The notes beneath the pieces are model-generated. The model was not told where the DNA came from. It worked only from the letters and a program-made list of their open reading frames with translations, and did no database searches. Shown here one piece after another: positions 1-19,305 of a DNA stretch of 19,305 bases. The DNA is from a virus. Lineage: Duplodnaviria > Heunggongvirae > Uroviricota > Caudoviricetes. Every line of letters starts with the position of its first letter. Positions within the stretch are counted from its first letter, which is position 1. The stretch covers positions 1 to 19,305 of IMG/VR virus record IMGVR_UViG_3300029828_000038. One strand, written 5' to 3'. The translations under genes were made by a program, and so were the position numbers.

Positions 1-827
1 CCGGAAGTCTCTACCTGTTCTGTGGTCATCGCCTGGCATCTGATATCGAAATCATGATGCGTCAGCGCTTTAATGTGCTGAACCACATTATCTGGGCGAA
101 GCCGTCCGGACGCTGGAACGGATGCAACAAGGAAAGCCTGCGGGCGTATTTTCCGGCAACAGAACGCATTCTGTTTGCTGAACATTATCAGGGTCCATAC
201 CAGCCCAAAAATGACGGCTATGCGGCAAAGGGGCGCGAGCTAAAACAGCACGTCATGGCCCCGCTGATTTCTTACTTTCGTGATGCGCGTGAATCACTGG
301 GAATAACGTCAAAACAGATAGCGGAAGCCACCGGAAAGAAAAACATGGCTTCGCACTGGTTTGGTACCAGTCAGTGGCAGTTACCAAACGAGGGTGATTA
401 CAACAAATTGCAGGCGTTGTTTGCGCGTGTTGCGGCAGAAAAACATCAGCGCGGGGAACTGGAAAAGCCACACCACCAGCTGGTCAGCACATACAGTGAA
501 CTGAACCGGCAATATGCCAGCCTGCTGGAAGAGTACAAATCCCTGCGGCGTTATTTTTCCGTATCGGCAGCCGTTCCTTATACGGATGTCTGGACGCATA
601 AACCCGTGCAGTTTTATCCGGGCAAACATCCCTGTGAAAAACCGGCGGATATGCTCCGGCAAATAATCAATGCCAGCAGTCGCCCTGGTGATTTGGTTGC
701 TGATTTTTTTATGGGGTCTGGCTCAACAATAAAAGCGGCACTTTCACTGGGACGCCGTGCGATTGGCGTGGAACTGGAGGAAGAGAGATTTAATCAGACT
801 GTAAGTGAAATAAAAAATAATCGTTAA
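1..827 (+). CDS. DNA methyltransferase, N6-adenine/N4-cytosine (PF01555-like) family; 5' end lies outside the window
   Basis: Reading frame is open from window position 3 with no stop, through the track ORF 54..827. The protein carries HPCEKP (HPTQKP-like) followed by DLVADFFMGSGST (FxGxG AdoMet motif) and GRRAIGVELEE, the characteristic C-terminal half of this family. The DPPY-type motif would be upstream of the window. Confidence 0.75.
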   Translation, partial: GSLYLFCGHRLASDIEIMMRQRFNVLNHIIWAKPSGRWNGCNKESLRAYFPATERILFAEHYQGPYQPKNDGYAAKGRELKQHVMAPLISYFRDARESLGITSKQIAEATGKKNMASHWFGTSQWQLPNEGDYNKLQALFARVAAEKHQRGELEKPHHQLVSTYSELNRQYASLLEEYKSLRRYFSVSAAVPYTDVWTHKPVQFYPGKHPCEKPADMLRQIINASSRPGDLVADFFMGSGSTIKAALSLGRRAIGVELEEERFNQTVSEIKNNR

Positions 828-1426
828 ATACGGATAACATTATTTCTGAAATTAAGAAATAATAGAAATATATACATATGTTTACGAATATTAACGTGAA
901 TTTCCATTGAAAAGAGAACAGGCATCATTAGTATTAATTTGAGTTCCGAGGGTATACCCCGAAGAACCAGTGCCGACTTAGTTCAGCAATCAGAGCAGGT
1001 GGCTTGTAACATCAGGTCACCAGTTCGATTTCTCAGTCGGTACCGTATGCGGGTCGATTCCCGCTGTTCCAGAAGTAACGAGATAGGTAGTTTTGGGCGC
1101 TGGCACATTAAATATGTGGGATGTTTCACCCTCTCTCCTTACCGCATCCAGCCTGTAATGAAAGTTATTTGTTACGGTACCAGTGCCATCTTTTTACAAT
1201 AGCGGAATGGTGCATTATTGGTAGATATTTTGTATTTCATGGCAGGGTCGGTGATGCATCATTCCGGTGTTGTAAATAACACCGCCGGGGTGTTCCTCAG
1301 TGCGGGGGTGGTTCAAGAGTCGGTTTAGCGGGAAGCCACAGTATCCATACAGTATGGAGTACTTCGGGAGGCACCCGACGCCCTGGTTTTACTACAATAA
1401 AAATAACTTATCTTCTGCATTGACCA

Positions 1427-1452
1427 GCCGCCCCCACCGGGCGGTTTTTTTA
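1427..1452 (+). terminator. Intrinsic terminator-like hairpin plus T-tract
   Basis: Stem CCGCCC (1428-1433) / GGGCGG (1439-1444) with loop CCACC, followed by T7 (1445-1451). No coding sequence overlaps it. Confidence 0.55.
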
Positions 1453-1536
1453 TTCTGAATTCCCCAAAAAAAGAAAACACGGACACTGATAATGCCCGTG
1501 TGGCAATGCCATGTAAGTCAGCGATGAATATGGCGC

Positions 1537-1570
1537 AAAAAAAAAGCGCGGCTGTCGGATTAAAGCCGCG
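1537..1570 (-). terminator. Intrinsic terminator-like hairpin plus U-tract on the minus strand
   Basis: A9 at 1537-1545 on the + strand (U9 following the hairpin on the minus strand). Stem CGCGGCT (1547-1553) / AGCCGCG (1564-1570) with a 10-nt loop. Convergent with the + strand terminator at 1427..1452. Confidence 0.4.
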
Positions 1571-1829
1571 GGACAAAGTCCGTGAAGAAGAATAAGCATC
1601 GGTCTCCTCCAGGAGACGAGTTGATATTACTAAGCTTTAAAAATGGTTTAAATCCCCGTATTAACCTTAATTTCAGATAAGCTTTATTTCATTTCTTCGC
1701 GCCACGCCCGGCGCATATCAAAAAGCCACAGAGCCTTTCAGGGGTGAGCTTACGGGATGGTCAGTGTGACTTTCTCTGTGGGCTGGTCACCCCGGGGCGC
1801 AGGCTCACCCACTAAAAGGAAAAGTCACG

Positions 1830-2255
1830 ATGTTTGGTATTTTCAAAAAGAAAACCCGCAAGGCCATTACTGAAGTAAAGAAAATGGAGAACCGCGACGC
1901 AGTGGAGGCGACCGTCTGGGGTGCGTATTCCATCGCATTCGCCGACGACACCTGTGACGCGAAAGAAGTCGCGGTACTGGAGAAAACCATTGCAGCACTT
2001 CCTGCCTTTGCGCCGTTCTCCGGTGAGATTGCACAAATGAGTGCAAATATCCGCGCCCGTTATGAAGCGTCGCCGCGCTCTGCCAATGCTGAAGCCCTTC
2101 GTCAGCTGGCTGACGTGGCAGGTACTGATGACGCAGTTAATGTGCTGTGCCTGTGTCTGGATATCGCTGACCAGGATGGCATTGGTCCGGATGAAGAAGC
2201 ACAACTCAAGAAAATTGCTCAGGCACTGCAGTTGCCGCTGGAGCAGTACCTGTGA
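1830..2255 (+). CDS. TerB-like (tellurite-resistance TerB family) protein, phage cargo gene
   Basis: ATG at 1830 preceded by AAAGGAAAAG. The 141-aa product has the TerB-type acidic motif DIADQDGIGPDEEAQLKKIAQAL and predicted helical character. It sits between terminator-like hairpins, upstream of the lysis genes. Confidence 0.7.
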   Translation: MFGIFKKKTRKAITEVKKMENRDAVEATVWGAYSIAFADDTCDAKEVAVLEKTIAALPAFAPFSGEIAQMSANIRARYEASPRSANAEALRQLADVAGTDDAVNVLCLCLDIADQDGIGPDEEAQLKKIAQALQLPLEQYL

Positions 2256-2404
2256 AAAGTGCGCGCCTTGTGCTGGCTGCCATCCTGCTGTTTCTGGTAG
2301 TGGTGGTGGATTTCACCGGACGGCTGATGTCGGTGCTGGCAGATGGTGTGCTGGTGGCGATGGCGCTGGCCGTACTCCGGCCTTTACTGCGCAAATCTGA
2401 ATAA
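2252..2404 (+). CDS. Small hydrophobic two-helix membrane peptide (50 aa), translationally coupled to the TerB-like gene; not in the ORF track
   Basis: GTG at 2252-2254 overlaps the TerB stop TGA 2253-2255 (GTGA), with GGAG at 2240-2243 upstream. Hand translation: (M/V)KSARLVLAAILLFLVVVVDFTGRLMSVLADGVLVAMALAVLRPLLRKSE, stop TAA 2402-2404. Codons are CTG/GTG-rich. It falls below the apparent 60-aa cutoff of the track. Confidence 0.4.
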   Translation: MKSARLVLAAILLFLVVVVDFTGRLMSVLADGVLVAMALAVLRPLLRKSE

Positions 2405-2455
2405 CACCACACAAAAGGCATCTGCGGGTGCCTTTGACGGGGTGTTGTTTTTTAC

Positions 2456-2477
2456 GGGCCGCTGGTGGCCCTTTTTT
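2456..2477 (+). terminator. Intrinsic terminator-like hairpin plus T-tract upstream of the lysis genes
   Basis: Stem GGGCC (2456-2460) / GGCCC (2467-2471) with loop GCTGGT, then T6 (2472-2477). A second hairpin AGGCA/TGCCT lies at 2416-2433. Confidence 0.5.
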
Positions 2478-2495
2478 ATTTACAGGAGAAAAAGT

Positions 2496-2888
2496 ATGTC
2501 TGAACCCTTATCCGGTTCCGGCACGGCTGCGGCGCTCGGCGGGGCGACGGTATTCGGGCTGTTTACCGGAACGGATTTCGGGATTGTGTTTGGTGCGTTC
2601 GCCGGGGCGTTGTTTGTGGCAACGATGCCGCAGAAGATTTCAGCCTGGCGTGTGGCGGCACATTTTCTGGTGTCGTTCATTGTTGGTGTACTGGGGGCGC
2701 GTGTACTGTCAGCCTGGATTGCATCAAAAACAGGTTATGACGGTACATCTGCGGATGCACTGTGTGCGGTGCTGGTGGCGGTGGTGTCGGTGAAGATTCT
2801 GTCGTTCATCCACCAGCAGGATATCGCATCACTGGTGTCCGGCCTGTTCTCGCGCCTGCGGGGTGGAGGAGGCGGCAATGTTAAGTAA
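2496..2888 (+). CDS. Putative holin / lysis membrane protein (three predicted TM segments)
   Basis: ATG at 2496 preceded by ACAGGAGAAAAAG; this is the in-frame internal start of track ORF 2343..2888. The 130-aa product has three hydrophobic segments and a charged Gly-rich C-terminus, and lies immediately upstream of the endolysin. Confidence 0.55.
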   Translation: MSEPLSGSGTAAALGGATVFGLFTGTDFGIVFGAFAGALFVATMPQKISAWRVAAHFLVSFIVGVLGARVLSAWIASKTGYDGTSADALCAVLVAVVSVKILSFIHQQDIASLVSGLFSRLRGGGGGNVK

Positions 2889-3153
2889 CCTTCCCGGATT
2901 GCTGAATGTGGCGTTATGCACGGTTATCGTGCTGACGCTCTTTTTTTATCGTCGCCGTGATTCCAGACATAAACCGCTGATGTCATGGCTGGCCTGGCTA
3001 CTGATGCTGCTTTATGCCTTTGCACCACTCAGCTATCTGTGCGGTCGCCCGTTAGCGGCGAACTGGCTGGCGGTGGGGCTTAATCTGCTGTTCTGCGTGC
3101 TGGTGATACGTGCACGCGGGAACGTCACAAAAATCTTTCCAATGTTGAGGTGA
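2878..3153 (+). CDS. Second lysis-cassette membrane protein (holin/antiholin-like, about three TM segments)
   Basis: ATG at 2878 preceded by GGAGGAGG, overlapping the upstream gene by 11 nt. The 91-aa product is hydrophobic with basic loops (FFYRRRDSRHK). Its stop TGA 3151-3153 is 2 nt before the endolysin start. Confidence 0.5.
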   Translation: MLSNLPGLLNVALCTVIVLTLFFYRRRDSRHKPLMSWLAWLLMLLYAFAPLSYLCGRPLAANWLAVGLNLLFCVLVIRARGNVTKIFPMLR

Positions 3154-3155
3154 AT

Positions 3156-3533
3156 ATGTCGGGTAAATTCAGATTCAGCCGTCGCAGTGAAAAAAATCTG
3201 GAGGGCGTCAAACCACAGCTGGTTGCTGTCGTTCGCCGTGCGCTGGAGCTGACGGAGGTTGATTTCGGTATTACGGAAGGCCTGCGCAGTAAGTATCGCC
3301 AGAAACAGCTGGTTGCGGCAGGGAAAAGCCAGACCATGAACAGCCGCCACCTGACAGGTGATGCGGTGGATGTTGTGGCCTACATTGGCAGCCAGGTGTC
3401 ATGGGACTGGCCTCTGTACGAGAAAATAGCGCAGGCATTTAAGCAGGCTGCCGCAGAGCTGGGAACTACCATCGAATGGGGCGGTGAGTGGCGGTCCTTA
3501 AAGGACGGGCCTCACTTTCAGTTGAAACGCTGA
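3156..3533 (+). CDS. Endolysin, L-alanyl-D-glutamate peptidase (peptidase M15 / VanY-like, phage T5 Lys-like)
   Basis: ATG at 3156 with GAGGTG upstream. The 125-aa product has the T5-Lys-like pattern: KFRFS..SEKNL..VKPQL..RRALEL, the zinc-ligand motif SRHLTGDAVD, and C-terminal EWGGEW...DGPHFQL. Confidence 0.85.
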   Translation: MSGKFRFSRRSEKNLEGVKPQLVAVVRRALELTEVDFGITEGLRSKYRQKQLVAAGKSQTMNSRHLTGDAVDVVAYIGSQVSWDWPLYEKIAQAFKQAAAELGTTIEWGGEWRSLKDGPHFQLKR

Positions 3534-3547
3534 TAACCAGGTGTGTT

Positions 3548-3730
3548 ATGAGCAGAAAACACTGGACACACAGAATGCCGCGAACGGCGGCGAAATGGGC
3601 ACTGGTAGCGATACTGGTGCCTTTTTTATTGGTGGGATGCGTCAGCCTGGATAAGGCGCGCCAGCTTTTCGATACGGCTTCTCAGGTCTGCGAAATTGTT
3701 GACGGTGTTCGGCAGTGTCTGCAGAACTGA
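3548..3730 (+). CDS. Small outer-membrane lipoprotein, lysis-associated (spanin-like position)
   Basis: ATG at 3548 with AGGTG upstream. Signal peptide with basic n-region, hydrophobic core and lipobox LVGC. The mature part is 30 aa (CVSLDKARQLFDTASQVCEIVDGVRQCLQN), with Val at +2 and three Cys. It starts 14 nt after the endolysin stop. Confidence 0.6.
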   Translation: MSRKHWTHRMPRTAAKWALVAILVPFLLVGCVSLDKARQLFDTASQVCEIVDGVRQCLQN

Positions 3731-3901
3731 TCGCCCGTAAGAGCAGAATATTTTGCTGAAAAATGAAGGATGCGTCAGCGCCCGGAAAGCATGAAATTCT
3801 GTGTTTGCGGTCATTCAATAAAATAAATTCTTTCTTTCGCCGCGAATACTCAAATGTTGATCAGCGCCAGGTGCGGCGACGGGCTTCGATATCAGGAGAC
3901 G

Positions 3902-4180
3902 ATGATGGGAAAAACAGAAAACAAACCGATTTTAGTTGGTGTCGCGTCTATTCCGTTTAAGTTTGAACTGTCACAACTGGTGGAAGTATGCATCAGTGAT
4001 GAATGGGGTGAGGTTAAAGCTCGCGCTCAGTATGCAGATGGCGAAAACCAGTACTTGCTCCACTACAAAGCTGCTGATGGTCGTGCCACGACGGAGTGGT
4101 TTGGTGAATCAATGCTGGAAGCAACAGAAGATGCTCGTCATCCGGGCTGTCCGGTATTTGCCTTCATGAAATTACCGTAA
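3902..4180 (+). CDS. Hypothetical protein (92 aa, soluble), candidate cargo gene
   Basis: ATG at 3902 preceded by TCAGGAGACG. No TM segment or recognisable motif. It is preceded by a 170-bp AT-rich spacer and followed by the palindrome GTTACTGAGTAAC (4190-4202) and the hairpin GCAGCCC/GGGCTGC (4213-4235). Confidence 0.5.
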   Translation: MMGKTENKPILVGVASIPFKFELSQLVEVCISDEWGEVKARAQYADGENQYLLHYKAADGRATTEWFGESMLEATEDARHPGCPVFAFMKLP

Positions 4181-4262
4181 GGTGCGGTAGTTACTGAGTA
4201 ACAGGCATTACAGCAGCCCTTCAGTGAGGGGCTGCGATAATGCCGGTATTAAGGAGATTCCA

Positions 4263-4613
4263 ATGCCATCACGAATCCCCCGCGCATGCCGTAAGCGAGG
4301 TTGCGCAGGCACGACAACAGACAGCTCTGGCTACTGCGATAAACATCGGGGTGAAGGCTGGGTGCAGCACCAGCGCGGACTGAGCCGCCACCAGCGTGGC
4401 TATGGCTCAAAATGGACGGTGATTCGAGCCCGTATTCTGAAGCGCGATAAAGGTCTGTGTCAGTTGTGTCTGCGTGTCGGTGTGGTGCGCGAGGCGAAAA
4501 CTGTCGACCACATCATCCCGAAAGCACATGGCGGAACAGATGCAGACAGCAACCTGCAGAGTCTGTGCTGGCCCTGCCACAAAGCGAAAACAGCGCGCGA
4601 ACGAATCAGGTGA
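4263..4613 (+). CDS. HNH endonuclease (packaging-associated, HK97 gp74-like position)
   Basis: ATG at 4263 with AAGGAG upstream. The product has Cys-rich zinc-finger-like CRKRGCAG...CDKH and the HNH core DHIIPKAHGG...N...CWPCHKAKT. It lies directly upstream of the terminase small subunit. Confidence 0.85.
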   Translation: MPSRIPRACRKRGCAGTTTDSSGYCDKHRGEGWVQHQRGLSRHQRGYGSKWTVIRARILKRDKGLCQLCLRVGVVREAKTVDHIIPKAHGGTDADSNLQSLCWPCHKAKTARERIR

Positions 4614-4760
4614 TAATTATTCTCACTTGTGGGGAGGGGCGGGTAAAATCCCTGCAGCCCTGGCTGCTCAGTACCGCCGCCTGACCTTTCCTCGCATCGC
4701 CGCAGGTTCGAAAACTTTTTTTTGGGAATGCGATCAAACGATTGATAGGTAAAACCGATT
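4614..4760. other. Candidate cos / packaging-initiation region between HNH endonuclease and terminase small subunit
   Basis: A 147-bp non-coding gap with G-rich GGGGAGGGGCGGG, the hairpin GCAGC-CCTG-GCTGC, the GC block CCGCCGCCTGACC and a T9 run. The position matches the cos site of HK97-like phages. The exact cut site cannot be determined. Confidence 0.3.
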
Positions 4761-5243
4761 ATGTCAGGACCCCCGAAAACCCCGCCACGCCTGCATTTGA
4801 TACGAGGCAACCCATCAAAGCGCCCCGTTAAAGACCCCAAAAAAACCGCTAAAAAGGACGAAAAAGGTCTCCCTAAAATTCCGCAACATTTAGGGGCGCA
4901 GGGGAAGTACTGGTTCAGGCGAATGGCGGAAGAACTGAATGCGGAAGGGATCATTTCTCAGCTTGATGCGCGTGCACTCGAGTTGCTGGTGGAAGCCTAC
5001 ACCGAATACCGGCATCACTGCGAAATACTCGATGTTGAGGGTTATACCTACCGCACGGAAACGCAGAACGGTGATGTGCTGATTAAGGCACACCCGGCTG
5101 CTGCGATGAAAGCGGATGCCTGGAAGCGGATCCGGGCGATGCTTGCAGAGTTTGGTATGTCACCGGCAAGCCGGGCGAAAGTAAATACCGCCGGACCGGA
5201 TGATGTTGATCCGCTGGCGGAACTTTTAAAAGCGAGAGACTGA
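4761..5243 (+). CDS. Terminase small subunit, P27 family
   Basis: 160-aa product with a basic N-terminus (PKTPPRLHLIRGNPSKRP...) and the P27-family core YWFRRMAEEL...LDARALELLVEAY...HPAAAMKADAWKRIRAMLAEFGMSPASRAK. Its stop overlaps the large-subunit start (TGATG). Confidence 0.85.
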   Translation: MSGPPKTPPRLHLIRGNPSKRPVKDPKKTAKKDEKGLPKIPQHLGAQGKYWFRRMAEELNAEGIISQLDARALELLVEAYTEYRHHCEILDVEGYTYRTETQNGDVLIKAHPAAAMKADAWKRIRAMLAEFGMSPASRAKVNTAGPDDVDPLAELLKARD

Positions 5244-7000
5244 TGGCAAAAGTGGCTGACGGGATCCGCTACGCCGAACGTGTTGTTGCAGGAGAAATTG
5301 TCGCTGGCGAATTTGTCCGTCTGGCCTGCCAGCGTTTTCTTGATGATCTGAAGTACGGCGAAGAGCGGGGGATTTATTTCAGTGAACCCCGTGCGCAGCA
5401 CATCCTGAATTTCTACAAATTTGTGCCCCATGTAAAAGGGGCGCTGGCAGGCCAGCCCATTGAACTGATGGACTGGCATGTATTTATTCTCATTAATATT
5501 TTTGGTTTTGTCATTCCGCTGGTCAATGAAGAGACCAGGGAAGTTGTTATGCGCAGCGATGGCAGCGGACGTCCGGTGATGGTGCGCCGGTTCCGGACGG
5601 CGTACAACGAAGTCGCCCGTAAAAACGCAAAATCAACCCTGTCATCGGGTATCGGTCTGTATATGACGGGGGCAGATGGTGAAGGCGGGGCTGAGGTGTA
5701 TTCAGCCGCAACCACGCGTGACCAGGCCAGAATCGTGTTTGAAGACGCCAAAAATATGGTCAGAAAAGCCCGGTCGACACTCGGGCGATTGTTTGATTTC
5801 AACAAGCTGGCGATTTACCAGGAGCAGAGCGCATCAAAATTTGAACCGCTTTCTTCGGATGCAAACAACCTGGATGGTCTGAACATCCACTGCGCCATTA
5901 TTGATGAGCTGCATGCACATAAAACCCGCGACGTGTGGGACGTTCTGGAAACGGCAACTGGTGCCCGTCTGCAGTCCCTGTTATTTGGTATCACCACGGC
6001 TGGCTTTAACAAGGAAGGGATTTGTTACGAGCAACGCGATTACGCCATCAAGGTATTGCGTGGCTATAACAGTGACGTGGAGGGCGCGGTAAAAGACGAC
6101 TCTTACTTTGCGATCATTTACACGCTCGATGAGGGAGATGATCCGTTTGATGAAACGGTCTGGCAGAAAGCGAATCCCGGCCTGGGCATCTGTAAACGCT
6201 GGGATGATTTGCGTCGTCTGGCGAAAAAAGCGAAGGAGCAGGTTTCTGCGCGGGTGAATTTTTTCACGAAACACATGAATGTGTGGGTCACTGCCGAATC
6301 TGCCTGGATGGACATGATTAAGTGGGAGAAGTGCGAATACATTGCTCCACAGCATGAGCTGAAAACATATCCCATGTGGGTCGGTGTAGACCTTGCTCAT
6401 AAGATTGATATCTGTGCGGCGGCAAAACTCTGGCGAACCGATAACGGACATGTTCATGCTGATTTTAAATTCTGGCTCCCGGAAGGACGGCTGGAGCGGT
6501 GCTCGCGGCAGCAGGCAGAACTTTACCGGAAATGGGCGGAGATGGATAAGCTCATCCTGACGGATGGTGATGTTATCGATCATGCTCAGATAAAAAGTGA
6601 CTTACTGGAATGGATTGGTGGTGAAAACCTGAGGGAGCTGGGATTTGACCCGTGGAGTGCAATGCAGTTCAGTCTGGCTCTGGCTGAAGAAGGGATACCG
6701 CTGGTGGAAGTTCCGCAGACGGTCCGCAATCTGTCAGAGGCTATGAAGGAAACGGAATCACTGGTCTATGCCGGGCGTTTTCACCACAGCAATCACCCGG
6801 TCATGAACTGGATGATGTCTAACGTTACGGTAAAACCGGACAAAAACGACAATATCTTCCCGAACAAATCCACGCCTGAAGCCAAAATCGACGGTCCTGT
6901 TGCGATGTTTACAGCAATGAGCCGGATGCTGGTCAATGGCGGTGAACCGGAGCCGGATCTGTCTGAGCATCTGGTCAGCGTTGGTATTCGCTCGCTTTAA
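5243..7000 (+). CDS. Terminase large subunit (Terminase_1-like)
   Basis: 585 aa, size and position typical. ATPase-like N-terminal region and nuclease-like C-terminal region by pattern. Coupled to the small subunit. Confidence 0.9.
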
Positions 7001-7011
7001 CCGAGGGCATT

Positions 7012-7194
7012 ATGTTTCTGATAATTCTCACGCCACTGGTGGGCGTGCTGGGGGCGCTTTTGCTGGCGTATGGCGCCTGGCTGATTTATCCCCCGGCAGG
7101 TTTTGTTGTTGCCGGGGCGCTGTGTCTGTGCTGGTCGTGGCTGGTTGCGCGTTATCTCGATCGCGGTCACCGGGTCGCCTCTGGAGGTGAGTAA
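7012..7194 (+). CDS. Small two-helix membrane protein (60 aa) between terminase and portal
   Basis: ATG at 7012, 11 nt after the terL stop, with GAGGG upstream. Product [60 protein letters not shown] has two hydrophobic helices and a charged tail. Its stop TAA overlaps the portal ATG (TAATG). Confidence 0.5.
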
Positions 7195-8435
7195 TGTTTT
7201 TCCAGGGGCTTTTTCAACGCAAAAATAACACCCCCGTCACAACGCCCGGGATGCTTGCGGAAGAGCTGGGGTTGTCATACGACACCTATACCGGAAAGCG
7301 GATCAGCAGCCAGCGGGCCATGCGGCTGACGGCGGTCTATTCCTGCGTCAGGGTGCTGGCTGAGTCTGTTGGTATGCTGCCCTGCAGTCTCTACAAAATC
7401 AGCGGCACCCTTAAAACACGGGCGGTGGATGAACGGCTGCATAAGCTGATTTCGGCAAAACCCAATGGCTACATGACGCCGCAGGAATTCTGGGAACTGG
7501 TTATCGTCTGCCTGTGTCTGCGGGGTAATTTTTACGCCTACAAGGTAAAGGCACTGGGGGAAGTGGTGGAGCTTCTTCCGATAGATCCGGGCTGTGTGGA
7601 ACCGAAGCTGAACAGCCAGTGGCAGCCGGTTTATCAGGTGACGTTTCCGGATGGTTCCGTGGATGTGCTGACCCAGAATGAAATCTGGCATGTGCGTACC
7701 CTGACGCTGGATGGACTTGTCGGTCTGAATCCCATTGCATATGCGCGCGAGGCCATTTCACTGGCAGCGGCAACCGAGGAGCATGGTGCCAGATTGTTTG
7801 GCAATGGCGCGGTAACATCCGGTGTGTTGCGTACGGATCAACAACTTTCTGACCAGGCTTATGCGCGTATCAAAAAGGATTTTGAGGAACGGCATGTCGG
7901 GCTGGGAAACTCTCATCGTCCGATGATTCTGGAAATGGGGCTGGACTGGAAAACGGTGGCACTGAATGCCGAGGACAGCCAGTTCCTGGAAACCCGCAAG
8001 TTTCAGCTGGAAGAAATCTGTCGCCTGTTCCGCGTGCCGCTGCATATGGTGCAGAACACCGATCGCGCCACCTTCAACAATATTGAAGAGCTGGGGCTTG
8101 GTTTCATTAACTATTCCCTTGTGCCGTATCTGACCCGTATTGAGCAGCGGATCAATACAGGGCTGGTCAGGGAGAGCAAGCAGGGAAAATTTTACGCCAA
8201 GTTTAATGCCGGAGCATTGTTGCGTGGCGACATGAAATCCCGCTTTGAAGCGTATGCCACGGGGATCAACTGGGGGATTTATTCCCCTAATGACTGCCGT
8301 GATCTGGAAGATATGAATCCCCGACCGGGCGGTGATGTGTATCTGACACCGATGAACATGACCACCAGTCCCTCTGCTGGCGATGACAACGGTAAGAAAA
8401 AGGAGAGTGGAGATGCAGACAAAACAGCGTCTTGA
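7194..8435 (+). CDS. Portal protein, HK97 family
   Basis: 413 aa, immediately downstream of terminase and upstream of the prohead protease. Sequence pattern typical of Phage_portal family. Confidence 0.9.
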   Translation: MFFQGLFQRKNNTPVTTPGMLAEELGLSYDTYTGKRISSQRAMRLTAVYSCVRVLAESVGMLPCSLYKISGTLKTRAVDERLHKLISAKPNGYMTPQEFWELVIVCLCLRGNFYAYKVKALGEVVELLPIDPGCVEPKLNSQWQPVYQVTFPDGSVDVLTQNEIWHVRTLTLDGLVGLNPIAYAREAISLAAATEEHGARLFGNGAVTSGVLRTDQQLSDQAYARIKKDFEERHVGLGNSHRPMILEMGLDWKTVALNAEDSQFLETRKFQLEEICRLFRVPLHMVQNTDRATFNNIEELGLGFINYSLVPYLTRIEQRINTGLVRESKQGKFYAKFNAGALLRGDMKSRFEAYATGINWGIYSPNDCRDLEDMNPRPGGDVYLTPMNMTTSPSAGDDNGKKKESGDADKTAS

Positions 8436-9063
8436 TATACCGCTGAACCTGAAATCCGTCAGTGATTCCGGGGAATTTGAAGGTTACGGTTCTGTTTTTG
8501 GTGTTAAGGACAGCCACGATGATGTGGTGGTCCCCGGAGCCTTTACCACAACACTCCAGAAATGGAGCGAAAAAAAGGCGCTGCCTGCGTTGCTCTGGCA
8601 GCACCGCATGGATGAGCCCATCGGTGTGTACACCGAAATGAAAGAAGATGATGTCGGGCTTTATGTCAGGGGACGATTACTCATTGATGATGATCCCCTG
8701 GCAAAACGTGCACATGCCCATATGAAGGCCGGTTCTTTAACCGGCCTTTCTATTGGCTACATCCTGAAAGACTGGGAGTACGACCGGGAAAAAGGGGTAT
8801 TCCTGCTGAAAGAGATCGACCTGTGGGAGGTCAGTCTGGTGACGTTTCCTTCCAATGATGAAGCACGCATCAGCGATGTGAAAAATGCGCTGGCGCGTGG
8901 GGAGATCCCTGATCAGAAAATTATTGAGCGGGTCCTGCGCGATGTTGGACTCTCGCGAACCCAGGCCAAAGCATTCATGGCCGGGGGATATGGCGCTTTA
9001 TCCCTGCGTGATGCTGAGGATGTGGATGCCGCACTGAATGCACTGAAAAATCTTAAATTTTAA
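8413..9063 (+). CDS. Prohead protease, HK97 family (peptidase S78/U35)
   Basis: ATG at 8413 with AAGGAGAGTGGAG upstream. Chosen over the track start 8383, which has no RBS. Conserved region GYGSVFGVKDSHDDVVVPGAF and position between portal and capsid. Confidence 0.85.
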   Translation: MQTKQRLDIPLNLKSVSDSGEFEGYGSVFGVKDSHDDVVVPGAFTTTLQKWSEKKALPALLWQHRMDEPIGVYTEMKEDDVGLYVRGRLLIDDDPLAKRAHAHMKAGSLTGLSIGYILKDWEYDREKGVFLLKEIDLWEVSLVTFPSNDEARISDVKNALARGEIPDQKIIERVLRDVGLSRTQAKAFMAGGYGALSLRDAEDVDAALNALKNLKF

Positions 9064-9076
9064 TCAGGAGTAAATA

Positions 9077-10303
9077 ATGGCTGTTGATATTAAAGACGTT
9101 GAACAGGTCGCGCAGGATTTGCAGCAGAAGTTTGACGATTTTAAGGCAAAAAACGACAAGCGCATTGACGCGATCGAACAGGAAAAAGGCAAGCTGGCCG
9201 AACAGGTGGAAAGCCTGAACGGGCAAATCAGCGAGCTGGAGAACCTGAAAAGCGACCTGGAAAAAGAGCTGGCAGACATCAAGCGTCCGGCAGGCGGCAC
9301 GCAAAATAAAGTTGCCGGTGAACACAAAGAAGCGTTTATCGGATTTATGCGCAAGGGGCGTGAAGACGGTCTGCGTGAACTTGAACGTAAGGCGCTTCAG
9401 GTAGGTAATGATGAAGATGGTGGTTATGCCATTCCGGAAGAACTGGATCGTACCATCCTGACGCTACTGAAAGATGAGGTGGTGATGCGCCAGGAAGCCA
9501 CTGTGATCACCCTCGGTGGCTCGGATTATAAAAAACTGGTGAATCTGGGCGGCACAACGTCCGGATGGGTGGGGGAAACGGATGCTCGTCCGGAAACCGC
9601 CACCTCAAAACTGGGTCTGATTGAACCCTTTATGGGGGAAATCTACGGCAACCCGCAGGCCACCCAGAAAATGCTCGATGATGCTTTCTTCAATGTGGAA
9701 GACTGGATCAACAGTGAGCTGGCGCTGGAATTTGCCGAGCAGGAAGAAATTGCCTTTACCAGTGGCGACGGCAGCAAAAAACCAAAAGGTTTTCTGGCTT
9801 ACGAGTCCACCGATGAAGATGACAAGACCCGTGCGTTTGGCAAACTTCAGCACATTGCTTCCGGTGCGGCTTCCGGCGTGACTGCCGATGCGATCATTAA
9901 ACTGATTTACACCCTGCGCAAGGCGCACCGCAGCGGCGCGAAGTTTATGATGAACAACAGCAGCCTGTTTGCCATTCGTCTGCTGAAGGATAACGACGGA
10001 AATTATCTGTGGCGTCCGGGTATTGAGCTGGGTCAGCCTTCTTCTCTGGCAGGGTATGGCATCGTTGAGAATGAACAGATGCCGGATATTGCTGCCGATG
10101 CAAAAGCCATTGCGTTTGGTAACTTCAAACGTGGCTATACCATCGTTGATCGCATCGGTACCCGTATCCTGCGCGATCCGTACACCAATAAACCGTTTGT
10201 GGGTTTTTACACCACCAAGCGAACCGGCGGTATGCTGGTGGATTCTCAGGCGATTAAGCTGATGAAAATTGGGGCCGCAACCCGCCAGAAAGCCGCTGCG
10301 TAA
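9077..10303 (+). CDS. Major capsid protein, HK97 family, with N-terminal coiled-coil delta (scaffold) domain
   Basis: ATG at 9077 with AGGAG upstream. 408 aa. The N-terminal ~100 aa is a coiled-coil (KFDDFKAKNDKRIDAIEQEKGKLAEQVESLNGQISELENLKSDLEKELADIK), followed by a capsid-fold region. Confidence 0.9.
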   Translation: MAVDIKDVEQVAQDLQQKFDDFKAKNDKRIDAIEQEKGKLAEQVESLNGQISELENLKSDLEKELADIKRPAGGTQNKVAGEHKEAFIGFMRKGREDGLRELERKALQVGNDEDGGYAIPEELDRTILTLLKDEVVMRQEATVITLGGSDYKKLVNLGGTTSGWVGETDARPETATSKLGLIEPFMGEIYGNPQATQKMLDDAFFNVEDWINSELALEFAEQEEIAFTSGDGSKKPKGFLAYESTDEDDKTRAFGKLQHIASGAASGVTADAIIKLIYTLRKAHRSGAKFMMNNSSLFAIRLLKDNDGNYLWRPGIELGQPSSLAGYGIVENEQMPDIAADAKAIAFGNFKRGYTIVDRIGTRILRDPYTNKPFVGFYTTKRTGGMLVDSQAIKLMKIGAATRQKAAA

Positions 10304-10336
10304 TGCGGTTTTTTATGCCCGCACAGTGTTGCGGGC
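10293..10336 (+). terminator. Structured intercistronic element after the major capsid gene (weak terminator-like hairpin plus a second strong hairpin)
   Basis: CCGC (10293-10296) / GCGG (10305-10308) followed by T6 (10309-10314), then the perfect hairpin GCCCGCA (10317-10323) / TGCGGGC (10330-10336) directly before the RBS of the next gene. Confidence 0.3.
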
Positions 10337-10347
10337 AGGAGTTTCTG

Positions 10348-10665
10348 ATGGCAGCAATAGTGGAAAAACTCAGGGCGCAGTGCCGTATTGATACAGATGA
10401 TGCAACTGATGATGAGTTACTGATGCTGTATTTCCGGGCTGCCTGCCGCAAGGCAGAAAATTTTATCAACCGTAAGCTTTATGAGGAGACGGTGCCGGAA
10501 GGTGATCCTGACGGGGTGCTTATAGCTGATGATGTTTTGCTGGCGCTCATGTTGCTGGTCGGACACTGGTACGAAAACCGGGAAAATTCCTCAGATGTCA
10601 GCAAGGCACCAGTTCCGTTTGGTTTTTCTTCTCTGCTGGAGCCTTATCGTTTTATTCCTTTGTAG
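10348..10665 (+). CDS. Head-tail adaptor / connector protein (gp6-like, Phage_connect_1)
   Basis: ATG at 10348 with GGGCAGGAG upstream. Chosen over the track start 10303, which would read through the hairpins. Motif MAAIVEKLRAQCRIDTDDATDDELL typical of this family. Confidence 0.8.
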   Translation: MAAIVEKLRAQCRIDTDDATDDELLMLYFRAACRKAENFINRKLYEETVPEGDPDGVLIADDVLLALMLLVGHWYENRENSSDVSKAPVPFGFSSLLEPYRFIPL

Positions 10666-10673
10666 GAGGAACC

Positions 10674-11012
10674 ATGCAGGCGGGCAGATTACGTGATCGC
10701 GTAACTATTCTGAATGTCACCACCGTCCGTTCTCCGTCAGGGCATCCGGTGGAGACAATGACGGAGGGGGCAACCGTATGGGCAGAAGTTAAGGGGATCA
10801 GCGGGAGGGAGAGAATATCAGGAGGTGCAGAAACCGCTCAGGCTACGGTCAGAGTCTGGATGCGATTTCGGCGCGATGTGACAGCGACTTCACGTCTGAA
10901 AGTGCTGACCGGTGCATTTAAAGGGGTCACTCTTGGTATAGAAGGGCCACCAATACCGGATGCACGCGCCACCCGGCTTGAAATGCTCTGCAGTCTGAAG
11001 GGGAATGTGTGA
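10674..11012 (+). CDS. Head closure protein (Phage_H_T_join, SPP1 gp16-like)
   Basis: ATG at 10674 with GGAGGA upstream. 112 aa with pattern RDRVTI...VWAEVKGISGRE. Position after the adaptor. Confidence 0.8.
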   Translation: MQAGRLRDRVTILNVTTVRSPSGHPVETMTEGATVWAEVKGISGRERISGGAETAQATVRVWMRFRRDVTATSRLKVLTGAFKGVTLGIEGPPIPDARATRLEMLCSLKGNV

Positions 11013-11458
11013 TGGATTTCAGTCTTGATTTTTCAGGTCTGGCGGATATTGCACGGGATCTGGAGACGCTCAGCAGGGCAGAAAACAATAAGGTTCTGCG
11101 CGATGCCACCCGTGCCGGTGCTGAAGTTATGCGGGATGCAGTTGTTGAACGTGCGCCGGAGCGAACCGGGAAACTGAAGAAAAATGTGGTTGTTCTCACG
11201 CAGCGTTCAAAGCGTCGGGGGGAAATTATCTCGGGTGTCCACATTCGCGGACGGAACCTGCGAACCGGAAACAGTGATAACAGCATGAAAGCCAGCGATC
11301 CCCGAAATGCGTTTTACTGGCGCTTTGTGGAGCTGGGAACGATAAACATGCCCGCGCATCCGTTCATTCGCCCGGCTTTCGATACGACAGAGGAACTGGC
11401 AGCACAGATTGCCATACAGCGAATGAATCAGGCTATTGATGAGGTCTTAAGTAAATGA
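11012..11458 (+). CDS. HK97 gp10-family protein (neck / tail-completion)
   Basis: ATG at 11012 overlapping the upstream stop (TGATG); the track begins 3 nt earlier at GTG 11009. Motif VVERAPERTGKLKKN and ...HPFIRPAF typical of the family. Confidence 0.8.
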   Translation: MDFSLDFSGLADIARDLETLSRAENNKVLRDATRAGAEVMRDAVVERAPERTGKLKKNVVVLTQRSKRRGEIISGVHIRGRNLRTGNSDNSMKASDPRNAFYWRFVELGTINMPAHPFIRPAFDTTEELAAQIAIQRMNQAIDEVLSK

Positions 11459-11799
11459 GGGAAGCCACACTGTATTCCCTGCTGTCTCAACTGGCCGGAG
11501 GACAGGTTTATCCTTATGTGGTCCCGCTGACGGAGGGAAAGCCTGCGGTATCTCCGCCGTGGCTGGTGTTTTCTGTGGTGTCTGACACGGCGTCTGATGT
11601 GCTTGATGGTCAGGCTGAATCCAGAATTACCGTGCAGATCGATGTCTGGGCAACAGTACCTGATGACGCAGATGATATCCGTGAGCAGGCGCTTGATGCG
11701 GTAAGGCAACTTGCACCCTCCGTTATTTCTAAAACTCAGGGTTATGATCCTGATTCCCGTCTGAGCAGAGCCACGCTTGAATTTCAGGTAATAGCCTGA
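11455..11799 (+). CDS. Tail terminator-like protein (DUF3168-like, lambda gpU position)
   Basis: ATG at 11455 overlapping the upstream stop (ATGA). 114 aa. Position directly upstream of the major tail protein. Confidence 0.7.
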   Translation: MREATLYSLLSQLAGGQVYPYVVPLTEGKPAVSPPWLVFSVVSDTASDVLDGQAESRITVQIDVWATVPDDADDIREQALDAVRQLAPSVISKTQGYDPDSRLSRATLEFQVIA

Positions 11800-11820
11800 G
11801 GTCGTTAATGATTTTACCCA

Positions 11821-11846
11821 CCCGCCGCTGGCGGGTTTTTTATTTT
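11821..11846 (+). terminator. Terminator-like hairpin plus T-tract between tail terminator and major tail genes
   Basis: Stem CCCGCC / GGCGGG with loop GCT (11821-11835), followed by TTTTTTATTTT. Immediately upstream of the RBS CAGGAGACG of the major tail gene. Confidence 0.45.
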
Positions 11847-11858
11847 CAGGAGACGAGT

Positions 11859-12563
11859 ATGTCCTCTAATTTTGAGCGTTCGCAACTGACGAAAATTATG
11901 ATTTCGTCTGCACCGGTAACAGCAGAAACCCTGGATTCTGCCAGCTATCTTGGCCTGAGCTGTACAATCAAAGAGGTGCAGTTTACCGCAGGACAAAAGC
12001 AGGATATTGATGTCACCACGCTGTGTTCTGTTGAGCAGGAAAATATTAACGGCCTTGGTGCCGCGTCAGAGATTTCCATGTCAGGCAACTTTTACCTCAA
12101 TGCTGCCCAGAACGCGTTGCGCAGTGCCTATGACAATGACACCACGTATGGCTTTAAAGTTATTTTTCCGTCAGGCAACGGATTTACCTTTATGGCAGAG
12201 GTGCGTCAGCATACCTGGTCTGCAGGAACTAATGGTGTTGTGGCTGCAACGTTTTCCCTGCGCCTGAAAGGTAAACCTGTGCTGACGACAGAGCCGCTGA
12301 AAGTGAAGGTCGATTTAAACAGCACGCTGCAGGTTTCTGCCGGAGCGAAACTCGAAATGGTGGTTGAGGCTGCCGGTGGTGTGCCGCCTTATTCTTATGT
12401 CTGGAAGAAAGGTAGTTCTCCTGTTTCCGGACAGACGGCGGCAACATTCAGTAAGGCATCAGCAGCATCAGGTGATGCCGGTGCGTATACCTGCGAGATT
12501 TCTGATTCAGCAAGCCCTGTTAACAAGGTGACCTCCACTTCCTGCACTGTTACCGTCAGTTAA
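11859..12563 (+). CDS. Major tail (tube) protein with C-terminal Ig-like (Big_2-type) domain
   Basis: ATG at 11859 with AGGAGACGAG upstream; the track start 11808 would read through the hairpin. The C-terminal ~90 aa has the Ig-like signature (...PPYSYVWKKG...AGAYTCEISDSAS...TVTVS). Confidence 0.85.
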   Translation: MSSNFERSQLTKIMISSAPVTAETLDSASYLGLSCTIKEVQFTAGQKQDIDVTTLCSVEQENINGLGAASEISMSGNFYLNAAQNALRSAYDNDTTYGFKVIFPSGNGFTFMAEVRQHTWSAGTNGVVAATFSLRLKGKPVLTTEPLKVKVDLNSTLQVSAGAKLEMVVEAAGGVPPYSYVWKKGSSPVSGQTAATFSKASAASGDAGAYTCEISDSASPVNKVTSTSCTVTVS

Positions 12564-12577
12564 TGAGGATAGATGTG

Positions 12578-12949
12578 ATGACTAAAAATATCCGCAATCT
12601 GGCACTGGCAACGATGTCGGGGTTTCGCCATAAAACTGTTGATGTGCCTGAATGGGAAGGGGCAACGGTTGTATTACGGGAACCTTCTGCAGAAGCCTGG
12701 TTGCGCTGGCAGGAGATCGTTAAAGCAAAAGATGATGAGACACCGTTATCCGTTGCGGAGCGCGCCCGCCGAAATCTGGAGGCAGATGTTGAACTGTTCA
12801 TTGATGTTCTGTGTGATACCGGACTGCAACCTGTATTTTCAGAGGATGATCGTGAACAGGTGATTGCCGTGTATGGCCCGGTGCATGCGCGGCTTCTTCG
12901 GCAGTCTCTGGAACTGATCAGTGATGCCGGCGAGGTTAAAAAAAAGTAG
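12578..12949 (+). CDS. Tail assembly chaperone (lambda gpG equivalent)
   Basis: ATG at 12578 with GAGGATAGATGTG upstream; the alternative start is ATG 12563, coupled as TAATG. The ORF ends ...GEVKKK then TAG 12947-12949, immediately after the slippery heptamer. Confidence 0.75.
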   Translation: MTKNIRNLALATMSGFRHKTVDVPEWEGATVVLREPSAEAWLRWQEIVKAKDDETPLSVAERARRNLEADVELFIDVLCDTGLQPVFSEDDREQVIAVYGPVHARLLRQSLELISDAGEVKKK

Positions 12950-13251
12950 AGCTTCCGGGGATGCGTTTTCTGATGATGCTGGCGCTCAGGATGGGGCGCA
13001 CATTGTCAGAGTTACGCCGGGAAATGTCCGCATCAGAAATCATGATGTGGGCAGAATTTGACAGGTACAGCCCGCTGGGTGACGAGCGGGCTGATATCCG
13101 GGCTGCCCAGATAGTTTCTGCGGTTTACGGTGCGCAGGGTGTCAAAGTCCCACTGAATGATGCGCTTCTTCAGTGGGAACAAGAGCAGACAGAAGGCGTC
13201 TCAGATCCATTTGCCGGACTGGAAAACGCGCTTTTAATAGTGTCTCAGTGA
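12578..13251 (+). CDS. Tail assembly chaperone frameshift fusion product (lambda gpGT equivalent), made by a -1 shift at 12940-12946
   Basis: Frame relationship verified by hand: G is in frame 2 and the downstream ORF (track 12961..13251) is in frame 1. The fusion would read ...GEVKKK-VELPGMRFLMML... to the stop at 13249-13251. Position between major tail and tape measure matches the conserved G/GT arrangement. Confidence 0.6.
12940..12946 (+). other. Slippery heptamer A AAA AAG for -1 programmed ribosomal frameshift (G to GT)
   Basis: In the G frame the codons are AAA (12941) AAG (12944) TAG (12947). The -1 frame has a stop at 12937-12939 and is open from 12940 (AAA AAA GTA GAG CTT CCG GGG ATG...) into the downstream ORF ending 13251. 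Confidence 0.65.
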
Positions 13252-13260
13252 GTCAACATA

Positions 13261-13280
13261 ACCGCTTCGGCGGTTTTTTT
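13261..13280 (+). terminator. Terminator-like hairpin (UUCG tetraloop) plus T-tract upstream of the tape measure gene
   Basis: ACCGC-TTCG-GCGGT (13261-13274) followed by T7, then the RBS GGAGA and ATG 13291. Confidence 0.45.
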
Positions 13281-13290
13281 CGTCCGGAGA

Positions 13291-16200
13291 ATGAGTGTGG
13301 CGACATTACGTGAACTGATTATTAAAATCTCGGCAAATTCCCGGTCATTCCAGTCAGAGATCTCCCGGGCTTCGCGTATGGGGCAGGATTACTACCGTAC
13401 CATGCAGAACGGAGGCCGGCAGTCCGCTGCTGCATCCCGTGAAATGCGGCGTGCACTGGCAGAAGTGACGGATCAGATAAATACAGCTAAATCTTCGGCA
13501 CTGAATATGGCGGGGGCATTTGCCGGAGCTTTTGCTACCGGTCATCTTATTTCTCTCGCCGATGAGTGGAATTCAGTAAATGCCCGTCTGAAGCAGGCTT
13601 CACAGTCCAGTGATGATTTTCAGGTATCACAACGTGAATTAATGGCAATCAGCCAGAGAACGGGAACGGCGTTTTCTGATAACGCCAGCCTTTTTGCCCG
13701 CTCTGCAGCTTCCATGCGGGAGTATGGCTACAGTTCTGAGGAGGTACTGAAAGTCACCGAGGCGATCTCCACGGGCCTGAAATTATCCGGTGCCAGTACA
13801 GCAGAAGCCAGTTCGGTGATCACGCAGTTCAGTCAGGCACTGGCGCAGGGAGTGCTGCGCGGTGAAGAATTTAACTCTGTGAATGAGAACGGCGATCGTG
13901 TTATTCGTGCGCTGGCTGCGGGAATGGGTGTTGCCCGTAAGGATCTGAAGGCCATGGCGGATAACGGAAAACTGACCGCCGATAAGGTTGTTCCTGCACT
14001 GATTAGTCAGCTTGGGGCGTTGCGTGATGAATATGCAGCAATGCCTGATACTGTTTCATCCTCTGCAACCAAAGTTGAAAACGCCTTTATGGCCTGGGTT
14101 GGTGGTGCGAACGAGGCAAGCGGAGTGACAAAGACACTCACCGGGGTGTTGAATGGTGTTGCAGACAATATTGATACCGTGGCTGCTGCAGCTGGCGCAC
14201 TGGTTGCCGTCGGGGTAGCCCGATATTTTGGCAATATGGCGTCGTCTGCTGGATCTGCAACTGCCGGATTAATTACTGCAGCCAGAAACGAAGTGGCTCT
14301 TGCTGAAGCGCAACTTCGGGGGACACAGATAGCAACCGCCAGGGCGCGTGCGGCGGTTTATCGTGCGCAACAGGCGGTTGTTGCTGCTCGCGGTACCGAA
14401 AGGCAGGCCGCAGCAGAAGCGAAGCTGACAGCTGCCCAGGCGTCACTTACCCGTAATATTGCGGCCAGAACAGCGGCACAGACAACGCTGAATACTGTCA
14501 CGTCAGTGGGGAGTCGTCTGTTAAGTGGTGCGCTGGGGTTGGTTGGTGGTGTGCCGGGACTCGTCATGCTGGGGGCGACGGCCTGGTACACGATGTATCA
14601 GAATCAGGAGCAGGCCAGAGAATCTGCACGCCAGTATGCCGCAACAATCGACGAAATTCGCCAGAAAACGTCGGCAATGTCGCTTCCTGAAGCGTCAGAT
14701 AATGAGGAAAAGACGCGGCAGGCACTTGATGAGCAAAACAGGTTAATTGACGAGCAGAAAAGTAAGATTAAATCCTTACAGGAAAAAATTGCTGGCTATC
14801 AGTATGTGCTGGCAAACCCGGGCTGGACAACCGATAACGGTTTTATGATTAACCACATGACGTCGGTAAAAACTGTCACAGAAGGGCTTGCAGAAGCAAC
14901 AAATCAACTGGCAGTTGAACAGTCCCGTCTCACACAAATGCAGGGCAAAGCGCAATCCATTCAGGATGTGCTTGCCGGGCTGGAGGAGCGACGGGTGGCG
15001 TTGATCCGTCAACAGGCCGCGGAACAAAACAAAGCGTATCAGTCCCTGTTGATCATGAATGGGCAGCATACCGAGTTTAATCGCCTTCTCGGGCTCGGTA
15101 ATGAATTACTTCAGCAGCGACAGGGGCTGGTGAATGTACCGTTACGGCTACCACAGGCAACCCTGGATGATAAACAGCAGACCGCACTGAATAACAGCGA
15201 GCGCGAACTGGCTCTGTCCCGCCTGAAGGGGGAAGCCCGTGAGCGTGCCCGCCTGGGTTATGCTGCGGATGATCTCGGCTTTGTGGGAGAGGCGTATCAG
15301 ACAGCCAGACAGAATTATATCAATAACTCACTGGATGCCTGGCGAAATAACCAGGCAAATAAACCCAAAGCGCATAAAAAGACCGAAGCGGAAAAAACAG
15401 AAGATATTTATAAACGGCTGATTAAACAGCAAAAAGAACAAATAGCACTGGCAGGGCAGAATACTGAACTGGCTAAGATGAAATATCAGGTCAGTCAGGG
15501 CGAATTATCAACCCTGTCAGAAGCGCAGAAAAAAACGCTTTTGCAGAATGCAGCACTCATCGACCAGAAAAAGATTCGTGAGCAGCTTGCTGCGTATGAG
15601 AGCAGTCTGGCGGACAGTAATGCCAGTGCCCGGGCATCTGACGACGCGCAGTTGCTGGGATATGGTGAAGGCTCACGGATGCGTGAACGACTCCAGGAAA
15701 TGTGGAGTATCCGGCAGACGTTTGAGCAGAAAAATAACGAACTGCTGAGACAGTATCAGGCCGGAGAAATTGAAGAAGCCCTGTGGAAACAGGAGAAAGA
15801 ACTGAATAAAAAATATCTGGAAGAGCGTCTCAGCGATCAGCAGGATTATTATGCAAAGGCCGATGCTTTACGTAATAACTGGAATGCCGGACTCCAGGAA
15901 GGACTGACCAACTGGGCAGACAGTGCCACCGATTATGCTTCACAGGCGGCAGATGCTGTCGTTTCCACGATGGACGGGCTGGTATCAAATATTTCCGATG
16001 CACTGGCCGGGAATGTTGTGGAGTGGAGGAACTGGGGGAGTTCAGTTCTCCGGGAAGTTTCAAAAATTCTGATGAATGCAGCCATTGTTAACGGACTGAA
16101 ATCACTCTCCGGTGCCGGAGGGTGGCTTGGTACGGTCGGCGGATGGATTTCGGGGGCGGTGGCAAACGCAAAAGGTGGTGTTTACACATCGGCAAATCTG

Positions 16201-16524
16201 AGTGCTTACAGTAACACTATTGTGGATACACCGACGTATTTTGCTTTTGCGAAAGGTGCCGGGCTGATGGGTGAGGCCGGGCCTGAAGCTATCATGCCAC
16301 TGACACGGGCAGCGGACGGCTCTCTTGGGGTCAGAGCCATTGGCAATGTGAATGGTGGCGGTGGATTTGTTTATTCTCCCGTGTATCACATCAGCATTCA
16401 GAATCAAGGGAGCAATGGCGAGATAGATACGCGCTCAGCCAGGGGACTGGTGGATCTGATCGACAGCAGGGTTGTGTCAATTATGCAGTCATCGCGTCGG
16501 GATGGAGGATTATACAGTGCCTGA
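13291..16524 (+). CDS. Tail tape measure protein (1077 aa)
   Basis: Very long Ala/Gln-rich helical protein downstream of the G/GT chaperone. C-terminal region resembles lambda gpH (…WADSATDYASQ…, …RRDGGLYSA). Confidence 0.9.
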   Translation: MSVATLRELIIKISANSRSFQSEISRASRMGQDYYRTMQNGGRQSAAASREMRRALAEVTDQINTAKSSALNMAGAFAGAFATGHLISLADEWNSVNARLKQASQSSDDFQVSQRELMAISQRTGTAFSDNASLFARSAASMREYGYSSEEVLKVTEAISTGLKLSGASTAEASSVITQFSQALAQGVLRGEEFNSVNENGDRVIRALAAGMGVARKDLKAMADNGKLTADKVVPALISQLGALRDEYAAMPDTVSSSATKVENAFMAWVGGANEASGVTKTLTGVLNGVADNIDTVAAAAGALVAVGVARYFGNMASSAGSATAGLITAARNEVALAEAQLRGTQIATARARAAVYRAQQAVVAARGTERQAAAEAKLTAAQASLTRNIAARTAAQTTLNTVTSVGSRLLSGALGLVGGVPGLVMLGATAWYTMYQNQEQARESARQYAATIDEIRQKTSAMSLPEASDNEEKTRQALDEQNRLIDEQKSKIKSLQEKIAGYQYVLANPGWTTDNGFMINHMTSVKTVTEGLAEATNQLAVEQSRLTQMQGKAQSIQDVLAGLEERRVALIRQQAAEQNKAYQSLLIMNGQHTEFNRLLGLGNELLQQRQGLVNVPLRLPQATLDDKQQTALNNSERELALSRLKGEARERARLGYAADDLGFVGEAYQTARQNYINNSLDAWRNNQANKPKAHKKTEAEKTEDIYKRLIKQQKEQIALAGQNTELAKMKYQVSQGELSTLSEAQKKTLLQNAALIDQKKIREQLAAYESSLADSNASARASDDAQLLGYGEGSRMRERLQEMWSIRQTFEQKNNELLRQYQAGEIEEALWKQEKELNKKYLEERLSDQQDYYAKADALRNNWNAGLQEGLTNWADSATDYASQAADAVVSTMDGLVSNISDALAGNVVEWRNWGSSVLREVSKILMNAAIVNGLKSLSGAGGWLGTVGGWISGAVANAKGGVYTSANLSAYSNTIVDTPTYFAFAKGAGLMGEAGPEAIMPLTRAADGSLGVRAIGNVNGGGGFVYSPVYHISIQNQGSNGEIDTRSARGLVDLIDSRVVSIMQSSRRDGGLYSA

Positions 16525-16858
16525 GCCTGAAGTTTTTAACTGGATCCCCCGTGAGGGGATGGAGACGACACGAAAGCCATCAGTTATTACGGTAAAGTTT
16601 GGTGACGGATATGAACAGCGACGGGCTGGTGGTCTGAATGCGGATCTGAAAACGTTTAAACCGGTATTTCGTGTCACAGATGAATACTCCCGTGCCGCGC
16701 TGGACAGTTTTTTATCCCGTCATGCCGGGATTCGTGCTTTTTTGTGGCGTCCGCCAAAACACAACAGGACTGTCCGGGTTGTCTGCAGGGAGTGGAGCAT
16801 TTCGGATAATGCCATGTATACCGATTTTAACTGTACCTTTGAAGAGGTCACTCACTGA
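16517..16858 (+). CDS. M: Minor tail protein M (lambda gpM-like)
   Basis: GTG at 16517 with GGAGGA 7 nt upstream; the alternative start is ATG 16502. The product contains ...VKFGDGYEQRRAGGLNADLKTFKPVFRV...FLWRPP..., matching the lambda M signature. Its stop overlaps the L start (ATGA). Confidence 0.8.
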   Translation: MPEPEVFNWIPREGMETTRKPSVITVKFGDGYEQRRAGGLNADLKTFKPVFRVTDEYSRAALDSFLSRHAGIRAFLWRPPKHNRTVRVVCREWSISDNAMYTDFNCTFEEVTH

Positions 16859-17556
16859 TGCAGGATATACAGCAGGAAACACTCAATGAGTGCACTAAAA
16901 CGGAGCAATCCGCGCTGGTCGTGCTCTGGGAAATTGATCTGACAGAGGTCGGCGGAGATCGTTATTTCTTCTGTAATGAGCAGAACGAAAAAGGTGAAGC
17001 AGTCACCTGGCAGGGGCGGCAGTATCAGGCCTATCCCATTCAGGGAAGTGGATTTGAGATGAACGGTAAAGGAGCCAGTGCAAGGCCAACTCTGAAAGTC
17101 TCTAATCTGCACGGCATGGTCACAGGGATGGCGGAAGATCTGCAGAGTCTGGTCGGCGGAACGGTGGTCCGGCGTAAGGTTTACGCCCGTTTTCTGGATG
17201 CGGTGAACTTCGTCAACGGAAACAGCGAAGCCGATCCGGAGCAGGAGGTAATCAGCCGCTGGCGCATCGAGCAGTGCAGCGAACTGAGCGCGGTGAGTGC
17301 CTCCTTTGTACTGTCCACGCCGACGGAAACGGATGGCGCTGTTTTTCCGGGGCGCATCATGCTGGCCAACACCTGCACCTGGACCTATCGTGGTGATGAG
17401 TGTGGTTATAGCGGTCCGGCGGTCGCGGATGAATATGACCAGCCGACCTCCGATATCACGAAGGATAAATGCAGCAAATGCCTGAGTGGCTGTAAGTTTC
17501 GCAATAACGTCGGCAACTTTGGCGGCTTCCTTTCCATTAACAAACTTTCGCAGTAA
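16858..17556 (+). CDS. L: Minor tail protein L (lambda gpL-like)
   Basis: 232 aa, the same length as lambda L. MQDIQQETLNECTKTEQSALVVLWEIDLTEVGG... and the C-terminal Cys cluster (CTWTYRGDECGY...CSKCLSGC) are recognised from memory as near-identical to lambda gpL. Confidence 0.9.
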   Translation: MQDIQQETLNECTKTEQSALVVLWEIDLTEVGGDRYFFCNEQNEKGEAVTWQGRQYQAYPIQGSGFEMNGKGASARPTLKVSNLHGMVTGMAEDLQSLVGGTVVRRKVYARFLDAVNFVNGNSEADPEQEVISRWRIEQCSELSAVSASFVLSTPTETDGAVFPGRIMLANTCTWTYRGDECGYSGPAVADEYDQPTSDITKDKCSKCLSGCKFRNNVGNFGGFLSINKLSQ

Positions 17557-17560
17557 TCCC

Positions 17561-18304
17561 ATGACACAGACAGAATCAGCGATTCTGGCGCACGCCCGAC
17601 GATGTGCGCCAGCGGAGTCGTGCGGCTTCGTGGTGAGAACGCCGGAGGGGGAAAGATATTTTCCCTGCGTGAATATCTCCGGTGAGCCGGAGGCGTATTT
17701 CCGTATGTCGCCGGAAGACTGGCTGCAGGCAGAAATGCAGGGTGAGGTGGTGGCGCTGGTCCACAGCCACCCCGGTGGTCTGCCCTGGCTGAGTGAGGCC
17801 GACCGGCGGCTGCAGGTGCAGAGTGATTTGCCGTGGTGGCTGGTCTGCCGGGGGACAATTCATAAGTTCCGCTGTGTGCCGCATCTCACCGGGCGGCGCT
17901 TTGAGCACGGGGTGACGGACTGTTACACGCTGTTCCGGGATGCTTATCATCTGGCGGGGATTGAGATGCCGGATTTTCATCGCGGGGATGACTGGTGGCG
18001 TAACGGTCAGAATCTCTATCTTGACAATATGGAGGCGACGGGTTTTTACCGTGTCGCACTGACAGAGGCGCAGCCGGGCGATGTGCTGCTGTGCTGCTTT
18101 GGATCATCGGTGCCGAATCATGCCGCCATTTACTGTGGCGGCGGCGAGCTGCTGCACCATATTCCTGAACAACTGAGCAAACGAGAGAGGTACACCGACA
18201 AATGGCAGCGACGCACACACTCCCTCTGGCGTCACCAGGCATGGCACGCATCTGCCTTTACGGGGATTTACAACGATTTGGCCGCCGCATCGATCTGCGT
18301 GTGA
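17561..18304 (+). CDS. K: Tail tip assembly protein K (lambda gpK-like; MPN/JAMM plus NlpC/P60-like)
   Basis: ATG at 17561, 4 nt after the L stop. JAMM motif HSHPGGLPWLSEAD and a downstream Cys/His region. The canonical lambda K start corresponds to ATG 17705 here (MSPEDW...). The 103-nt overlap with I matches lambda. Confidence 0.75.
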   Translation: MTQTESAILAHARRCAPAESCGFVVRTPEGERYFPCVNISGEPEAYFRMSPEDWLQAEMQGEVVALVHSHPGGLPWLSEADRRLQVQSDLPWWLVCRGTIHKFRCVPHLTGRRFEHGVTDCYTLFRDAYHLAGIEMPDFHRGDDWWRNGQNLYLDNMEATGFYRVALTEAQPGDVLLCCFGSSVPNHAAIYCGGGELLHHIPEQLSKRERYTDKWQRRTHSLWRHQAWHASAFTGIYNDLAAASICV

Positions 18305-18849
18305 AAACGGGGGCCGAAGCCATCCGGGCGCTGGTCATGCAGATCCCGGCGTTTCGTCAGAAACTGAGCGACGGCTGGTATCAGGTACGCATTGCCGGGC
18401 GGGATACAGGCGAAAACGAATTATCTGCCCGTCTTAATGAGCCGCTGGCAAATGGTGCCGTGATCCACATCGTACCGCGTCTGGCGGGTGCCAAAAGTGG
18501 CGGTGTGTTTCAGGCAGTGCTGGGGGCTGCGCTGATTGCGGTGGCATGGTGGAACCCTGTGGGCTGGCTGGGTGCCGCGGCTGTATCGGGTATGTATGCA
18601 GCAGGGGCCAGTATGATCCTGGGCGGTGTGGCGCAGATGCTGGCACCGAAAGCCAGAACTCCCCGCACACAGGCAACAGATAACGGCAAACAGAACACCT
18701 ATTTTTCTTCGCTGGATAATATGGTTGCACAGGGTAATTCGCTGCCGGTGCTGTATGGCGAAATGCGCGTGGGGTCGCGGGTGGTTTCTCAGGAGATCAG
18801 CACGGCAGATGAAGGTGATGGTGGTCAGGTTGTGGTGATTGGTCGCTGA
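18202..18849 (+). CDS. I: Tail assembly protein I (lambda gpI-like)
   Basis: 215 aa. N-terminus MAATHTLPLASPGMARICLYGDLQRFGRRIDLRVKTG... and C-terminus ...GEMRVGSRVVSQEISTADEGDGGQVVVIGR match lambda I. Overlaps K by 103 nt. Confidence 0.85.
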   Translation: MAATHTLPLASPGMARICLYGDLQRFGRRIDLRVKTGAEAIRALVMQIPAFRQKLSDGWYQVRIAGRDTGENELSARLNEPLANGAVIHIVPRLAGAKSGGVFQAVLGAALIAVAWWNPVGWLGAAAVSGMYAAGASMILGGVAQMLAPKARTPRTQATDNGKQNTYFSSLDNMVAQGNSLPVLYGEMRVGSRVVSQEISTADEGDGGQVVVIGR

Positions 18850-18869
18850 TGAAAAACGTTTTATGTGAA

Positions 18870-18888
18870 ACCGCCCCCGGGCGGTTTT
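18870..18888 (+). terminator. Weak terminator-like hairpin between I and J
   Basis: ACCGCC-CCCG-GGCGGT (18870-18885) followed by only TTTT, so a weak terminator at best. Confidence 0.3.
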
Positions 18889-18908
18889 GTCGTTATGGAG
18901 CGTGAGAA

Positions 18909-19305
18909 ATGGGTAAAGGCAGCAGTAAGGGGCATACCCCGCGCGAAGCGAAGGACAACCTGAAGTCCACGCAGTTGCTGAGTGTGATTGATGCCATCAG
19001 TGAAGGGCCGATTGAAGGTCCGGTGGATGGATTAAAAAGCGTGCTGCTGAACAGTACGCCGGTGCTGGACACTGAGGGGAATACCAACATCTCCGGTGTC
19101 ACGGTGGTGTTCCGTGCCGGTGAGCAGGAGCAGACACCGCCGGAGGGGTTTGAATCCTCCGGCTCCGAGACGGTGCTGGGTACGGAAGTGAAATATGACA
19201 CGCCGATCACCCGGACCATCACGTCGGCAAACATCGACCGACTGCGCTTTACCTTCGGTGTGCAGGCTCTGGTGGAAACCACCTCAAAGGGGGACAGGAA
19301 TCCGT
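18909..19305 (+). CDS. J: Tail tip host-specificity protein J (lambda gpJ-like), N-terminal 132 codons; continues past the window end
   Basis: ATG at 18909, 59 nt after the I stop. Translation MGKGSSKGHTPREAKDNLKSTQLLSVIDAISEGPIEGPVDGLKSVLLNSTPVLDTEGN... matches the lambda J N-terminus. No stop before the window end, which is why it is absent from the ORF track. Confidence 0.9.
   Translation, partial: MGKGSSKGHTPREAKDNLKSTQLLSVIDAISEGPIEGPVDGLKSVLLNSTPVLDTEGNTNISGVTVVFRAGEQEQTPPEGFESSGSETVLGTEVKYDTPITRTITSANIDRLRFTFGVQALVETTSKGDRNP

Follow-up and report, generated by a model that had tools for sequence, protein, structure and literature searches.

Two convergent small-RNA genes very probably occupy positions 1196-1652 of the window (the whole 19,305-nt stretch of viral DNA that we analyzed), in a moron slot between a Q/methylase/tRNA block and the terB-DUF3927-holin-endolysin genes. 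The initial annotation had read the facing hairpins of this region as a convergent terminator pair that marks a transcriptional boundary. They do not form a boundary of transcription units or operons in the usual sense; the terminators are better understood as the 3′ ends of the two convergent genes, one on each strand.

The window is the late region of an E. coli lambdoid (lambda-like) prophage, with 97% identity over 98% of its length to the E. coli prophage in NZ_CP087564.1. Gene order in this relative is RusA, a Q-like gene, a hypothetical gene or small ORF, the methylase, tRNA, the gap, TerB, DUF3927, two holins and an M15 endolysin. Its DUF1133 protein, encoded upstream of the methylase, scores 26.3 bits against Pfam Phage_antitermQ (cut-off 26) and is therefore the occupant of the Q slot. 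In the window, DUF3927 is likewise followed by two holins and an M15 endolysin, and then by terminase, portal, head and tail genes. The non-coding gap of ~1 kb that runs from the methylase and tRNA remnants to terB and the holins is the lambdoid "moron" slot. The features of the region are as follows.

54-827: DNA methylase gene
907..934, plus strand: sigma-70-like promoter, TTGAAA-16-TAGTAT, upstream of the tRNA remnants (consensus scan)
972-1042, plus strand: degenerate tRNA-Thr (alignment with intact homologues)
~1049-1072, plus strand: internally deleted tRNA-Gly remnant (alignment with intact homologues)
1096..1195, plus strand: structured element with a long-range closing stem, then UCUUUUU (fold -31.9 kcal/mol, z = -3.3)
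1196..1452, plus strand: module A, a predicted structured RNA of ~255 nt (Rfam, covariance model, fold)
1196-1273, plus strand: long 5′ hairpin of module A
1287-1384, plus strand: multi-stem core of module A, with the CGGGAGGCACCCG hairpin
1387-1425, plus strand: A/U-rich linker of module A
1426..1452, plus strand: intrinsic terminator of module A (fold, scan, homologue alignment)
1465..1501, minus strand: T2, the second (distal) intrinsic terminator (scan, fold; helix 5 of alignment A2)
1502..1511, minus strand: H3, a small hairpin just 5′ of T2 (helix 4 of A2, 98.2% paired)
1537..1570, minus strand: T1, the proximal intrinsic terminator with U9 (fold; helix 3 of A2)
1571..1581, minus strand: H2, the small hairpin GGACUUUGUCC (invariant in 55/55 A2 sequences and in the core copy)
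1582..1601, minus strand: candidate seed, the single-stranded U/C-rich stretch CGAUGCUUAUUCUUCUUCAC (unpaired in all folds)
1602..1617, minus strand: H1, 5′ hairpin of the minus-strand sRNA (helix 1 of A2, 97.8% paired)
1624..1652, minus strand: promoter with -35 TTTAAA at 1652-1647, a 17-nt spacer and -10 TAATAT at 1629-1624 (conservation)
1830-2255: TerB-family protein gene
2252-2404: DUF3927 gene

In homologous prophages, intact tRNA-Thr and tRNA-Gly genes lie directly after the methylase. The remnants in the window depart from them by point changes and a deletion of ~48 nt; they score 19.1 bits against the Rfam tRNA family over 972..1072, under its gathering score of 29, and ARAGORN reported zero tRNA genes in the window. 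The promoter block that precedes them (TTGAAA/TTGAGA-N16-17-TAnTAT) is kept before the tRNAs in three homologous loci (L001, L002 and L003), and by its sequence it likely drives constitutive rightward transcription that plus-strand terminators must stop in the lysogen. The element at 1096-1195, whose closing stem co-varies among homologues (TGGCAC/GTGCCA vs. CAGCACTG/CAGTGCTG, as read from the alignment), may act as the first terminator for the tRNA transcript, and the consensus scan placed further plus-strand terminators before the holin gene, at 2456-2471. No Rfam family matched the whole window at gathering thresholds.

For comparison, 112 IMG/VR loci (L004-L115) were collected by two exact-pattern scans and, together with three annotated E. 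coli/phage loci and the window, yielded 94 distinct 700-nt extracts. These resolve the non-coding kilobase into two modules, A (~1185-1455, plus strand) and B (~1456-1690). Module A is highly conserved and ends in the plus-strand terminator in every extract. In loci that are otherwise collinear, module B is either wholly there or wholly missing; phage SerU-LTIIb, for example, lacks it in its second copy, and so do L085, L109 and L115.

Fold and scan together bore out the plus-strand hairpin with T7 that had been annotated at 1427..1452, in its stem, its T-run and its position. The stem pairs 1426-1433 with 1439-1446 (six G-C pairs, one G·U and one A-U) around a 5-nt loop, and T7 spans 1445-1451. 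Its predicted energy is -14.3 kcal/mol (z = -3.4; 0/200 shuffles fold equally well), and it ranks first among the terminator-like sites that the scan listed in the window. The stem CCGCC/GGCGG is invariant among homologues, the loop varies, and a run of T7-T9 is present in all of them. As for the suggestion that late-gene antitermination overrides this element, its placement within the late transcription unit agrees with it; in the 97%-identical prophage a Q-type gene lies upstream of the methylase, so that a polymerase modified by Q would need to pass the terminator.

Judged from sequence and predicted structure, module A is a relative of STnc100/EcOnc27/PasD, without being an Rfam member by threshold. 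The Rfam model STnc100 (RF02076) aligned with 1259-1455 at full length with 21.7 bits (E = 0.027) and a gathering score of 47, which the match does not reach; two homologues, L001 and L003, were likewise below E = 0.1. The CGGGAGGCACCCG hairpin and the closing stem are common to the window and the family. In the reverse direction, a covariance model, R1, was built from 22 diverse homologues of the module A core (alignment A3), all of them window-type sequences. R1 retrieved the true STnc100 of Sakai Sp4 (L119; 34.4 bits, E 3e-9), of E2348/69 PP5 (L117; 32.9 bits, E 1e-8) and of Sakai Sp5 (L118; 23 bits, E 3e-5), and all of its matches coincide with the Rfam match coordinates, as is expected of a shared core fold. 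PasD2 and the Sp3 copy were not among the R1 matches at E ≤ 1. The core itself is 98.7% paired, with 5 compensatory pairs and many G·U pairs on the plus strand (slid controls, 45-54%), and the whole 260-nt RNA folds with z = -4.0. The setting, too, is that of STnc100: the late-gene strand, the moron slot after Q and the tRNAs, and an end at an intrinsic terminator. Other weak Rfam matches (miRNA, L20-leader, tpke11, isrK and similar) were taken as chance, STnc100 alone being taken further and then confirmed reciprocally. A conserved promoter directly upstream of module A (1196) was looked for in the homologues and not found, and TACAAT at 1195-1200 was rejected in this role, as it reads TACGGC in homologues; the RNA may derive, through processing, from transcription that begins at the tRNA promoter. 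A short variant of module A (~187-191 nt) occurs in L007, L009, L019 and L036, for example, and no Rfam family matched it at gathering score.

Module B, as its pattern of conservation suggests, is a minus-strand sRNA-like gene of ~80-85 nt with its own promoter. In an alignment of 55 distinct module B sequences (A2), TTTAAAC and TA.TAT of the promoter are invariant, the -10 element being TA(A/G)TAT throughout. Just 8/12 consensus positions are matched, and for this reason the promoter was not listed by the consensus scan. The predicted start of the RNA is at ~1617-1622. All five helices of A2 hold, with 96.3% of 1590 cells paired; in a control in which the 3′ partners were slid by 1-3 columns, 35-50% were. 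Eight pairs show changes on both sides, and the observed covariation score was reached by 0/500 shuffles. The strand of the RNA was read from the wobble pairs: 91 G·U cells would pair on the minus strand only and 19 on the plus strand only (pairing of 96.3% on the minus strand vs. 91.8% on the plus strand), and this excess assigns the module B RNA to the minus strand. Within H1, a U-A pair becomes C-G in 21 sequences, and a U·G stands in 34. In the candidate seed, ACUUAU and UCUUCA are conserved and the middle varies among the prophage alleles.

H2 and T1 together form a double-hairpin, poly-U 3′ handle of the Hfq type, and the order of elements in module B (CUUAUUCUUCUUCA, then GGACUUUGUCC, a terminator hairpin and U9) is that of an Hfq module. 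As Ishikawa et al. reportedly described in 2012, the Hfq-binding module consists of a U-rich stretch, a single or double hairpin and a 3′ poly-U, with a separate single-stranded seed. By analogy, the design of module B resembles the Hfq-binding module of enterobacterial sRNAs. The module B RNA found no match in Rfam at E ≤ 10 over the region 800-1900. Several phage sRNAs were considered as relatives of module B and set aside: AsxR and AgvB on the Rfam result and on a plainly dissimilar sequence, the PasA, PasC, EcOnc08/21 and EcOnc32 loci on a blastn search at word size 7 that was negative, as blastn was for the AsxR locus too, and PasB on a separate test, also negative. An 83-aa ORF on the minus strand and two 52-aa ORFs on the plus strand were likewise discarded, as neither start codon nor frame is conserved.

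The minus-strand hairpin with U9 annotated at 1537..1570, here T1, was confirmed by folding in both stem and U-run, and the coordinates of the two facing hairpins and their spacing of ~85 nt proved accurate. T1 pairs 1570-1564 with 1553-1547 (7 bp, 10-nt loop), U9 corresponding to A9 at 1537-1545 on the plus strand. It folds at -11.3 kcal/mol (z = -2.1; 5/200 shuffles fold equally well), and its absence from the consensus scan is due solely to a loop of more than 8 nt. Its helix shows both C-G to U-A and U-A to C-G changes in A2. The annotation had further implied that transcription enters from the right; this did not hold up, as the minus strand has a conserved promoter of its own, ~80 nt to the right of the U9 terminator, from which its transcript starts.

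A stronger minus-strand terminator, T2, had been overlooked between the two annotated hairpins. Its hairpin (1501-1477) has 11 bp and an energy of -14.5 kcal/mol (z = -6.2), and its tail is UUUCUUUUUUU (1476-1466). In A2 its helix is 95.7% paired, 2 pairs are changed on both sides, and the U·G wobbles that it contains would read C·A on the plus strand. Only ~14 nt separate T2 from the plus-strand T-run, so that the tightest convergent pair is formed by 1426-1452 on the plus strand and 1465-1501 on the minus strand. The adjoining H3 carries two fully compensatory pairs (GGAC/GUCC vs. UGGC/GCCA), and H3 with T2 repeats the hairpin-plus-terminator handle of the first unit. T2 serves the minus-strand sRNA as a back-up terminator or as the 3′ end of a long form. 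T1 does not terminate in every allele: the commonest one has only CUACUUUU left of its U-tract, and T2, with its always long U-tract, must be the real end there. In the window-type allele (21/55 sequences), T1 retains U7-U9, and both a short form of ~80-85 nt and a read-through form of ~150 nt are therefore expected, of which the short one may be specific to this allele. A G+C-rich hairpin followed by a U-tract on the transcribed strand is found at 1426-1452 (plus), 1570-1537 (minus) and 1501-1465 (minus). Each of the three hairpins recurs in dozens of distinct homologous prophage sequences, T1 and T2 both with compensatory substitutions, which is more than chance would give. The two annotated elements look like real intrinsic terminators.

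Another feature of module B is its paralogue in the core genome of E. coli. By blastn, a full copy of the module is present in 297/5426 complete E. coli genomes, and the 46-nt handle in 5350/5426 (~99%), at a single conserved site between yodB and serU. In a set of 185,579 species representatives, the handle is restricted to Escherichia and Shigella. The core copy next to serU keeps the promoter block (TTTAAA-17-TATGAT) and the handle (89% identity in the K-12 paralogue); it differs in its 5′ hairpin and in its single strand (GAAAUUCAACAACUCUUGGAAAUU), which is unrelated in sequence to that of the prophages, the candidate seeds being AAUUCAACAACUCUUGG in the core copy and CUUAUUCUUCUUCA in the prophage. 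This single strand is conserved in E. coli, in Shigella and in one genome of an Escherichia cryptic clade, and the E. albertii copy has yet another 5′ part. In MG1655, the predicted core RNA runs from ~2,043,094 to 2,043,181 on the plus strand, a locus that bears no annotation in NC_000913.3.

For this K-12 paralogue, the 3′-end mapping that the initial annotation had proposed as a check is available and favorable. A published Term-seq study lists an "orphan" 3′ end at 2,043,181 (+) in E. coli K-12 (Adams et al., 2021; PMC7815308, Supplementary file 1). It coincides with the core terminator in predicted position and strand, lies at the U-tract, and agrees in sequence; it was recorded in 2/3 Term-seq data sets, which by the order of the sheets are probably LB OD 2.0 and M63. 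The paralogue thereby shows that the type of terminator represented by T1 works in vivo in the predicted orientation. None of the papers searched for the handle sequence contains it. A search on serU, yodB and sRNA returned none on such an RNA; two STEC comparative-genomics papers that name both genes have nothing on an sRNA in title or abstract. The main text of Bar et al. (2021) does not mention the yodB-serU locus, and 'yodB' does not occur in the searched portions of the EPEC RIL-seq supplementary tables. The minus-strand RNA family, which is without an Rfam match, has apparently been neither named nor published. We tentatively raise the possibility that it constitutes an undescribed, Escherichia-restricted sRNA family with a fixed promoter and handle and interchangeable 5′ seeds, comprising a core yodB-serU member and prophage members.

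Previous work has placed convergent sRNAs in just such a site. Tree et al. (2014; PMC4104026) reported that the moron site downstream of the Q-antiterminated pR′ "carried convergent sRNA genes", with the example of EcOnc27 (STnc100) facing EcOnc02 (AsxR) 3′ of stx2B in Sp5 of O157:H7 Sakai, and a like organization in Sp3, 4, 9, 10, 11, 15 and 17. EcOnc27 is ~235/247 nt long and Hfq-dependent, its 247-nt form being destabilized without Hfq (PMC4104026, Table S2). When we checked Sakai Sp5, STnc100 mapped to L118 6423-6628 on the plus strand (207.7 bits) and AsxR to 6682-6630 on the minus strand (88.1 bits); the two ends are 1-2 nt apart with terminators face to face, and the EcOnc27 northern probe is the reverse complement of the 3′ part of STnc100. 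As positions and layout equal those of Tree et al., 1196-1652 is an instance of the published architecture. The convergent architecture is thus known from Shiga-toxin phages, and the members found here are new.

The likeness to the Sp5 pair extends to the moron site itself, which follows Q/pR′ and the tRNAs and precedes the lysis genes, and to a long structured plus-strand sRNA facing a short minus-strand sRNA, each with an intrinsic terminator and the latter with its own promoter. In contrast to Sp5, the minus-strand RNA of the window has no sequence relation to AsxR, AgvB or EcOnc03, is ~80-85 nt rather than 51-60 nt long and has two tandem terminators; the plus-strand RNA is only distantly related to STnc100 and carries an additional ~78-nt hairpin at its 5′ end; and the moron cargo is terB rather than stx. 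Module A has in common with STnc100 (RF02076) and with PasD1 and PasD2 (Pearl Mizrahi et al., 2021, PMC8550237; Zhu, Shabalina & Storz, 2026, bioRxiv 10.64898/2026.05.13.724894) an outer closing stem, internal hairpins (the CGGGAGGCACCCG hairpin among them), a variable linker, a terminator, and prophage strand and position, and for STnc100 the covariance-model matches are reciprocal; it differs in linker and seed sequence and lies under the gathering score (21.7 vs. 47 bits). In EPEC, the STnc100-like PasD lies on the plus strand at a place analogous to that of module A.

The counterparts of module B are comparable in position and design, not in sequence. Like AgvB and AsxR (RF02702, RF02703), it is the minus-strand partner in the slot, converges on an STnc100-type gene, has its own promoter, and joins a conserved 3′ handle to a variable 5′ single strand. 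Its 5′ part varies modestly among prophage alleles, and the core and E. albertii copies have a completely different one. The ~42-nt conserved 3′ region of AgvB and AsxR (GUAUCUCAUGCnnUUGCCCGAACCCAnUCGGGC-Un), however, is not present in the module B RNA. PasA and PasC of EPEC E2348/69 are also encoded on the strand opposite the late genes and just upstream of the holin gene, at loci often linked to TerB, RusA and tRNA genes, and L116 has a tandem minus-strand terminator pair. In contrast, their 3′ end, GCCAGCACC...GGUGCUGGC-Un, was not matched by blastn at word size 7 (830-1830 vs. [quoted passage not shown] For AsxR/AgvB, EcOnc08/32 and PasA/B/C alike, no sequence similarity to module B was found, and the likeness is one of position and design. 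Compared with lambda tR′/6S RNA and Q, the plus-strand terminator is similarly an intrinsic terminator in the late unit that Q would, from its position, read through; unlike tR′, it is not pR′-proximal but >2 kb downstream of the Q slot, after the methylase and tRNAs, and it ends a separate conserved RNA gene.

Keeping these systems in mind, a working model can be proposed for the region. The rightward gene would yield a structured RNA of ~255 nt with its 3′ end at 1426-1452. The leftward gene would start at the 1624-1652 promoter and yield an RNA of ~80-85 nt, composed of a 5′ hairpin, a presumed seed and an Hfq-type 3′ module; polymerases that pass the U9 terminator would stop at 1465-1501 and produce the ~150-nt form. 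In the lysogen, each terminator would set the 3′ end of its sRNA together with a poly-U Hfq site, and would also block transcription into the converging gene. The plus-strand terminator, jointly with the 1096-1195 element and the terminator at 2456-2471, would in addition keep constitutive transcription from the tRNA promoter from reaching terB and the lysis genes. After induction, Q-modified RNA polymerase from pR′ would ignore the plus-strand terminators, and the minus-strand terminators would be inert in the plus sense. We infer that the genes are expressed in this prophage, that the RNAs depend on Hfq and that Q brings about read-through.

An unlikely alternative is that the minus-strand RNA acts mainly in cis, pairing with read-through from the late leader and causing its cleavage or termination, as a safety lock on the lysis genes rather than a trans-acting sRNA. 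Phage antisense RNAs of such a kind include lambda OOP and P22 sar, which serve as precedents, and complementarity to 80-150 nt of the late transcript, ~230 nt upstream of terB, is perfect. Yet the core K-12 paralogue keeps promoter and handle without an overlapping sense gene, module B is dispensable in collinear prophages, and the 3′ handle is typical of a trans-acting Hfq module, although cis and trans roles are compatible. Quite improbable is pure insulation, in which the hairpins would do no more than shield the lysis cassette from the constitutive tRNA/moron promoter on the plus strand and the tRNA region from stray minus-strand transcription, and the released RNAs would have no function of their own. 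That the conserved promoter at 907-934 points at the lysis genes and that further plus-strand terminators stand before the holin gene (2456-2471) would fit such a role. However, insulation requires neither a dedicated and conserved promoter 80 nt before the minus-strand terminator, nor a conserved single strand and three extra conserved helices with compensatory changes, nor a conserved structured body of 190 nt upstream of the plus-strand terminator; moreover, the plus-strand homologues EcOnc27 and PasD are Hfq-associated sRNAs (PMC4104026), PasD also having RIL-seq targets (PMC8550237). It is hardly credible that the minus-strand RNA is a small mRNA, e.g., for a type I toxin, with the Shine-Dalgarno-like GGAGG of a 49-aa ORF (1599..1450) sequestered in the 5′ hairpin: GGAGGA does lie in the hairpin, 6 nt upstream of the ATG in the window, and the N-terminus is hydrophobic (MLILLHGL...), but most of the 55 homologues have ATA for ATG, the ORF spans the U9 terminator, the A/U-run varies between 7 and 9 and so shifts the frame, and there is no alternative conserved ORF, the other allele holding only a 7-codon ATG ORF.

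Two convergent sRNA genes thus remain the preferred reading of 1196-1652, and several consequences would follow. In pathogenic E. coli, the sRNAs AsxR, AgvB, PasD and STnc100 of this slot rewire both virulence and the regulatory circuits of the host. A different sRNA pair in non-Stx, terB-carrying prophages would extend the catalogue and make the slot a general site for convergent-sRNA cassettes. The main lead is the possible undescribed sRNA family with its unannotated, expressed core paralogue in K-12. If such a family exists, prophage alleles could rival or imitate the core copy or widen its regulon by way of the common handle; either phages could have performed a 'seed-swap' on a host sRNA scaffold, or a phage sRNA could have been domesticated beside a tRNA that serves for phage attachment. 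Since the leftward scaffold is an unannotated, expressed K-12 locus by serU, its function is open to study in a model strain. For annotation, the terminators of this region are to be read as the ends of sRNA genes, and ORFs that run across them, such as that of the 132-aa 'hypothetical protein' in ETEC1732, are probably spurious.

A core paralogue of the window's predicted minus-strand sRNA was found in the yodB-serU interval of 5350 of 5426 E. coli genomes. The two RNAs have the same promoter block and the same 3′ handle, consisting of a small hairpin, a terminator hairpin and poly-U, but differ in the presumed seed, the single-stranded 5′ stretch. The paralogue lacks an annotation in MG1655, where the 3′ ends mapped in a previous Term-seq study include an orphan precisely at position 2,043,181 of the + strand (PMC7815308).

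NC_000913.3, 2,043,059-2,043,181, + strand: core paralogue in E. coli K-12 MG1655
Locus L121, ~1495-1640, - strand: core paralogue

T1, the first terminator of the predicted minus-strand sRNA, retains its hairpin in the commonest allele, while its U-tract has decayed there to CUACUUUU.

Alignment A2 columns 121-132 (window 1537-1546), - strand: T1 U-tract

Because this U-tract is degraded in the commonest allele, the short form of the RNA is probably specific to the window-type allele. The tandem terminators of the window resemble the PasA locus of E2348/69 PP2 (L116, 5266-5480), where two tandem minus-strand hairpin/poly-U units lie between an esterase gene and a holin gene. Some IMG/VR prophage loci have two STnc100-like core copies (L057, 7025-7146 and 8023-8149) and a longer, ~275-nt variant of module B, the predicted minus-strand sRNA gene; together, the double cores and the long variant suggest duplication within the prophage slot that holds these RNAs.

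L010, 1866-1988: further locus listed with the duplicated-core/long-module-B variants

A RefSeq CDS (WP_064226585.1; L002, 3003-3401, E. coli ETEC1732) spans the STnc100-like RNA and is annotated as a 132-aa 'hypothetical protein'. Since its frame is not conserved, the window having only two 52-aa ORFs there, the call is probably spurious. Just 5′ of module A, the window's own divergent STnc100-family RNA, sits a structured element whose closing stem shows covariation between homologues.

Window 1096-1195, + strand: 100-nt structured element, long-range closing stem followed by UCUUUUU

This element may be the terminator of the tRNA operon or another small RNA. Window positions 972-1072 contain decayed copies of tRNA-Thr and tRNA-Gly genes, both of which exist in homologous prophages; the tRNA-Thr remnant has point changes, ~48 internal nt are deleted from the tRNA-Gly remnant, and ARAGORN found no tRNA in the window.

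The protein in the Q position of a homologous prophage belongs to DUF1133.

L123, 5538-6080: DUF1133 gene, upstream of the window's left end

Its match to Phage_antitermQ, which barely reached the Pfam threshold (26.3 vs. 26 bits), favours the view that DUF1133 proteins form a family of Q-type antiterminators. Elsewhere on the + strand, a long-range inverted repeat, GGGTGAGC...GCTCACCC, occurs within the terB leader (window 1740-1815), and a strong predicted terminator (GGGCCGCTGGTGGCCC then TTTTTTATTT; window 2456-2480) lies directly 5′ of the holin start.

Follow-up and report, generated by a model that had tools for sequence, protein, structure and literature searches.

The minus strand of positions 1652-1537 of the window, the 19,305-nucleotide stretch of phage DNA analysed here, carries what is probably a real and so far unnamed small RNA (sRNA) gene of lambda-like Escherichia coli prophages. 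Comparative sequence analysis suggests a self-contained unit, in which a promoter of its own would start transcription at about G1617 and an RNA of about 81 nt would end at an intrinsic terminator with a back-up terminator behind it. That the cassette gives an independent small transcript is quite likely. An earlier note had already suggested a minus-strand unit of about 80 nt at this place, either a prophage sRNA or an antisense regulator. The suggestion is now supported by the conservation of the promoter, the covariation of both hairpins, the strand bias of the G·U pairs, the orientation of the cassette in 106 of 115 prophage loci and the mapped 3' end of a paralog in the E. coli core genome.

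Position and anatomy of the minus-strand cassette

The window represents the late region of a lambda-like prophage of Escherichia and is 97% identical to E. coli CM2010-0578/1 over 98% of its length. A DNA methyltransferase gene (54-827, plus strand, PF01555) is found at its start, with decayed tRNA-Thr and tRNA-Gly genes on the same strand 3' of it; a tRNA/tmRNA search detects neither kind of gene in the window. A stretch of about 750 nt between the tRNA remnants and a TerB-family gene (1830-2255, plus strand, PF05099) is free of genes. The genes for DUF3927, the holins, the terminase, the head and the tail follow 3' of the TerB gene, also on the plus strand. Since all these genes lie on the plus strand, the cassette is antisense to the late operon. 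Its site is the 'moron' region that separates Q/PR' from the lysis genes. Of 115 prophage loci, 106 have the long open reading frames (ORFs) within 3.5 kb on the strand opposite to the cassette. The plus-strand leader of the TerB gene (1700-1835) has an unremarkable fold energy (z = -1.15).

The plus strand of the same gene-free region carries a sub-threshold match to the STnc100/PasD-like RNA (Rfam RF02076) at 1259..1455. With 21.7 bits it stays below the gathering score of 47, but it covers the full model length and has E = 0.006 on 241 nt. A strong plus-strand terminator (1426-1446), called by the terminator scan, marks the end of the match, and the STnc100-like region is conserved at another E. 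coli prophage locus, L003. If the match is real, two small transcription units converge at this locus. Homology with many E. coli prophages starts precisely at this plus-strand terminator, which thus marks a module junction. The STnc100-like match is one of three features that go beyond the earlier note, the other two being the back-up terminator (stem 1501-1477) and a 49-aa ORF, both described below.

The promoter elements are read directly from the sequence of the minus strand: a -35 hexamer TTTAAA (1652-1647), a spacer of 17 nt (1646-1630) and a -10 hexamer TAATAT (1629-1624). The earlier note had named these hexamers, the 5' hairpin and the first terminator, and all of its coordinates are exact on the minus-strand reading. 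It had also called the promoter match weak, with which we agree. Each hexamer agrees with the consensus at 4 of 6 positions; the sum of 8/12 is below the cut-off of 9/12 of the consensus promoter scan, and the match by itself is therefore at chance level. The consensus scan of the window called neither the cassette promoter (8/12) nor the first terminator, whose 10-nt loop is above the limit of 8 nt set for the scan.

It is the comparison with relatives, not the consensus score, that supports the promoter. Among 67 prophage-type versions the -35 hexamer has a mean majority fraction of 0.998 with five of its six positions invariant, and TTTAAA is identical in the core paralog. The -10 hexamer has a majority fraction of 0.92. 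In the prophage copies its positions 1, 2, 5 and 6 are near-invariant (the single exception seen is TAGAAT), and the variation is mostly A/G at position 3, as in the variant TAGTAT; the core copy has TATGAT. The 17-nt spacer is common to the prophage versions that we read and the K-12 core copy. Outside the segments fixed by the search pattern (see below), the two hexamers are the most conserved segments of the 67 versions. Conservation is lower over the six bases from the -10 hexamer to +1 (0.76) and over the 5' hairpin (0.85). Further upstream, 5' of the -35 hexamer, the A/T-rich block AAATTAAGGTTAAT (1660..1673, minus strand) is nearly invariant in the same 67 versions, and its counterpart in the K-12 core paralog is recognisable as AAATACAGGTTAAT. 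This block may be UP-element-like or a site for a regulator. Taken as a whole, the elements are best explained as a sigma-70-type promoter, which we consider likely.

The predicted transcription start is G1617, 7 nt past the -10 hexamer, where a perfect hairpin, GUCUCC-UGGA-GGAGAC (1617-1602, minus strand), begins. The predicted 81-nt RNA (1617-1537) folds at -23.5 kcal/mol (z = -2.46), and 4 of 200 shuffled sequences fold as well. In its minimum-energy fold the 5' hairpin is followed by a single strand of 20 nt, a mini-hairpin and the terminator. The single strand is the C/U-rich linker CGAUGCUUAUUCUUCUUCAC (1582..1601), a candidate seed, which the minimum-energy fold leaves unpaired; part of it pairs with GGAGGAGA in the centroid fold. 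The mini-hairpin GGAC-UUU-GUCC (1571..1581), found in the fold and by RNAalifold, abuts the terminator on its 5' side. The intrinsic terminator consists of the stem CGCGGCU/AGCCGCG (1570-1547) with a 10-nt loop, C1546 and a U9 tract (1545-1537), and six of its seven base pairs are G-C. The 5' stem-loop would protect the RNA, and the linker, the small hairpin and the GC-rich terminator with its long U tail would complete it. Its overall build would be that of a usual chaperone-dependent base-pairing sRNA, and it may well depend on a chaperone.

A back-up terminator, ACACGGGCA-UUAUCAG-UGUCCGUGU with a U-rich tail, is called by the terminator scan further along the minus strand (1467..1501, stem 1501-1477). 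Its variants GGGCA/UGUCC, GGACA/UGUCC and GGG/CCC all preserve pairing. The RNA of 148 nt that reaches this terminator has a fold z-score of -3.36, and read-through of the first terminator would yield such a longer isoform of about 150 nt. In some family members the first terminator has a weaker tail, CUACUUUU, and is followed by a second module composed of GGAC(U/G)UUGUCCC and a terminator. The L003-type copies likewise repeat the mini-hairpin motif in a second module, where it precedes a different terminator stem.

Conservation and covariation across the family

Distant BLAST with positions 1440-1830 as the initial query finds copies of about 80% identity in other E. coli prophages, for example at L003, together with a 46-nt match over the terminator in 5358 of 5426 E. 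coli genomes. An alignment of the window, L003 and K-12 versions reveals that they have the whole cassette in common, from the A/T-rich block through the T run. The order is the same in all three: TTTAAA, 17 nt, the -10 hexamer, the hairpin, the linker, GGACTTTGTCC, the terminator and the T run. In each of them the hairpin starts 7 nt past the -10 hexamer. Further members were collected by the exact 24-nt pattern GGACTTTGTCCCGCGGNNTTAATC, which by design makes the mini-hairpin and the 5' terminator arm invariant among the members. This pattern is present in at least 119 viral contigs of IMG/VR. Among the species-representative genomes it is found in Escherichia and Shigella only, except for one contig. 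The exceptional contig is labelled as a Bacillota metagenome-assembled genome and carries an E. coli core-type copy. IMG/VR contigs and Escherichia/Shigella genomes taken together, the family amounts to at least 128 copies with 45 distinct 110-nt versions. Megablast against the 5426 complete E. coli genomes finds window-type copies in 91 and L003-type copies in 224 of them; the two sets overlap, and at most about 6% of the 5426 genomes have prophage-type copies. Close copies are carried by E. coli CM2010-0578/1, SC407 and E423. An ncRNA annotation is absent from every copy among the matches listed.

The structure is conserved together with the sequence. In the three-helix structure 96.4% of the cells are paired, versus 40-54% after the partners are shifted by 1-3 columns. 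Five pairs have changed on both sides; three belong to the 5' hairpin and the other two are the top pairs of the terminator stem. In the 5' hairpin (helix 1) these are three of its six pairs, with 96% of the cells paired; its variants include GUCCCC/GGGGGC, UCUCUC/GAGAGA and CUCC/GGAG, and the core copy has GCUUU/AAAGC. The two top pairs of the terminator covary as CU/AG versus UC/GA, GGCU/AGCC alternating with GGUC/GACC. Covariation in homologous prophages had been named in the earlier note as a check on its proposal, and both hairpins do covary: none of 500 shuffles reaches a covariation score as high as the observed one. The aligned members are closely related, with an effective sequence number of 1.79, and the covariation thus rests on a handful of independent changes. 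RNAalifold, run independently, returns the same three helices. When the variants are folded one by one, most of those tested share the fold, and the minimum-energy fold of the core paralog deviates from it.

The strand is indicated by the same alignment. The minus-strand reading contains 23 G·U cells versus 4 A·C cells, which argues that it is the minus-strand RNA, rather than its complement, in which the pairing is kept. Furthermore, it is only on the minus strand that both stems are followed by U tracts.

The linker falls into a few discrete variants, whereas the 3' module does not change. The versions observed are CGAUGCUUAUUCUUCUUCAC in the window, CCAAUACUUAUUAUUCUUCAU, AGAUACUUAUGAUUCUUCAU, a divergent version at locus L042 and the CA-rich version of the core copy; CUUCAY is conserved at the 3' end of the linker in the prophage copies. 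Discrete linker variants beside a fixed 3' module are the pattern of trans-acting seed diversification, and the linker is the candidate seed.

In nearly all 5426 E. coli genomes, K-12 included, the paralog in the core genome is flanked by yodB and serU. NC_000913.3 has no annotated feature between these two genes. In MG1655 the -10 hexamer (TATGAT) is found at 2,043,082-87 and the U tract ends at 2,043,182. The promoter layout, the GGACUUUGUCC motif and the terminator are common to the paralog and the cassette. The linker of the paralog is CA-rich (UUCAACAACUC), its 5' hairpin is also divergent in sequence and its U tract is shorter. The family covariance model gives 71 bits on the paralog and 103.7 bits on the window. 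A published Term-seq study lists a 3' end at 2043181(+) in two of its three condition lists and classifies it as 'orphan', a 3' end assigned to no annotated gene (Adams et al. 2021, PMC7815308). The flank printed for this end is AATTATGGACTTTGTCCCGCGGCTTTAATCTGACGGCCGCGTTCCTTTTTT (Adams et al. 2021, PMC7815308, supplementary file 1). The end coincides with the terminator of the paralog, which indicates that the family terminator works in vivo and on the predicted strand. It lies 283 nt past the yodB stop codon, and it could come from a long yodB 3' UTR, not from an independent sRNA. Full-text literature searches returned no published name for the yodB-serU paralog, and Rfam at E up to 10 gave chance-level matches only on the K-12 copy. 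None of the eight core-genome sites from Hfq-CRAC in EHEC is likely to be the paralog, as judged from the coordinates of the Sp14/Sp15 sites with the Sakai position of the paralog unmapped. The supplements of the Hfq-CLASH study (Iosub 2020) mention neither 'yodB' nor 'serU'. Both results speak weakly against association of the paralog with Hfq.

Mode of action and competing readings

In a lysogen the RNA would be made from the cassette's own promoter, and its C/U-rich stretch would pair with purine-rich sites on mRNAs or on other sRNAs. We predict with moderate confidence that the cassette acts mainly in trans through such base pairing. AgvB and AsxR are known to pair in this way and PasA and PasC are proposed to do so; all four are sRNAs in comparable positions. 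After induction the RNA could also pair with the late transcript, to which it is perfectly complementary; the trans-acting and cis-antisense effects are not mutually exclusive and may coexist. A duplex scan of the window with the 20-nt linker has its best non-self energies at -17.9 kcal/mol on the plus strand and -19.4 kcal/mol on the minus strand. Shuffled linkers reach a mean of -20.2 on the plus strand, which neither energy beats, and no target is found in the window.

Lambda OOP and P22 Sar are precedents for an RNA that acts in cis as an antisense. The cassette might likewise work mainly in cis, either by antisense regulation of the late operon or as a roadblock to its transcription, which we regard as unlikely. 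Pairing or head-on collision with late or read-through RNAs in the stretch from the moron to the TerB/lysis genes would then lead to cleavage by RNase III or to interference. Leaky expression of the lysis genes would be damped in the lysogen, and conversely the late transcript, being abundant, could soak up the sRNA after induction. In line with this, the RNA is a perfect complement of the plus strand (the linker alone gives -32.7 kcal/mol with its own complement), it runs antisense to the operon beside it at 106 of 115 loci, and it is always placed between the moron and the lysis module. However, the core paralog has the same architecture and no late operon opposite to it, and a linker that comes in discrete variants beside a fixed 3' module is the mark of trans-acting seed diversification. 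In addition, plus-strand transcripts that arrive from upstream in the lysogen should already end at the terminator at 1426-1446.

The remaining readings deny the sRNA altogether. The strong conservation of the hexamers and their 17-nt spacing, which exceeds that of the transcribed 5' part and extends to the core paralog, speaks against a locus without any gene, where the stems would only serve to terminate or insulate at the junction of two mosaic modules, or would be folds of the late RNA from the plus strand, and the hexamers would be there by chance in AT-rich DNA. Such a locus is improbable in our judgement. The hexamers do match the consensus at 4/6 each and escape the consensus scan, the prophage homology does start at the plus-strand terminator as at a module junction, and the RNA of the complementary plus strand has just as good a fold (-25.3 kcal/mol, z = -2.71). 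But the G·U pairs turn into A·C mismatches on the plus strand (23 versus 4), the stems are trailed by U tracts on the minus strand only, and an sRNA gene is defined by just such an arrangement, a conserved promoter about 50-80 nt 5' of tandem terminators. Should the RNA not be expressed, the locus would simply be a conserved module junction with terminators. Less probable still is a small hydrophobic protein, for example of a type I toxin-like kind, whose ribosome-binding site would be masked by the hairpin. The earlier note had seen no credible ORF in the transcript. A 49-aa ORF does exist on the minus strand (1599-1450), beginning MLILLHGLCPAAL with a hydrophobic N-terminus and with a Shine-Dalgarno-like GGAGGAG 4 nt ahead of its ATG at 1599, and the note needs correction on this point; the ORF is, however, not conserved. 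Over the 128 copies the start codon is ATG in 27, ATA in 84 and ACA in 16, so neither a start codon nor a frame is conserved as a small protein or type I toxin gene would demand. The ATG-bearing copies have ORFs of 23-71 aa with unrelated C-termini, and the tails differ because the length of the T run shifts the frame. A strong terminator lies inside the ORF. Pfam has no match for the 49-aa ORF or for an 83-aa ORF of the minus strand, and both, being unconserved, were rejected as genes.

Returning to the sRNA gene, the paralog allows a wider reading, which is tentative. The cassette could be the founding member of an sRNA family common to lambda-like prophages and the E. coli core genome, in which the 3' module (GGACUUUGUCC plus the terminator) is kept, the seeds are swapped and a core regulon is affected; we consider this doubtful at present. 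If it is true, the prophage copies could re-wire the regulon of the core copy or compete with it, or they could sponge core sRNAs as AgvB and AsxR do, and the late transcript made upon induction would titrate the sRNA. It is known that prophage sRNAs from the interval that separates Q from lysis re-programme host regulation, and the cassette seems to add one more unannotated family to this region. Its core paralog is also a concrete case for the question of how sRNA genes pass between phage and host chromosomes. The near-universal unnamed paralog is the most notable by-product of the analysis, and it offers an easy experimental entry point in E. coli, the most thoroughly studied bacterium.

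Comparison with known small RNAs

At the gathering threshold, none of the 4227 models of Rfam 15 matches the minus-strand element in a search of the whole window. At E up to 10 over 1400-1850, only chance-level matches to L20_leader, anti-hemB and suhB are obtained across 1532-1638. Membership of the cassette in AgvB (RF02702), AsxR (RF02703), Esr41 (RF02676) or STnc100 (RF02076) was rejected on the lack of a covariance-model match. In the reverse direction, the family covariance model at E up to 1 finds nothing in the PasA and PasC loci, and it finds nothing in the AgvB1 locus or the whole 50-kb Sakai Sp10 prophage. Identity with PasA, PasC or AgvB1 was thus discarded as well, as the sequences are also unrelated by eye. 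The STnc100/PasD RNA shares the prophage neighbourhood, but it is the convergent plus-strand neighbour and not the cassette.

AgvB blocks GcvB, and AsxR destabilises FnrS. Both (AgvB being EcOnc01 and AsxR EcOnc02) are prophage 'anti-sRNAs' of EHEC O157, and together with EcOnc03 they have a fixed 3' part and a variable 5' part; the moron site, which lies 3' of PR', holds convergent sRNA pairs (Tree et al. 2014, PMC4104026). The cassette resembles AgvB and AsxR in its slot downstream of Q/PR' in lambda-like prophages, antisense to the late operon. They converge on a plus-strand sRNA and its terminator, which we read for the Sakai Sp10 locus, and the cassette likewise converges on the STnc100-like match and its terminator. 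All three are short, carry a promoter of their own and an intrinsic terminator, and are conserved in the 3' part but variable in the 5' part. The differences lie in the RNA itself. The predicted cassette RNA is about 81 nt, whereas theirs are 51-60 nt; it opens with a stem-loop, and its single strand is C/U-rich while theirs is CA-rich. In sequence and in structure AgvB and AsxR do not match the cassette.

The Pas sRNAs have many Hfq-bound partners. PasA and PasC of EPEC E2348/69 are Hfq-stabilised sRNAs of 79-85 nt (Pearl Mizrahi et al. 2021, PMC8550237; Zhu, Shabalina & Storz 2026, 10.64898/2026.05.13.724894). We read their loci for comparison (PasA, NC_011601 743499-743415; PasC, NC_011601 1290909-1290832). 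Both are on the strand opposite to the late genes and directly upstream of the lysis genes, as is the cassette. A TerB-family gene is among the conserved neighbours of PasA and PasC, and STnc100/PasD-type RNAs are frequent near them. PasA has a longer minor isoform, and the tandem terminators of the cassette would permit one. In contrast, the sequences of PasA and PasC (NC_011601) are unrelated to that of the cassette, and the Pas sRNAs are reported to be absent from K-12, whereas the cassette family has a K-12 paralog.

By its position the cassette belongs with the antisense sRNAs of the moron-to-lysis region that have their own promoter and terminator. With the class of Hfq-dependent sRNAs it has the Rho-independent terminator with a long U tail in common. 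It is very probably an sRNA gene, of a kind well known among prophage elements and the first one described from its sequence family.

A paralog in the core genome

A paralog of the minus-strand cassette, the predicted sRNA gene, is located between yodB and serU in the core genome of nearly all E. coli, where it is unannotated. In K-12 MG1655 it occupies about 2,043,040-2,043,182 on the plus strand of NC_000913.3, and a published Term-seq study reported an 'orphan' 3' end in it at 2,043,181(+) (PMC7815308). The linker of the K-12 paralog is CA-rich (UUCAACAACUC), while that of the prophage versions is C/U-rich. A core-type E. coli copy is also found in a 6-kb contig labelled 'MAG: Bacillota bacterium' (JAEWTL010000060.1). 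It scores 71.2 bits with the covariance model of the family, the same as the K-12 copy, and the contig is probably an Escherichia contaminant of the metagenome bin.

Terminators and leader around the cassette

A second intrinsic terminator is found on the minus strand at 1467-1501, 35 nt past the first one. It is kept in window-type relatives, whose variants preserve the pairing. In relatives of the type of L003, a related E. coli prophage locus, its position is occupied by a second module of GGAC(U/G)UUGUCCC plus terminator. At 1700-1830 on the plus strand lies the leader of a TerB-family gene, which is conserved along with TerB/TciA genes in phages of both E. coli and Klebsiella. This leader contains interleaved complementary segments (CCACAGAG/CTCTGTGG, GGGTGAGC/GCTCACCC and GGTCAG/CTGGTCACC), and its minimum-energy fold is unexceptional (z = -1.15). 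Read on the minus strand, the pair CCACAGAG/CTCTGTGG followed by CTTTTTG looks like a further terminator.

Decayed tRNA genes and a possibly truncated ORF

Decayed tRNA-Thr and tRNA-Gly genes are located at 972-1075 on the plus strand. The tRNA-Thr copy is marked by both substitutions and deletions of 1 nt; it is not called by ARAGORN and reaches 19.1 bits with the Rfam tRNA model, below the gathering score of 29. About 48 internal nucleotides are missing from the tRNA-Gly copy compared with the intact genes of the related prophages L002 and L003. The methyltransferase ORF at 54-827 (plus strand) matches Pfam N6_N4_Mtase only at profile positions 71-219 of 221. It encodes 257 aa, whereas the genes of related prophages are 1047 nt long (about 348 aa), and it may be truncated at the 5' end or start elsewhere.

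The STnc100-like neighbour

The plus-strand stretch 1259-1455, which converges on the cassette, matches STnc100 (RF02076), a family of prophage sRNAs. The match is full-length but sub-threshold, at 21.7 bits where the gathering score is 47, and it ends at a strong plus-strand terminator, 1426-1446. It includes the hairpin CGGGAGGCACCCG, to which the motif GGGTGCCTCCCG (printed as minus strand), adjoining the anti-sRNA locus AgvB1 in prophage Sp10 of EHEC O157 Sakai, is related.

Follow-up and report, generated by a model that had tools for sequence, protein, structure and literature searches.

The 50-codon frame tciB, which overlaps the end of a TerB-family gene in an E. coli prophage region, probably encodes a small inner-membrane peptide of the DUF3927 family, which would be the obligate second product of a tciA-tciB gene pair and the membrane partner of TciA. 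We analysed the frame within a 19,305-nt stretch of a tailed-phage record (IMG/VR IMGVR_UViG_3300029828_000038, positions 1 to 19,305; hereafter, the window). The window is a phiP27/HK97-like late region in which an N6/N4 methylase gene, decayed tRNA genes, tciAB, two holin genes, an M15 endolysin gene and an HNH gene follow one another, with genes for the small and large terminase subunits, portal, protease, capsid and tape measure beyond them. The features discussed here are listed in Table 1.

Table 1 Features of the tciAB cassette and its surroundings, in window coordinates
Feature	Coordinates	Strand	Remarks
Conserved non-coding leader, ~130 nt	1697..1829	+	Directly 5' of tciA
tciA, TerB-family protein, 141 aa	1830..2255	+	Homologue of P1 TciA
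Shine-Dalgarno-like GGAG	2240..2243	+	Within the tciA coding sequence, 8 nt before the tciB GTG
tciB, DUF3927/TciB-like small hydrophobic peptide, 50 aa	2252..2404	+	GTG start in GTGA; TAA stop
Compound hairpin ending in a U-rich tract	2399..2455	+	Outer stem 2399-2408/2441-2450; inner stem 2414-2422/2427-2435
Intrinsic-terminator-like hairpin, GGGCC-N6-GGCCC then TTTTTTATTT	2456..2481 (hairpin 2456-2471)	+	Separates the cargo slot from the lysis cassette
Lysis cassette	2496..3533	+	Holin PF16931, 2496-2888; second holin PF05449, 2863-3153; M15 endolysin, 3150-3533

tciB is a conserved DUF3927 gene

The window peptide (MKSARLVLAAILLFLVVVVDFTGRLMSVLADGVLVAMALAVLRPLLRKSE) matches Pfam PF13064 (DUF3927) with 52.6 bits (E = 4.7e-14) over residues 4-48, against a curated cut-off of 25 bits, and DUF3927 was the only Pfam family to match it at E <= 0.1. 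It also matches PHROG 1470 (phrog_1470; E = 1.2e-23), which carries the label 'TciB-like inhibition of cell division or resistance to colicin'. RefSeq copies named 'DUF3927 family protein' in E. coli prophages are 94-98% identical to the window peptide (98% for WP_000833648.1), and phage records name the product 'TciB-like protein'. All 173 database clusters carried PF13064. When 1.84 billion representative proteins were searched exhaustively with a profile, DUF3927 emerged as a small family of 89 clusters, the representatives of which are nearly all stand-alone proteins of 45-65 aa. The cluster alignment gives a signature of R5, D20, F21, S27, D31, G32 and P44, in which D20 is invariant and D31 almost invariant. 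All seven residues are present in the window peptide, which differs from the consensus at position 43 (R rather than W). By these profile and signature matches, TciB is a member of the family that comprises P1 TciB, DUF3927 and PHROG 1470. P1 TciB is likewise assigned to DUF3927 by HMM, is ~50-55 aa long, has the signature residues and is encoded immediately after, and overlapping, a TerB-like tciA, although the two peptides are only 46% identical.

The first-pass annotation had described tciB as an unlisted ORF. It was indeed absent from the ORF list that accompanied that annotation, but RefSeq carries it as a 'DUF3927 family protein', and the implication that the gene was uncatalogued does not hold: TciB already belongs to DUF3927 and PHROG 1470, and tciA-tciB is annotated in P1 GenBank records. 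Pfam, PHROGs, RefSeq and the annotation of P1 thus already record the gene, its family and the TerB-like gene with which it is paired; in P1, tciA, tciB and tciC are annotated 'by homology' only. In other records the gene is overlooked. Klebsiella phage 1 LV-2017 has tciB without an annotation (L004:3049-3204), and a metagenome contig has a copy that was missed by gene calling (L099:~686-850), so the family is under-annotated in some records.

The reality of the frame had been left open by the first-pass annotation, which described 50 codons opened by a GTG over the upstream stop codon, with a GGAG 5' of it. All of these elements are present, with the GGAG at the 8-nt distance given in Table 1. 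The GTG (2252-2254) shares bases with the tciA stop TGA (2253-2255), giving a 4-nt overlap, and the frame closes at 2402-2404. None of this is remarkable by chance: composition-matched shuffles put the probability of an open run of at least 50 codons in a given frame at ~11%, the motif GGAG-N8-GTGA is expected 0.65 times per window, and two further long ORFs in other frames overlap the same DNA. The case for tciB as a gene therefore rests on homology and selection, both of which are strong. Among 70 intact copies (35 distinct nucleotide sequences), drawn from 80 IMG/VR loci, the window and related loci, dN/dS calculated by the Nei-Gojobori method was 0.33 in the called frame and 0.95 and 1.12 in the two shifted frames. 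Variable columns numbered 21, 16 and 33 at the first, second and third codon positions, an enrichment at the third. Purifying selection acts on the called tciB frame only.

Loss of the frame beside an intact TerB-like gene, which had been put forward as grounds for rejecting tciB, was seen in just 2 of 80 close relatives (L073 and L085, with a premature stop or frameshift), too rarely to refute the gene. On the combined comparative evidence, tciB is a genuine gene and not a chance ORF. That the frame is instead an untranslated by-product of G+C-rich DNA is highly improbable. The expected frequency of runs of this length, the openness of other frames and the GTG start would all be compatible with such an origin, but it is effectively refuted by the strength of the Pfam and PHROG matches, by selection confined to the called frame and by conservation of the peptide, down to 36% identity, across unrelated phage types and always at the same position relative to TerB.

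tciB is strictly paired with a TerB-like gene

By sequence and fold match, the partner gene, tciA, encodes a true TerB. TciA matches PF05099 (TerB) with 26.6 bits and PHROG 632 with E = 4e-63, a profile search aligns it over its full length with the TerB structure 2JXU, and its gene is 78% identical in nucleotide sequence to P1 tciA. Matches to PNPase, returned by a single-sequence search of the PDB, were spurious. tciA is under far stronger constraint than tciB (dN/dS of 0.067 against 0.33). When the window is compared with Fostie and Klebsiella phage 1 (L003 and L004), nucleotide identity is ~78% (77-79%) in tciA against ~58% (57-60%) in tciB. Among close relatives, synonymous divergence is lower in tciB (pS 0.13) than in tciA (pS 0.32), a possible sign of mosaic recombination within the cassette.

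The tight coupling to a TerB-like gene that the first-pass annotation had read from this one locus recurs throughout the relatives. All 80 close IMG/VR loci pair the two genes, with tciA directly upstream of tciB and a GTGA overlap. Divergent reference loci were located by exact-protein look-up. Each of the seven divergent DUF3927 members checked (36-46% identity) has a PF05099 TerB gene immediately upstream, with overlaps of 1, 4 or 8 nt, and a DUF3927 gene lies downstream of each of the three divergent TciA-type genes checked; one further contig has it uncalled. At all 12 tciA/tciB junctions compared, stop and start overlap or abut by 0-8 nt. The GGAG before tciB is not conserved in diverged relatives, being GGAT in Fostie and missing in P1, where tciB starts with ATG and overlaps tciA by 1 nt. 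The conserved coupling feature is thus the stop/start overlap and not the Shine-Dalgarno sequence. No local mRNA structure was found over the tciB start that might hide it, which leaves the overlap as the sole basis for coupling. With the overlap kept, the Shine-Dalgarno sequence not kept and the start unstructured, termination-reinitiation is the most economical reading: ribosomes finishing tciA would re-initiate at the overlapping tciB start, so that both proteins would be made together.

A single P1-like metagenome contig (L096:3001-3591) has a 1-nt insertion at the junction that joins the two frames into a 196-aa TciA-TciB protein (P0259), which could be either a sequencing error or a viable natural fusion. 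The exhaustive profile search yielded no true TerB-DUF3927 domain fusions; its long hits were chimeric or frameshifted gene calls, and P0138 (with a histidine phosphatase stub), P0165 (with an ABC stub) and P0132 were rejected as such.

In twelve viral loci (L034-L044 and L053; for example, L034:3777-4150), a deletion has removed the leader and ~73 codons from the start of tciA but left the 50-codon tciB intact; here, a tRNA cluster abuts tciA codon 74. We rejected a separate 'half-TerB' architecture, as the 12 loci are deletion derivatives with a TTG-started remnant only. The remnant appears in RefSeq as a 'hypothetical protein', and such truncated copies are apparently the basis of PHROG 9865.

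The non-coding leader 5' of tciA is conserved to the same degree as the coding sequence of tciA, with ~81% identity to its counterparts in Fostie and Klebsiella phage 1, and contains long invariant runs. Its start in these two phages adjoins the terminator located behind gene Q. The leader accompanies the pair in lambdoid phages and is absent from P1 and SSU5-like elements. It matched no Rfam family and showed no two-sided covariation or compensatory pairs, and its MFE z-score was just -1.9. An ATG-initiated ORF at 1757..1873 was discarded because it is not conserved: Fostie and Klebsiella phage 1 have ACG or ATA in place of the ATG.

Farther upstream, at ~900-1080, the window has a decayed tRNA cluster (compare L001:2153-2463), in which neither ARAGORN nor Rfam recovered a tRNA gene. 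The close relative L001 has tRNA-Ile, Arg, Thr and Gly in its cluster. The window is without Ile and most of Arg, its Thr-like copy has a 1-nt deletion in the anticodon loop, and its Gly copy has an internal deletion of ~48 nt. tciAB is repeatedly found beside phage tRNA genes in unrelated elements, namely P1, D6-like plasmid prophages and phiP27-like prophages. In P1 (L002 1616-3276), tRNA-Asn and Thr lie upstream of the pair and tRNA-Ile downstream; the phiP27-like case is window 900-2404.

tciAB occupies the slot that holds stx2e in phiP27

The view of tciAB as a compact accessory cassette at a cargo site is borne out by phiP27, which has stx2eA/B in the corresponding slot. The two share an identical backbone of methyltransferase gene, tRNAs, cargo, two terminator hairpins, holin, holin, M15 endolysin, HNH and terminase genes. 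The phiP27 cargo is functionally unrelated, and only a frameshifted 3' remnant of tciB is found there (L094 ~4440-4640 versus window 2310-2481). The remnant comprises the last ~95 nt of the gene (codons ~20-50) at ~90% identity, with a 1-nt deletion that shifts the frame, and it is kept together with both terminator hairpins, downstream of stx2e. Retention of the 3' end of tciB and of both hairpins indicates that the slot once contained a tciAB pair, of which tciA and the 5' part of tciB were replaced by the Stx2e cassette. An unrelated minus-strand ORF, annotated as 'L27' in phiP27, overlaps the start of the remnant.

Two hairpins and a T-tract had been proposed to precede the ribosome-binding site of the first holin gene. 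Both hairpins exist, but only the second scores as a canonical intrinsic terminator. The first, a compound hairpin with a 9-bp inner stem, is conserved in phiP27 downstream of stx2e; the second is identical in phiP27; and the fold z-score of the region is -3.7. The GGAG of the holin gene lies at 2485-2488 and its ATG at 2496 (not 2497). The cassette therefore has terminators behind it, but they belong to the backbone, being common to phiP27, and a consensus scan of 1450-1830 found no sigma-70-like promoter before tciA. Beyond the lysis genes, between the endolysin/Rz region and the HNH gene, an ORF of 108 aa at 3854-4180 has no Pfam match.

tciAB is found in unrelated phages and operons

Carriers of tciAB include lambdoid, P1-like, N4-like and T7-like phages, in early as well as late operons. 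The pair follows Q in Fostie and Klebsiella phage 1 and follows cro in some phages. P1 has it downstream of the ban operator, which C1 controls; a virulent, N4-like phage of Salmonella carries it too; and further copies lie in one early-left region near int and beside a T7-type RNA polymerase gene. P1 has tciA-tciB-tciC in its ban-operon region, whereas the window pair occupies a lambdoid late-operon cargo slot and is followed by terminators, without tciC. In P1, tciA, tciB and tciC are non-essential (PMC10695390), and the tci operon has been lost from about half of one P1-like subgroup (PMC9603915). The tci genes have been explicitly described as functionally untested (PMC6799933).

This distribution bears on the lysis-timing role that the first-pass annotation had considered. 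A holin-holin-endolysin cassette adjoins tciB in the window, Fostie, Klebsiella phage 1 and pPE4, and a small membrane peptide in such a position could be an antiholin-like or holin-accessory factor that modulates the timing of lysis. We consider this very unlikely. The placement is not conserved: tciAB also occurs after cro, in early-left positions, in the ban region of P1 and in virulent phages of the N4-like and T7-like kinds, and most other lineages carry it well away from all lysis genes. With the pair placed in so many unrelated settings, the lysis-gene neighbourhood is incidental. Moreover, two terminator hairpins stand between tciB and the lysis genes, and these are backbone features kept in phiP27 with its stx2e cargo. 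The constant partner of tciB is TerB rather than a holin, and TciB matched no holin family in Pfam or PHROGs. The pPE4 record itself (PP818812.1, 'Actinobacillus phage vB_Apl-pPE4'; L095) matches this E. coli prophage region at 96.6% identity over a stretch of 901 nt that includes the lysis genes, and its assignment to Actinobacillus pleuropneumoniae as host looks doubtful.

Two further neighbourhoods are of note. On one phage contig (L098:4491-5595), tciAB directly follows an Acb2/Tad1-like gene, which has an anti-CBASS/Thoeris sponge fold, and a chromosomal copy (L090:1-5904) is flanked by SbcCD-like genes on one side and an AIPR abortive-infection gene on the other. These neighbourhoods suggest a defence or counter-defence setting.

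That virulent phages carry tciAB, and that it occurs in early operons under repressor control, suggests a role in lytic growth rather than in classic lysogenic conversion. This distribution weighs against the possibility that the pair is a lysogenic-conversion determinant conferring tellurite or pore-forming-colicin resistance on the host, with TciB as an accessory. The names in P1, RefSeq and PHROGs imply such a function, TciA is homologous to TerB, resistance to tellurite and to colicins and inhibition of phages are all conferred by ter operons, and the cassette occupies a moron slot with terminators behind it. Nevertheless, this reading is unlikely. terB would here be the sole representative of a multigene operon: no terC, terD or terZ/A/E gene was found beside tciA within the window, where the neighbours are the methylase gene, tRNA remnants and lysis genes. 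The minimal tellurite-resistance unit is reported to be TerC-TerD (PMC12054061), which also argues against it, as do the presence of tciAB in virulent N4-like and T7-like phages and repressed early operons, the lack of a detected sigma-70 promoter before tciA and the 'by homology' status of the annotation. The 'tellurite/colicin resistance' label is thus one inherited by homology, and the distribution in virulent phages and repressor-controlled early operons argues against it.

TciB as a proposed membrane partner of TciA

The two hydrophobic segments claimed by the first-pass annotation are recovered as hydropathy maxima at residues ~10-15 and ~36-38, with a polar turn, D20-F-T-G-R24, between them; the first segment is only ~14 residues long. 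Family-wide, the net charge of DUF3927 proteins is +1.5 at the N terminus, -0.4 at the turn and +1.5 at the C terminus. Hydropathy and this positive-inside charge pattern would fit an N-in/C-in two-helix hairpin in the inner membrane. An AF2 model of TciB alone showed one long helix rather than a hairpin (pLDDT 92). In the model of the natural fusion P0259, the TciB part was of low confidence (pLDDT 50-70) and supported no interface; the alignment for this model used TciA rows only, MAFFT having misplaced the short TciB rows.

We favour TciB as a membrane partner or anchor for TciA because its charge and hydropathy are hairpin-like, because TerC and TerB are reported to form a complex and because TerB is linked to transmembrane segments in Bunzi and Dionysus. 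In ter operons, terB precedes terC, which encodes the integral-membrane partner of TerB. A complex of TerC with TerB has been described as the functional core, or central unit, of the ter system (PMC12054061). As in terZABCDE, tciAB encodes a cytoplasmic protein of TerB fold directly before a membrane protein, here a probable one. However, the 50-aa TciB has no detectable similarity to the multi-pass TerC, and TerZ, TerA, TerD and TerE are missing from the window, so the likeness to TerB-TerC is an analogy of arrangement, not homology. In the Bunzi, Shango and Dionysus systems, too, a TerB domain occurs with transmembrane segments or partners. The TerB proteins of Bunzi and Dionysus carry or accompany such segments, and 'membrane surveillance' has been suggested as their function. 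tciAB differs from these systems in consisting of two genes without an ATPase, helicase or pore-forming partner, and in being phage-borne, including in virulent phages, whereas Bunzi, Shango and Dionysus are found in host defence islands. Searches of TciA and TciB with PADLOC models, from a library older than Dionysus, gave no hits at E <= 1.

The same features could also describe a small membrane toxin or depolarizing effector that TciA checks or directs, in the manner of a toxin-antitoxin or abortive-infection system. TciB is a very hydrophobic peptide of 50 aa with conserved acidic residues within its hydrophobic segments, its gene is tightly linked to tciA, the Dionysus defence system combines TerB proteins with pore-forming effectors, and one chromosomal copy lies near an AIPR abortive-infection gene. 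We nonetheless regard a toxin as quite unlikely. No PADLOC defence model and no Pfam family except DUF3927 matched, and carriage by virulent phages fits abortive infection poorly. In addition, the 12 loci that have lost the leader and ~73 codons of tciA keep tciB intact, which would be unexpected if TciA were an antidote, unless tciB is silent there.

As a membrane partner of TciA, TciB would form a short hairpin in the inner membrane, its basic N and C termini both facing the cytoplasm, in which TciA resides, and its two conserved aspartates placed one at the turn and one inside the second hydrophobic segment. It would thereby act as a docking or partner subunit for the soluble, TerB-fold TciA. 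In the window, the cassette would lie in the late transcript, between an upstream terminator and the two downstream hairpins, and its expression would coincide with that of the late genes in lytic growth. The benefit would more likely go to the phage during infection, through the handling of membrane stress, exclusion of other phages or counter-defence, than to the host through tellurite resistance. A more specific and speculative version, to which we give a low weight, is that TciA-TciB is a minimal phage-borne TerB/membrane module of lytic growth, in which TciB sets a TerB sensor or decoy at the inner membrane that may blunt the TerB-based 'membrane surveillance' of the host or exclude superinfecting phages.

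Because the gene, its family and its pairing are already catalogued, tciB matters little as a discovery. The TerB domain recurs in ter operons and in several anti-phage systems, and a strictly conserved unit of a TerB protein and a 50-aa putative membrane peptide offers about the most compact experimental handle on its function. If the reading of TciA as a TerB sensor or decoy is true, tciAB would be the simplest tractable system for learning what the TerB domain does.

Follow-up and report, generated by a model that had tools for sequence, protein, structure and literature searches.

This locus raises the question of what a TerB-like gene carried beside the lysis genes of a prophage does, and at which stage of phage growth it is expressed. 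An earlier note, made from the sequence alone, had read the gene as a phage moron, that is, a solitary TerB bracketed by terminator-like hairpins and inserted between the late regulatory region and the lysis genes. The window, a stretch of 19,305 nucleotides (positions 1 to 19,305 of IMG/VR virus record IMGVR_UViG_3300029828_000038), corresponds by gene content and families to the late region from a lambdoid prophage of the E. coli type. The gene order is the 3′ part of a DNA methylase gene, a non-coding stretch, the gene pair tciAB, two holin genes and an M15 endolysin gene, and the terminase, head, and tail genes. The tciAB module is of the already annotated P1 TciA/TciB type. The unexpected element is the leader RNA that precedes it, and this leader is the element worth following up.

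Setting of the tciAB Genes in the Late Region

The features that frame the tciAB segment are as follows.

54-827: DNA methylase gene, 3′ part (89% nucleotide identity to phiP27 L24)
1259-1455, plus strand: weak STnc100-like sRNA region, part of the phage backbone and outside the cassette (Rfam, 21.7 bits; terminator scan)
2496-3533, plus strand: lysis cassette of two holins and an M15 endolysin (Pfam, PHROG)
2496-2888 and 2878-3153, both plus strand: the holin genes (Phage_holin_8 and Phage_holin_3_7 among the Pfam matches)
3150-3533, plus strand: M15 endolysin gene (Pfam Peptidase_M15_4; PHROG endolysin)

The holin-endolysin genes were 87-90% identical at the nucleotide level to phiP27 L28-L30, and in the related phage PPyecE_EH1910, a Q antiterminator gene lies just 5′ of the same methylase gene. 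Because of this synteny with PPyecE_EH1910 and phiP27, we take the tciAB segment to lie within a Q-dependent late transcription unit, the Q gene itself being located outside the window.

Inspection of the stretch between the methylase gene and tciAB revealed several remnants and non-coding elements. In related prophages (loci L005-L007), the tRNA-Thr/tRNA-Gly region is 81-83% identical in nucleotide sequence to positions 957-1054, and ARAGORN detected no tRNA gene in the window; segment 957-1054 is probably a decayed tRNA gene, and the overlapping open reading frame at 939-1202, which is without a family match, is probably spurious. Region 1259-1455 matched the full Rfam model for STnc100 at 21.7 bits (E 0.007), which is below the gathering score of 47. 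This region has the CGGGAGGCACCCG hairpin in common with STnc100, ends at the terminator-like hairpin at 1426-1446, and is kept in the empty-site locus L005. Clear copies of STnc100, scoring up to 139 bits, adjoin tciAB in related loci (e.g. L209:3780-3992). According to a 2026 preprint, the genes that are conserved around the prophage sRNAs PasA and PasC include TerB, and STnc100 and PasD are located close by within those late regions. Two hairpins lie in the non-coding positions 1450-1640, one being terminator-like and on the minus strand (1501-1477) and the other formed by GTCTCC/GGAGAC at around 1602-1617. A minus-strand open reading frame at 1599-1450 (49 amino acids, with a GGAGG ribosome-binding site) was rejected as a gene because its start and frame are unconserved in relatives. 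An E. coli-type late region with 93% nucleotide identity was also present in PP818812.1 (L001), named “Actinobacillus phage vB_Apl-pPE4,” which is unexpected for a phage of Pasteurellaceae.

TciA Is a TerB-fold Protein Encoded with a Small Membrane Protein

The two genes of the module are as follows.

1830-2255, plus strand: tciA, TerB-fold protein of 141 amino acids (Pfam, PHROG, profile comparison with 2JXU)
2252-2404, plus strand: tciB, DUF3927 small membrane protein of 50 amino acids with two hydrophobic helices (Pfam, PHROG)

TciA scored 26.6 bits with the Pfam TerB family (PF05099), just above the cut-off of 24.4 and with only residues 11-57 aligned, and most of the listed homologues carry a precomputed match to the same family. 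A full-length match to PHROG 632, annotated “tellurite resistance,” was obtained at 4e-63. The solved TerB was absent from single-sequence and shallow-profile searches of solved structures, and was recovered only after the type-2 allele described below had joined the profile; with the resulting profile of 58 homologues of both allelic types, residues 13-137 aligned with residues 19-144 of Klebsiella pneumoniae TerB (2JXU; E 6.6e-14). TciA has a TerB-like all-helical fold. The TerB likeness asserted in the earlier note is therefore sustained by Pfam, PHROG 632, and the 2JXU profile, the profile search on which that claim was staked having returned TerB homology. Neither TciA nor TciB matched any model in PADLOC-DB 2.0 at E values up to 1, and searches of NCBIfam returned no matches. 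The PADLOC models presumably include the TerB components of Shango and Bunzi.

The dN/dS ratio of tciA is 0.05-0.07, and the gene is under strong purifying selection. Two acidic “ADG...E” motifs are conserved in TciA. At residue 40, within the first of these, the window encodes Asp (positions 1947-1949; AFADDTCD), and Gly is present in >90% of homologues. Because several other loci share the Asp, this residue can be regarded as a lineage variant and not as damage. The N terminus of the protein, MFGIFKKKTRK, is conserved and hydrophobic-basic in character, and the first nine residues were modelled at low confidence.

The product of the second gene matched Pfam DUF3927 (4.7e-14) and PHROG 1470, “TciB-like.” The GTG start codon of tciB overlaps the TGA stop codon of tciA as GTGA (a one-base overlap), an arrangement found in 117 of 118 unique intact loci, and because of this overlap, the two proteins are probably made together. 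The description of the TerB gene as solitary did not survive this result; the reading frame at 2252-2404 lies inside the interval that the earlier note had covered but was missed there. TciB contains two hydrophobic helices around a conserved VDFT-R-MS-LADG motif, and both of its ends are basic, which suggests an inner-membrane hairpin with both termini in the cytoplasm. Gene coupling and co-occurrence are the only grounds on which a putative TciA-TciB interaction is proposed. A natural TciA-TciB fusion (P0051), modelled from the single sequence with AlphaFold2 as a stand-in for the complex, was dropped from the analysis because the model was of poor quality (pLDDT 63.6).

The base of the terminator-like hairpins includes the tciB stop codon, and the space from there to the first holin gene accommodates no open reading frame, so tciC is absent at this locus. 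The tciAB genes are dispensable, because tciA is disrupted or truncated in 25 of the leader-bearing loci examined, some of these being simply cut by contig ends.

Boundaries of the Cassette and Its Flanking Hairpins

Comparison with prophages that lack the insert defined the following features.

1721-2400, plus strand: exchangeable cassette comprising the 3′ part of the leader, tciA, and tciB (empty sites L005 and L007)
1426-1446, plus strand: stem of the upstream terminator-like hairpin, followed by a T-run (terminator scan)
2400-2477, plus strand: tandem terminator-like hairpins just 5′ of the holin ribosome-binding site (fold, terminator scan)

In L005 (E. coli OZ040973), the sequence corresponding to window positions 1191-1720 is joined to that of 2401-2484 through about 7 nucleotides, and L007 (strain 503025) shares the holins, its homology to the window picking up again at 2400. 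The right edge of the insert is thus the tciB stop codon, and the left edge lies ∼275 nucleotides from the upstream hairpin. Region 1721-2400 is a discrete, horizontally exchanged cassette.

A scan of positions 800-4300 yielded 13 terminator-like sites, compared with 4.5 ± 2.3 in shuffled sequences. Downstream of tciB, a compound hairpin with a U-run (2400-2449) is followed by a second hairpin, GGGCC-N6-GGCCC with T6 (2456-2471). The predicted folding energy of 2400-2500 is −36.4 kcal/mol (z = −3.36), and compensatory variants of the inner stem of the downstream structure occur in different loci. The hairpins on both sides have the appearance of genuine intrinsic terminators. The downstream hairpins are present in loci without an intact tciAB (L005, L007, and phiP27), and because both sets stay in the empty sites, the hairpins belong to the phage backbone.

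These comparisons bear directly on the proposed moron architecture. Terminator-like hairpins do flank the gene pair on both sides, as the scan and the z-score of the downstream fold indicate, and the cargo does form a discrete insert with sharp indel edges between the Q-proximal region and the lysis genes. The alignment with insert-lacking prophages, which had been suggested as a check, therefore located the expected indel edges but placed them at 1721 and 2400 and not at the hairpins.

Bracketing as a general idea does survive: of the 87 distinct upstream flanks from related loci, 77 contain a hairpin and T-run whose end lies about 10-12 nucleotides 5′ of the unit. The present window belongs to the minority without such a hairpin directly 5′ of the unit. 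Deletion scars from which tciAB had been removed were also observed (L167:3012-3107, L162:7998-8093, and L098). Here a 10-nucleotide microhomology, TCATT(C/T)CTGA, joins the leader's 5′ portion to the first downstream hairpin, of which the 3′ half is retained.

The Cassette Occupies the stx2e Position of phiP27

Phage phiP27 contains the same methylase and lysis genes, and the interval between them holds tRNA genes and stx2eAB. A remnant of tciB, interrupted by a stop codon and a frameshift, is located in phiP27 (L002, 2943-3093) directly 3′ of stx2eB and a terminator, and is followed by the same hairpins that follow tciB here. On this comparison of sequences, tciAB and stx2e are alternative occupants of one slot. 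The phiP27 lineage once carried tciAB, and the decayed tciB remnant after stx2eAB implies that its tciA and the 5′ portion of its tciB were displaced by stx2e. That one slot can receive either tciAB or stx2e bears on the origin of toxin phages.

Of 5426 complete E. coli genomes, 391 contain some portion of the cassette, and 165 contain at least 80% of its length. A type-2 TerB-like allele (143 amino acids, ∼42% identical) occurs behind a near-identical leader and near-identical N-terminal codons in L004, L016, L108, and other loci. This allele sits in Stx-like prophages, and in PPyecE_EH1910 it is located 5′ of the nanS esterase gene.

A Conserved Structured Leader Precedes tciA

The leader, which was missed in the earlier note, has the following elements, all on the plus strand.

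1697-1829: conserved structured leader of tciA (conservation, covariance model, complementary helix versions)
1699-1703/1710-1714: hairpin P0
1705-1709/1795-1799: P1, formed by the P0 loop and the downstream segment
1726-1733/1774-1781: helix S1
1744-1750/1802-1808: helix S2
1816-1820: Shine-Dalgarno sequence, AAGGA

The leader ends a few bases before the ribosome-binding site. It is 85-98% identical to the leaders of relatives whose tciA silent sites differ by 47-79%, and it is nearly unchanged 5′ of the type-2 allele. When a covariance model derived from the leaders of E. coli was used for searching, Erwinia jumbo phages gave full-length matches (48-62 bits, E around 1e-10 to 1e-14) directly 5′ of terB, at a site where the leader directly follows tRNA-Cys; no structured leader was detected with this model in P1 or phiP27. 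In Erwinia phage Caitlin (L219, 1086-1312), tRNA-Cys is followed by the leader without any intervening base or terminator, an arrangement that hints that a processed 5′ end of the leader may matter. Paralogous leaders were found in the same prophages 5′ of unrelated cargo, namely Ant-like, antirepressor-like, and KilA-N genes and several unknown open reading frames, and in most cases they lie just after a terminator hairpin. Such paralogues are located at L001:4927-5066, L209:8796-8938, L062:4600-4740, L010:5483-5596, L110:5885-5775 (minus strand), and L162:12369-12482. A shorter variant of the motif, of ∼110 nucleotides, also exists.

All copies share a common order of elements: P0, P1, S1, an invariant YCUUUCRG, S2, CUAAAAGGAAA, and AUG. 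S2 consists of GUGAGCY paired with GGCUCAC, and CUAAAAGGAAA contains the Shine-Dalgarno sequence. In a table of 14 representative sequences, curated by hand, the numbers of distinct complementary versions were 8 for P0, 8 for P1, 9 for S1, and 5 for S2, the last count leaving out three Erwinia S2 helices that are bulged. All versions are fully complementary except for two S2 variants, which have one mismatch each. Examples for S1 are CCACAGAG/CUCUGUGG, CCGUAGAG/CUCUACGG, and CGAGAG/CUCUCG, and examples for P1 are CGCCC/GGGCG, UCUCAC/GUGAGA, and UCGUAC/GUACGA. S2 crosses S1, and the P0 loop pairs ∼90 nucleotides downstream; the predicted fold of four helices with two pseudoknots is supported by the many compensatory changes in this hand-curated table. 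The G-U pairs assign the structure to the plus strand.

Among close relatives alone, covariation was modest, with 2 compensatory pairs. A minimum-free-energy fold of the single leader sequence was dropped because it was not significant (z = −1.71), as was an RNAalifold consensus of close relatives, to which covariation contributed almost nothing. The competing helix P4 (GGGGUGA/UCACCCC) shows only G-C versus G-U variation among close relatives. P4 and S2 both need the GUGA segment. S2 looked unsupported among the close relatives but has its 5 complementary versions in the wider family, and P4 and S2 may be alternative states. No covariation was found between CCUUU of the leader and AAAGG of the ribosome-binding site, a pairing considered as a possible anti-Shine-Dalgarno interaction.

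Neither the leader nor its paralogues matched Rfam 15 at the gathering score, and within 1697-1829, a search at E values up to 10 returned only one chance match of 19.7 bits. A limited literature search found no description of the leader. Members of the leader class, which lie after a terminator or a tRNA gene, occur in both lambdoid prophages and virulent Erwinia jumbo phages. It is conceivable, although we would put it at somewhat under an even chance, that the leader (125-135 nucleotides) represents an undescribed class of cis-acting structured RNA, which would serve as a riboswitch-like translational gate or as a ribozyme-like processing element for passenger genes in long antiterminated transcripts. 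If functional, it would constitute a portable control element for phage passenger genes.

Expression and Possible Functions of tciAB

Scans for the sigma-70 consensus on the plus strand of 1450-1830 revealed no promoter at a threshold of 9 of 12 positions. The best relaxed matches, with 8 of 12, fall within 1621-1688, 5′ of the conserved leader, and a non-canonical promoter could lie inside the leader itself. In P1, tciABC is located downstream of the C1-operator-controlled ban promoters, and no other promoter is annotated for it. The P1 genes have been reported to be transcribed during lytic infection by P1vir and to be non-essential by CRISPRi. Among virulent phages, pairs of a TerB-like and a DUF3927 gene were also present beside replication genes in the N4-like podophages FSL SP-076 and Pollock, beside tRNA genes in Erwinia jumbo phages (Caitlin and relatives), and in the Pseudomonas Nickievirus phiK7B1. 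Genes for tRNAs likewise lie near the pair in P1, phiK7B1, and lambdoid loci. Because a gene for lysogenic conversion is of no use to a phage that never lysogenises, a shared function of tciAB during lytic growth, and not in lysogeny, is more likely.

The following model accommodates these observations and, taken whole, is judged the probable explanation, with an appreciable margin for error. The tciAB genes, having no promoter of their own, would be transcribed by Q-antiterminated late transcription, as is stx2. TciB would hold TciA at the inner membrane, an anchoring beside which the hydrophobic-basic N terminus of TciA may be noted. The cassette product would then act in lytic growth, probably as a sensor of, or buffer against, membrane or ion stress such as that caused by superinfecting phage, colicins, or membrane-directed host defences, and the leader would probably gate translation or mark an RNA processing site. 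TerB has been reported to be membrane-associated, and in the Bunzi, Shango, and Dionysus defence systems, it has been proposed as the module responsible for membrane surveillance.

The main rivals of this membrane or ion-stress model are an exclusion function and an anti-defence decoy. According to the former, tciAB would be a lysogenic-conversion moron, expressed in the lysogen and conferring resistance to tellurite, to pore-forming colicins, or to phage by superinfection exclusion. The TerB homology itself speaks for such a role, given that ter operons have been linked in the literature to tellurite, colicin, and phage resistance and that TerB domains occur in validated anti-phage systems; so do the terminators that flank the unit, its frequency in prophages (the 391 E. 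coli genomes noted above), and the possibility that the conserved leader hides a non-canonical promoter. Set against this are the lack of a sigma-70 promoter in the 1450-1830 scan, the occurrence of the pair in obligately lytic N4-like and jumbo phages, and the position of the P1 copy behind the ban promoters. Moreover, TerC, TerD, TerE, TerZ, and TerA are all absent from the neighbours (methylase, DUF3927 protein, holins, and endolysin), and no PADLOC model was matched. The lysogen-expressed form of the moron put forward in the earlier note is therefore unlikely, on the grounds of the promoter scan, the virulent-phage pairs, and the P1 ban context.

The decoy explanation is less likely again. 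Here TciA would mimic or titrate host TerB sensors, such as those of ter, Shango, Bunzi, and Dionysus, and so keep membrane-surveillance immunity untriggered. That many virulent phages, jumbo phages included, carry a TerB-like protein would fit such a role, as would the report that the TerB-containing Dionysus system targets jumbo phages and the strong purifying selection on the sequence; nevertheless, TciA has no detectable similarity to PADLOC models, and the obligatory membrane partner TciB is left unexplained. The position of the pair directly 5′ of two holin genes, its place next to the holins here and in most type-1 loci, and the small size and two hydrophobic helices of the membrane protein TciB could also indicate an antiholin-like regulator that is accessory to lysis timing. 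This seems very improbable, as the pair is without a lysis link in other phages, where it lies in the P1 ban region, among N4-like replication genes, or beside jumbo phage tRNA genes, and as the empty-site phages have the same holins without tciAB.

To our knowledge, no biochemical role for TerB has emerged in the time since ter operons were first described, P1 tciAB is annotated only “by homology,” and reports of a phenotype are lacking for every TciA and TciB. A minimal unit consisting of a TerB-like protein and a 50-amino acid membrane partner is conserved and strongly selected in at least five unrelated phage groups, both temperate and virulent, and tciAB is a small, tractable system for TerB action at the membrane.

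Comparison with Known Systems

The closest counterpart of the module is tciA-tciB-tciC of P1, named by homology in the P1 genome annotation, in which TciA is 83.7% identical at the amino acid level and a DUF3927 TciB is encoded directly next to it. The P1 genes have been described in a variable region of P1-like phage-plasmids. Whereas P1 has tciC, the ban region, and no structured leader, the present locus has no tciC, occupies a lambdoid late slot between terminators, and carries the leader. The relation to the terZABCDE operon is remote. The likeness to K. pneumoniae TerB (2JXU) consists of full-length profile homology, an all-helical fold, and the two “ADG...E” motifs, but the partner here is a 50-amino acid DUF3927 protein.

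Expression of Stx2 depends on late transcription. The stx2e slot of phiP27 has the same position as the cassette, between the DNA methylase/tRNA region and the holin-endolysin genes, but its cargo is a toxin with no structured leader detected, in contrast to the TerB-like pair with a leader found here. Classical morons, such as lambda bor and lom and HK97 gp15, resemble the cassette in being discrete inserts with hairpins on both sides. They differ from it in that no promoter of its own was detected here and in that the terminators stay in the empty sites, and the presence of homologues in virulent phages speaks against a role confined to the lysogen. Shango, Bunzi, and Dionysus likewise combine a TerB domain with membrane proteins, whereas the present unit has no helicase, ATPase, or pore-forming partner and is phage-encoded, virulent phages included.

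A pseudoknotted translational riboswitch, the yybP-ykoY Mn2+ riboswitch, is found upstream of TerC-family genes. The tciA leader resembles pseudoknotted riboswitches and leaders of this kind in being a compact multi-helix RNA that ends just before the ribosome-binding site. It differs from the known riboswitches in having no sequence or structure match in Rfam and in preceding unrelated cargo genes.

Follow-up and report, generated by a model that had tools for sequence, protein, structure and literature searches.

How does a phage break through the outer membrane of its host when no spanin can be recognised among its lysis genes? About 13% of the phages that infect Gram-negative hosts lack an identifiable spanin (PMC6139136). 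Disruptin is the only alternative to spanins that has been characterised. The question is raised here by a stretch of viral DNA of 19,305 nucleotides (hereafter the window, in its whole length), in which the gene set for bursting the host lies at 2496-3730 and consists of four late genes in one shared orientation. A sequence-only reading had described a lysis cassette of two overlapping membrane-protein genes, an endolysin gene, and a gene for a 60-aa lipoprotein, and all four genes were found as described. The features are as follows.

2456..2480, plus strand: terminator-like hairpin, GGGCCGCTGGTGGCCC followed by a T run (6-pair stem, 5 G-C pairs)
2496..2888, plus strand: holin-family membrane protein 1 (130 aa; Phage_holin_8 / phrog_198)
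2878..3153, plus strand: holin-family membrane protein 2 (91 aa; Phage_holin_3_7 / phrog_217)
3156..3533, plus strand: predicted M15C L-alanyl-D-glutamate endopeptidase endolysin (125 aa; PF13539, phrog_465, PDB matches)
3548..3730, plus strand: 60-aa lipoprotein precursor (phrog_7528, 'unknown function'; a 183-bp gene in the spanin slot)
3597..3628, plus strand: terminator-like RNA hairpin in the lipoprotein ORF (11-bp stem, GCGA loop, then U6)

The region 2400-3800 is 92% identical in nucleotides to phage phiP27, and the cassette is the lysis module of a phiP27-like E. coli prophage; judged from this comparison, its sequence is of the already known phiP27 type. In phiP27 (a Stx2e phage, NC_003356), the genes L28-L30 and an unannotated lipoprotein gene at 20679-20861 have the same order as in the window, the holin and endolysin families are the same, and the lipoprotein is 95% identical. 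RefSeq annotates the out-of-frame ORFs L31 and L32 of phiP27 instead of the lipoprotein. On the other hand, phiP27, unlike the window, has an insertion of about 470 bp whose minus-strand gene separates the endolysin gene from the lipoprotein gene, and the cassette is preceded by stx2e in phiP27 but by a TerB/DUF3927 pair in the window. Moreover, phiP27 is a myovirus with a contractile tail, whereas the window prophage has a siphovirus tail of the lambda/HK97 type. A literature search for earlier experimental work on the cassette or on either holin family gave nothing relevant.

The two membrane proteins had been proposed to be holin or antiholin candidates, and HMM searches bear this out: both precede the endolysin, have multiple TMDs, and match Pfam holin families, rather than families outside lysis, above the gathering scores. 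Membrane protein 1, with three to four hydrophobic segments and a charged, Gly-rich C-terminal tail, matches PF16931 Phage_holin_8 (6.2e-24, 84.9 bits; gathering cut-off 26.4) and phrog_198 'holin' (2.8e-42; category 'lysis'). Its gene has an AGGAGA Shine-Dalgarno sequence and starts just past the hairpin at 2456-2471 and the T run. Membrane protein 2, whose gene overlaps the first by 11 nt, has three TMDs (residues 1-25, 33-56, and 58-81) and matches PF05449 Phage_holin_3_7 (8.9e-22, 77.4 bits; gathering cut-off 25.4) and phrog_217 'holin' (1.7e-37; category 'lysis').

The endolysin had been called a T5-like M15 enzyme. The enzyme type holds, since motifs and profiles place the protein among the peptidase M15C L-Ala-D-Glu endopeptidases: it matches PF13539 Peptidase_M15_4 (5.7e-12) and phrog_465 (8.6e-73; PHROG category 'lysis') and has the motif NSRHLTGDAVD and a C-terminal PHFQL, with zinc ligands in the arrangement H-x6-D...H. 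The likeness to T5 has to be revised, because the T5 endolysin (2mxz, 7.4e-23) is more distant than Serratia ChiX (5opz, 5.5e-43 over 120 aligned residues); two phage M15C endopeptidases of solved structure match at about 1e-42 each. Neither a TMD nor a signal or SAR sequence was found in the protein, which is predicted to be cytoplasmic.

The lipoprotein gene begins 14 nt past the endolysin stop codon. In the signal region of its product, a long basic n-region is combined with the h-region ALVAILVPFLL and the lipobox LVGC31. Val and Ser at positions +2 and +3, with no Asp at +2, are outer-membrane sorting residues; in its small size, lipobox, and outer-membrane type, the protein looks like an o-spanin. 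The mature part has 30 residues, is free of Pro, carries a net charge of -1, and is predicted to be helical. The only hydrophobic segment (residues 12-37) is that of the signal peptide, and the chain ends 29 residues beyond Cys31; there is no C-terminal TMD and hence no unimolecular spanin. In the AF2 model the protein is a single helix of low confidence (pLDDT 65), and it is listed as 83% helical in the supplement of Kongari et al. 2018 (PMC6139136), where it forms a singleton o-spanin family. From these predictions, the mature part may be a single amphipathic helix that has a heptad-like hydrophobic seam and carries, besides Cys31, two invariant Cys residues.

The family of the lipoprotein is a narrow one. 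No Pfam family was matched at E <= 1, including Lysis_col (PF02402) and Entericidin, and there was no match in NCBIfam or PADLOC. The PHROG match is to phrog_7528, not to a known Rz1 or o-spanin family. Searches for distant homologues with the window protein and with a divergent Lelliottia form returned only enterobacterial members with no informative names. Descent from Rz1 was considered and rejected, as hhalign against the Rz1 of sister cassettes aligned the signal peptide only, at a probability of 25%. Relatedness in sequence to colicin lysis proteins, entericidins, or Rz1 was not seen.

Is there a partner for this lipoprotein? The sequence-only reading had reported neither an i-spanin nor an embedded Rz1. 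I scanned six frames of the window, the complete phiP27 genome, and 86 related loci for lipobox ORFs and for ORFs with a single N-terminal TMD. In the whole 19.3-kb window, exactly one lipobox ORF was found, that of the lipoprotein, and there was no credible type-II membrane ORF, the matches being out-of-frame ORFs within other genes. Neither a TMD nor a lipobox is present in the 37-aa ORF (3541-3654) that is embedded in the lipoprotein gene. The complete phiP27 genome likewise showed no credible i-spanin and no embedded Rz1, and neither was found within -3000 to +1500 nt of the lipoprotein gene in the 86 loci. The earlier observation was thus extended from the window to its relatives.

Several candidates were set aside. 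Those inside TerB, the StxB signal peptide, and similar places are out-of-frame artefacts. A 65-aa basic ORF (3763-3960), considered as a disruptin-like peptide, overlaps the start of a phrog_1935 gene, and its protein is poorly conserved in phiP27. As a distant partner, a 60-aa two-TMD protein encoded between terL and portal (7012-7194) has no periplasmic domain, and the size and domain content of phiP27 L22 (409 aa, N-terminal TMD, T5orf172/GIY-YIG domain) speak against an i-spanin.

There is, however, a published pair. Kongari et al. listed phiP27 as having a 'separated' two-component spanin, the shortest of its kind, with an i-spanin at 20348-20542 of NC_003356 (64 aa, 32 periplasmic residues) and an o-spanin at 20706-20861, the homologue of the lipoprotein (PMC6139136). 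If so, the lipoprotein would be the o-spanin of a conventional, very short two-component spanin, with a small type-II i-spanin nearby or elsewhere in the prophage. The canonical lipobox and the sorting residues agree with this, and a distant partner gene is possible for this element, of which 19.3 kb are visible. But the published i-spanin ORF starts with TTG inside the insertion of about 470 bp and runs antisense to a conserved 90-aa phrog_36812 gene (5e-20). It matched no PHROG or Pfam family, and among the 86 loci it is present only in phiP27 itself; the whole insertion is missing from the window. It is therefore judged, on sequence comparison, to be spurious, and there is no other type-II candidate in the full phiP27 genome or near the lipoprotein gene in any locus. 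In addition, the periplasmic parts of the pair total 62 residues, an extreme low outlier of the 62-300 range (PMC6139136), and it is doubtful that 62 residues span the periplasm. Very probably, the 'shortest known two-component spanin' is not a two-component spanin, and the catalogue entry should be corrected. The failure of the published partner strengthens the reading that there is no spanin here, and a conventional pair is very improbable.

If the lipoprotein has no partner, is it a real gene at all? The ORF is intact in 86 of 86 hol8/hol37-type loci, dN/dS is 0.14-0.34 against the Salmonella, Citrobacter, Yersinia, and Cronobacter copies, the variable sites are distributed over the codon positions as 30/22/49, and C31, C48, and C57 are invariant. 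By these sequence comparisons, the gene is real and evolves under purifying selection. It invariably closes a module of holin_8, holin_3_7, and endolysin, whether the endolysin is of the M15 or the GH108 type, and this is so in E. coli, Salmonella, Citrobacter, Yersinia, Cronobacter, and Lelliottia; in related loci it is often translationally coupled via an ATGA overlap. The family occurs in 354 of 5,426 complete E. coli genomes, with pseudogene-type copies counted, and beyond E. coli in Salmonella, Citrobacter, Yersinia, and Cronobacter. Since the tail is that of a siphovirus in the window and contractile in phiP27, the lipoprotein moves with the lysis module and not with the tail module. The tie between the lipoprotein and lysis is one of position in the cassette, and circumstantial.

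The slot after the endolysin gene is occupied differently in some relatives. In sister cassettes whose holins are 41-49% identical to those of the window and belong to the same PHROGs 198 and 217, an Rz gene (phrog_312, 1.8e-50) with a canonically embedded Rz1 gene (phrog_11621) lies exactly in place of the lipoprotein gene; in at least one of them, L109, the endolysin also belongs to phrog_465. In Stx2 phages with S-R-Rz/Rz1, the lipoprotein homologue is a pseudogene with three in-frame stops; these come from one lineage and thus count as one evolutionary event.

The locus also carries two hairpins. The one at 2456..2480 separates the upstream TerB/DUF3927 moron pair from the first lysis gene. 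The internal one (3597..3628) covers codons 17-27 of the lipoprotein, in the signal-peptide region, and the segment 3572-3640 has an MFE of -28.6 kcal/mol (z = -4.1). It is conserved in nucleotides across genera and in the pseudogene copy, and 98.8% of the cells of the alignment are paired, with changes that mostly preserve wobble pairs. The covariation analysis found no double compensatory change and did not exceed the shuffle controls. An RNA function of this hairpin is suggested by its conservation. There is no room for a promoter of the lipoprotein gene's own, which, together with the tight coupling to the endolysin gene and the internal terminator, points to expression in the late phase only and not in the lysogen.

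Could the lipoprotein be unrelated to lysis? It may be an accessory or moron envelope protein (for superinfection exclusion, receptor masking, or envelope or serum resistance), and the cell may rupture osmotically or by shear with no dedicated outer-membrane step. The junction between the lysis and packaging genes accepts unrelated inserts after the endolysin gene (KilA-N, HNH, and LT-II toxin genes), with Stx just upstream, and as a moron hot spot it tolerates non-lysis genes. The lipoprotein belongs to no lysis family, a fair share of phages do without an identifiable spanin, as noted above, and the lipoprotein is missing from SerU-LTIIb, where both holins and a GH108 endolysin are present, though this prophage is partial and may be defective. 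However, the lipoprotein is tied to the holin-endolysin module across differing tail types, hence differing receptors, which argues against receptor masking; Llp- and Cor-type genes adjoin receptor-binding genes. The late-only arrangement and the lack of a PADLOC match also speak against a moron, as do the Rz/Rz1 genes in the slot of the sister cassettes and the decay of the lipoprotein gene where Rz/Rz1 is present. I consider an accessory role unlikely, though it keeps appreciable weight.

Alternatively, the lipoprotein may face the periplasm and regulate the timing of lysis, as an antiholin-like protein or a lysis-inhibition factor that acts on the holin pair and not on the outer membrane. 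The cassette has two holin-family genes, and small envelope proteins such as Lcc6 and T4 RI modulate holins. But there is no co-variation: the identity of the lipoprotein stays at 95% where that of the neighbouring holins is down to 31%, and it does so beside either endolysin type. Sorting to the outer membrane would also put it away from the holins, and the sister cassettes carry a spanin, not a regulator, in the slot. The chance of such a regulator seems slim. The constancy of the lipoprotein beside divergent holins and endolysins argues, rather, that it needs no specific phage partner.

A partner may still be sought among tiny membrane proteins of the relatives, either a 57-aa protein (phrog_4493) or a 60-aa protein with a 44-aa one (phrog_1115 and phrog_4906). 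The lipoprotein and these proteins could form a non-canonical two-part device, and the window version would have lost its partner and be degenerate or weakened. Such a tiny gene lies immediately upstream in 33 of the 77 informative loci (about 40%), in 19 of the 33 with a gap of 1 nt to the lipoprotein start, and unconventional inner-membrane anchors were raised as possible i-spanins by Kongari et al. (PMC6139136). However, no more than about 28 residues of the tiny proteins lie outside the membrane, most likely in the cytoplasm, and no domain that reaches into the periplasm is evident; a role as holin modulators, as for the 65-aa Lcc6 of LambdaSo, would fit them equally well. Their genes are missing in phiP27 and pPE4, both deposited as complete phage genomes, in the Yersinia, Lelliottia, Citrobacter, and S. 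salamae copies, and in 35 E. coli-type loci, and the lipoprotein is equally conserved in loci without them. Thus, a two-part device is improbable.

The explanation put forward here, which seems quite possible, is that the lipoprotein takes the place of the spanin as an orphan, lytic protein of the outer membrane, its function being deduced from the observations above. The two holin-family proteins (2496-2888, 2878-3153) almost certainly permeabilise the inner membrane and so release the signal-less M15C endopeptidase (3156-3533), which cuts the peptide stems of murein. According to the established Sec/Lgt/LspA/Lol rules, the prolipoprotein (3548-3730) should be exported, lipidated on Cys31, and cleaved, its expression probably limited to Q-antiterminated late transcription. 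It would then serve as the cassette's outer-membrane-disrupting factor in place of Rz/Rz1, without a phage-encoded inner-membrane partner, and act on the outer membrane or on a host envelope component after the loss of murein. By analogy, its manner of action may be nearer to that of small lytic lipoproteins such as the colicin lysis proteins or entericidin B than to a periplasm-spanning fusion complex. A 30-residue anionic helix is not known to breach an outer membrane by itself, which speaks against this explanation.

Whether the 60-aa gene goes so far as to define a further class of phage outer-membrane disruptor, the partner-less lytic lipoprotein, is more doubtful, but possible. In the boldest version, a 'one-gene spanin', a slowly processed precursor and the mature form would supply both anchors from one gene: the unusually long and unusually conserved signal peptide would keep the precursor in the inner membrane, and the mature form in the outer membrane would pair with it via the Cys-bearing amphipathic helices after murein removal. 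In a milder version, the lipoprotein would be an analogue of the colicin lysis proteins carried by a phage, and it would trigger the host phospholipase A or perturb Lpp/Lol.

The cassette is a clean and genetically tractable E. coli candidate for another route through the outer membrane, cheap to test since a single 183-bp gene is concerned, and the sister cassettes with Rz/Rz1 in the slot are natural built-in controls. Among the prophages with the lipoprotein family are carriers of Stx2e, Stx2k, and LT-II-type toxins, and the release of toxin from the cell depends on phage lysis, as established for Stx phages. If the explanation is true, envelope biology and antimicrobial design would also gain an interesting case, a lipopeptide of 30 residues that acts from inside to destabilise the outer membrane of enterobacteria.

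How does the cassette compare with known systems? The closest solved relative of the endolysin, ChiX, belongs to the type 10 secretion cassette chiWXYZ of Serratia marcescens, which is likewise a phage-derived module of a holin and an M15 L-Ala-D-Glu endopeptidase (PMC4259817). In chiWXYZ, however, ChiW is a lambda-S-type holin and ChiY/ChiZ are a spanin-like pair, whereas the window has two other holin families and an orphan lipoprotein. The window cassette is followed directly by HNH, terminase, and head genes, which makes it a lysis module of a phage and not a secretion system.

Lambda-type Rz/Rz1 pairs, including those of the sister cassettes (L109-L118), share with the lipoprotein the slot after the endolysin and, in the sister cassettes, the holin PHROGs. 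The sister Rz1, like the lipoprotein, is an outer-membrane lipoprotein with a similar signal peptide, the lipobox LLVGC, and Cys in the mature part. In contrast, no protein of the window has the features of an i-spanin, which is a type-II protein of the inner membrane with an N-terminal TMD and a periplasmic coiled coil, its gene being adjacent to, overlapping with, or sharing the sequence of the o-spanin gene as an embedded pair. The sister Rz1 proteins are about 60 aa long and Pro-rich with a C-x-P-[ST]-C motif, whereas the mature part in the window is a Pro-free predicted helix half that length.

In phages without Rz/Rz1, a single gene can disrupt the outer membrane, as with the unimolecular spanin (T1 gp11) and disruptin (phiKT gp28). 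A protein of the T1 gp11 type joins an N-terminal lipoprotein signal and a C-terminal TMD in one chain, and the lipoprotein lacks such a TMD. Disruptin is a small, cationic, amphipathic peptide of the antimicrobial-peptide type and has no lipoprotein signal; the window protein, with its lipobox and negatively charged mature part, is not of this type.

Entericidin B (EcnB), a small enterobacterial lipoprotein with about 30 aa in its mature part, was proposed to be a bacteriolytic membrane-active toxin; it is encoded on the chromosome and has an antidote lipoprotein as its counterpart, and whether EcnB itself is lytic has been disputed (PMC7296081). The window lipoprotein differs from it in having no match to Pfam Entericidin. 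Colicin lysis proteins have a 47-aa precursor and a 28-aa mature part, are sorted by Lol to the outer membrane, and permeabilise the envelope without an inner-membrane partner by switching on the outer-membrane phospholipase A; they are lethal if over-expressed (PMC2896534). For the type as a whole, mature parts of about 28-35 residues are typical. They belong to a colicin operon and not to a phage late operon and show no sequence similarity to the window lipoprotein, whose mature part is predicted to be helical and has two extra Cys residues. Nevertheless, the lipoprotein resembles the colicin lysis proteins and bacteriocin release proteins in size (30 aa in the mature part), lipobox, and orphan status.

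Four genes in the same orientation occupy 2496-3730 of the window. They are listed here with their surroundings.

54-827: N6/N4 DNA methyltransferase (PF01555; PADLOC type II MTase model, 9e-99), ahead of the late genes
1830-2255: TerB-like gene
2252-2404: DUF3927/TciB-like gene
2456-2471: terminator-like hairpin followed by a T run, 5′ of gene 1
2496-2888: gene 1, 130 aa, Pfam Phage_holin_8 (6e-24), phrog_198
2878-3153: gene 2, 91 aa with three TMDs, Phage_holin_3_7 (9e-22), phrog_217
3156-3533: gene 3, 125 aa without a signal sequence, Peptidase_M15_4, phrog_465
3548-3730: gene 4, lipoprotein, MSRKHWTHRMPRTAAKWALVAILVPFLLVGC/VSLDKARQLFDTASQVCEIVDGVRQCLQN, starting 14 nt past gene 3
7012-7194: 60-aa protein with two TMDs and no family match, between terL and the portal gene

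Gene 4 is followed by a phrog_1935 gene, HNH, P27-type terS, terL, portal and head genes, and a lambda/HK97-type tail. In this setting, 2496-3730 is a prophage's late lysis cassette. The sequence-only reading had described such a cassette; the observation is confirmed as a whole and its interpretation supported. The two membrane-protein genes, which overlap by 11 nt, had been proposed as holin candidates, and their Pfam matches agree. The zinc motif (H-x6-D...H) was found in gene 3 as well. The label "T5-like" is right as to type; the T5 endolysin was matched at 7e-23, but Serratia ChiX is the nearest solved structure (5.5e-43), and two phage M15C L-Ala-D-Glu endopeptidases also rank before T5.

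The region is 92% identical to the Stx2e phage phiP27 and two other deposited phages. Thus, as a sequence, the cassette is already known and is of the phiP27 type. One of its relatives, pPE4 (PP818812.1), was deposited as an Actinobacillus pleuropneumoniae phage, an unexpected host assignment given that its lysis region has 92% nucleotide identity to E. coli prophages. A methyltransferase gene likewise precedes the late genes in phiP27 (L24). The 7012-7194 protein is conserved with phiP27 L37 ("membrane protein"); such a protein is unusual inside a head-gene block. The site just 5′ of the holin gene (1830-2480) appears to be a moron-exchange site; it holds stx2e in phiP27 and Stx2k- or pertussis-like toxin genes in other relatives. 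Some relatives have LT-II-type toxin genes directly 3′ of the lysis module.

In RefSeq/GenBank, the first three genes are labelled holin, holin and endolysin, while the lipoprotein is unannotated (as in pPE4, L002 5915-6097), called "hypothetical protein", or displaced by an out-of-frame ORF. The last is the case in phiP27, where the lipoprotein gene was missed; its L31 (L001 5076-5291) overlaps the endolysin gene and its L32 (L001 5570-5725) lies out of frame inside the lipoprotein gene. Both are probably spurious.

It was published that phiP27 has a "separated" two-component spanin, with an i-spanin at 20348-20542, an o-spanin at 20706-20861, and a periplasmic span of 32 + 30 residues, the shortest of that set (Kongari et al. 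2018; PMC6139136). That o-spanin corresponds to the window's lipoprotein. The i-spanin is a 64-aa ORF with a TTG start, and I judge it spurious because it lies in a ~470-bp insertion absent from the window, overlaps in antisense a 90-aa gene on the minus strand with its own PHROG (36812, 5e-20), has no PHROG or Pfam match, and occurs in phiP27 alone among 86 related loci. Elsewhere, the minus-strand gene has a homologue with 46% identity. When the whole phiP27 genome was scanned, no alternative i-spanin candidate emerged. This strengthens the earlier claim of no recognisable spanin pair, and the published two-component reading is very unlikely for this cassette.

The M15 endolysin gene is followed directly by the lipoprotein gene in 35 of 77 informative loci, as in the window. 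In 33, one or two tiny membrane-protein genes intervene: 57-aa phrog_4493 (e.g., L003 5507-5680), or 60-aa phrog_1115 with 44-aa phrog_4906 (e.g., L090 3662-3844 and 3862-3996). These are not in the window. Such proteins could modulate the holins or act together with the lipoprotein; the latter is improbable. The remaining 9 loci have different inserts (KilA-N, HNH, the phiP27 minus-strand gene) or are arranged differently. The 14-nt junction (3534-3547) is an insertion hot spot in relatives, and a 93-aa phrog_33497 gene was also found there.

The lipoprotein is encoded by a real gene under constraint, as judged from comparison of loci (83 from IMG/VR and GTDB genomes, others added by exact protein look-up). 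Its ORF is intact in all collected loci of the hol8/hol37 type (Phage_holin_8 with Phage_holin_3_7), variable sites per codon position are 30/22/49, dN/dS is 0.14-0.34 against five genera, and Cys31, Cys48 and Cys57 are invariant. The neighbourhood of two holins, endolysin and lipoprotein is constant in E. coli, Salmonella, Citrobacter, Yersinia, Cronobacter and Lelliottia, where the endolysin is an M15 enzyme or a GH108/PG_binding_3 muramidase, and an ATGA overlap often couples the lipoprotein to the endolysin gene. Since ~95% identity is kept beside holins only 31% identical, with either endolysin type, and in both contractile-tail (phiP27) and non-contractile-tail (window) phages, the lipoprotein tracks the lysis module, not the receptor-binding module. 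The same figures give no sign of co-evolution with a phage partner. That the lipoprotein is instead an accessory protein of the envelope, the phage having no separate step for the outer membrane, is rather unlikely beside this linkage. That it regulates lysis timing has only a slim chance.

Sister cassettes were retrieved by a search with a divergent holin_3_7 protein; their holins share 41-49% identity with the holins of the window family. In L109, one such cassette, the first three genes belong to the same families as in the window (phrog_198, phrog_217, phrog_465), and next comes the gene for a 177-aa i-spanin resembling Rz (phrog_312, 1.8e-50), in which that for a Pro-rich Rz1 lipoprotein (phrog_11621) is embedded. 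The rest of the group has different endolysins with the same Rz/Rz1 arrangement. Thus, the fourth slot of this type of cassette holds either a canonical spanin pair or the 60-aa lipoprotein. In a profile-profile comparison, the signal peptides alone align (probability 25%), which gives no sign that the lipoprotein is a shortened Rz1. A lipoprotein pseudogene with three in-frame stops was found between the Rz and terminase genes of phages carrying S, R and Rz/Rz1, namely Stx2 phages of E. coli O104:H4 (2011C-3493) and phage GER2 (L087 3990-4180; L088; L095-L104). All copies found are of one lineage, so they count as a single event. The pseudogene adjoins a minus-strand gene for an Ais-like LPS heptose-phosphate phosphatase.

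Signal-peptide codons 17-27 (3597-3628) of the lipoprotein gene form a terminator-like 11-bp hairpin followed by U6 (MFE of 3572-3640, -28.6 kcal/mol; z = -4.1). Its 30 nt are near-invariant across genera, also in the pseudogene, and the Lelliottia copy keeps the hairpin despite 60% protein identity and heavily substituted flanks. The few stem changes mostly preserve pairing via G-U, with no double compensatory changes in the stem alignment. As a terminator, the hairpin could limit the lipoprotein gene and those 3′ of it to Q-antiterminated transcription, or it could end transcripts coming from morons that were inserted upstream. Conservation of the signal peptide may be due in part to the hairpin. 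The signal peptide (residues 1-31, 3548-3640) exceeds the mature protein in conservation and has 14 of the 18 invariant columns (HWTHRxPR and LVAILVPxLLxGC), which is unusual. Since third codon positions vary in the long basic n-region HWTHRxPR, the constraint there is at the protein level. This pattern suggests an independent role for the signal peptide.

A textbook lipobox and residues for sorting to the outer membrane are present in the lipoprotein, whose 30-residue mature part has a hydrophobic seam at 3-4 spacing (L4, A7, F11, A14, V17/C18, V21, V24, L28). The low-confidence AF2 model (pLDDT 65) is a single unbroken helix; 83% helix was tabulated for the phiP27 homologue (PMC6139136). The holins would almost certainly release the cytoplasmic L-Ala-D-Glu endopeptidase, and the lipoprotein is expected at the outer membrane. 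There, I infer, it may carry out the last step of lysis, that of the outer membrane, with no partner in the inner one, a reading to which I give somewhat less than an even chance. This comparison discards the published i-spanin of a known cassette and places an orphan lipoprotein, predicted to be helical, in the spanin slot. The mature lipoprotein is Pro-free, whereas Rz1 is Pro-rich; u-spanins, unlike it, have a C-terminal TMD. Disruptin is a cationic peptide and is not known to have a lipid anchor, whereas the net charge here is -1. In size and orphan status, the lipoprotein is like the colicin lysis proteins, small lipoproteins which permeabilise the envelope via outer-membrane phospholipase A (PMC2896534). 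It also has a likeness to entericidin B (PMC7296081), and is related in sequence to neither.

Follow-up and report, generated by a model that had tools for sequence, protein, structure and literature searches.

A spanin in the strict sense needs either an inner-membrane partner or a C-terminal transmembrane (TM) domain, and we know of no precedent for an o-spanin acting by itself. About 13-15% of the phages of Gram-negative hosts carry no recognisable spanin (PMC6139136; bioRxiv 10.1101/515445), and the disruptin of phage phiKT is largely the one explained case of how the outer membrane (OM) is opened in such phages. Both phiKT gp28, the disruptin, and T1 gp11, a u-spanin, accomplish the OM step of lysis with a single gene in phages without two-component spanins (bioRxiv 10.1101/515445; PMC6139136). 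Among Stx phages, Rz/Rz1 is present in 277 of 279, the two exceptions being Stx2e phages of the phiP27-like cluster (Pinto et al., PMC8136144). For phiP27 itself, Kongari et al. 2018 (PMC6139136) listed a separated ('sep') two-component spanin consisting of an i-spanin at 20348-20542 (64 aa) and an o-spanin at 20706-20861 (51 aa); phiP27 is a singleton in both of their subunit tables and the shortest of the set, with 62 periplasmic residues. For the phiP27 copy of the gene studied here there is thus one earlier entry, a bioinformatic one, as a subunit of a two-component spanin (PMC6139136).

We analysed the corresponding gene in a stretch of 19,305 nt (hereafter the window; IMG/VR record IMGVR_UViG_3300029828_000038), a phiP27-like prophage that is ~92% identical to the Stx2e phage phiP27 across the lysis-gene stretch and carries a TerB-like/TciB-like gene pair at the place of phiP27 stx2e. 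With a probability of roughly 0.45, we read the product as an o-spanin-derived, OM-acting lysis lipoprotein without a dedicated partner, the third part of a holin(s)-endolysin-lipoprotein cassette in phiP27-like and related lambdoid prophages (Table 1). Three points are new: a published partner that is spurious, a family conserved as a gene standing alone at the end of the lysis cassette, and a signal peptide derived from LysC-type o-spanins. The endolysin gene ends in TGA (3531-3533), and 3' of the lipoprotein gene, the sole lipobox ORF in the window, lie a conserved ORF (3902..4180; phrog_1935, function unassigned), an HNH endonuclease gene and terminase genes. Expression of the cassette upon induction is indirectly supported, because deletion of a 130-aa Phage_holin_8-family holin abolishes the fluoroquinolone-induced (SOS) release of Stx2e (PMC12571312).

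Table 1. Features of the lysis cassette and of the lipoprotein gene in the window
Feature	Position	Strand	Basis
First holin, Phage_holin_8, 130 aa	2496..2888	+	Pfam/PHROG match
Second holin-like protein, Phage_holin_3_7	2878..3153	+	Pfam/PHROG match
M15 endolysin, L-alanyl-D-glutamate peptidase type	3156..3533	+	Peptidase_M15_4 PF13539; phrog_465 E 8.6e-73
Shine-Dalgarno-like AGGTG	3539..3543	+	Read from sequence; 4 nt 5' of the ATG, 5 nt 3' of the endolysin stop
Prolipoprotein gene, final gene of the cassette, 60 codons + stop, ATG	3548..3730	+	ORF listing; phrog_7528; pN/pS; homologs
Signal peptide n-region, long, basic, conserved, 17 residues	3548..3598	+	Alignment; pN/pS 0.18 with pS 0.27
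Intrinsic-terminator-like hairpin, 11-bp stem, GCGA loop, U6	3597..3628	+	dG -17.9, z -4.1
h-region and lipobox L-V-G-C	3599..3640	+	Sequence; lipobox columns invariant in the family alignment
Mature 30-aa peptide, predicted amphipathic helix with heptad-like hydrophobic seam	3638..3727	+	Alignment; hydrophobic moment; AF2

The gene is real and under purifying selection. Its product matches phrog_7528 (function unassigned) over the full length (E 3.7e-38; all 60 residues on all 60 profile positions), and homologs form ~160 clusters at 90% identity, with Escherichia, Salmonella, Citrobacter, Cronobacter and Yersinia as the named sources; a species-representative genome scan added a carrier in Lelliottia, whose homolog also matches phrog_7528 (E 3.6e-16). 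The cassette, which also drives the release of Stx2e, is carried by 326 of 5426 complete E. coli genomes. Over 52 distinct alleles, pN/pS was 0.21 in the coding frame, whereas the two alternative frames gave 0.94 and 2.0, and constraint was equal in the two halves of the gene (signal part: 0.21; mature part: 0.21). We placed the start at Met1 and not at Met10, because codons 2-9 are conserved as protein (amino acids fixed while synonymous changes occur) and many homologs have T, I or V in place of Met10; the phiP27 o-spanin at 20706-20861 is the ortholog of the window lipoprotein counted from Met10. The family is small: when 1.84 billion representative proteins were searched exhaustively by HMM, 24 clusters only were returned, all of one small family and all retaining the lipobox Cys and the C-x8-C pair, and no link to any larger family emerged. 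All three Cys and the lipobox are invariant even in members that have otherwise diverged to ~35-60% identity. Searches of Pfam, NCBIfam, PADLOC and PDB sequences with the lipoprotein gave no match.

The initial annotation had described a tiny lipoprotein ORF downstream of the endolysin gene, with an LVGC lipobox, Val at +2 and a proline-free mature part of 30 aa holding two further Cys, and each of these features is read directly in the window: the ORF starts 14 nt past the stop of the M15 endolysin, the lipobox is L28-V29-G30-C31, and the two additional Cys are Cys48 and Cys57. The 60-aa precursor reads MSRKHWTHRMPRTAAKWALVAILVPFLLVG up to the predicted cleavage site (LVG before C) and CVSLDKARQLFDTASQVCEIVDGVRQCLQN after it. 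A basic n-region, a hydrophobic h-region (ALVAILVPFLL) and a lipobox of the form [LVI][ASTVI][GAS]C give it the makeup of a signal peptidase II substrate, and cleavage between LVG and C is predicted by these sequence rules. The lipobox codons 28-31 occupy 3629-3640, and lipidation is predicted at Cys31 (3638-3640), with which the mature part would begin; neither G30 nor C31 varies in the family alignment. The +2 residue is V, A, T, S, G or E in the homologs and Asp in none, so that under the E. coli +2 rule sorting to the OM is predicted.

The homology search proposed in the initial annotation led, beyond phrog_7528, to the signal peptide of the SfV/P2 LysC-type o-spanins. The n-region has the consensus M-x-R-K-H-W-T-H-R-x-P-R-T-A-A-K-W and reads MSRKHWTHRMPRTAAKW in the window, with five K/R. 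Weak tblastn matches of residues 2-33 in SfII, SfV and Klebsiella phages fall within the Rz1 frame; SfV Rz1 begins MQNSRSHWSHREPRKISKW...LLTGC, to be set beside MSRKHWTHRMPRTAAKW...LLVGC in the window protein (BLASTP: 2e-8). An alignment of the lipoprotein family with the SfV/LysC-type family by hhalign gave a probability of 96.8% and E 2.3e-10 (columns 2-35). SfV Rz1 is a member of PF23793, 'Rz1-like lysis system protein LysC' (E 1.7e-17); the PF23793 domain runs from the lipobox to the C-terminus, the homology to the lipoprotein is confined to the signal peptide, and neither the window protein nor four divergent homologs matched PF23793 at E up to 10. For the mature part, hhalign gave the register CVSLDKARQLF / GASLDLNVSLL, with CVSLDKARQLFDTASQVC.. 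against GASLDLNVSLLSALGQC... as the best alignment (P ~0.05-0.07). Such an alignment to the LysC C-terminal domain would suit a deletion of the proline-rich linker; it is not significant and only suggestive. We conclude from the signal peptide that the gene descends, at least in part, from that of a LysC-type o-spanin, and that its product is not a PF23793 member. The signal peptide, its 17-residue basic n-region included, is conserved at least as strongly as the mature part, and no overlapping gene that could explain this conservation is present. The conserved n-region hints that the precursor or the signal peptide may have a role of its own.

The mature peptide carries an invariant C-x8-C motif formed by Cys48 (3689-3691) and Cys57 (3716-3718), and its helix with C-x8-C matched no known family in profile searches. 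AlphaFold2 with the family alignment returned one long helix over residues 12-59 at low confidence (pLDDT 66), and 83% helix is given for the phiP27 o-spanin in the table of Kongari et al. (PMC6139136). The hydrophobic moment is that of a moderately amphipathic helix (0.5-0.6), with a heptad-like seam of A7, L10, A14, V17, V21, V24 and L28 in mature numbering. The two Cys, nine residues apart, would lie on opposite faces of a continuous helix, which would favour intermolecular over intramolecular disulfides. Mature net charge is -1 in the window protein and ranges from -2 to +3 across the family. No hydrophobic segment follows Cys31. At 30 aa, the helix would be ~4.5 nm long, too short to reach the inner membrane, and the mature part is not a periplasmic domain of the kind that bridges both membranes.

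We gathered ~95 related loci, which represent seven or more genera of enterobacteria; the species-representative genome scan yielded three loci, and an IMG/VR scan and individual protein look-ups supplied the wider context. In every one of these loci with enough upstream sequence the gene order is holin(s)-endolysin-(small insert)-lipoprotein, with the lipoprotein gene terminal. Among the 86 loci with an intact lipoprotein copy, the gene lies at most 20 nt past the endolysin stop in 38 and behind an insert of 0.1-1.2 kb in 43, upstream sequence being insufficient in the remaining 5; the inserted DNA carries small TM ORFs, an ORF of 93 aa, or a gene of the HNH or Bro-N type. In L074, L089 and L090 the lipoprotein start and the endolysin stop overlap, the gap is 0-10 nt in L096-L099, and the lipoprotein gene is often translationally coupled to the endolysin gene. 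Minimal cassettes consisting of holin(s), endolysin and lipoprotein only are found in the window and in L074, L008, L089, L090, L096 and L099. Around this fixed position everything else changes: the holins are Phage_holin_8 plus Phage_holin_3_7, or Phage_holin_3_1 of the lambda-S family (three families), the endolysin is an M15 peptidase or a GH108 + PG_binding_3 muramidase, and the downstream module is HNH/terS/terL, Terminase_2, Terminase_6N with Mu_F, DUF1441/GpA or toxin morons.

The position taken by the gene can be compared with that of Rz/Rz1. The lambdoid Stx phage GER2 has a 37-aa ORF with a C-terminal TM segment (phrog_4493) directly 5' of Rz/Rz1, and a phrog_4493 ORF lies directly 5' of the lipoprotein gene in L004, L046 and many other loci; DNA homology between GER2 and L004/L046 stops exactly at a common TGATATG junction, at the ATG. 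This small TM ORF, ending in '...VGGDM', thus precedes either Rz or the lipoprotein gene. N-terminal extensions reading '...VGGDM' in some homolog ORFs were considered as the end of a lambdoid R protein, and this was rejected, the extensions being the end of the small TM ORF. On the 3' side, SfV has Rz/Rz1 directly 5' of an HNH-cos module with 76% DNA identity to that of the window. Judged from these junctions, the lipoprotein gene occupies the Rz/Rz1 (spanin) slot of the cassette. GER2, which has Rz/Rz1, also holds a decayed lipoprotein copy with a frameshift and two CAG-to-TAG stops (a single case).

The rival that survives best, although we regard it as rather unlikely, is an accessory lipoprotein unneeded for lysis, serving in superinfection exclusion or receptor masking (as T5 Llp and phi80/N15 Cor) or in host fitness (as lambda Bor). 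Small OM lipoproteins with such roles occur in phages, and lambda bor adjoins Rz. The site between endolysin and packaging genes is an insertion hot spot (toxins, Bro-N, HNH and small ORFs); LT-II and pertussis-like toxin genes adjoin the cassette in relatives, and Rac-SA53 and SerU-LTIIb carry LT-II toxin genes at the lipoprotein position, with the lipoprotein absent. Against this rival, the gene varies together with the lysis module and not with the widely differing tail or receptor-binding modules; because it moves with the lysis module and not with head/tail genes, receptor masking and other cargo roles are argued against. It shares its strand with the endolysin gene, which it often abuts or overlaps, no promoter-like site lies 5' of it, and its signal peptide is of o-spanin origin. 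The protein matches neither PADLOC nor the Bor, Llp or Cor Pfam families, and its mature part, at 30 aa, is half as large as Llp. The suggestion of an unrelated cargo lipoprotein in the initial annotation is likewise disfavoured by a gene that follows the lysis module across genera, holins, endolysins and packaging modules and by the o-spanin signal peptide.

If the lipoprotein were the o-spanin of an ordinary two-component spanin with separate genes, its partner would be the published 64-aa TTG ORF or another, unrecognised membrane protein, such as one of the holin-like proteins or a small TM ORF of the relatives. This rival, which we consider improbable, accords with the 'sep' listing of phiP27 and with the conserved periplasmic Cys typical of spanins (PMC6139136), with the homology of the signal peptide to LysC o-spanins, and with the small TM ORFs (phrog_4493/1115, phrog_4906) just 5' of the gene in many relatives. 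However, the published i-spanin is a TTG-start ORF within a ~470-bp segment missing from the window; it occurs in phiP27 itself only (L001/L084) among 88 loci, matches no PHROG family, and lies opposite the coding sequence of a 90-aa protein matching phrog_36812 (E 5e-20), of which L043 has a homolog at 46% identity. We rejected the TTG ORF as a partner, being not conserved and antisense to a conserved ORF; an antisense shadow ORF is the best description of it. The summed periplasmic length of 62 aa, the shortest of that survey and mostly helical, is too short for the periplasm. The other candidates fare no better, since minimal cassettes offer holin(s), endolysin and lipoprotein only, the holin type changes among cassettes so that no holin is a fixed partner, and the small TM ORF also lies 5' of the complete Rz/Rz1 in GER2. 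Searching by tblastn with SfV Rz and a lambda-type Rz gave no homolog in any of ~95 loci or in the complete phiP27 genome, and on the same strand from -3 kb to +1.5 kb in 90 loci we found neither a second lipobox ORF nor any convincing type II membrane protein whose periplasmic domain is charged. The gene thus has the position expected of an o-spanin, that of an OM lipoprotein gene at the end of a lysis cassette, with no cognate i-spanin gene embedded, overlapping or adjacent in the window, and none in the whole phiP27 genome either. Of an 'atypical spanin', as had been suggested, the place in the lysis cassette and the LysC-type o-spanin signal peptide stand, while an i-spanin partner and a C-terminal TM domain are lacking.

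A lysis modulator that tunes timing or efficiency through lipoprotein processing, Lol traffic or an envelope component, and does not itself break the OM, seems to us a poor prospect. In its favour, the signal peptide with its basic n-region is conserved no less strongly than the mature part. In addition, the terminator-like hairpin, which falls inside the signal-peptide coding region and could restrict expression, is kept in divergent homologs; its pairing is retained in 95% of cells, which is no better than shuffles in a covariation test, and no equivalent was found in SfV Rz1. Profile-library searches, on the other hand, revealed no similarity to known antiholins or lysis regulators, and three unrelated holin families and two endolysin families argue against a specific target among them. 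Of the earlier idea of a disulfide-stabilised lysis modulator, a role in lysis is favoured by cassette linkage and the o-spanin signal peptide; a separate timing function is improbable. A functionless o-spanin relic left after loss of the i-spanin would account for the LysC-type origin of the signal peptide, the missing proline-rich linker and partner and the decayed GER2 copy, and is nevertheless very improbable given a pN/pS of 0.21 in both gene halves, invariant Cys and lipobox at ~35-60% identity, and intact copies in Escherichia, Salmonella, Citrobacter, Cronobacter, Yersinia and Lelliottia cassettes.

We therefore return to the partnerless o-spanin derivative, a reading favoured because of the synteny, the fixed position amid changing neighbours, the Rz/Rz1 slot and the signal-peptide homology; because no canonical spanin was found, a lipoprotein pseudogene stands beside Rz/Rz1 in GER2, and purifying selection acts on the gene; and because Kongari et al. 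read the phiP27 copy as an o-spanin (PMC6139136). It is weakened because a ~4.5-nm helix cannot reach the inner membrane, because the mature peptide is not cationic and matches neither PF23793 nor a colicin lysis protein, and because AF2 confidence is low and the coexistence of pseudogene and Rz in GER2 is a single case. Two further points weigh against it: lambda spanin mutants still lyse when divalent cations are not added, so a cassette without any OM factor could persist, and lipoprotein morons such as lambda bor are also neighbours of lysis genes. We propose that the protein is an o-spanin derivative that keeps the signal peptide of the family and has, after the lipidated Cys, a helical segment of 29 residues, with no proline-rich linker and no i-spanin. 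The gene would be a late one, transcribed as part of the Q-dependent operon that includes holin and endolysin, often with translational coupling to the endolysin. The precursor would be exported by Sec, lipidated and cleaved by LspA before the lipobox Cys, and the mature form, with mostly Val, Ala or Thr and never Asp at +2, would be transferred by Lol to the inner leaflet of the OM. There the amphipathic, heptad-patterned helix may oligomerise, with the two invariant Cys forming intermolecular disulfides. Once holin and endolysin have stripped the peptidoglycan, the accumulated lipoprotein alone would weaken or rupture the OM as a 'solo o-spanin', an action that would resemble that of a colicin-release lipoprotein or of the phiKT disruptin more than that of a fusion machine spanning the periplasm.

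More specifically, the family might represent a third, single-gene route through the OM, by way of either a partnerless, disulfide-linked, coiled-coil-like lipopeptide of 30 residues or a precursor that serves as the partner of the mature form; we hold this to be possible but doubtful. In a conceivable variant, uncleaved precursor with its long basic signal anchor would be the inner-membrane end, so that one gene supplied both ends of a bridge. A single-gene route, if true, would show how one small lipoprotein can be what is left of a two-component spanin, and the lipoprotein may break the OM by means so far undescribed. If the lipoprotein is the OM effector, a minimal and readily tested lysis factor is defined, the published two-component assignment is corrected, and the release of toxin from porcine STEC prophages might become open to intervention; if it is unneeded for lysis, phiP27-like phages become a clean case of spanin-free lysis of E. 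coli.

Among known systems with a small OM-acting product, colicin lysis or bacteriocin release lipoproteins are very small (mature ~28-33 aa) and permeabilise the envelope without an inner-membrane partner, and the signal peptide of the pCloDF13 BRP is stable and functionally important. They are not helical Cys-containing peptides, however, and they are encoded on colicin plasmids and not in phage cassettes; the window protein has no Pfam match at E 0.1 or below, PF02402 (Lysis_col) included. The phiKT disruptin gp28 is cationic and not a lipoprotein, whereas the window protein has a lipobox and is not cationic, so that it does not fit the description of a disruptin. Nor is it a u-spanin, since T1 gp11 has a C-terminal TM domain and a long beta-rich periplasmic domain and the window protein has neither. 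It does not belong with Llp, Cor or Bor, having no Pfam or PADLOC match and being linked to lysis genes and not to tail or receptor-binding genes.

Lambda Rz1 resembles the window protein as a small OM lipoprotein with a 60-aa precursor, a slot after the endolysin and a periplasmic Cys. It differs in being proline-rich, unstructured and embedded in Rz (PMC6139136), whereas the window protein is proline-free, predicted to be helical, and encoded by a gene standing alone; the contrast with proline-rich Rz1-type o-spanins drawn in the initial annotation is thus borne out. The closest system is the SfV Rz1/P2 LysC type (PF23793). Its mature part is ~70 aa, as against 30 aa without a proline-rich linker in the window protein; it has one Cys where the window protein has two (C-x8-C); and the window gene overlaps no LysB/Rz gene and has no i-spanin nearby. 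Both, however, are OM lipoproteins (by prediction for the window protein) encoded by the last gene of a lysis cassette, and both share the signal motif S-R-x-H-W-[ST]-H-R-x-P-R-x(3)-K-W followed by an h-region and L-x-G-C (RSHWSHREPR...KW...LxGC). In SfV as in the window, an HNH-cos module lies 3' of the gene, and a conserved Cys is located in a C-terminal helical segment of the protein.

The signal-peptide coding region of the lipoprotein gene carries an intrinsic-terminator-like hairpin and encodes a long basic n-region, and both are conserved among the related loci collected for comparison (L numbers below). The hairpin, GGGCACUGGUA-GCGA-UACUGGUGCCU followed by U6, has a folding energy of -17.9 kcal/mol (z = -4.1), includes three G-U pairs, and folds on the sense strand only. 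Its nucleotides are nearly invariant, including in the copies from Lelliottia, Yersinia, and Cronobacter, and in L096, a further related locus, the hairpin is re-drawn at the position that it occupies in other copies. Base pairing is preserved in 95% of cells, and the synonymous rate across alleles of the lipoprotein gene reaches its minimum in the hairpin region (pS = 0.13 vs. 0.23-0.27); no covariation above that of shuffles was observed in the hairpin. LysC-type o-spanins have the same n-region motif, H-W-[ST]-H-R-x-P-R...K-W. The stretch overlaps the i-spanin reading frame in LysC genes, whereas nothing overlaps it in the window. The n-region of the window lipoprotein is nevertheless under purifying selection (pN/pS = 0.18) and, because this selection persists without an overlapping frame, the long basic n-region is suggested to have a function of its own.

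Features in the window and in related loci
Feature	Locus	Position	Strand	Context
TerB-like gene, phrog_632 "tellurite resistance"	window	1830-2255	+	
50-aa membrane ORF, phrog_1470 "TciB-like"	window	2252-2404	+	overlaps TerB-like gene
Strong terminator-like hairpin	window	2456-2471		after TerB-like/TciB-like pair, just ahead of holin start
Lipoprotein n-region motif	window	3548-3598	+	
Same motif	L095	692-750		
Intrinsic-terminator-like hairpin	window	3597-3628	+	within signal-peptide coding region of lipoprotein
phrog_1935, conserved 92-aa ORF with no assigned function	window	3902-4180	+	between lipoprotein and HNH endonuclease
Small endolysin-lipoprotein/pre-Rz ORFs	L002	2826-2999		
	L004	933-1046		
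	L046	6826-6999		
	L056	6662-6996		
	L003 (GER2)	1669-1782		

Two Stx phages carry copies of the lipoprotein gene that are decayed or unannotated. The copy in GER2 (MG710528; L003 ~2990-3170) is a pseudogene: its reading frame is shifted and is interrupted by two stops, each a CAG-to-TAG change. It lies downstream of an intact Rz/Rz1 pair and a minus-strand LPS-phosphatase-like gene. In phiP27, neither the RefSeq nor the GenBank record annotates the lipoprotein gene (region L001 4570-4801, corresponding to NC_003356 20630-20861); the annotated L32 (20630-20785) occupies the same DNA in a different frame. Also unannotated is a minus-strand 90-aa ORF (phrog_36812) in the endolysin-lipoprotein interval of phiP27, and the annotated L31 overlaps the 3' end of the endolysin.

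Many relatives have small ORFs with no assigned function between endolysin and lipoprotein. Those of phrog_4493/phrog_1115 encode proteins of 37/57 aa and 60 aa whose transmembrane segment is C-terminal, that of phrog_4906 encodes a 44-aa transmembrane protein, and in GER2 the 37-aa ORF is also found immediately 5' of Rz. These ORFs may be uncharacterised accessory lysis genes. On the other side of the lipoprotein, the phrog_1935 ORF is present in many relatives but not in all, and its product lacks a transmembrane segment and matches nothing in Pfam. The insertion hot spot between the endolysin and the packaging genes is also used by toxin morons: two LT-II prophages, SerU-LTIIb (L093 4300-4577) and Rac-SA53 (L094 4708-4798), have enterotoxin genes directly 3' of the endolysin and lack the lipoprotein, and a Yersinia kristensenii prophage (L089 7988-9140) retains the lipoprotein, with LT-II-like genes 1.8 kb beyond.

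Upstream of the lysis cassette, the slot between methyltransferase and holin is filled in the window by the TerB-like and TciB-like genes, which look like a moron pair, whereas in phiP27 it holds tRNAs and stx2e. The ~1 kb from the DNA methyltransferase gene to the TerB-like gene (window 828-1829) contains no convincing ORF, tRNA, or Rfam match, in contrast to the matching interval of phiP27, which carries two tRNA genes and stx2e.

Follow-up and report, generated by a model that had tools for sequence, protein, structure and literature searches.

The closest described relative of the gene considered here is L33 of phage phiP27 (P27p33, NP_543085; phrog_1935). It occupies the same position, after the holins, an M15 endolysin and a 60-aa lipoprotein gene and before an HNH gene, cos and a P27-type terminase, and the same stem-loop lies 3' of it. 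The phiP27 protein reads through to the residues ...GAVVTE (98/99 aa; 115 aa in the annotation, which begins at a start further upstream), and phiP27 has about 470 nt more than the DNA analysed here between the endolysin and lipoprotein genes.

A second point of comparison is provided by bor of phage lambda and the other lambdoid morons (the concept associated with HK97/HK022). The bor gene lies on the opposite strand, encodes a lipoprotein, has its own promoter and is expressed in lysogens. L33 resembles this class in being non-essential and variably present at the lysis/packaging junction; unlike bor, it is co-directional with its neighbours, cytoplasmic and, by a consensus scan, promoterless, and the hairpin behind it is not a canonical terminator.

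The third comparison is structural. HspQ/YccV (PF08755; PDB 5ycq) is the product of a chromosomal heat-shock gene, whereas L33 is a phage late gene, and it has an insertion of about 15 residues between strands and a C-terminal tail that are both absent from L33. According to PMC9961632, which cites Puri and Karzai 2017, HspQ acts as a specificity-enhancing factor for Lon. Other small beta-barrels of the SH3-like, Tudor, chromo and KOW types (eL27, NusG/Spt5 KOW, MRG15, PsaE) bind RNA or methyl-lysine in contexts unrelated to L33, and have no significant sequence relationship to it.

Against this background, we analysed a 19,305-nucleotide stretch of viral DNA, here called the window. The reading that we favour, with a probability of about one half, is that it would carry a dispensable accessory gene of the L33 family, housed in a late-operon cassette and encoding a partner-binding barrel like that of HspQ, in the form of a truncated copy.

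The locus and its gene

The window covers the late region of a phiP27-like Escherichia coli prophage, and the genes that matter here all lie on the + strand:

54-827, + strand: N6/N4 DNA methyltransferase
1830-2255, + strand: TerB-like gene
2493-2888 and 2863-3153, + strand: two holins
3150-3533, + strand: M15 endolysin
3548-3730, + strand: 60-aa predicted lipoprotein (phrog_7528)
3902-4180, + strand: L33-family ORF, stop codon TAA at 4178-4180, product a predicted acidic HspQ/YccV-like beta-barrel
4263-4613, + strand: HNH endonuclease
4761-5243, + strand: P27-type small terminase
5243-7000, + strand: large terminase
from 7194, + strand: portal

Over segment 3400-4700, identity is 92.7% to phiP27 and 99.7% to a prophage in E. 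coli CEA224S, where all genes are co-directional from the antiterminator Q through the tail genes. Several details of the surroundings were recorded along the way. The TerB-like gene (141 aa; PF05099; phrog_632, 'tellurite resistance') fills the site between methylase and holin where phiP27 has stx2eA/B, and positions 1-5000 of the window hold no tRNA genes, while phiP27, CEA224S and E300082 carry tRNAs there. The lipoprotein, encoded directly 3' of the M15 endolysin, has the lipobox LVGC and three Cys in its mature part; no Rz-like inner-membrane spanin partner for it was seen in the lysis cassette, and its gene contains a terminator-like hairpin with a T-run at 3597-3622. Further downstream, positions ~4673-4685 are the counterpart of the annotated phiP27 cos (L001 5747-5756, CGCCCGCCCC) and read CCGCCGCCTG here, a difference that exists despite an HNH protein 99% identical to that of phiP27 (tblastn).

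An earlier note on this DNA, made from the letters alone, had described a soluble 92-aa protein with its own ribosome-binding site, and this description stands with one refinement. The ORF is present with an AGGAG Shine-Dalgarno sequence at 3894-3898, and in-frame ATGs at 3902 and 3905 would give products of 92 or 91 aa. The second ATG has the better spacing from the ribosome-binding site and is the start in the PGAP annotation and in most homologue calls, so that the product has either 91 or 92 aa. The protein is acidic (pI 4.9) and soluble by its composition, with a GRAVY of -0.24 and no hydrophobic segment.

Conservation, the lack of which the earlier note had named as grounds for refutation, is extensive. 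The protein matches the phrog_1935 HMM with an E value of 8.9e-51 (residues 2-92 against profile positions 1-91 of 116) and shares 86% identity with phiP27 L33. Its close homologues form 89 clusters from E. coli, Shigella, Salmonella and Yersinia, none of which carries a name, and a profile search recovered 699 representatives at E <= 0.001, many of them stand-alone proteins of ~60 aa that span residues 17-76. Across 57 distinct locus sequences, variable sites are distributed 22/18/42 over the three codon positions and dN/dS is 0.18-0.24. The cassette is present in 160-213 of 5,426 complete E. coli genomes, and L33-like genes also occur in other Enterobacterales, in a Neisseriaceae MAG and in Burkholderia phages. 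The ORF is a real, widely conserved and dispensable small phage gene of the phiP27 L33 family (phrog_1935). The gene already stands in databases as a hypothetical protein in many phages, and given its frequency in phages and E. coli genomes it is ordinary as an observation; nothing in the analysis suggests a new kind of system, and the ORF is a truncated member of a known, uncharacterised family.

Cassette boundaries and the exchangeable slot

The limits of the unit that carries the gene were drawn by comparing 80 viral loci and several genomes. The intergenic regions on either side divide as follows:

3731-3801, + strand: proximal spacer, part of the upstream 60-aa lipoprotein-gene block and not of the ORF cassette
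3802-3888, + strand: variable joint, swapped, replaced or mostly deleted in other prophages
3889-3901, + strand: left end of the conserved cassette, including AGGAG at 3894-3898; homology resumes at 3889
4181-4201, + strand: untranslated remnant of the ancestral C-terminus, read in frame by relatives as ...LP(E/K)GAVVTE*
4204-4244, + strand: conserved stem-loop of 7 + 10 bp with a 2x2 internal loop, closing the accessory slot

The non-coding gap before the ORF (3731-3901) is 171 nt long, in agreement with the 170-bp spacer of the earlier note; the AT-richness claimed for it is mild, with a GC content of 0.468 vs 0.526 for the window as a whole (ORF 0.466, lysis genes 0.553). Homology with loci L013, L011 and L054 and with E. 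coli W covers 3548 (or earlier) through 3801 and is lost beyond it, and homology to all L33-bearing loci resumes at 3889, only 13 nt before the ATG (at 3862 in L057, where 3802-3888 is mostly deleted). In L013-type loci, 630 nt that hold a pair of small ORFs (phrog_2571-like and phrog_4280) take the place of the joint, and in a third state its place is taken by a different sequence with a 35-aa ORF. The L013 insert (3359-3987), at the junction of lipoprotein gene and L33, encodes a 74/121-aa phrog_2571-like ORF and an 81-aa phrog_4280 ORF, the first of which starts at an ATG still kept in the window at 3763. The ribosome-binding site, by comparison, is near-invariant in 41 distinct upstream sequences, with a single locus having G for A at 3894.

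A scan of 3731-3901 for matches to the sigma-70 consensus found no promoter-like site. The region 3728-3910 has no significant RNA structure (z +0.27), and on this ground a structured RNA or riboswitch in the spacer was rejected.

Downstream of the ORF, what had been noted as a 7-bp hairpin turns out to be a 17-bp stem-loop (7 + 10 pairs) at 4204-4244. The minimum free energy of 4178-4262 as RNA is -34.9 kcal/mol (z -4.83; none of 200 shuffles was as stable). A terminator scan did not call the hairpin because no T-run follows it, and a search of the whole window against Rfam gave nothing at the gathering threshold, with only a chance-level match in 3500-4800. Pairing is conserved among loci (87% of cells paired vs 35-58% in slid controls), while covariation is not significant; double-sided changes are few and no more frequent than in shuffles, so we make no claim of RNA-level selection on the stem-loop.

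The distribution of the stem-loop is instructive. Homology between prophages ends directly 3' of it, with at least nine different downstream continuations, and this very element also stands behind the lysis genes in Salmonella phage Fels-1, which is without L33. Copies were located at 2508-2546 in L088 (Fels-1), 3001-3050 in L098 (E. coli W) and 3001-3055 in L099 (E300082). Standing at the close of the accessory region behind the lysis genes, it may mark a boundary between modules; its role could lie in the RNA, as a 3' stabiliser or weak terminator, or in the DNA exchange itself, as a recombination joint.

From the homology breaks on both sides, the unit is a ribosome-binding site and ORF in an exchangeable slot closed by a shared stem-loop; as far as the alignments define it, the mobile unit is a cassette of RBS, ORF and conserved stem-loop, promoterless by the consensus scan. 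The self-contained layout proposed in the earlier note is thus not supported: the cassette starts 13 nt before the ATG, the spacer contains nothing that resembles a promoter, and the stem-loop lacks a U-tract and is also found where the gene is absent. How, then, would the gene be expressed? Because the cassette is promoterless and lies in a co-directional late operon, Q-dependent late transcription is the simplest inference, and the Q-dependent late promoter most likely drives the gene by read-through, in one operon with the lysis and packaging genes.

A different possibility is that the gene is a moron in the full sense, a cargo gene that would be expressed in lysogens from an unrecognised promoter in the spacer, terminated at the stem-loop and of benefit to the host, for example in defence or exclusion. 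The gene is indeed present or absent between conserved flanks at a fixed site (E. coli W and E300082 carry a 35-aa ORF instead), its GC content is below that of its neighbours, a stable hairpin follows it and lambda bor lies at the analogous site. However, the consensus scan of 3731-3901 gave no promoter and the conserved cassette, from 3889, leaves the interchangeable upstream sequence outside; moreover, the hairpin lacks a U-tract and is not specific to the L33 gene, the protein has no PADLOC match, and P2-like phages carry the gene within their structural operons. We consider lysogen-expressed cargo unlikely. The idea of a second cargo gene, as first put forward, retains its accessory, exchangeable and lower-GC character and loses its own promoter and autonomy, and the likeness to bor is one of position, not of strand or lipoprotein nature: the L33 protein has no hydrophobic N-terminus, a GRAVY of -0.24 and a gene on the same strand as its neighbours.

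The favoured reading, a late accessory cassette, places the gene in a hypervariable slot at the far end of the lysis cassette, and other genomes illustrate how such a slot is used. In E. coli W and E300082, the lysis cassette, the lipoprotein gene and the proximal spacer are those of the window, after which the 35-aa ORF replaces L33 and is followed by the same stem-loop. This ORF (MWKPTGDKLITALIDGKPQY...ARLIRE, phrog_8025) lies at 2899-3006 in L098 and 2900-3007 in L099. The phrog_8025 peptide is homologous to the C-terminal tail of a 131-aa L33 variant, a relationship that suggests gene fusion or fission in the slot. The window's HNH/terminase module is absent from most L33-bearing loci, some of which have the lambda-type Nu1/A genes, and a tie between L33 and HNH or HK97-type packaging was rejected on this evidence. 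L33-like genes were also found in other positions:

Salmonella and Kluyvera lambdoid prophages: directly 3' of an Rz-like spanin gene
one P2-like group: directly 3' of lysB
other P2-like phages (Yersinia, Ewingella, ESSI2_ev040): between terminase gpM and head-completion gpL
a Neisseriaceae prophage: directly 5' of terS
Pseudocitrobacter: between methylase and holin
Burkholderia phages: among small genes, outside the structural and lysis clusters

By gene order, the theme that these positions share is one of junctions in late operons, with no fixed partner. The location between lysis and packaging modules that had been noted at the outset is therefore borne out as that of an accessory, exchangeable gene, and the lysis-to-packaging junction of phiP27-like and related prophages can be viewed as a slot for swappable small genes, closed by a stem-loop.

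The same map of positions bears on two functional proposals. In the first, L33 would be a packaging accessory whose barrel binds TerS, the HNH protein or phage DNA and aids cos recognition or cleavage. The gene lies upstream of terS, next to it or nearby, in lambdoid phages, directly upstream of it in the Neisseriaceae prophage and directly downstream of gpM in P2-like phages, and YccV was first described as a binder of hemimethylated DNA. On the other hand, L33 accompanies three terminase types that are unrelated to one another and can lie apart from terS (behind lysB in P2-like phages, in the methylase/holin interval in Pseudocitrobacter), E300082 does without it despite having the same HNH-TerS-TerL genes downstream, and the acidity of the protein is unfavourable for DNA binding. 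A packaging role appears quite unlikely to us on balance. In the second proposal, a cytoplasmic L33 would regulate the timing of lysis by acting on the holin, antiholin or spanin, as its place might suggest: in P2-like phages, and in lambdoid phages with either HK97-type or lambda-type packaging, L33 comes straight behind the final gene of the lysis set. Such a role is very unlikely, considering that L33 accompanies at least four holin families (PF05449, PF16931, PF05106, PF16080, PF04971) and endolysins that vary between M15 peptidase and lysozyme, that the gene lies in the head gene cluster of other P2-like phages, and that an unrelated 35-aa ORF can replace it.

The predicted barrel and its possible partners

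The earlier note had recognised no function in the sequence and had called for a profile search and structure prediction. These place the protein in the phrog_1935 family and give a predicted HspQ/YccV-like barrel, so that a fold with profile-level support can now be proposed. Scans of the ORF protein found no match in Pfam (E <= 0.1), in NCBIfam or in PADLOC (E <= 1). A Pfam scan of 98 family members gave five single-member matches at E ~0.003-0.01, judged to be noise, and a scan of 10 longer domain-containing proteins, made as a hunt for fusions, a single sub-threshold match to Lcl_C. A literature search on phiP27 L33 and on phage HspQ/YccV proteins found nothing relevant.

The structure predicted for L33 shows the fold of solved HspQ (PDB 5ycq). 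In a profile-profile comparison with hhalign, the L33 and HspQ alignments matched over 73 columns with an E value of 3.6e-5 and a probability of 71.4%, which is below the usual 90-95%, and the aligned region includes a common HP-x-x-P segment C-terminal to the barrel. Against the score of 33.5, reversed profiles reached 8.7 and 10.7, and 200 column shuffles averaged 10.9 (sd 2.5) with a maximum of 22.1. With HMMER, PF08755 matched neither the ORF protein (E <= 0.1) nor any of the 98 family members (E <= 0.01), and a profile search of PDB sequences returned nothing significant, the best being superoxide dismutase (E 0.1) and the MOF chromo-barrel (E 0.14). From the profile comparison, the L33 family is a probable remote homologue of HspQ and not a member of Pfam PF08755.

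The acidity of the window protein resembles that of HspQ (pI 4.5) and is a family property, the net charge of the core being negative in 90% of 98 members, which argues against simple nucleic-acid binding. L33 would be a small beta-barrel, acidic and cytoplasmic, with a remote relationship to HspQ/YccV, and most likely acts by binding a protein partner rather than nucleic acid. The description of HspQ and Lon is the only functional lead for L33, and one of pure analogy. Following it, the partner could be a host AAA+ protease such as Lon, which L33 would modulate or for which it would serve as a decoy late in infection, an extension that we regard as rather unlikely. Bolder still, L33 might be a late-made phage mimic of HspQ that binds Lon or another AAA+ protease, with the slot being a counter-defence or host-takeover hotspot in lambdoid prophages. 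Such a mimic would keep phage proteins from being degraded, or else would block abortive-infection or toxin-antitoxin responses that depend on Lon; we consider it improbable.

Several findings count against the favoured combination of accessory cassette and HspQ-like barrel, namely the lack of Pfam, NCBIfam and PADLOC matches, the hhalign probability of just 71%, the missing HspQ loop and tail, and the pseudogene call made by PGAP for the window copy. The frequent adjacency of L33 to the small terminase would equally suit a packaging role. The HspQ/YccV link nevertheless offers a large orphan phage family a structural lead that is amenable to testing, and should the link extend to function, it would suggest that phages manipulate host AAA+ proteolysis.

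The truncated C-terminus

The usual form of the family ends in ...LP(E/K)GAVVTE* and is 98 aa long. In the window copy, codon 93, which is GAA or AAA in relatives, has become TAA, so that translation stops six codons early and neither intact C-terminus is present (...LP[EK]GAVVTE or the 131-aa extended form). The ancestral codons GGT GCG GTA GTT ACT GAG TAA (G A V V T E stop) remain in frame after the premature TAA.

This remnant accounts for the palindrome GTTACTGAGTAAC of the earlier note, which is present at 4190-4202. Because the ancestral codons follow in frame, it consists of V-T-E-stop (GTT ACT GAG TAA) plus one base, and is a coding remnant rather than a separate flanking motif. Among relatives the 13-mer differs at synonymous sites, and 6-nt inverted repeats are common around it (14 in 700 nt). 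As coding sequence with synonymous-site variation and a chance-level frequency, the palindrome was rejected as a protein-binding site.

Does the premature stop mean that the gene is dead? A decaying pseudogene with no current function in this prophage would fit the departure from the 98-aa norm and the PGAP annotation of CEA224S, where the same ORF is flagged as incomplete, 'missing C-terminus' and a pseudogene; a nonsense truncation is also seen in the 131-aa variant, cut to 116 aa. Against this, just six residues are gone, all of them outside the conserved core and in the lowest-confidence (low pLDDT) part of the model, the ORF has no frameshifts, and the truncated allele recurs in several loci (L009, L010, L016, L047) that differ by 2-16% elsewhere. 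According to the model, the nonsense mutation removes the last six residues and leaves the predicted barrel intact. Loss of function is therefore no more than possible; outright decay we hold to be unlikely, and a truncated member of the accessory family remains the preferred description. The trimming of the 131-aa variant to 116 aa is itself recurrent, arising by a TCG -> TAG change in nine viral loci (the L067-L078 group, at about 4370; for example, 4372-4374 in L067), and represents a second, independent C-terminal truncation in the L33 family.

Follow-up and report, generated by a model that had tools for sequence, protein, structure and literature searches.

The gap between the HNH and small terminase genes

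The window, i.e., the whole 19,305-nt stretch of viral DNA analysed here, contains a short non-coding gap between an HNH endonuclease gene and the gene of a small terminase subunit (terS). The gap measures 147 bp (4614-4760), from the HNH stop codon (TGA at 4611-4613) to the terS start codon (ATG at 4761), and the coordinates given for it in the original prediction were right. The genes concerned and the elements that we distinguish between them are listed below in window coordinates.

4263..4613, + strand: HNH endonuclease gene, 116 aa (PF01844, E = 1.9e-16; phrog_144)
4611..4625: dyad TGATAAT-T-ATTCTCA (TGATAATTATTCTCA), overlapping the HNH stop codon
4631..4650: G-block GGGGAGGGGCGGGTAAAATC, conserved left-flank element of the putative cos
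4651..4674: 24-bp spacer, conserved in length and not in sequence, ending in a conserved AC (4673-4674)
4675-4684, + strand: predicted cohesive end CGCCGCCTGA, cosN core, aligned to the HK97, SfI and phiP27 ends
4685..4723, + strand: right-flank conserved block CCTTTCCTCGCATCGCCGCAGGTTCGAAAAC-T8, with the T8 at +32..+39 (4716-4723)
4735..4747, - strand: perfect IHF consensus TATCAATCGTTTG (WATCAANNNNTTR), 3' of the conserved block
4761..5243, + strand: small terminase gene, P27 family (PF05119, E = 1.9e-25; phrog_83)
5243..7000, + strand: large terminase gene, ATPase and nuclease (PF03354 and PF20441)

The HNH protein is 79% identical to SfV orf53 and 34% identical to HK97 gp74, of which it is the putative counterpart, i.e., an accessory nuclease for cos cleavage. 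The large terminase (TerL) is related to HK97 gp2 (29% identity over 455 aa, E = 5e-41, BLASTP) and shares 38% identity with TerL of phiP27 and 87% with that of Fraca. The small terminase (TerS) is 72% identical to Fraca TerS, and BLASTP found no similarity between it and HK97 gp1; structural comparison of TerS was not discriminating. Downstream of terL follow genes for an HK97-family portal, an S78 prohead protease and an HK97-type capsid, and none of the packaging and head genes of the window is truncated, their domain matches being full-length as well. The HK97-like packaging context on which the original prediction had relied is thus present from the HNH gene through to the capsid.

Kala et al. 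2014 reportedly described the same gene arrangement for HK97-like, HNH-assisted cos packaging. The order seen in the window is also that of the systems in which such packaging has been studied (PMC9410871, PMC11331095), and in HK97, the only phage for which the requirement is known, the HNH protein is needed for cos cleavage (PMC9410871, PMC11331095). An HNH/terS junction heading a packaging and morphogenesis operon and a TerL of the HK97 clade (by PF03354, PF20441 and BLASTP to gp2) are both marks of an HK97-type cos, and the window has both.

Alignment with mapped and annotated cohesive ends

The DNA of HK97 ends in 10-nt 3' overhangs (PMC9410871, PMC11331095). Its record ends with ...GGGGGGGGGATCAAATC, followed by 24 nt ending in GAC and by CGCCGCCAAA, and starts with GTTTGAATTTAACGCTAACCCGATTTTTTT. 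Because the published TerS-site coordinates (T16, C:G at 21, A-tract 24-29) fit the numbering of the record, we read the latter as the physical top strand. HK97 and the window share one layout, comprising the HNH side, a G-rich block, 24 bp, (G/T)AC followed by CGCCGCC..., and a terS-side flank with a T tract, and the HK97 10-mer CGCCGCCAAA is identical to the window 10-mer CGCCGCCTGA at 7/10 positions. In contrast, HK97 TerS belongs to phrog_5601 without a Pfam hit, whereas that of the window belongs to PF05119/phrog_83; the right flanks are unrelated, with the T tract at +24..+30 in HK97 and at +32..+39 in the window. From the end of the HNH gene there are 319 bp to the genome end in HK97, as opposed to 61 bp to the 10-mer in the window.

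The Stx2e phage phiP27 is 95% identical across window positions 4200-4681 (megablast), and the 10-mer CGCCCGCCCC, annotated there as misc_feature 'cos-site' (AJ298298, 21806-21815), aligns to 4675-4684. PhiP27 has in common with the window the HNH gene and the entire left flank to the 10-mer, the methylase and lysis genes and the Pfam family of TerS. The homology ends inside the 10-mer, at 4681; the phiP27 right flank differs, its TerS is 20% identical to that of the window, and the window is without the stx2e and tRNA genes of phiP27.

Run-off sequencing of SfI virion DNA gave a 10-nt gap, TGCCCGCCCC, relative to the prophage, from which the cos of SfV differs by one base (PMC3636060). The SfI record ends with TGCCCGCCCC and its first 50 nt lead to terS; a gap present in both run-off reads would fit a 3' overhang. 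SfI and SfV resemble the window in the G-block, its spacing, the flanking GAC and an HNH protein with 79% identity, and differ from it at 5/10 positions of the 10-mer and in a right flank of the phiP27 type. The TerS proteins of phiP27 and SfV are 49% identical and their right flanks share TTTTT(A/T)(C/T)ACCCGCGAAA. The SfV GenBank record (U82619.2) starts 7 nt 5' of the TGCCCGCCCC 10-mer, so that its start is not a mapped terminus.

Anchored on the 10-mer, the window, HK97, phiP27, SfV and SfI all have a G-block ending in ...(A/C)AAATC, an identical distance of 24 bp from this block to the 10-mer, and (G/T)AC directly 5' of the 10-mer. The homology to experimentally defined ends that characterises an HK97-type cos thus falls at the same aligned position. 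Because the HK97 record end, the SfI run-off 10-mer and the phiP27 cos all align to 4675-4684, and because the G-block lies exactly 24 bp upstream in all three reference cos sites, we predict a 10-nt 3' overhang, probably produced by nicks at 4684/4685 in the top strand and at 4674/4675 in the bottom strand. The original prediction had held that the exact cleavage site cannot be called and had proposed alignment to HK97-like cos regions as a check. That alignment returned the same columns and the same 24-bp spacing in HK97, SfI/SfV and phiP27, and such homology now allows the cut to be predicted to the base. Likewise, the two GC-rich blocks singled out earlier go beyond chance and align to mapped cos sites: no 13-mer of the 19.3-kb window other than GGGGAGGGGCGGG (4631-4643) has 11 or more G or C, and CCGCCGCCTGACC (4674-4686) is a C-rich block spanning the predicted cohesive end.

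Gene context and homology to mapped or annotated cos sites thus bear out the proposal of a probable cos site. With a probability of about 0.85, we take the gap to be the cos of an HK97/P27-like E. coli prophage whose cos packaging depends on HNH. As such, it is of a known kind, an ordinary, widespread and expected part of a prophage of this type.

The cos of lambda (cosQ-cosN-cosB) follows a similar logic, with a nick site, a TerS-side binding region and an upstream element; its IHF site lies between cosN and the TerS sites, and the gap has a perfect IHF consensus 3' of the conserved block. Unlike the cos predicted here, lambda has a 12-nt 5' overhang, a Nu1-type TerS and no HNH gene. The combination of Nu1 TerS, R-site cosB and no HNH gene that defines the lambda type does not occur in the window, and no direct repeats of the R-site kind were found in the gap. 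Within the lambda overhang GGGCGGCGACCT lies, in reverse complement, the CGCCGCC heptamer common to the window and HK97 cos. Relative to terS, this heptamer has the opposite orientation to window 4675-4681, and the resemblance, for which only the lambda end sequence was compared, may be a coincidence. HNH-dependent cos packaging also occurs in S. aureus phi12/phiSLT and the satellite SaPIbov5, according to the citation of Quiles-Puchalt 2014 in PMC6739421. On the basis of the literature, phi12/phiSLT have the same order of HNH, cos, terS and terL in a host of a different phylum.

We also inspected record ends and junctions in relatives. At the start of the Fraca record (LR597645.1), 124-127 nt from within terL (1843-1969) are present a second time, joined via a 3-nt microhomology to CCTCTTTTCAC..., which corresponds to +1 to +3 of the predicted left end. 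Its other end reads through cos, giving a 63-nt terminal redundancy across cos (1-187, 43602-43664). The junction resembles a chimera created in assembly where the DNA physically ends and, as circumstantial evidence, fits a blunt-ended virion terminus after loss of the 3' overhang. The Evi record (LR597642.1, ~12770-13000) is without the whole cos core, from the G-block to CATCGCCGCAGGTT; its place is taken by an inverted duplicate of the terS 5' portion, which abuts the T run and probably reflects misassembly at the genome ends. The record of the Providencia phage PSTRCR_117lys (MW358929.1) starts with GGTTAGAAAAC and ends with ...GGGCGGGTAAAATCCCTACCACTCTCGCC; at its circular junction ~40 nt present in relatives are missing, 10-mer included, whether through a genuine deletion or because the sequence collapsed at cos. 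We discarded this record end as uninterpretable, and that of mEp235 as uninformative because the record was linearised at the terS ATG. Among ~200 contigs with the block from IMG/VR and metagenomes, we found none that has an end at the predicted nick. Most of them are assemblies of prophages or of read-through sequence, which makes them uninformative on virion ends. A full-text literature search for the cos 10-mers returned unrelated primer sequences only.

Conserved elements on either side of the predicted nick core

Conservation was assessed with 80 IMG/VR loci retrieved by the terS protein at no less than 96% aa identity, to which pattern scans added IMG/VR and metagenome loci; the 14-mer CATCGCCGCAGGTT was the search pattern and is invariant by construction in the pattern-scan sets. 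Profiles of 107 and 178 distinct sequences show conservation of the G-block, AC followed by CGCC, and a right flank reading CC..T..TC.CATCGCCGCAGGTT.GAAAAC and then T7-9. Identity between the window and the Fraca class amounts to 80% in the G-block, 27% in the spacer, 92% in AC plus 10-mer and 85% in the right flank, as against 71% in terS coding DNA. Since these identities, the spacer aside, are above that of terS, the non-coding blocks are more constrained than the neighbouring gene.

On the left side, the G-block ends exactly 24 bp 5' of the 10-mer in the Fraca class and mEp235 as well as in the five sequences aligned above, and its offset to the 10-mer is fixed in 88/107 distinct relatives. 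Homology to PhiR49_2 and to IMG/VR loci without HNH begins exactly at the G-block, a candidate cosQ-like or nuclease-positioning site as judged from sequence. The first 22 nt of the spacer (4651-4672) match the Fraca class at 6/22 positions, as opposed to 80-92% in the flanking blocks. The short hairpin pointed out in the original prediction does exist (GCAGCC-CT-GGCTGC, 4654-4667), but it lies within this non-conserved segment (27% identical to the Fraca class) and carries no weight. The G-block and the C-rich core also contain a pair of sequences, GGGGCGGG/CCCGCCCC, whose complementarity is seen in phiP27 and SfV and is degenerate in the window. We dropped this inverted repeat as a general feature, given that it is absent in HK97 and was not returned by a repeat search of the gap.

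With up to 2 mismatches allowed, TGATAATNATTATCA has a single match in the window, the dyad at 4611-4625, which deviates from it at one position (chance expectation 0.07 matches). The dyad fits the 7-1-7 Fur-box motif at 13/14 positions, the sole such match in the window. A loose form of it, TGAnAnnnnnTnnCA, is located 5' of the G-block in 144/178 distinct family sequences (81%), among them HK97 and a PICI-like element, where it is not at a gene end. The dyad is a possible outer left cos element.

On the right side, the T run counted as T9 in the original prediction is actually a T8 tract at 4716-4723. The block that it terminates matches mEp235, which a blastn search had returned independently, and also the Fraca class at 33/39 positions, compared with 71% nucleotide identity in the adjacent terS. 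It is kept in PICI-like elements without terS and is wholly different in phiP27, SfV and HK97, phages with a TerS that either is unrelated to that of the window or shares 20% identity with it. In HK97, the minimal TerS site spans +15..+29 and depends on an A-tract (PMC9410871, PMC11331095). By analogy with this A-tract site, the right block (4685-4723) is likely the binding site of the small terminase and a candidate cosB-like element. The window has no perfect IHF consensus other than that at 4735-4747(-), against 0.64 expected over its full length. This site, located 3' of the T8 tract and 5' of the terS ribosome-binding site, is kept in 20 of the 27 distinct right flanks that belong to the window's class and in 0/20 of the Fraca class, and might be a DNA-bending site, as its sequence suggests. 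At the corresponding position, the Fraca class has a GGGGTCCCC palindrome.

The two sides of the core differ in their distribution. The left flank with HNH, G-block and cut site is common to HK97, phiP27 and SfV, and the right flank tracks the TerS family, being unrelated to that of the window in HK97, of its own type in phiP27 and the same as the window's in Fraca. This is the pattern that would be expected if the G-block and nick core served TerL and HNH, and the right flank TerS. As a natural swap, the same left flank and nick core next to unrelated TerS proteins and right flanks could serve to tell nuclease elements (TerL and HNH) from TerS elements. So far, only the TerS site has been biochemically defined in HK97-type systems, and a cosQ-like function, which the left module may have, has not been described for these phages.

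By analogy with HK97, a small terminase ring would bind the right module on concatemeric DNA and thereby position or stall the large terminase on the 10-nt core. TerL, aided by the HNH protein encoded just upstream, would then nick the top strand at 4684/4685 and the bottom strand at 4674/4675, and the staggered nicks would leave 10-nt 3' cohesive ends. Packaging would run rightward, with the terS side entering first, and would stop at the next cos.

Copies in PICI-like elements, alternative readings and distribution

The block from the dyad/G-block through the T tract is also found in PICI-like elements without HNH, terS or terL. In L105 it occupies positions 2115-2280 of an element whose genes (integrase, DUF927 primase-like, two PerC, ProQ/FinO and DUF1441) constitute a PICI-like set; L117 has it as well, and L223, a food-metagenome contig, contains two inverted cos blocks 1.4 kb apart (8300-10010). 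The block moreover persists in IMG/VR loci that have a different gene in place of HNH. The copying of helper-phage cos sites by satellites is documented (PMC6092414, PMC6739421), SaPIbov5-type satellites being an example, and L105, L117 and L223 carry the cos block of the window. Because elements without terminase genes retain the block in the way that satellites copy helper cos sites, it appears to be a packaging signal. The three elements may be satellites of HNH-cos helper phages. If so, they would represent a satellite lineage parasitising HNH-cos helpers such as this prophage, whereas characterised E. coli PICIs use lambda/phi80-type cos. We also considered the DUF1441 protein of the PICI-like element as an Rpp-type packaging redirector, an idea left unsupported since the protein has no sequence match in the PDB. 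On a tentative reading, to which we give less than even odds, the cos block might be a two-module signal, with a left module for HNH/TerL recognition or positioning (the dyad, the G-block and its constant 24-bp distance to the nick), common to phages of HK97-, P27- and SfV-type packaging, and a right module specific to the TerS family, that has been captured whole by terminase-less E. coli PICI-like satellites.

Several other readings of the gap should be weighed against a functional cos cut at the predicted positions. That the gap is a cos region with true nicks or an overhang other than predicted, e.g., in length, in polarity or displaced by some bases, is unlikely, although the core is not uniform. 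Its 3' part varies among relatives (TGA, TAA, TAG, CAA, AAA, CCC), and next to essentially the same terS we found CGCCGCCTGA in the majority along with CGCCGCCTAA, CGCCGCCTAG, CGCCCGCCAA and CGCCCGCCTA, with an internal 1-nt indel separating CGCC-GCCTGA from CGCCCGCCAA. A shift would also agree with the SfV record start 7 nt left of the 10-mer, with the 3-nt ambiguity of the Fraca junction, and with an HK97 overhang stated as both 10 nt and 12 nt within one paper. However, the HK97 record ends, the SfI run-off and the phiP27 annotation are three independent references that fall on identical columns with identical flank spacing. Alternatively, the site could be a relic, a true homologue in a defective prophage that is left uncleaved in this host except by a co-resident helper. 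The cryptic state is common among E. coli prophages, the window is part of a prophage only, and other DNA has taken the place of the phiP27 stx/tRNA segment. This reading is nevertheless quite improbable considering that the packaging and head genes are full-length, that the conserved cos blocks are all intact and of the majority variant (85/151 loci), and that phages obtained as virions, e.g., phi467 and the vB_Eco series, have near-identical modules.

Readings in which the gap is not a cos at all fare worse. Transcriptional control alone, by a terminator after the lysis/HNH genes or a promoter of the head operon, might be suggested by the T8 run 3' of a weak A/T stem and by one promoter-like match at 4620-4649 (9/12). 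Yet no terminator in the gap passed the terminator scan, promoter-like matches are at chance level (2 found, 1.4 expected), and the gap folds no better than shuffled sequence (z = -1.38). A control region would also leave the fixed-spacing homology to mapped ends and the retention of the block by satellites unexplained, and we regard it as very improbable. A search of the gap for Rfam families gave no match, and small ORFs crossing it have no family support, so that we rejected a small-ORF reading too. Pac sites adjoining TerS exist in other phage families, and the gap could in principle house such a recognition site for headful packaging. We find this hardly credible, as a TerL of HK97 type and an adjacent HNH gene speak against pac, and the close relatives have defined cohesive ends, with SfI explicitly contrasted with the pac phages Sf6 and SfX. 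An HNH-dependent cos remains our preferred reading.

The cos block is present in 942/5,426 complete E. coli genomes (~17%), where the copies bear no annotation other than 'HNH endonuclease | phage terminase small subunit P27 family'. For a module this common, the alignment would supply a base-level prediction of virion ends, of use in prophage annotation, genome orientation, the interpretation of PhageTerm results and cosmid- or transduction-type tools. The satellite copies further point to candidate helper-satellite pairs. Beyond this, the added value is modest, consisting of a clear two-module architecture and the satellite copies.

Outside the gap, the region with the methylase, lysis cassette and HNH (window 780-2310) is 90-93% identical to the Stx2e phage phiP27. 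The phiP27 segment with tRNA-Ile, tRNA-Arg and stx2eAB is replaced in the window by unrelated DNA without tRNA genes, and this replacement DNA encodes a 141-aa ORF (1830-2255) with a weak TerB-domain match.

Follow-up and report, generated by a model that had tools for sequence, protein, structure and literature searches.

The stretch analysed here (the window) comprises 19,305 nucleotides, positions 1 to 19,305 of the IMG/VR virus record IMGVR_UViG_3300029828_000038, and carries an HK97-type head module in an Escherichia coli prophage; an 801-nt query taken around the small open reading frame (ORF) described below is 100% identical to two E. coli chromosomes. Pfam matches give the gene order as a lysis cassette, an HNH gene, the small terminase subunit gene terS (Terminase_4), terL, the small ORF, the portal gene, an S78 prohead protease gene and a PF05065 capsid protein gene. 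The coordinates of terL, the small ORF, the portal gene and the signals between them are collected in the table. An initial annotation of this DNA had described a tightly packed ORF between terL and portal whose stop codon overlaps the portal ATG, and this layout is borne out by an overlap of 1 nt in the sequence TAATG. It had also placed a ribosome-binding site 11 nt after the terL stop codon (TAA, 6998-7000 as read from the sequence). Such a site, GAGGG, is indeed present, but it is the ATG and not the site that lies at 11 nt. A GAGG-type motif occurs at the equivalent position in homologues from phiP27, SfII, Plesiomonas, Mangrovibacter and IMG/VR loci.

Table. Features of the terL-portal interval, in nucleotide positions of the window.
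Feature	Position	Strand	Basis or remark
terL, 585 aa	5243..7000	+	Pfam PF03354 (1.9e-27) and PF20441 (3.7e-52); RefSeq 'terminase large subunit'
Shine-Dalgarno sequence of the small ORF, GAGGG	7003..7007	+	4 nt 5' of the ATG; read from sequence
Gene for the 60-aa membrane protein, PHROG 502 family	7012..7194	+	identical to WP_000478597.1; ATG 7012, TAA 7192-7194
Codons of TM helix 1, residues 2-25	7015..7086	+	hydropathy, AlphaFold2 helix 2-25, alignments
Codons of the uncharged turn YPPAG, residues 26-30	7087..7101	+	most conserved motif of the family (alignments)
Codons of TM helix 2, residues 31-46	7102..7149	+	hydropathy, AlphaFold2, alignments
Codons of the variable basic C-terminal tail (R47, D50, R51, H53, R54, E60)	7150..7191	+	hydropathy
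Portal Shine-Dalgarno sequence, GGAGGTGA	7183..7190	+	within the last codons of the small ORF (GGA GGT GAG, Gly-Gly-Glu)
TAATG stop/start junction, 1-nt overlap	7192..7196	+	small-ORF TAA 7192-7194, portal ATG 7194-7196
Portal gene, 413 aa, PF04860	7194..8435	+	Pfam 7.8e-107; 32% identity to HK97 gp3

The small ORF as such is already known, as it belongs to a catalogued family and its window copy is identical to a RefSeq protein, WP_000478597.1, which carries the label 'hypothetical protein' in E. coli. The product matches PHROG 502 ('membrane protein', E = 6.1e-26), with residues 1-54 aligned to profile positions 3-56 of 58, and the exact 60-aa protein occurs on at least 987 contigs and is common in prophages. 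The gene is annotated in phiP27 (L37, 'putative integral membrane protein'), SfII (SfII_03), SfI, ST64B, 118970_sal3 and phiKO2 (Gp3), and it is present without annotation in SfIV and PY54. The members in phiP27, SfII, SfI, ST64B and phiKO2 share full-length homology and the same position between terL and portal with the window copy, from which they differ in nothing of kind. Identity to the copies in E. coli, Shigella and Salmonella phages is 78-85%, and the matches to phiKO2 and PY54 are weaker and partial. Searches of Pfam, NCBIfam and PADLOC returned nothing significant for the 60-aa protein, and Pfam likewise returned nothing for 49 of its relatives; none of the three libraries has a model for the family. 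As the initial annotation had it, the function of the ORF is not established: no functional study was found in the full-text literature, although the genome descriptions of phiP27, SfV, ST64B and phiKO2, which lie outside that coverage, may comment on it.

That the ORF is a real, co-expressed gene had been proposed from its tight packing, and the comparison of homologues argues for the same view. The small-ORF frame, and that frame alone, is free of stops in 14 of 14 homologues (E. coli, Shigella, Plesiomonas, Mangrovibacter, Serratia and IMG/VR contigs), with the other frames interrupted in most of them. Frame conservation among relatives was one of the points on which the initial annotation had let the gene stand or fall, and it is found in every homologue compared. 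Three alternative ORFs, at 6936-7190 (+), 6997-7170 (-) and 7103-7228 (+), do not persist as open frames once distant homologues are compared. Pairwise dN/dS of the small ORF is about 0.1-0.4 in nearly all comparisons, with third-position changes in excess; even the most divergent pairs, which have reached or approached saturation at synonymous sites, keep the same protein core. For the RNA of 7001-7200, the predicted fold has no greater stability than that of shuffled sequence (z = 0.30). A putative terminator is annotated inside the small ORF in the SfII record, where the underlying hairpin is weak, with a stem of 5 bp and no more than four T in a row after it. As judged from these comparisons and the match to PHROG 502, the small ORF is a genuine late-operon gene co-expressed with its neighbours and not a chance ORF.

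The product, of 6.4 kDa, is predicted to be an inner-membrane two-helix hairpin with both ends in the cytoplasm and an uncharged turn in the periplasm. The initial annotation had read it as a strongly hydrophobic hairpin with a charged C-terminal tail, and this description agrees with a GRAVY of 1.18, with hydrophobic segments at residues 1-25 and 29-46 separated by YPP in the hydropathy profile, and with the confinement of all six charged or ionisable residues to positions 47-60. An AlphaFold2 model built on a 49-sequence alignment is a helical hairpin (helices 2-25 and 29-56, mean pLDDT 76). Topology prediction, proposed at the outset as a check, gives two transmembrane (TM) segments; across 311 distinct family members, Lys and Arg residues together average 1.4 per sequence ahead of TM1 and 2.5 in the tail, against 0.06 in the loop of 6 residues, a pattern that under the positive-inside rule places both ends in the cytoplasm and the YPPAG turn in the periplasm. 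The conserved residues, summarised in the core motif GxxGxxL(L/I)S(Y/F)GAWL(I/V)YPPAG(F/Y)I..G, sit in the membrane part. In TM1, G14 and G21 are invariant across the family, G11 is invariant in Enterobacterales members and W23 is conserved too; in the turn, Y26, P27, P28 and G30 are invariant and A29 nearly so in one of the alignments, with P28 nearly invariant family-wide; and in TM2, G35 is invariant, with C38, L39, W41 and S42 conserved within Enterobacterales. The C-terminal tail is poorly conserved except for a terminal GG[EDKN]. A GGAGG or GGGGG run precedes the small-gene stop in homologues too, and the conservation of this terminal motif is explained by its being the ribosome-binding site of the portal gene read as codons. 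Foldseek comparison of the model with PDB and BFVD found nothing beyond generic helical hairpins and uncharacterised viral proteins, and a sequence-profile search of PDB returned only an aquaporin at E = 0.19.

The gene had been presented as an oddity wedged into a head operon. It proves instead to be a regular and deeply conserved part of many HK97-type head modules. A profile search (E <= 1e-3) yielded 501 clusters at 50% identity, almost all of 45-70 aa, and Enterobacterales alone account for 165 clusters at 90% identity; at least 560 loci were confirmed in IMG/VR. Members occur in Alpha-, Beta- and Gammaproteobacteria and in Actinomycetota (Streptosporangium, Streptomyces, Actinomadura and one MAG). 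PHROG 502 is the best match for nine of ten divergent members, the exception being the protein of the phage Evi type, for which the related (sister) family phrog_7105 ranks first and phrog_502 second. No fusion of the family protein to portal or TerL was found among the matches listed (the best 120-150).

Its occurrence in other HK97-like phages, another point that had been left for checking, is strictly tied to one neighbour. The gene immediately downstream encodes a PF04860 portal in 61 of 61 distinct IMG/VR loci, and the five genome loci tested, which span phyla, show this arrangement without exception. On the upstream side, the gene matches the nuclease domain of TerL (PF20441) in 43 of 44 cases and the ATPase domain (PF03354) in 41 of 44; in two actinobacterial loci the upstream gene lacks a TerL Pfam match and the downstream gene is still a PF04860 portal. 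This position is kept although the portals concerned are only 21-35% identical and the TerL proteins 15-20%. The junction with the portal gene is conserved as well, with a stop/start overlap of 1 or 4 nt in 46 of 59 distinct IMG/VR junctions and a spacing within 4 nt either way in 55 of 59. Given that the portal Shine-Dalgarno sequence lies in the last codons of the small ORF and that stop and start overlap, terminating ribosomes are positioned to reinitiate on the portal gene. The gene accompanies the head module whatever the tail type, being found with sipho-type tail genes at one locus (L007) and with contractile-sheath (myo-type) tail genes at another (L009).

Recombinant junctions and divergence patterns both bear on which of the two neighbours the small gene travels with. 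In phiP27 and SfII, which carry a different terL, the part homologous to the window starts about 18 nt short of the terL stop and extends across the small gene into portal, while in phage Evi the 3' part of terL is 93% identical to that of the window and is followed by a different portal gene, itself preceded by a divergent two-TM member of the family. In a partial Mantel test on ranks (52 distinct loci, permutation p), small-protein divergence correlates with portal divergence at 0.28 (p = 0.001) and with TerL divergence at 0.11 (p = 0.054). The distance between small proteins is 0.29 in pairs with close portals and distant TerL proteins (n = 50 pairs) and 0.70 in pairs with close TerL proteins and distant portals (n = 4 pairs). 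The divergence of the small protein thus follows that of the portal rather than that of TerL, and the small gene is inherited as a unit with the PF04860 portal gene across Proteobacteria and Actinomycetota. Gene overlap alone would cause co-inheritance, however, so that neither the Mantel result nor the mosaic joint speaks against a function unrelated to the portal.

HK97 itself stands outside this pattern, as its terL and portal genes overlap directly with no small gene between them. No family member was found in HK97 or in 80 close relatives; the HK97 gp3 relatives scanned are 96-100% identical, and this absence accordingly stands for a single clade. Presence and absence run clade-wise, whole clades carrying or lacking the family, with the HK97 clade among those that lack it. 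Because that clade manages without the protein, the latter is dispensable for the PF04860 portal fold and thus an accessory rather than a requirement.

Two phage systems offer themselves for comparison by position or by function. Phage lambda gpW, a soluble head-completion protein, is likewise encoded between the large terminase subunit gene (A) and the portal gene (B), is of similar size (68 aa) and overlaps its neighbours, whereas the product considered here is a predicted TM hairpin. The two are not detectably homologous (hhalign probability 1.9%, resting on a 4-residue PAGF coincidence). Several phage records nevertheless label PHROG 502 members 'head-tail joining protein W'. With no gpW homology and a TM hairpin in place of a soluble protein, this label is probably an annotation error, and the 'W' labels now spreading in automated phage annotation are probably wrong for the family. 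T4 gp40 is of interest as a functional model, being the one documented phage-encoded membrane-associated factor needed for the portal initiator (PMC9958956). It differs from the small protein in its length (114 aa) and in a sequence without a hydrophobic hairpin; its gene adjoins uvsX and gene 41 and not the portal gene 20, gp20 and the window portal belong to different portal families, and homology of gp40 to the small protein was rejected at an hhalign probability of 0.07%.

A constant place in the terS-terL-portal-protease-capsid array is generally the mark of a head-morphogenesis gene. It is because the small gene has such a place that an assembly role suggests itself, by guilt by association: the product may be a late-expressed inner-membrane accessory of portal or procapsid assembly that acts in the producing cell, a reading that we favour tentatively and with somewhat less than even confidence. 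The linkage to the portal and the coupling at the junction speak for it, and so does a precedent in T4, whose portal initiator is membrane-bound, with a gp20 dodecamer that assembles at the inner membrane in dependence on gp40 and YidC (PMC9958956). Mechanistically, oligomerisation through the conserved glycine faces could build a membrane platform, and co-translational insertion of the hairpin could bring the coupled synthesis of the portal to the inner membrane; the two routes are not mutually exclusive. In its most specific form, the proposal would have hairpins joined by their invariant glycine faces as an oligomeric ring in the inner membrane, with the ring serving as dock or template for the portal dodecamer, which we consider unlikely in this detail. 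Several observations weigh against an assembly role. The conserved part of the protein is the membrane hairpin with its periplasmic turn, while the cytoplasmic tail, which is the part able to reach the portal, is variable; HK97, whose portal is 32% identical to that of the window, and its 80 relatives lack the protein; overlapping genes are inherited together whatever their function; and there is neither homology to T4 gp40 nor agreement with the PHROGs category, which is moron and host takeover. Membrane anchoring of packaging had been among the roles suggested at first. Of this suggestion, a membrane-linked role in head assembly is retained as the best fit, but the link appears to be to the portal and not to the terminase or packaging.

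Alternatively, the protein could be an inner-membrane superinfection-exclusion or host-takeover protein, comparable to HK97 gp15 or T4 Imm, that stands in the head operon by chance. The PHROGs category of the family is 'moron, auxiliary metabolic gene and host takeover'; small inner-membrane proteins of late operons can exclude, as exemplified by HK97 gp15 (PMC3594210); the protein is common in prophages, as its contig count indicates; and the gene is dispensable for HK97-type heads. HK97 gp15 is, moreover, a small (62 aa) inner-membrane protein whose gene likewise lies inside a late structural operon of a phage of HK97 type. Nevertheless, gp15 differs in having one hydrophobic segment in place of two, in its expression from the prophage and in its bacterial YebO homologues (PMC3594210). 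Its gene lies in the tail operon, where it is preceded by an intergenic gap and followed by an annotated terminator, neither of which is seen at the small ORF. Homology was rejected both to the gp15/YebO family (hhalign probability 0.18%) and to T4 Imm (0.21%). Measured against the definition of a moron in PMC3594210, the gene shows neither a promoter nor a terminator of its own, nor a sporadic distribution. The 11 nt between terL and the ORF leave no room for a promoter, and the only promoter-like match in the gap region (6997-7025) has its -10 element downstream of the ATG; the overlap of the stop codon with the portal ATG, conserved in the junctions counted above, excludes a separate terminator; and the distribution is positional over deep divergence. 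Base composition is less decisive: the GC content of the ORF, 0.59, is above the value of about 0.50 for terL and matches the 0.58-0.59 of the 5' end of portal (0.58 in the part adjacent to the ORF), a rise that fits Gly/Ala/Leu-rich coding and continues into the portal gene. An exclusion protein would also be expected to track tail or entry specificity, whereas the same protein accompanies both sipho-type and myo-type tails. On balance, an exclusion or host-takeover function seems doubtful, the toxin or exclusion role envisaged in the initial annotation fits poorly with the strict adjacency to the portal gene, and the assignment of PHROG 502 to the moron/host-takeover category is probably wrong.

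A role in lysis timing or membrane permeabilisation, as a holin, pinholin or antiholin-like protein that ties lysis timing to head-gene expression, would account for the overall format of the protein, which is that of class II holins and pinholins in being small, with two TM helices, a basic C-terminal tail and late expression, and conserved small-residue faces suggest oligomerisation. It is nonetheless improbable. Unlike the holin genes of a lysis cassette, the small gene never adjoins an endolysin gene and always adjoins portal; the window has its own complete lysis cassette at about 2343-3533, with Phage_holin_8, Phage_holin_3_7 and an M15 endolysin (Peptidase_M15_4), and distant loci carry lysis genes of their own too. 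No holin-family match was obtained for the protein itself, for the 49 relatives searched against Pfam or for the ten divergent members searched against PHROGs, and holin identity was rejected on these grounds.

About equally improbable is a virion or ejection protein, in which the hairpin would be captured by the nascent portal, carried in the capsid at the portal and released on infection to help form a conduit for DNA through the inner membrane. Coupling of its translation to that of the portal would be predicted to favour comparable output and synthesis at the same site, the gene is inherited together with portal, and it is conserved across hosts with very different envelopes. Glycine-rich faces, furthermore, are typical of channel-forming oligomers. 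Yet a protein with this hydrophobicity and positive-inside pattern would be expected to insert into the membrane of the producing cell during its translation, no virion proteomics reporting the protein was found in the literature, and HK97 infects without it. Finally, it is hardly credible that the ORF has no protein function and serves as a coupling spacer or regulatory upstream ORF that sets the portal-to-TerL ratio, as an RNA element or as nothing at all: the portal Shine-Dalgarno sequence inside it, the conserved stop/start overlap and the terminator annotated in SfII could be so explained, but the RNA fold is unremarkable, the terminator-like hairpin is weak, the amino-acid core is kept from E. 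coli to Streptomyces despite near-saturated synonymous sites, and G14, G21 and G35 are invariant and P28 nearly so, such that dN/dS and motif conservation have largely refuted this account already.

What the present analysis adds to the catalogued family is its size and phylogenetic depth, its invariable coupling to PF04860 portals and its inheritance with portal rather than TerL, together with the tests that set it apart from morons and holins and from gpW, gp40, Imm and gp15. Should the protein turn out to be an exclusion or lysis factor after all, it would be an unusually deeply conserved one, and its positional constraint would be left unexplained. To our knowledge, membrane-initiated procapsid assembly has so far been documented essentially for T4, with gp20, gp40 and YidC. 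If a portal-docking ring of the kind outlined above does form, this mode of assembly would be widespread and ancient in HK97-type phages of Gram-negative and Gram-positive hosts, and the purpose of the conserved stop/start coupling would be to bring newly made portal subunits to the membrane site. The coupling to the portal gene has been kept from E. coli phages to Streptomyces prophages, and tractable phages that carry the gene are at hand in SfII, ST64B, phiP27 and phiKO2. The small protein is thus an obvious candidate in the question of how HK97-like phages nucleate the portal vertex and arrive at one portal per procapsid.

The conserved C-terminus of the small membrane protein family, Gly-Gly-(Glu/Asp/Lys/Asn), is the Shine-Dalgarno sequence of the portal gene, GGAGG or GGGGG, in codon form, and the same overlap was found in the compared loci L002, L003, L007, L041, L045, L068, L075, and L086. 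Because the C-terminal Gly-Gly codons coincide with the portal Shine-Dalgarno sequence, conservation of the last residues of the small protein is probably imposed by the translation signal of the downstream gene rather than by protein function. On the opposite strand, the window has a 57-aa ORF that is also intact in phiP27 and SfII, but in the homologues from Plesiomonas, Mangrovibacter, and Serratia it contains stop codons; this antisense ORF is probably a by-product of GC-rich sense codons.

Coordinates of the features compared
Feature	Sequence	Position (strand)
C-terminal codons and portal Shine-Dalgarno	window	7183-7194
Portal N-terminus compared	window	7194-7230
Antisense ORF	window	6997-7170 (-)
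Stretch matching the E. coli prophage	window	1191-19305
Replaced segment	window	814-1190
Corresponding segment	L001 (NZ_CP087564.1)	6566-6998
Two-TM protein gene of phage Evi	L010 (LR597642.1)	3298-3459
Gene upstream of the small gene, Streptosporangium	L106	841-2427
Gene upstream of the small gene, Streptomyces	L109	687-2396

At the extreme N-terminus of nearly all portals downstream of the small gene, a short hydrophobic or amphipathic motif is followed by basic residues, as seen when the window portal was compared with those of loci L013-L091 (alignment A4); MAGLFGALARPK is one example. The gp3 protein of HK97, a phage without the small gene, starts differently (MEEPKYTIDL...) but carries GWWARLKSWF at residues 15-24.

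The 3' part of terL is common to phage Evi and the window at 93% identity, after which Evi carries a different portal, preceded by a two-TM protein of 46-53 aa assigned to phrog_7105 and retaining the invariant G14, G21, and G35. The comparison places a mosaic joint close to the terL 3' end and shows that E. coli phages harbor two diverged subfamilies of the small membrane protein side by side. Over the matching stretch, the window and the E. coli prophage L001 share 97.5% identity, but this identity does not extend to 814-1190, a small segment upstream of the lysis genes that has been replaced. The corresponding prophage segment contains a tRNA-Gly in its RefSeq record, and ARAGORN predicted zero tRNA genes across the whole window.

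The small gene is labeled 'head-tail joining protein W' in ON470580.1, ON470584.1, ON470603.1, and PQ793804.1 and is left unannotated in SfIV (NC_022749) and PY54 (NC_005069). The protein has no similarity to lambda gpW (hhalign probability 1.9%), and the 'W' name seems to have been assigned in error from gene position. Two apparent Firmicutes copies seem to stem from contamination or mis-binning and not to be true Firmicutes members: that of OR844959.1, a 1764-bp record titled 'Enterococcus phage Efm 3-10', shares 78% identity with the window protein, the level of Salmonella phage copies, and that of JAEWTL010000102.1, a contig from a MAG named 'Bacillota bacterium', is identical to an E. coli chromosomal copy (L115).

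In the two actinobacterial prophages, the gene upstream of the small gene encodes 529-570 aa, has no Pfam match at 1e-5, and is possibly a divergent or different type of terminase. Since a Pfam match is lacking upstream and a clear PF04860 portal lies downstream, these loci support a link between the small membrane protein gene and the portal.

What the first reader, a model, noticed from the sequence alone, without database searches (positions are those of the whole stretch)
12935..12961. Canonical -1 programmed frameshift site (A AAA AAG) producing the chaperone fusion
The slippery heptamer sits in the last two sense codons of the G-like ORF and the -1 frame opens exactly there, giving an unbroken fusion to the downstream T-like ORF ending at 13251. 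The frames were checked by hand. This is the conserved tail-chaperone frameshift of long-tailed phages and confirms the gene calls, but it is not novel.
Basis: partly seen in the sequence, partly recalled or inferred. Interest (0 to 1): 0.4.

Follow-up and report, generated by a model that had tools for sequence, protein, structure and literature searches.

The report
Phage tail-chaperone −1 frameshift site
This is the well-known "slippery" spot at which a few percent of ribosomes slip back one base to make a longer version of a phage tail-assembly helper protein; it is real, conserved and correctly read, but ordinary and already catalogued for this gene family.

Summary
Observation confirmed. 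A AAA AAG lies at 12940-12946 as the last two sense codons of a 123-aa ORF (12578-12949, stop TAG). The −1 frame is closed by TAA at 12937-12939 and then runs open to TGA at 13249-13251. This gives a 224-aa fusion with junction ...EVKKK|VELPGMRF.

The upstream part is Pfam Phage_TAC_1, the HK97 gp13 type (PDB 2OB9). The downstream part is Phage_tail_T, the lambda T family. The pair sits between the major tail and tape-measure genes of an HK97-like E. coli prophage found in 903 of 5,426 complete E. coli genomes.

In 51 intact related loci (27-70% identity) the T part is always in the −1 frame. A lysine slip site (A_AAG; G_GGA_AAC in two) sits at the homologous position. Residues upstream of any start codon are conserved.

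The same arrangement (A AAA AAG TAG) occurs in ECs1801, the published representative of frameshift cluster A_AAA_AAG_25. HK97-like members gave 6-7% frameshifting in reporters.

- G is not a lambda-G homologue by sequence.
- The run is 8 A, so RNA-polymerase slippage could give the same protein.
- The stop abuts the heptamer.

No convincing stimulatory RNA structure was found. Already known; low interest.

The parts
12578..12949 (+). G-type tail assembly chaperone ORF (123 aa; an alternative upstream ATG at 12563 overlaps the major-tail stop). The likely ribosome-binding site is GAGGA at 12565-12569, 8 nt before ATG 12578.
   Evidence: PF06222 Phage_TAC_1, E = 2.4e-58, matched end to end 1-123 of 124. 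phrog_344 tail assembly chaperone. PDB 2OB9 'Tail assembly chaperone', E = 2e-54 to the family profile. All public annotations start it at the position equivalent to 12578. Sequence.
12940..12946 (+). Slippery heptamer A AAA AAG. The P-site codon is AAA 12941-43 and the A-site codon is AAG 12944-46. These are the last two sense codons of G.
   Evidence: The identical heptamer plus immediate stop occurs in ECs1801, phage 2851 and 14 genome loci.
12938..12945 (+). Run of 8 A that contains the heptamer. It is a possible RNA-polymerase slippage tract.
   Evidence: It is invariant in all 84 near-identical viral contigs. A8 is also present in the Serratia (L098), Symbiopectobacterium (L101, L103, L105, L106), Brenneria (L102) and Pectobacterium (L107) loci.
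12947..12949 (+). Zero-frame stop TAG directly abutting the heptamer (a 'shifty stop' context). After a −1 slip its first two bases are read as part of GTA (Val).
   Evidence: In 25 of 42 intact genome loci, AAG is followed directly by a stop.
12937..12939 (+). Last stop (TAA) of the −1 frame upstream of the T segment. It limits the two-frame overlap to 7 nt.
12946..13251 (+). T segment, read in the −1 frame: 101 codons, VELPGMRFLMMLALRMGRTL...LIVSQ, stop TGA 13249-13251. G12946 is read twice. The GT fusion is 12578-12946 joined to 12946-13251, giving 224 aa.
   Evidence: PF06223 Phage_tail_T, E = 1.1e-18. phrog_14766, a 224-position fused family, matches both halves. tblastn of the fusion covers 100% in two pieces in related phages. 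Translation.
12961..12963 (+). ATG used by public annotation as the start of a separate 'tail assembly protein T' CDS. It is probably not a conserved start. GGGG abuts it with no spacer.
   Evidence: An ATG at this position is present in only 13 of 51 related loci, while conserved residues (V, P) lie upstream of it.
12968..13011 (+). Predicted hairpin shared with a sub-clade. Its role as a frameshift stimulator is unsupported: its base lies 21 nt 3' of the heptamer.
   Evidence: MFE −31.7 kcal/mol, z = −1.86. Sub-clade consensus −14 kcal/mol with 2 adjacent compensatory pairs. Covariation is no better than the slid controls, and the outer helix that would give a 6-nt spacer is only 45% paired. 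There is no family-wide structure.
13260..13280 (+). Terminator-like hairpin AACCGCTTCGGCGGTT followed by T7, lying between the end of GT and the tape-measure gene.
   Evidence: HK97 and HK446 records annotate putative rho-independent terminators at the equivalent place.
11808..12563 (+). Major tail protein gene with a C-terminal Ig-like domain (context). RefSeq's start codon corresponds to window 11859.
   Evidence: phrog_158 major tail protein, E = 1e-109. Ig_2/Ig_3 and tail-tube Pfam hits. Start.
13291..16524 (+). Tape-measure protein gene (context). RefSeq's start codon corresponds to GTG 13297.
   Evidence: PF06120, PF20155 and PF09718. phrog_339. Start.

Best explanation
The site is the programmed −1 ribosomal frameshift of an HK97-type tail assembly chaperone gene pair.

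Most ribosomes translating the chaperone gene (12578-12949) terminate at TAG 12947 and release the 123-aa G-type chaperone. A minority, probably a few percent, slip one base backwards on A AAA AAG. The single E. coli lysine tRNA pairs weakly with AAG and re-pairs with AAA. Translation then continues with GTA GAG CTT CCG... in the −1 frame to 13251. The product is a 224-aa G-T fusion whose C-terminal T domain belongs to the lambda T family.

By analogy with lambda, many copies of G and few of GT coat the tape-measure protein. The T domain recruits the major tail protein, and neither chaperone stays in the finished tail.

What is shown here: the sequence anatomy, the family membership of both halves, the gene context, and the conservation of the −1 architecture and of the slip site.

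What is inferred: that the fusion is actually made, its level, and its role in tail assembly.

The slip may occur in tandem (AAA in the P site, AAG in the A site). It may also occur as a single P-site slip of the lysine tRNA on A_AAG while the adjacent stop codon waits in the A site. Both routes give the same protein.
For: Anatomy: heptamer, abutting stop, 7-nt overlap and 101-codon −1 ORF.

Family: PF06222 on the G part and PF06223 on the T part. The fused-profile phrog_14766 matches both halves. PDB 2OB9 matches at E = 2e-54.

Context: the pair lies between the major tail and tape-measure genes of an HK97-like module with TerS/TerL, portal, S78 protease and HK97-fold capsid.

Conservation:
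- tblastn of the fusion hits 226 phage records. All 53 listed rows that cover both halves do so as two pieces, i.e. in two frames.
- The T part is in the −1 frame in 9 of 9 diverse phages and 42 of 44 genome loci.
- The slip lysine aligns within one codon across phages sharing 29-68% identity in G.
- Slip sites in the 42 intact genome loci: A AAA AAG 16, G GAA AAG 8, G GGA AAG 5, G GGA AAC 2, non-canonical N NNA AAG plus stop 11.
- The −1-frame peptide V..P...FLM.LALR.GRTL is conserved. In 38 of 51 loci there is no start codon between the slip site and the conserved Met.
- HK97, HK446 and Bcep176 records annotate the joined frameshift product.

Literature:
- ECs1801 is 68% identical and has the identical A AAA AAG TAG. 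It represents cluster A_AAA_AAG_25, 'tail assembly chaperone; [true]' (PMC4066793).
- The HK97-like chaperone cluster gave 6% and 7% frameshifting in reporters (PMC3711429).
- The lambda G:GT mechanism and its 30:1 ratio are reviewed in PMC5009743.
- A_AA.A_AA.G is among the most efficient E. coli heptamers (PMC4066793).
Against: No direct evidence of the fusion protein exists for this particular prophage. None of the near-identical public records joins the two CDS; RefSeq calls T as a separate gene from ATG 12961.

No convincing stimulatory element was found. The SD-like GAGG lies only 4 nt upstream, whereas PMC4066793 searched 6-17 nt upstream of the motif for SD-like stimulators. The downstream hairpin is inconclusive.

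The 8-A run means that part or all of the fusion could arise at the transcript level instead.
Confidence: 0.88

Rival explanations
1. Transcriptional slippage. RNA polymerase stutters on the 8-A tract (12938-12945) and adds one A to a fraction of transcripts. Standard translation of those A9 mRNAs yields exactly the same ...KKKVELPG... fusion, so the recoding is at the transcript level, or partly so.
For: The run is 8 A. PMC3711429 lists A runs with n > 7 among motifs implicated in programmed transcriptional realignment. PMC5009743 reports efficient in vivo slippage at runs of 9 A or T. A8 is invariant in 84 near-identical contigs. It recurs in several related loci from other genera. A +1A transcript encodes the same protein (inference).
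Against: Twenty-four of the 42 intact related loci have only 3 or 4 consecutive A at the slip site (for example A GCA AAG, G GGA AAG, G GAA AAG), and another 11 have A6 or A7. Only 7 have A8, so the family-level mechanism must be ribosomal. Eight A is below the 9-nt tract for which high efficiency was shown. ECs1801, with only A6, is the published 'true' case.
Confidence: 0.08
2. There is no recoding. T is an independent 96-aa protein initiated, or re-initiated after termination at TAG 12947, at ATG 12961, as current genome annotations imply.
For: RefSeq and GenBank records annotate a separate CDS from the position equivalent to 12961. The ATG lies only 11 nt after the G stop, a distance compatible with re-initiation. 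A Met in the motif FLM is present in 48 of 51 relatives.
Against: The ATG at 12961 is present in only 13 of 51 loci. Thirty-eight of 51 have no start codon between the slip site and the FLM Met, yet the residues before it (V, P, F, L) are conserved in the −1 frame. The FLM Met is absent in Rahnella (FFLF) and displaced in the Pseudomonas loci. GGGG abuts ATG 12961 with no spacer. T is in the −1 frame in every intact locus, with a lysine slip site at the G end, which independent initiation would not require. In lambda only G and GT are described (PMC5009743).
Confidence: 0.03
3. The site is an artefact or pseudogene. A single G-T gene has been broken by a homopolymer indel, either a mutation or a sequencing error in the A run.
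For: Homopolymer runs are hot spots for indels. One related record (ON470580.1) shows an extra split within T. Two genome loci (L108, L124) are indeed disrupted.
Against: The same two-frame arrangement is present in 903 complete E. coli genomes, in 84 viral contigs with an identical A8G, and in relatives whose slip sites are not homopolymers. A G stop codon directly after, or near, the slip site is conserved.
Confidence: 0.01

Closest known systems
Phage HK97 gp13/gp14 (tail assembly chaperone and its −1 frameshift product; NC_002167 7472-7858 and 7472-8145)
   Same: Same Pfam family for G (PF06222). 79 of 128 residues identical. Same position between the major tail and tape-measure genes. Same −1 relation. 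The lysine AAG slip codon is at the homologous position. A solved structure of the family exists: 2OB9.
   Different: HK97 uses the imperfect heptamer G GAA AAG, and its G ORF continues for 5 more codons. The window uses the perfect A AAA AAG inside an 8-A run, with the stop directly after it. HK97 also has a moron gene (gp15) between GT and the tape-measure gene that is absent here.
E. coli O157:H7 Sakai prophage Sp9 ECs1801/ECs1802, published frameshift cluster A_AAA_AAG_25 (Sharma et al. 2014, PMC4066793; corresponds to GeneTack cluster 10 of Antonov et al. 2013, PMC3711429)
   Same: Identical signal A AAA AAG TAG on the last two sense codons. G is 68% identical. The fusion has the same T domain and is 226 aa against 224 aa. 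The cluster is marked 'true', and HK97-like members gave 6-7% in reporters.
   Different: ECs1801 has A6 preceded by G (AGA AAA AAG), not A8. Its −1 overlap is 22 nt, not 7. It has no ATG at the position of 12961.
Phage lambda G / GT (G GGA AAG; Levin, Hendrix & Casjens 1993; Xu, Hendrix & Duda 2004, 2013, 2014, as cited in PMC5009743)
   Same: Same gene position, same −1 direction, lysine AAG in the A site, and a T domain of the same Pfam family (PF06223: 67.8 bits here, 54.1 bits for lambda T). The presumed function is the same: setting a low GT:G ratio for tape-measure-templated tail assembly.
   Different: Lambda G belongs to PF06894 (Phage_TAC_2), not PF06222. There is no BLASTP similarity in either half, and hhalign probability is only 8%. 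The heptamers differ. Lambda's two frames overlap by at least the 19 nt shared by its annotated G and T CDS, against 7 nt here.
E. coli dnaX and IS911/IS3 A AAA AAG frameshift sites
   Same: Identical heptamer and the same slippery lysine tRNA logic.
   Different: Those sites rely on an upstream SD-like element and a downstream hairpin or pseudoknot to reach 15-50% (figure from my own knowledge). Here no stimulator is supported, and low efficiency is expected and appropriate.

Membership tests
Conserved G/GT tail-assembly-chaperone −1 frameshift of long-tailed phages (Xu, Hendrix & Duda 2004 class) | Gene pair located between the major tail (tube) gene and the tape-measure gene | tested here: met
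   Major tail gene 11808/11859-12563 and tape-measure gene 13291-16524 flank it.
Conserved G/GT tail-assembly-chaperone −1 frameshift of long-tailed phages (Xu, Hendrix & Duda 2004 class) | Second ORF in the −1 frame relative to the first, open across the end of the first | tested here: met
   The −1 frame is open from 12940 and the G stop is at 12947. The −1 relation holds in 9 of 9 phages and 42 of 44 genome loci.
Conserved G/GT tail-assembly-chaperone −1 frameshift of long-tailed phages (Xu, Hendrix & Duda 2004 class) | Slippery sequence in the overlap, in frame with the first ORF | tested here: met
   A AAA AAG at 12940-12946 is in frame. A homologous slip lysine is present in relatives.
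Conserved G/GT tail-assembly-chaperone −1 frameshift of long-tailed phages (Xu, Hendrix & Duda 2004 class) | Second ORF lacks a conserved start of its own; protein conservation extends upstream to the slip site | tested here: met
   Thirty-eight of 51 loci have no start codon between the slip site and the FLM Met. V and P upstream are conserved at 80% or more. The near-universal FLM Met leaves some room for internal initiation.
Conserved G/GT tail-assembly-chaperone −1 frameshift of long-tailed phages (Xu, Hendrix & Duda 2004 class) | Fusion protein is made at a low fixed ratio, and both products are required for tail assembly | not testable with these tools
   Only indirect evidence: 6-7% in reporters for HK97-like cluster members (PMC3711429), and lambda genetics (PMC5009743).
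Pfam PF06222 Phage_TAC_1 (HK97 gp13-type chaperone) | Score above the gathering threshold over the full-length profile | tested here: met
   195.9 bits against a cut-off of 25, profile positions 1-124 of 124. HK446 gp13 homologue scores 203 bits. PDB 2OB9 at E = 2e-54.
Pfam PF06223 Phage_tail_T | Score above the gathering threshold in the −1-frame segment | tested here: met
   67.8 bits against 25.9, fusion residues 151-219. Lambda T scores 54.1 bits in the same family.
Pfam PF06894 Phage_TAC_2 (lambda gpG family) | Sequence or profile similarity to lambda G | tested here: not met
   No PF06894 hit for the window protein. BLASTP E = 4.9. hhalign probability 8%. Lambda G itself hits PF06894 at 206.9 bits.
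Stimulated A AAA AAG sites (dnaX / IS911 type) | SD-like element 6-17 nt upstream of the motif | tested here: not met
   The only SD-like string is GAGG at 12932-12935, 4 nt from the heptamer, and it is not conserved in relatives. The spacing range is from PMC4066793.
Stimulated A AAA AAG sites (dnaX / IS911 type) | Stable, conserved hairpin or pseudoknot 5-9 nt downstream | tested here: inconclusive
   Window MFE z = −1.86 to −2.14. The family-wide consensus is −3.4 kcal/mol. The median z over 51 loci is −0.66. The sub-clade hairpin 12968-13011 has 2 compensatory pairs, but its covariation equals that of the slid controls.
Programmed transcriptional realignment | Homopolymeric A or T tract long enough for RNA-polymerase slippage (efficient at 9 or more; n > 7 used as a criterion) | tested here: inconclusive
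   The tract is 8 A. This meets the n > 7 criterion of PMC3711429 but falls below the 9-nt tract shown to be efficient (PMC5009743). Only 7 of 42 relatives have a tract that long.

The most novel reading that the evidence does not exclude
In this sub-clade the fusion may not be made, or not only made, by the textbook tandem slip. Two other contributions are possible. One is a single P-site slip of the lysine tRNA on A_AAG while the abutting stop codon is slowly decoded. This 'shifty stop' would tie GT output to release-factor availability. The other is RNA-polymerase stuttering on the 8-A tract. The family-wide pattern fits a stop-assisted mechanism that has not been dissected for tail chaperones: 25 of 42 loci have AAG directly followed by a stop, and 11 of those have no canonical heptamer.
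Probability: 0.3. Interest if true: 0.3.

Novelty: already known. Interest (0 to 1): 0.1.

Why it matters
The practical value is in annotation. None of the near-identical public records examined (phages Evi and vB_EcoM-606R7, and RefSeq E. coli chromosomes) joins the two CDS. As a result the 224-aa GT protein of a prophage present in about one in six complete E. coli genomes is missing from protein sets, and T is listed as a free-standing 96-aa protein.

Biologically the site fixes the G:GT ratio needed for tape-measure-templated tail assembly. That is established for lambda and adds nothing new in principle.

The comparative table of slip-site variants is a modest by-product. It covers perfect heptamers, imperfect heptamers, and a bare A_AAG plus stop. 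It could guide frameshift predictors, which miss many tail-chaperone sites.

Tried and rejected
- NCBIfam scan of the fusion: no family.
- BLASTP of both halves against lambda G and T: nothing. hhalign of the G profile against lambda G: 8% probability, with only an N-terminal EW.G.TV.L.E.S-like stretch.
- Xu et al. 2004 (Mol Cell) is not held in the library. It is cited only through reviews.
It was repeated with 6 enterobacterial sequences.
- The viral-contig scan returned only 80 near-identical copies. These were useful only to show that A8G is invariant.
- Family-wide search for a downstream stimulatory structure: essentially none.
- Sub-clade hairpin: tested for covariation and found no better than slid controls. 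Rejected as evidence, though not excluded.
- Upstream SD-like stimulator: rejected on spacing and lack of conservation.
- A phage-encoded lysine tRNA that could modulate slipping: no tRNA genes in the window.
- Pseudogene or sequencing-error reading: rejected on conservation.
- In one search the few residues printed before the junction were translated out of frame through a scripting slip. They were ignored; only the post-slip peptide was used.
Full report
**1. The observation**

The window around the finding reads ...GCC GGC GAG GTT AAA AAA AAG TAG AGC TTC CGG GGA TGC....
- In the frame of the ORF that ends at 12949, the last two sense codons are AAA (12941-43) and AAG (12944-46). They are followed by TAG (12947-49).
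- With the preceding A these give the canonical X XXY YYZ heptamer A AAA AAG at 12940-12946.
- The −1 frame has its last upstream stop at TAA 12937-39. It then stays open for 101 codons to TGA 13249-51.
- A −1 slip yields a 224-aa protein counted from ATG 12578.

The bare motif is not rare in the window: 10 copies on both strands against 4.0 ± 2.2 expected. Its placement is exceptional. Among 18 in-frame canonical heptamers in the 20 long ORFs, only this one occupies the final two sense codons and leads into a long −1 ORF with its own protein domain.

**2. What the two ORFs are**

- The upstream ORF matches Pfam Phage_TAC_1 (PF06222) end to end at 195.9 bits.
- The −1 segment matches Phage_tail_T (PF06223) at 67.8 bits.
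- PHROGs gives 'tail assembly chaperone' for G. It also gives a fused 224-position family, phrog_14766, that matches both halves.
- A profile of G relatives hits PDB 2OB9, deposited as 'Tail assembly chaperone', at E = 2e-54.
- The pair is flanked by the major tail protein gene (with an Ig-like C-terminus) and a 1,077-aa tape-measure gene.
- It sits in an HK97-like module: HNH endonuclease, TerS, TerL, portal, S78 protease, HK97-fold capsid, gp10-like and gp17-like connectors, then tail proteins L and K.
- The DNA is an E. coli prophage. It is 98% identical to phages Evi and phi467 and is present in 903 of 5,426 complete E. coli genomes.
- In those records the two ORFs are annotated separately, as 'phage tail assembly chaperone' and 'phage tail assembly protein T', and are never joined.

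**3. Comparative test**

tblastn of the fusion finds 226 phage records. All 53 listed rows that cover both halves do so as two pieces, meaning two frames.

I dissected nine diverse phages: 2851, Stx2_EH1910, HK446, Klebsiella P7641, Cronobacter ENT39118, mEp390, Bordetella PHB09, and Burkholderia phiE125 and Bcep176. They share 29-68% identity in G. In all nine, T is in the −1 frame and the slip lysine aligns within one codon of the window's.

A scan of one genome per bacterial species returned 44 loci at 27-70% identity. Forty-two are intact. Leclercia L108 and Symbiopectobacterium L124 are disrupted. All 42 have T in the −1 frame.

| Slip site | Loci |
|---|---|
| A AAA AAG with the stop immediately after | 14 |
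| A AAA AAG with the stop 24-30 nt later | 2 |
| G GAA AAG | 8 |
| G GGA AAG | 5 |
| G GGA AAC | 2 |
| Non-canonical (A GCA AAG, G GCA AAG, A GAA AAG, G GTA AAG) followed directly by a stop | 11 |

The invariant core is therefore A_AAG (A_AAC in two loci) decoded by the lysine tRNA. In 25 of the 42 loci the stop abuts it.

The −1-frame peptide after the slip is conserved (V..P...FLM.LALR.GRTL). In 38 of 51 loci no ATG, GTG or TTG lies between the slip site and the conserved Met. The window's ATG 12961 is shared by only 13 of 51. This argues that the segment is reached by frameshifting, not by independent initiation. The HK97, HK446 and Bcep176 records annotate the joined product explicitly.

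**4. Mechanism**

The best-supported mechanism is a low-efficiency −1 ribosomal slip of the lysine tRNA on A AAA AAG. This heptamer is among the most efficient in E. coli (PMC4066793).

I found no convincing stimulator.
- The only SD-like string (GAGG 12932-35) is 4 nt upstream. That is outside the 6-17 nt window that PMC4066793 searched for SD-like stimulators, and it is not conserved.
- A hairpin is predicted downstream at −31.7 kcal/mol with z ≈ −1.9 to −2.1.
- Across the family there is no consensus structure: −3.4 kcal/mol and median z −0.66 over 51 loci.
- A sub-clade carrying the same A8G-stop signal (Brenneria, Symbiopectobacterium, Pectobacterium) shares the hairpin corresponding to 12968-13011, with two adjacent compensatory pairs.
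- However, the covariation score equals that of slid controls. The outer helix that would bring the structure within 6 nt of the heptamer is only 45% paired.
- This agrees with the published table for cluster A_AAA_AAG_25, where the hairpin is no more stable than the local average (ΔΔG 0.020 ± 0.023).

Because the stop abuts the heptamer, a single P-site slip with the stop in the A site is equally possible. This is the 'shifty stop' of Weiss et al. 1987, listed in PMC5009743. It gives the same product. The 11 relatives with only A_AAG plus a stop make this plausible.

**5. Rivals**

(a) Transcriptional slippage on the 8-A tract would add one A and encode the identical fusion. A runs with n > 7 are listed among realignment motifs (PMC3711429), and 9-nt tracts slip efficiently (PMC5009743). 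However, 24 of the 42 relatives have only 3 or 4 consecutive A at the slip site, and only 7 have A8. This can therefore be at most an add-on in this clade.

(b) Independent initiation or re-initiation of T at ATG 12961, as annotated. This is contradicted by the non-conservation of that ATG and by conserved residues upstream of it.

(c) A broken gene or a sequencing error. This is contradicted by conservation in hundreds of genomes and by relatives whose slip sites are not homopolymers.

**6. Comparison with known systems**

- The nearest characterised relative is HK97 gp13/gp14: 79 of 128 residues identical and the same Pfam family. HK97 uses G GAA AAG, with five further G codons before the stop.
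- The nearest published instance of the exact signal is ECs1801 of Sakai prophage Sp9. It is 68% identical, carries A AAA AAG TAG, and gives a 226-aa fusion.
- ECs1801 is the representative of cluster A_AAA_AAG_25, 'tail assembly chaperone; [true]', in Sharma et al. 2014. That paper equates it with GeneTack cluster 10 of Antonov et al. 2013.
- Antonov et al. tested two genes of an HK97-like tail assembly chaperone cluster, which gave 6% and 7% frameshifting.
- Relative to lambda, the T domain is in the same Pfam family. The G part is not: lambda G is PF06894, BLASTP finds nothing, and hhalign gives 8%. 'G-like' is therefore a positional and functional analogy.

**7. Verdict**

The feature is already known for this family with this very signal.

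The remaining open points are minor: whether the abutting stop, the A8 tract or the sub-clade hairpin modulate efficiency. The main practical consequence is that public annotations of this widespread prophage omit the GT fusion.

Interest is 0.1.

Noticed in passing
window 5225-5231: A second canonical heptamer, T TTA AAA, lies in frame three codons before the stop of the small terminase gene (4761-5243). Its −1 frame is the large terminase frame, open for 589 codons, and the genes overlap as TGATG. A slip there would fuse TerS to TerL. It is probably coincidental to the translational-coupling overlap, but it is the only other heptamer in the window with a long −1 extension.
   Followed up: partly
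window 13260-13280: A terminator-like hairpin (AACCGCTTCGGCGGTT followed by T7) lies in the 40-nt gap between the end of GT and the tape-measure gene. HK97 and HK446 records annotate putative terminators at the equivalent spot. It may attenuate tape-measure transcription relative to the tube and chaperone genes.
   Followed up: partly
window 11820-11846: A strong terminator-like hairpin (ACCCGCCGCTGGCGGGT followed by a T run) lies just after the tail-completion gene. It sits inside the longest major-tail ORF (ATG 11808). A good AGGAG ribosome-binding site precedes ATG 11859. The RefSeq start corresponding to 11859 is therefore probably right, and the GenBank phage starts at 11808 are probably too long.
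   Followed up: partly
window 8571-8577 and 11535-11541: Two further efficient heptamers are in frame inside genes. A AAA AAG is in the prohead protease ORF (8383-9063), with a −1 extension of 12 codons. G GGA AAG is in the tail-completion gene (11455-11799), with a −1 extension of 14 codons. Either would give truncated products. No evidence of function was sought.
   Followed up: no
window 13291-13299: The tape-measure start is ambiguous. ATG 13291 has GGAG only 1 nt upstream. GTG 13297, which corresponds to RefSeq's start codon, has 7-nt spacing.
   Followed up: no
L001 (ON470580.1) 2025-2352: In phage vB_EcoM-606R7 the T region is annotated as two overlapping short CDS in addition to G. That record aligns at 1,002 nt against the 1,001-nt query. 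This suggests an indel in T, either a sequencing error or a real disruption.
   Followed up: no
L108 (Leclercia adecarboxylata NCTC13032) and L124 (Ca. Symbiopectobacterium endolongispinus): These are the only two of 44 related genome loci where the G/T arrangement is broken: an early stop or a frame change inside G. The Symbiopectobacterium case fits prophage decay in a genome-reducing symbiont.
   Followed up: no
window 11808-12563 (C-terminal third): The major tail protein carries a C-terminal Ig-like domain (Ig_2/Ig_3, residues about 171-250). It also matches Hoc-like decoration PHROGs.
   Followed up: no
window 54-827 and 4224-4613: The left part of the window holds an N6/N4 DNA methylase fragment or ORF, a holin (2343-2888), an M15 peptidase endolysin (3150-3533), and an HNH endonuclease directly upstream of TerS. 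This is the usual HK97-like HNH-terminase arrangement.
   Followed up: no

Follow-up and report, generated by a model that had tools for sequence, protein, structure and literature searches.

The window, by which we mean the whole 19,305-nucleotide stretch of DNA analysed (IMG/VR virus record IMGVR_UViG_3300029828_000038), carries a lambdoid tail gene cluster in which the order L-K-I-J is evident from the list of open reading frames, from Pfam matches and from the translation of J. The K-type gene is located between L and I and upstream of J, the position by which members of the lambda gpK (TAPK) family are recognized. Across L-K-I the window is 94% identical in DNA sequence to positions 13971-14921 of the lambda reference record NC_001416. 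The features considered below are as follows.

13291..16524, + strand: tape-measure gene H, 1077 aa (ORF list)
16858..17556, + strand: gene L, minor tail/tail tip protein L, 232 aa (ORF list; Pfam Phage_tail_L, 332 bits)
17561..18304, + strand: full K-type gene, 247 codons and a stop, about 28.2 kDa (translation; Pfam; PGAP; AF2)
17561..17704, + strand: the 48 upstream codons of K, for helix 1 and the first beta-hairpin of the predicted MPN fold (profile, conservation, AF2)
17615..17617, + strand: GAG codon of Glu19, the putative general-base glutamate of the JAMM site (found in 87 of 88 diverged homologues; equivalent to E22 of AfJAMM)
17689..17693, + strand: GGAGG, Shine-Dalgarno-like, 11 nt upstream of ATG 17705 and within the codons for P44-E45-A46 (anti-SD duplex)
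17695, + strand: G absent from the lambda reference record, after nt 14266 of NC_001416 (alignment, pattern counts)
17705..17707, + strand: internal ATG (Met49), equivalent of the lambda reference K start at 14276 (alignment to NC_001416)
17762..17803, + strand: JAMM zinc-site motif H68-S69-H70-x7-S78-x2-D81 (sequence; conservation)
17891..18232, + strand: NlpC/P60 (C40) papain-like peptidase domain of K, residues 111-224 (Pfam NLPC_P60, 47.7 bits)
within 17891..18232, + strand: candidate NlpC/P60 triad of Cys121 (TGT, 17921-17923), His187 and His199 (conservation)
18202..18849, + strand: gene I, ubiquitin-like and C-terminal tail-tip domains, overlapping the end of K by 103 nt (Pfam, ORF list)
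18909..19305, + strand: start of gene J (central tail fibre), which runs off the end of the window (translation MGKGSSKGHTPREAKDNLKSTQLL...)

The window phage is a lambdoid phage or prophage other than lambda, with a tape-measure protein H of 1077 aa. Lambda H, with 853 aa, is well below this length, and from the larger protein one would expect the window phage or prophage to have a longer tail or to carry an inserted segment.

The stop codon of L (TAA, 17554-17556) is followed by TCCC and then by an ATG at 17561-17563. From this ATG the K frame is unbroken through a second ATG at 17705-17707 and comprises 247 codons up to the stop at 18302-18304. An earlier note on this DNA had claimed that the ATG 4 nt after the L stop opens the K frame and that it adds 48 codons to K. 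Direct reading of the sequence bears out both the coordinates and the count; the upstream part is exactly 48 codons long, with the translation MTQTESAILAHARRCAPAESCGFVV.... The JAMM motif HSHPGGLPWLSEAD spans H68 to D81 in the numbering of the long protein and would begin at residue 20 if translation started at 17705, close to the distance of about 20 residues from the N-terminus that had been given for the downstream start. The lambda coordinates used in the same note also match the annotation of NC_001416, where L is placed at 13429..14127 and K at 14276..14875; the 148-nt gap between these two genes corresponds to 17557-17704 of the window.

An open run of 48 codons is insignificant when taken alone, as we estimate the chance of such a run at about 10%. 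What makes the upstream codons significant is the match to the domain, together with their conservation and the pattern of substitutions. Pfam finds two domains in K, JAB/MPN followed by NlpC/P60. The long K matches the Prok-JAB profile (PF14464) with 53.7 bits, with residues 3-104 covering profile positions 3-112 of 114. The short K, beginning at Met49, reaches 23.9 bits over profile positions 63-112 only and falls below the gathering cut-off of 25 bits, so a whole-domain match above the curated cut-off is obtained with the long K only. Similarly, a profile built from 88 homologues aligns with two solved MPN domains, 2kks and 2kcq, with the match beginning at profile position 3. As had been suggested, the upstream codons supply the N-terminal part of the MPN domain, and the profile match becomes complete once they are included. 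A weak match to the NCBIfam desampylase model covers K residues 3-103, and no specific K model was found in NCBIfam.

An exhaustive HMMER search recovered 2776 relatives of K. Conservation was assessed in an alignment of 88 sequences, which includes 87 full-length representatives of 33-58% identity. Glu19 is present in 87 of these 88 sequences, and this residue is the glutamate that had been predicted to lie upstream of the JAMM motif. In the same upstream segment no substitution is seen at Gly22 and Asn38, and conservation reaches at least 90% at Pro17, Cys21 and Phe47. Gaps make up only 2% of the alignment cells over residues 1-48, mean conservation is 0.41 for this segment versus 0.47 for the rest of K, and the N-termini of the homologues lie 0-8 residues upstream of Met1 of the window protein, with one exception. 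The divergent loci examined, which range from Citrobacter to Xanthomonas, all have an ATG equivalent to 17561 after the L homologue.

The nucleotide substitutions among ten sequences of 87-95% identity give a consistent picture. For codons 2-48, pN/pS amounts to 0.27 when read in the K frame and to about 1.6 when read in either of the other frames, and variable sites are distributed 9/6/22 over the three codon positions; for codons 49-247, pN/pS is 0.18. By this pattern, purifying selection acts on the 48 upstream codons in the K frame. The earlier note had held that the long start would be refuted by initiation at the downstream ATG only, together with a lack of conservation of the upstream codons at the protein level; the pN/pS value and the near universal presence of Glu19 indicate that such conservation exists, and the alignment of K homologues that it had proposed as a check places their N-termini near Met1 in all but one case.

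The isolated 48-residue peptide also matches tail families of the PHROG collection, with E-values of 1e-22 to 1e-32. One family that matches residues 1-48 (E = 3e-32) is phrog_7305, a 76-aa family of 'unknown function'. Its members may be N-terminal fragments of K that were called as ORFs of their own where a genome has the frameshift of the reference or where gene calls are split.

To assess the structure of K we used an AF2 model built on the 88-sequence alignment (pLDDT 97.4, pTM 0.92). Residues 1-48 are predicted to form a helix (3-15) and two strands (21-27 and 30-36) with a pLDDT of 97-98. In Foldseek searches the top match of the model is the Pyrococcus furiosus JAMM1 deubiquitinase homologue (107 columns, rmsd 2.5 Å), and the best PDB matches are JAMM1 (5lda/5ld9) followed by AMSH, CSN5 and Rpn11; the N-terminal domain of the model thus has the features of an MPN fold. 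The JAMM motif is defined as E-x(n)-H-S/T-H-x7-S-x2-D (PMC300881), and in K it is complete as E19...H68-S69-H70-x7-S78-x2-D81. Each of its residues is invariant or at least 90% conserved among the 88 sequences, with H68, H70 and D81 being invariant and S69 and S78 at least 90% conserved. A K protein that began at Met49 would be without the catalytic glutamate and a third of the fold.

On the basis of the predicted model, the N-terminal domain would share its fold with P. furiosus JAMM1 (5lda), AfJAMM (1r5x) and the haloarchaeal desampylase. The motif spacing in AfJAMM, E22/H67/H69/S77/D80 (PMC300881), is nearly that of E19/H68/H70/S78/D81 in K. Furthermore, P. furiosus JAMM1 has been solved with its ubiquitin-like partner SAMP2, and a ubiquitin-like beta-grasp partner is a feature that K would have in common with it. 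Unlike the stand-alone JAMM enzymes, K is fused to NlpC/P60 and is encoded in a phage tail assembly operon, and its presumed substrate is a linear ubiquitin-like (Ubl) fusion within gpI rather than an isopeptide conjugate.

The C-terminal half of K matches the NLPC_P60 profile (PF00877) over residues 111-224 at 47.7 bits, above the cut-off of 23 bits, and C121, H187, H199 and H200 are at least 90% conserved. In Foldseek this half matches MepS/Spr, the E. coli C40 enzyme, with which it shares the fold and the conserved Cys and His residues. K differs from MepS/Spr in being cytoplasmic and having no signal peptide, and its role may be proteolytic processing rather than peptidoglycan hydrolysis.

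Lambda gpK (TAPK; Iyer, Burroughs & Aravind, 2006) resembles the window protein in its L-K-I-J synteny and in its combination of JAB with NlpC/P60. The K of the lambda reference (NP_040598, J02459) differs in having 199 aa, beginning at Met49. In the reference sequence the ATG that follows L (14133) is out of frame with 14276, and the difference comes down to one nucleotide. NC_001416 reads GGAGGC-TATTTCCGTATG at this site, and every other sequence in the alignment has GGAGGCGTATTTCCGTATG. The K of the reference has 199 aa because, without this G, its upstream ATG is not in the K frame. With the extra G, the stretch predicted for lambda within nt 14,200-14,300 is GGAGGCGTATTTCC, and lambda K also has 247 aa with the same N-terminus, MTQTESAILAHARRCAPAESCGFVV, aligning with the window protein over residues 1-247.

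Several observations bear on whether the shorter sequence represents the phage. Among 63 loci examined, the G-containing string occurs in 29 and the deleted string only in the NC_001416 locus. Nine contaminant lambda contigs agree with NC_001416 13371-15521 at 2151 of 2151 positions and carry one additional G after 14266, so that they are identical to the reference over the 2.15 kb compared save for this base. Likewise DE3, KT232076, PV340536 and lambda imm21 are the same as the reference over the 892-1552 nt aligned except for the extra G, and LC730321 has one extra base at the site and a length of 48,503 nt, the reference length plus one. Of 122 phage records that match the site, the G is missing in only four, J02459, NC_001416, OR974322 and OR474059. 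We considered whether the last two are independent carriers of the deletion and rejected this, as both look reference-derived: in OR974322 the coordinates of L and K and the names of the genes are those of the reference, and OR474059 is an 'UNVERIFIED', unannotated engineered strain. The lambda test data of breseq, which we take to list '14,266 +G, intergenic L/K', would agree with the extra G.

Low-coverage lambda contigs, comprising complete or partial lambda genomes, are present in assemblies labelled Neobacillus, Pseudoxanthomonas, Pseudomonas, Chromatium, Shewanella, Bradyrhizobium, Leeuwenhoekiella, Streptomyces and others (loci L007-L018, L020, L026, L028-L030, L034, L036, L039 and others in our set). 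They are almost certainly contamination with laboratory lambda DNA.

From these comparisons we infer that the 1982 lambda reference has a one-base omission, probably a sequencing error rather than a real variant of the phage stock, and that the 'canonical' lambda K of 199 residues arose as an artefact of annotation. The first in-frame ATG past the break, with GGAGG ahead of it, would then have been picked as the start of K. In the literature searched we found no statement that lambda K has a misplaced start or that the reference carries an indel at this site.

The long start is not a new finding, being the usual annotation except in the lineage of the lambda reference. PGAP assigns a 744-nt K coding sequence in E. 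coli prophages, one of which is 97.6% identical to the window in DNA sequence, and the records of phage 434 and of the re-sequenced Lambda PV340536 also carry a 744-nt K. Proteins of 247 aa from E. coli, Salmonella and Citrobacter prophages that PGAP names 'C40 family peptidase' or 'phage tail protein' (for example WP_111982108.1) have the same domains, the same start position (5 nt past the L stop) and the same length as the window K, and show no substantive difference from it. Most K protein clusters in the databases are of 242-249 aa, and four are of 199 aa. The records of DE3, HK630 and lambda imm21 retain the short K even though their DNA carries the G. The designation of the downstream start as canonical is therefore accurate for the lambda reference and the records copied from it, but it does not describe the annotation of the family. 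Within the gpK family, the K of the window is unremarkable and can be predicted correctly.

The initiation signals at the two ATGs are dissimilar. There is no recognisable Shine-Dalgarno sequence before ATG 17561, where the best anti-SD duplex has a predicted energy of 0 kcal/mol, and this ATG is located 4 nt past the L stop in an unstructured A-rich stretch. ATG 17705 is preceded at a spacing of 11 nt by GGAGG, for which the anti-SD duplex is predicted at -9.5 kcal/mol and which is annotated as a ribosome binding site in the lambda imm21 record. A 7-bp hairpin predicted at 17676-17693 (UCUCCGG-UGAG-CCGGAGG) would pair up this GGAGG. Upstream of L, gene M ends at 16858, and the M stop codon and the L start codon have one base in common (TGATG). 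The tight M/L and L/K junctions suggest translational coupling.

These signals raise the question of dual initiation in the lambda clade, in which the 247-aa K made from 17561 would be accompanied by a nested 199-aa product made from 17705 by means of GGAGG. The nested product would consist of half an MPN domain without the catalytic glutamate, plus NlpC/P60. Such a scheme would draw on the strength of the anti-SD duplex and the spacer noted above, and ATG49 and GGAGG are both present in lambda, in the window and in many close relatives. Nested products of this kind are familiar in lambda itself, as with C/Nu3 and S107/S105. Moreover, TAPK versions that have only NlpC/P60 occur in some phages (Iyer et al., PMC1779556). 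The distribution of Met49 argues against a conserved function of the second start. At position 49, Ile is found in 57 of the 88 diverged sequences, Met in 13 and Leu in 10, with Ile, Leu or Val in 71; in the 56 full-length cluster representatives of at least 69% identity, Met occurs in 26, Ile in 24 and Leu in four, with Ile, Leu or Val in 29. Replacement is seen even in an Escherichia ruysiae prophage that is 95% identical (L004, Leu) and in an E. albertii relative that is 87% identical (L027, Ile). Met49 is not, on the evidence of these alignments, a conserved start. In addition, GGAGG resides within the P-E-A coding sequence and is predicted to be shut in the 7-bp hairpin, the spacing of 11 nt is above the optimum, and a fragment begun in the middle of the MPN beta-sheet of the model would be unlikely to fold. 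We regard dual initiation as unlikely. In its most specific form, ATG 17705 with its GGAGG would be a true second start of the lambda clade that yields a nested K' (NlpC/P60 with a dead half-MPN), with the hairpin at 17676-17693 tuning the ratio of the two products, and this we consider quite improbable.

If the start at 17705 were the sole real one, the upstream codons would be an untranslated open spacer between L and K. This arrangement is the one used in the annotation of the lambda reference, DE3, HK630 and lambda imm21, and it would agree with the SD-like GGAGG before 17705 and with the four 199-aa clusters. An untranslated spacer is contradicted by the conservation of its translation, by variation that is biased to third positions with a pN/pS of 0.27, and by the presence within it of the catalytic glutamate and of invariant residues, and it also leaves unexplained why these codons complete the MPN domain both in Pfam and in the structural comparison. 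The annotation itself goes back to a 1-nt gap in one record, and an untranslated interval of 148 nt would be anomalous beside an M/L junction of the TGATG type. We reject the downstream ATG as the only start and judge it very improbable. An even earlier start, at GTG 17486 within the last part of L (272 aa, with a 71-nt overlap with L), is hardly to be credited and was likewise rejected, since the K frame, open from 17486 in the window, is closed 21 nt upstream of the ATG in close relatives (e.g. L005, L006 and L021) with no start codon between, homologue N-termini fall within 0-8 residues of Met1 with one exception, the profile matches to both Pfam and PDB set in at residue 3, and there is no good SD at a useful spacing.

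We consider it very likely that K starts at 17561, that it has complete MPN and NlpC/P60 domains, and that the short lambda K is artefactual. From the observed reading frame, domain completeness, conservation, selection, predicted fold and one-base discrepancy we propose the following for where initiation takes place, how it is coupled, what the enzyme does and what it acts on. K would be translated from ATG 17561, 4 nt past the stop codon of L, probably by coupling to L or by re-initiation after it, or else by SD-independent initiation in the unstructured A-rich leader. The 247-residue product would comprise a complete JAB/MPN+ (JAMM) metalloprotease domain (residues ~3-104) with Glu19, His68, His70, Ser78 and Asp81, followed by a putative NlpC/P60 cysteine peptidase domain (residues 111-224) with Cys121, His187 and His199.

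The protein would serve as the tail-tip assembly factor gpK and remain outside the virion, and once gpI is in the tip complex it would cut off the ubiquitin-like N-terminal domain of gpI. Lambda gpK is absent from virions (PMC10721106), and the literature on lambda describes it as needed for tail assembly. TAPK has been recognized as a combination of JAB and NlpC/P60 since 2003-2006 and was predicted to process the Ubl domain of TAPI (PMC1779556; PMC300881), and a conference report of 2025 states that the Ubl domain is cleaved from gpI by gpK (PMC12908700). For the window K, zinc binding and (iso)peptidase activity are putative, with this conference report on gpI cleavage as support. The presumed substrate of K is the product of gene I, in which the Ubl domain is found by Pfam (Lambda_tail_I, residues 14-97) and is followed by ...PRLAGAKSGG.

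The start of gene I also drew our attention. In the lambda clade, the ATG at 18202, with the SD-like sequence GAGAGAGG, adds 13 residues before the Ubl strand MARICLYGDL (window 18202-18243), and distant I homologues (L041-L050) start directly at the Ubl strand and overlap K by only 57 nt. We considered that this start might be misplaced like that of lambda K, which is probably not so in the lambda clade; the start at 18202 is probably real there because the E. albertii relative (L027) has no ATG at the position of gene I Met14. An inverted repeat rich in GC, with a run of T after it (AAACCGCCCCCGGGCGGTTTTGT), lies at 18873-18895 in the gap that separates the stop of I from the start of J. By its sequence it looks like a terminator or an RNA-stability hairpin inside the late operon.

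The annotation of the window is unaffected by these results, as modern gene callers and PGAP, across thousands of E. coli genomes, already use the upstream start. It is the K of the lambda reference (NP_040598/J02459) that is without 48 residues, including the catalytic glutamate, through one missing G. Any gpK that is cloned, mutated, modelled or searched for by mass spectrometry from the reference record would be truncated and probably non-functional. The point is timely, as the ubiquitin-like processing of gpI by gpK is under study and as ubiquitin-like systems with which bacteria defend themselves by targeting the central tail fibre have been described.
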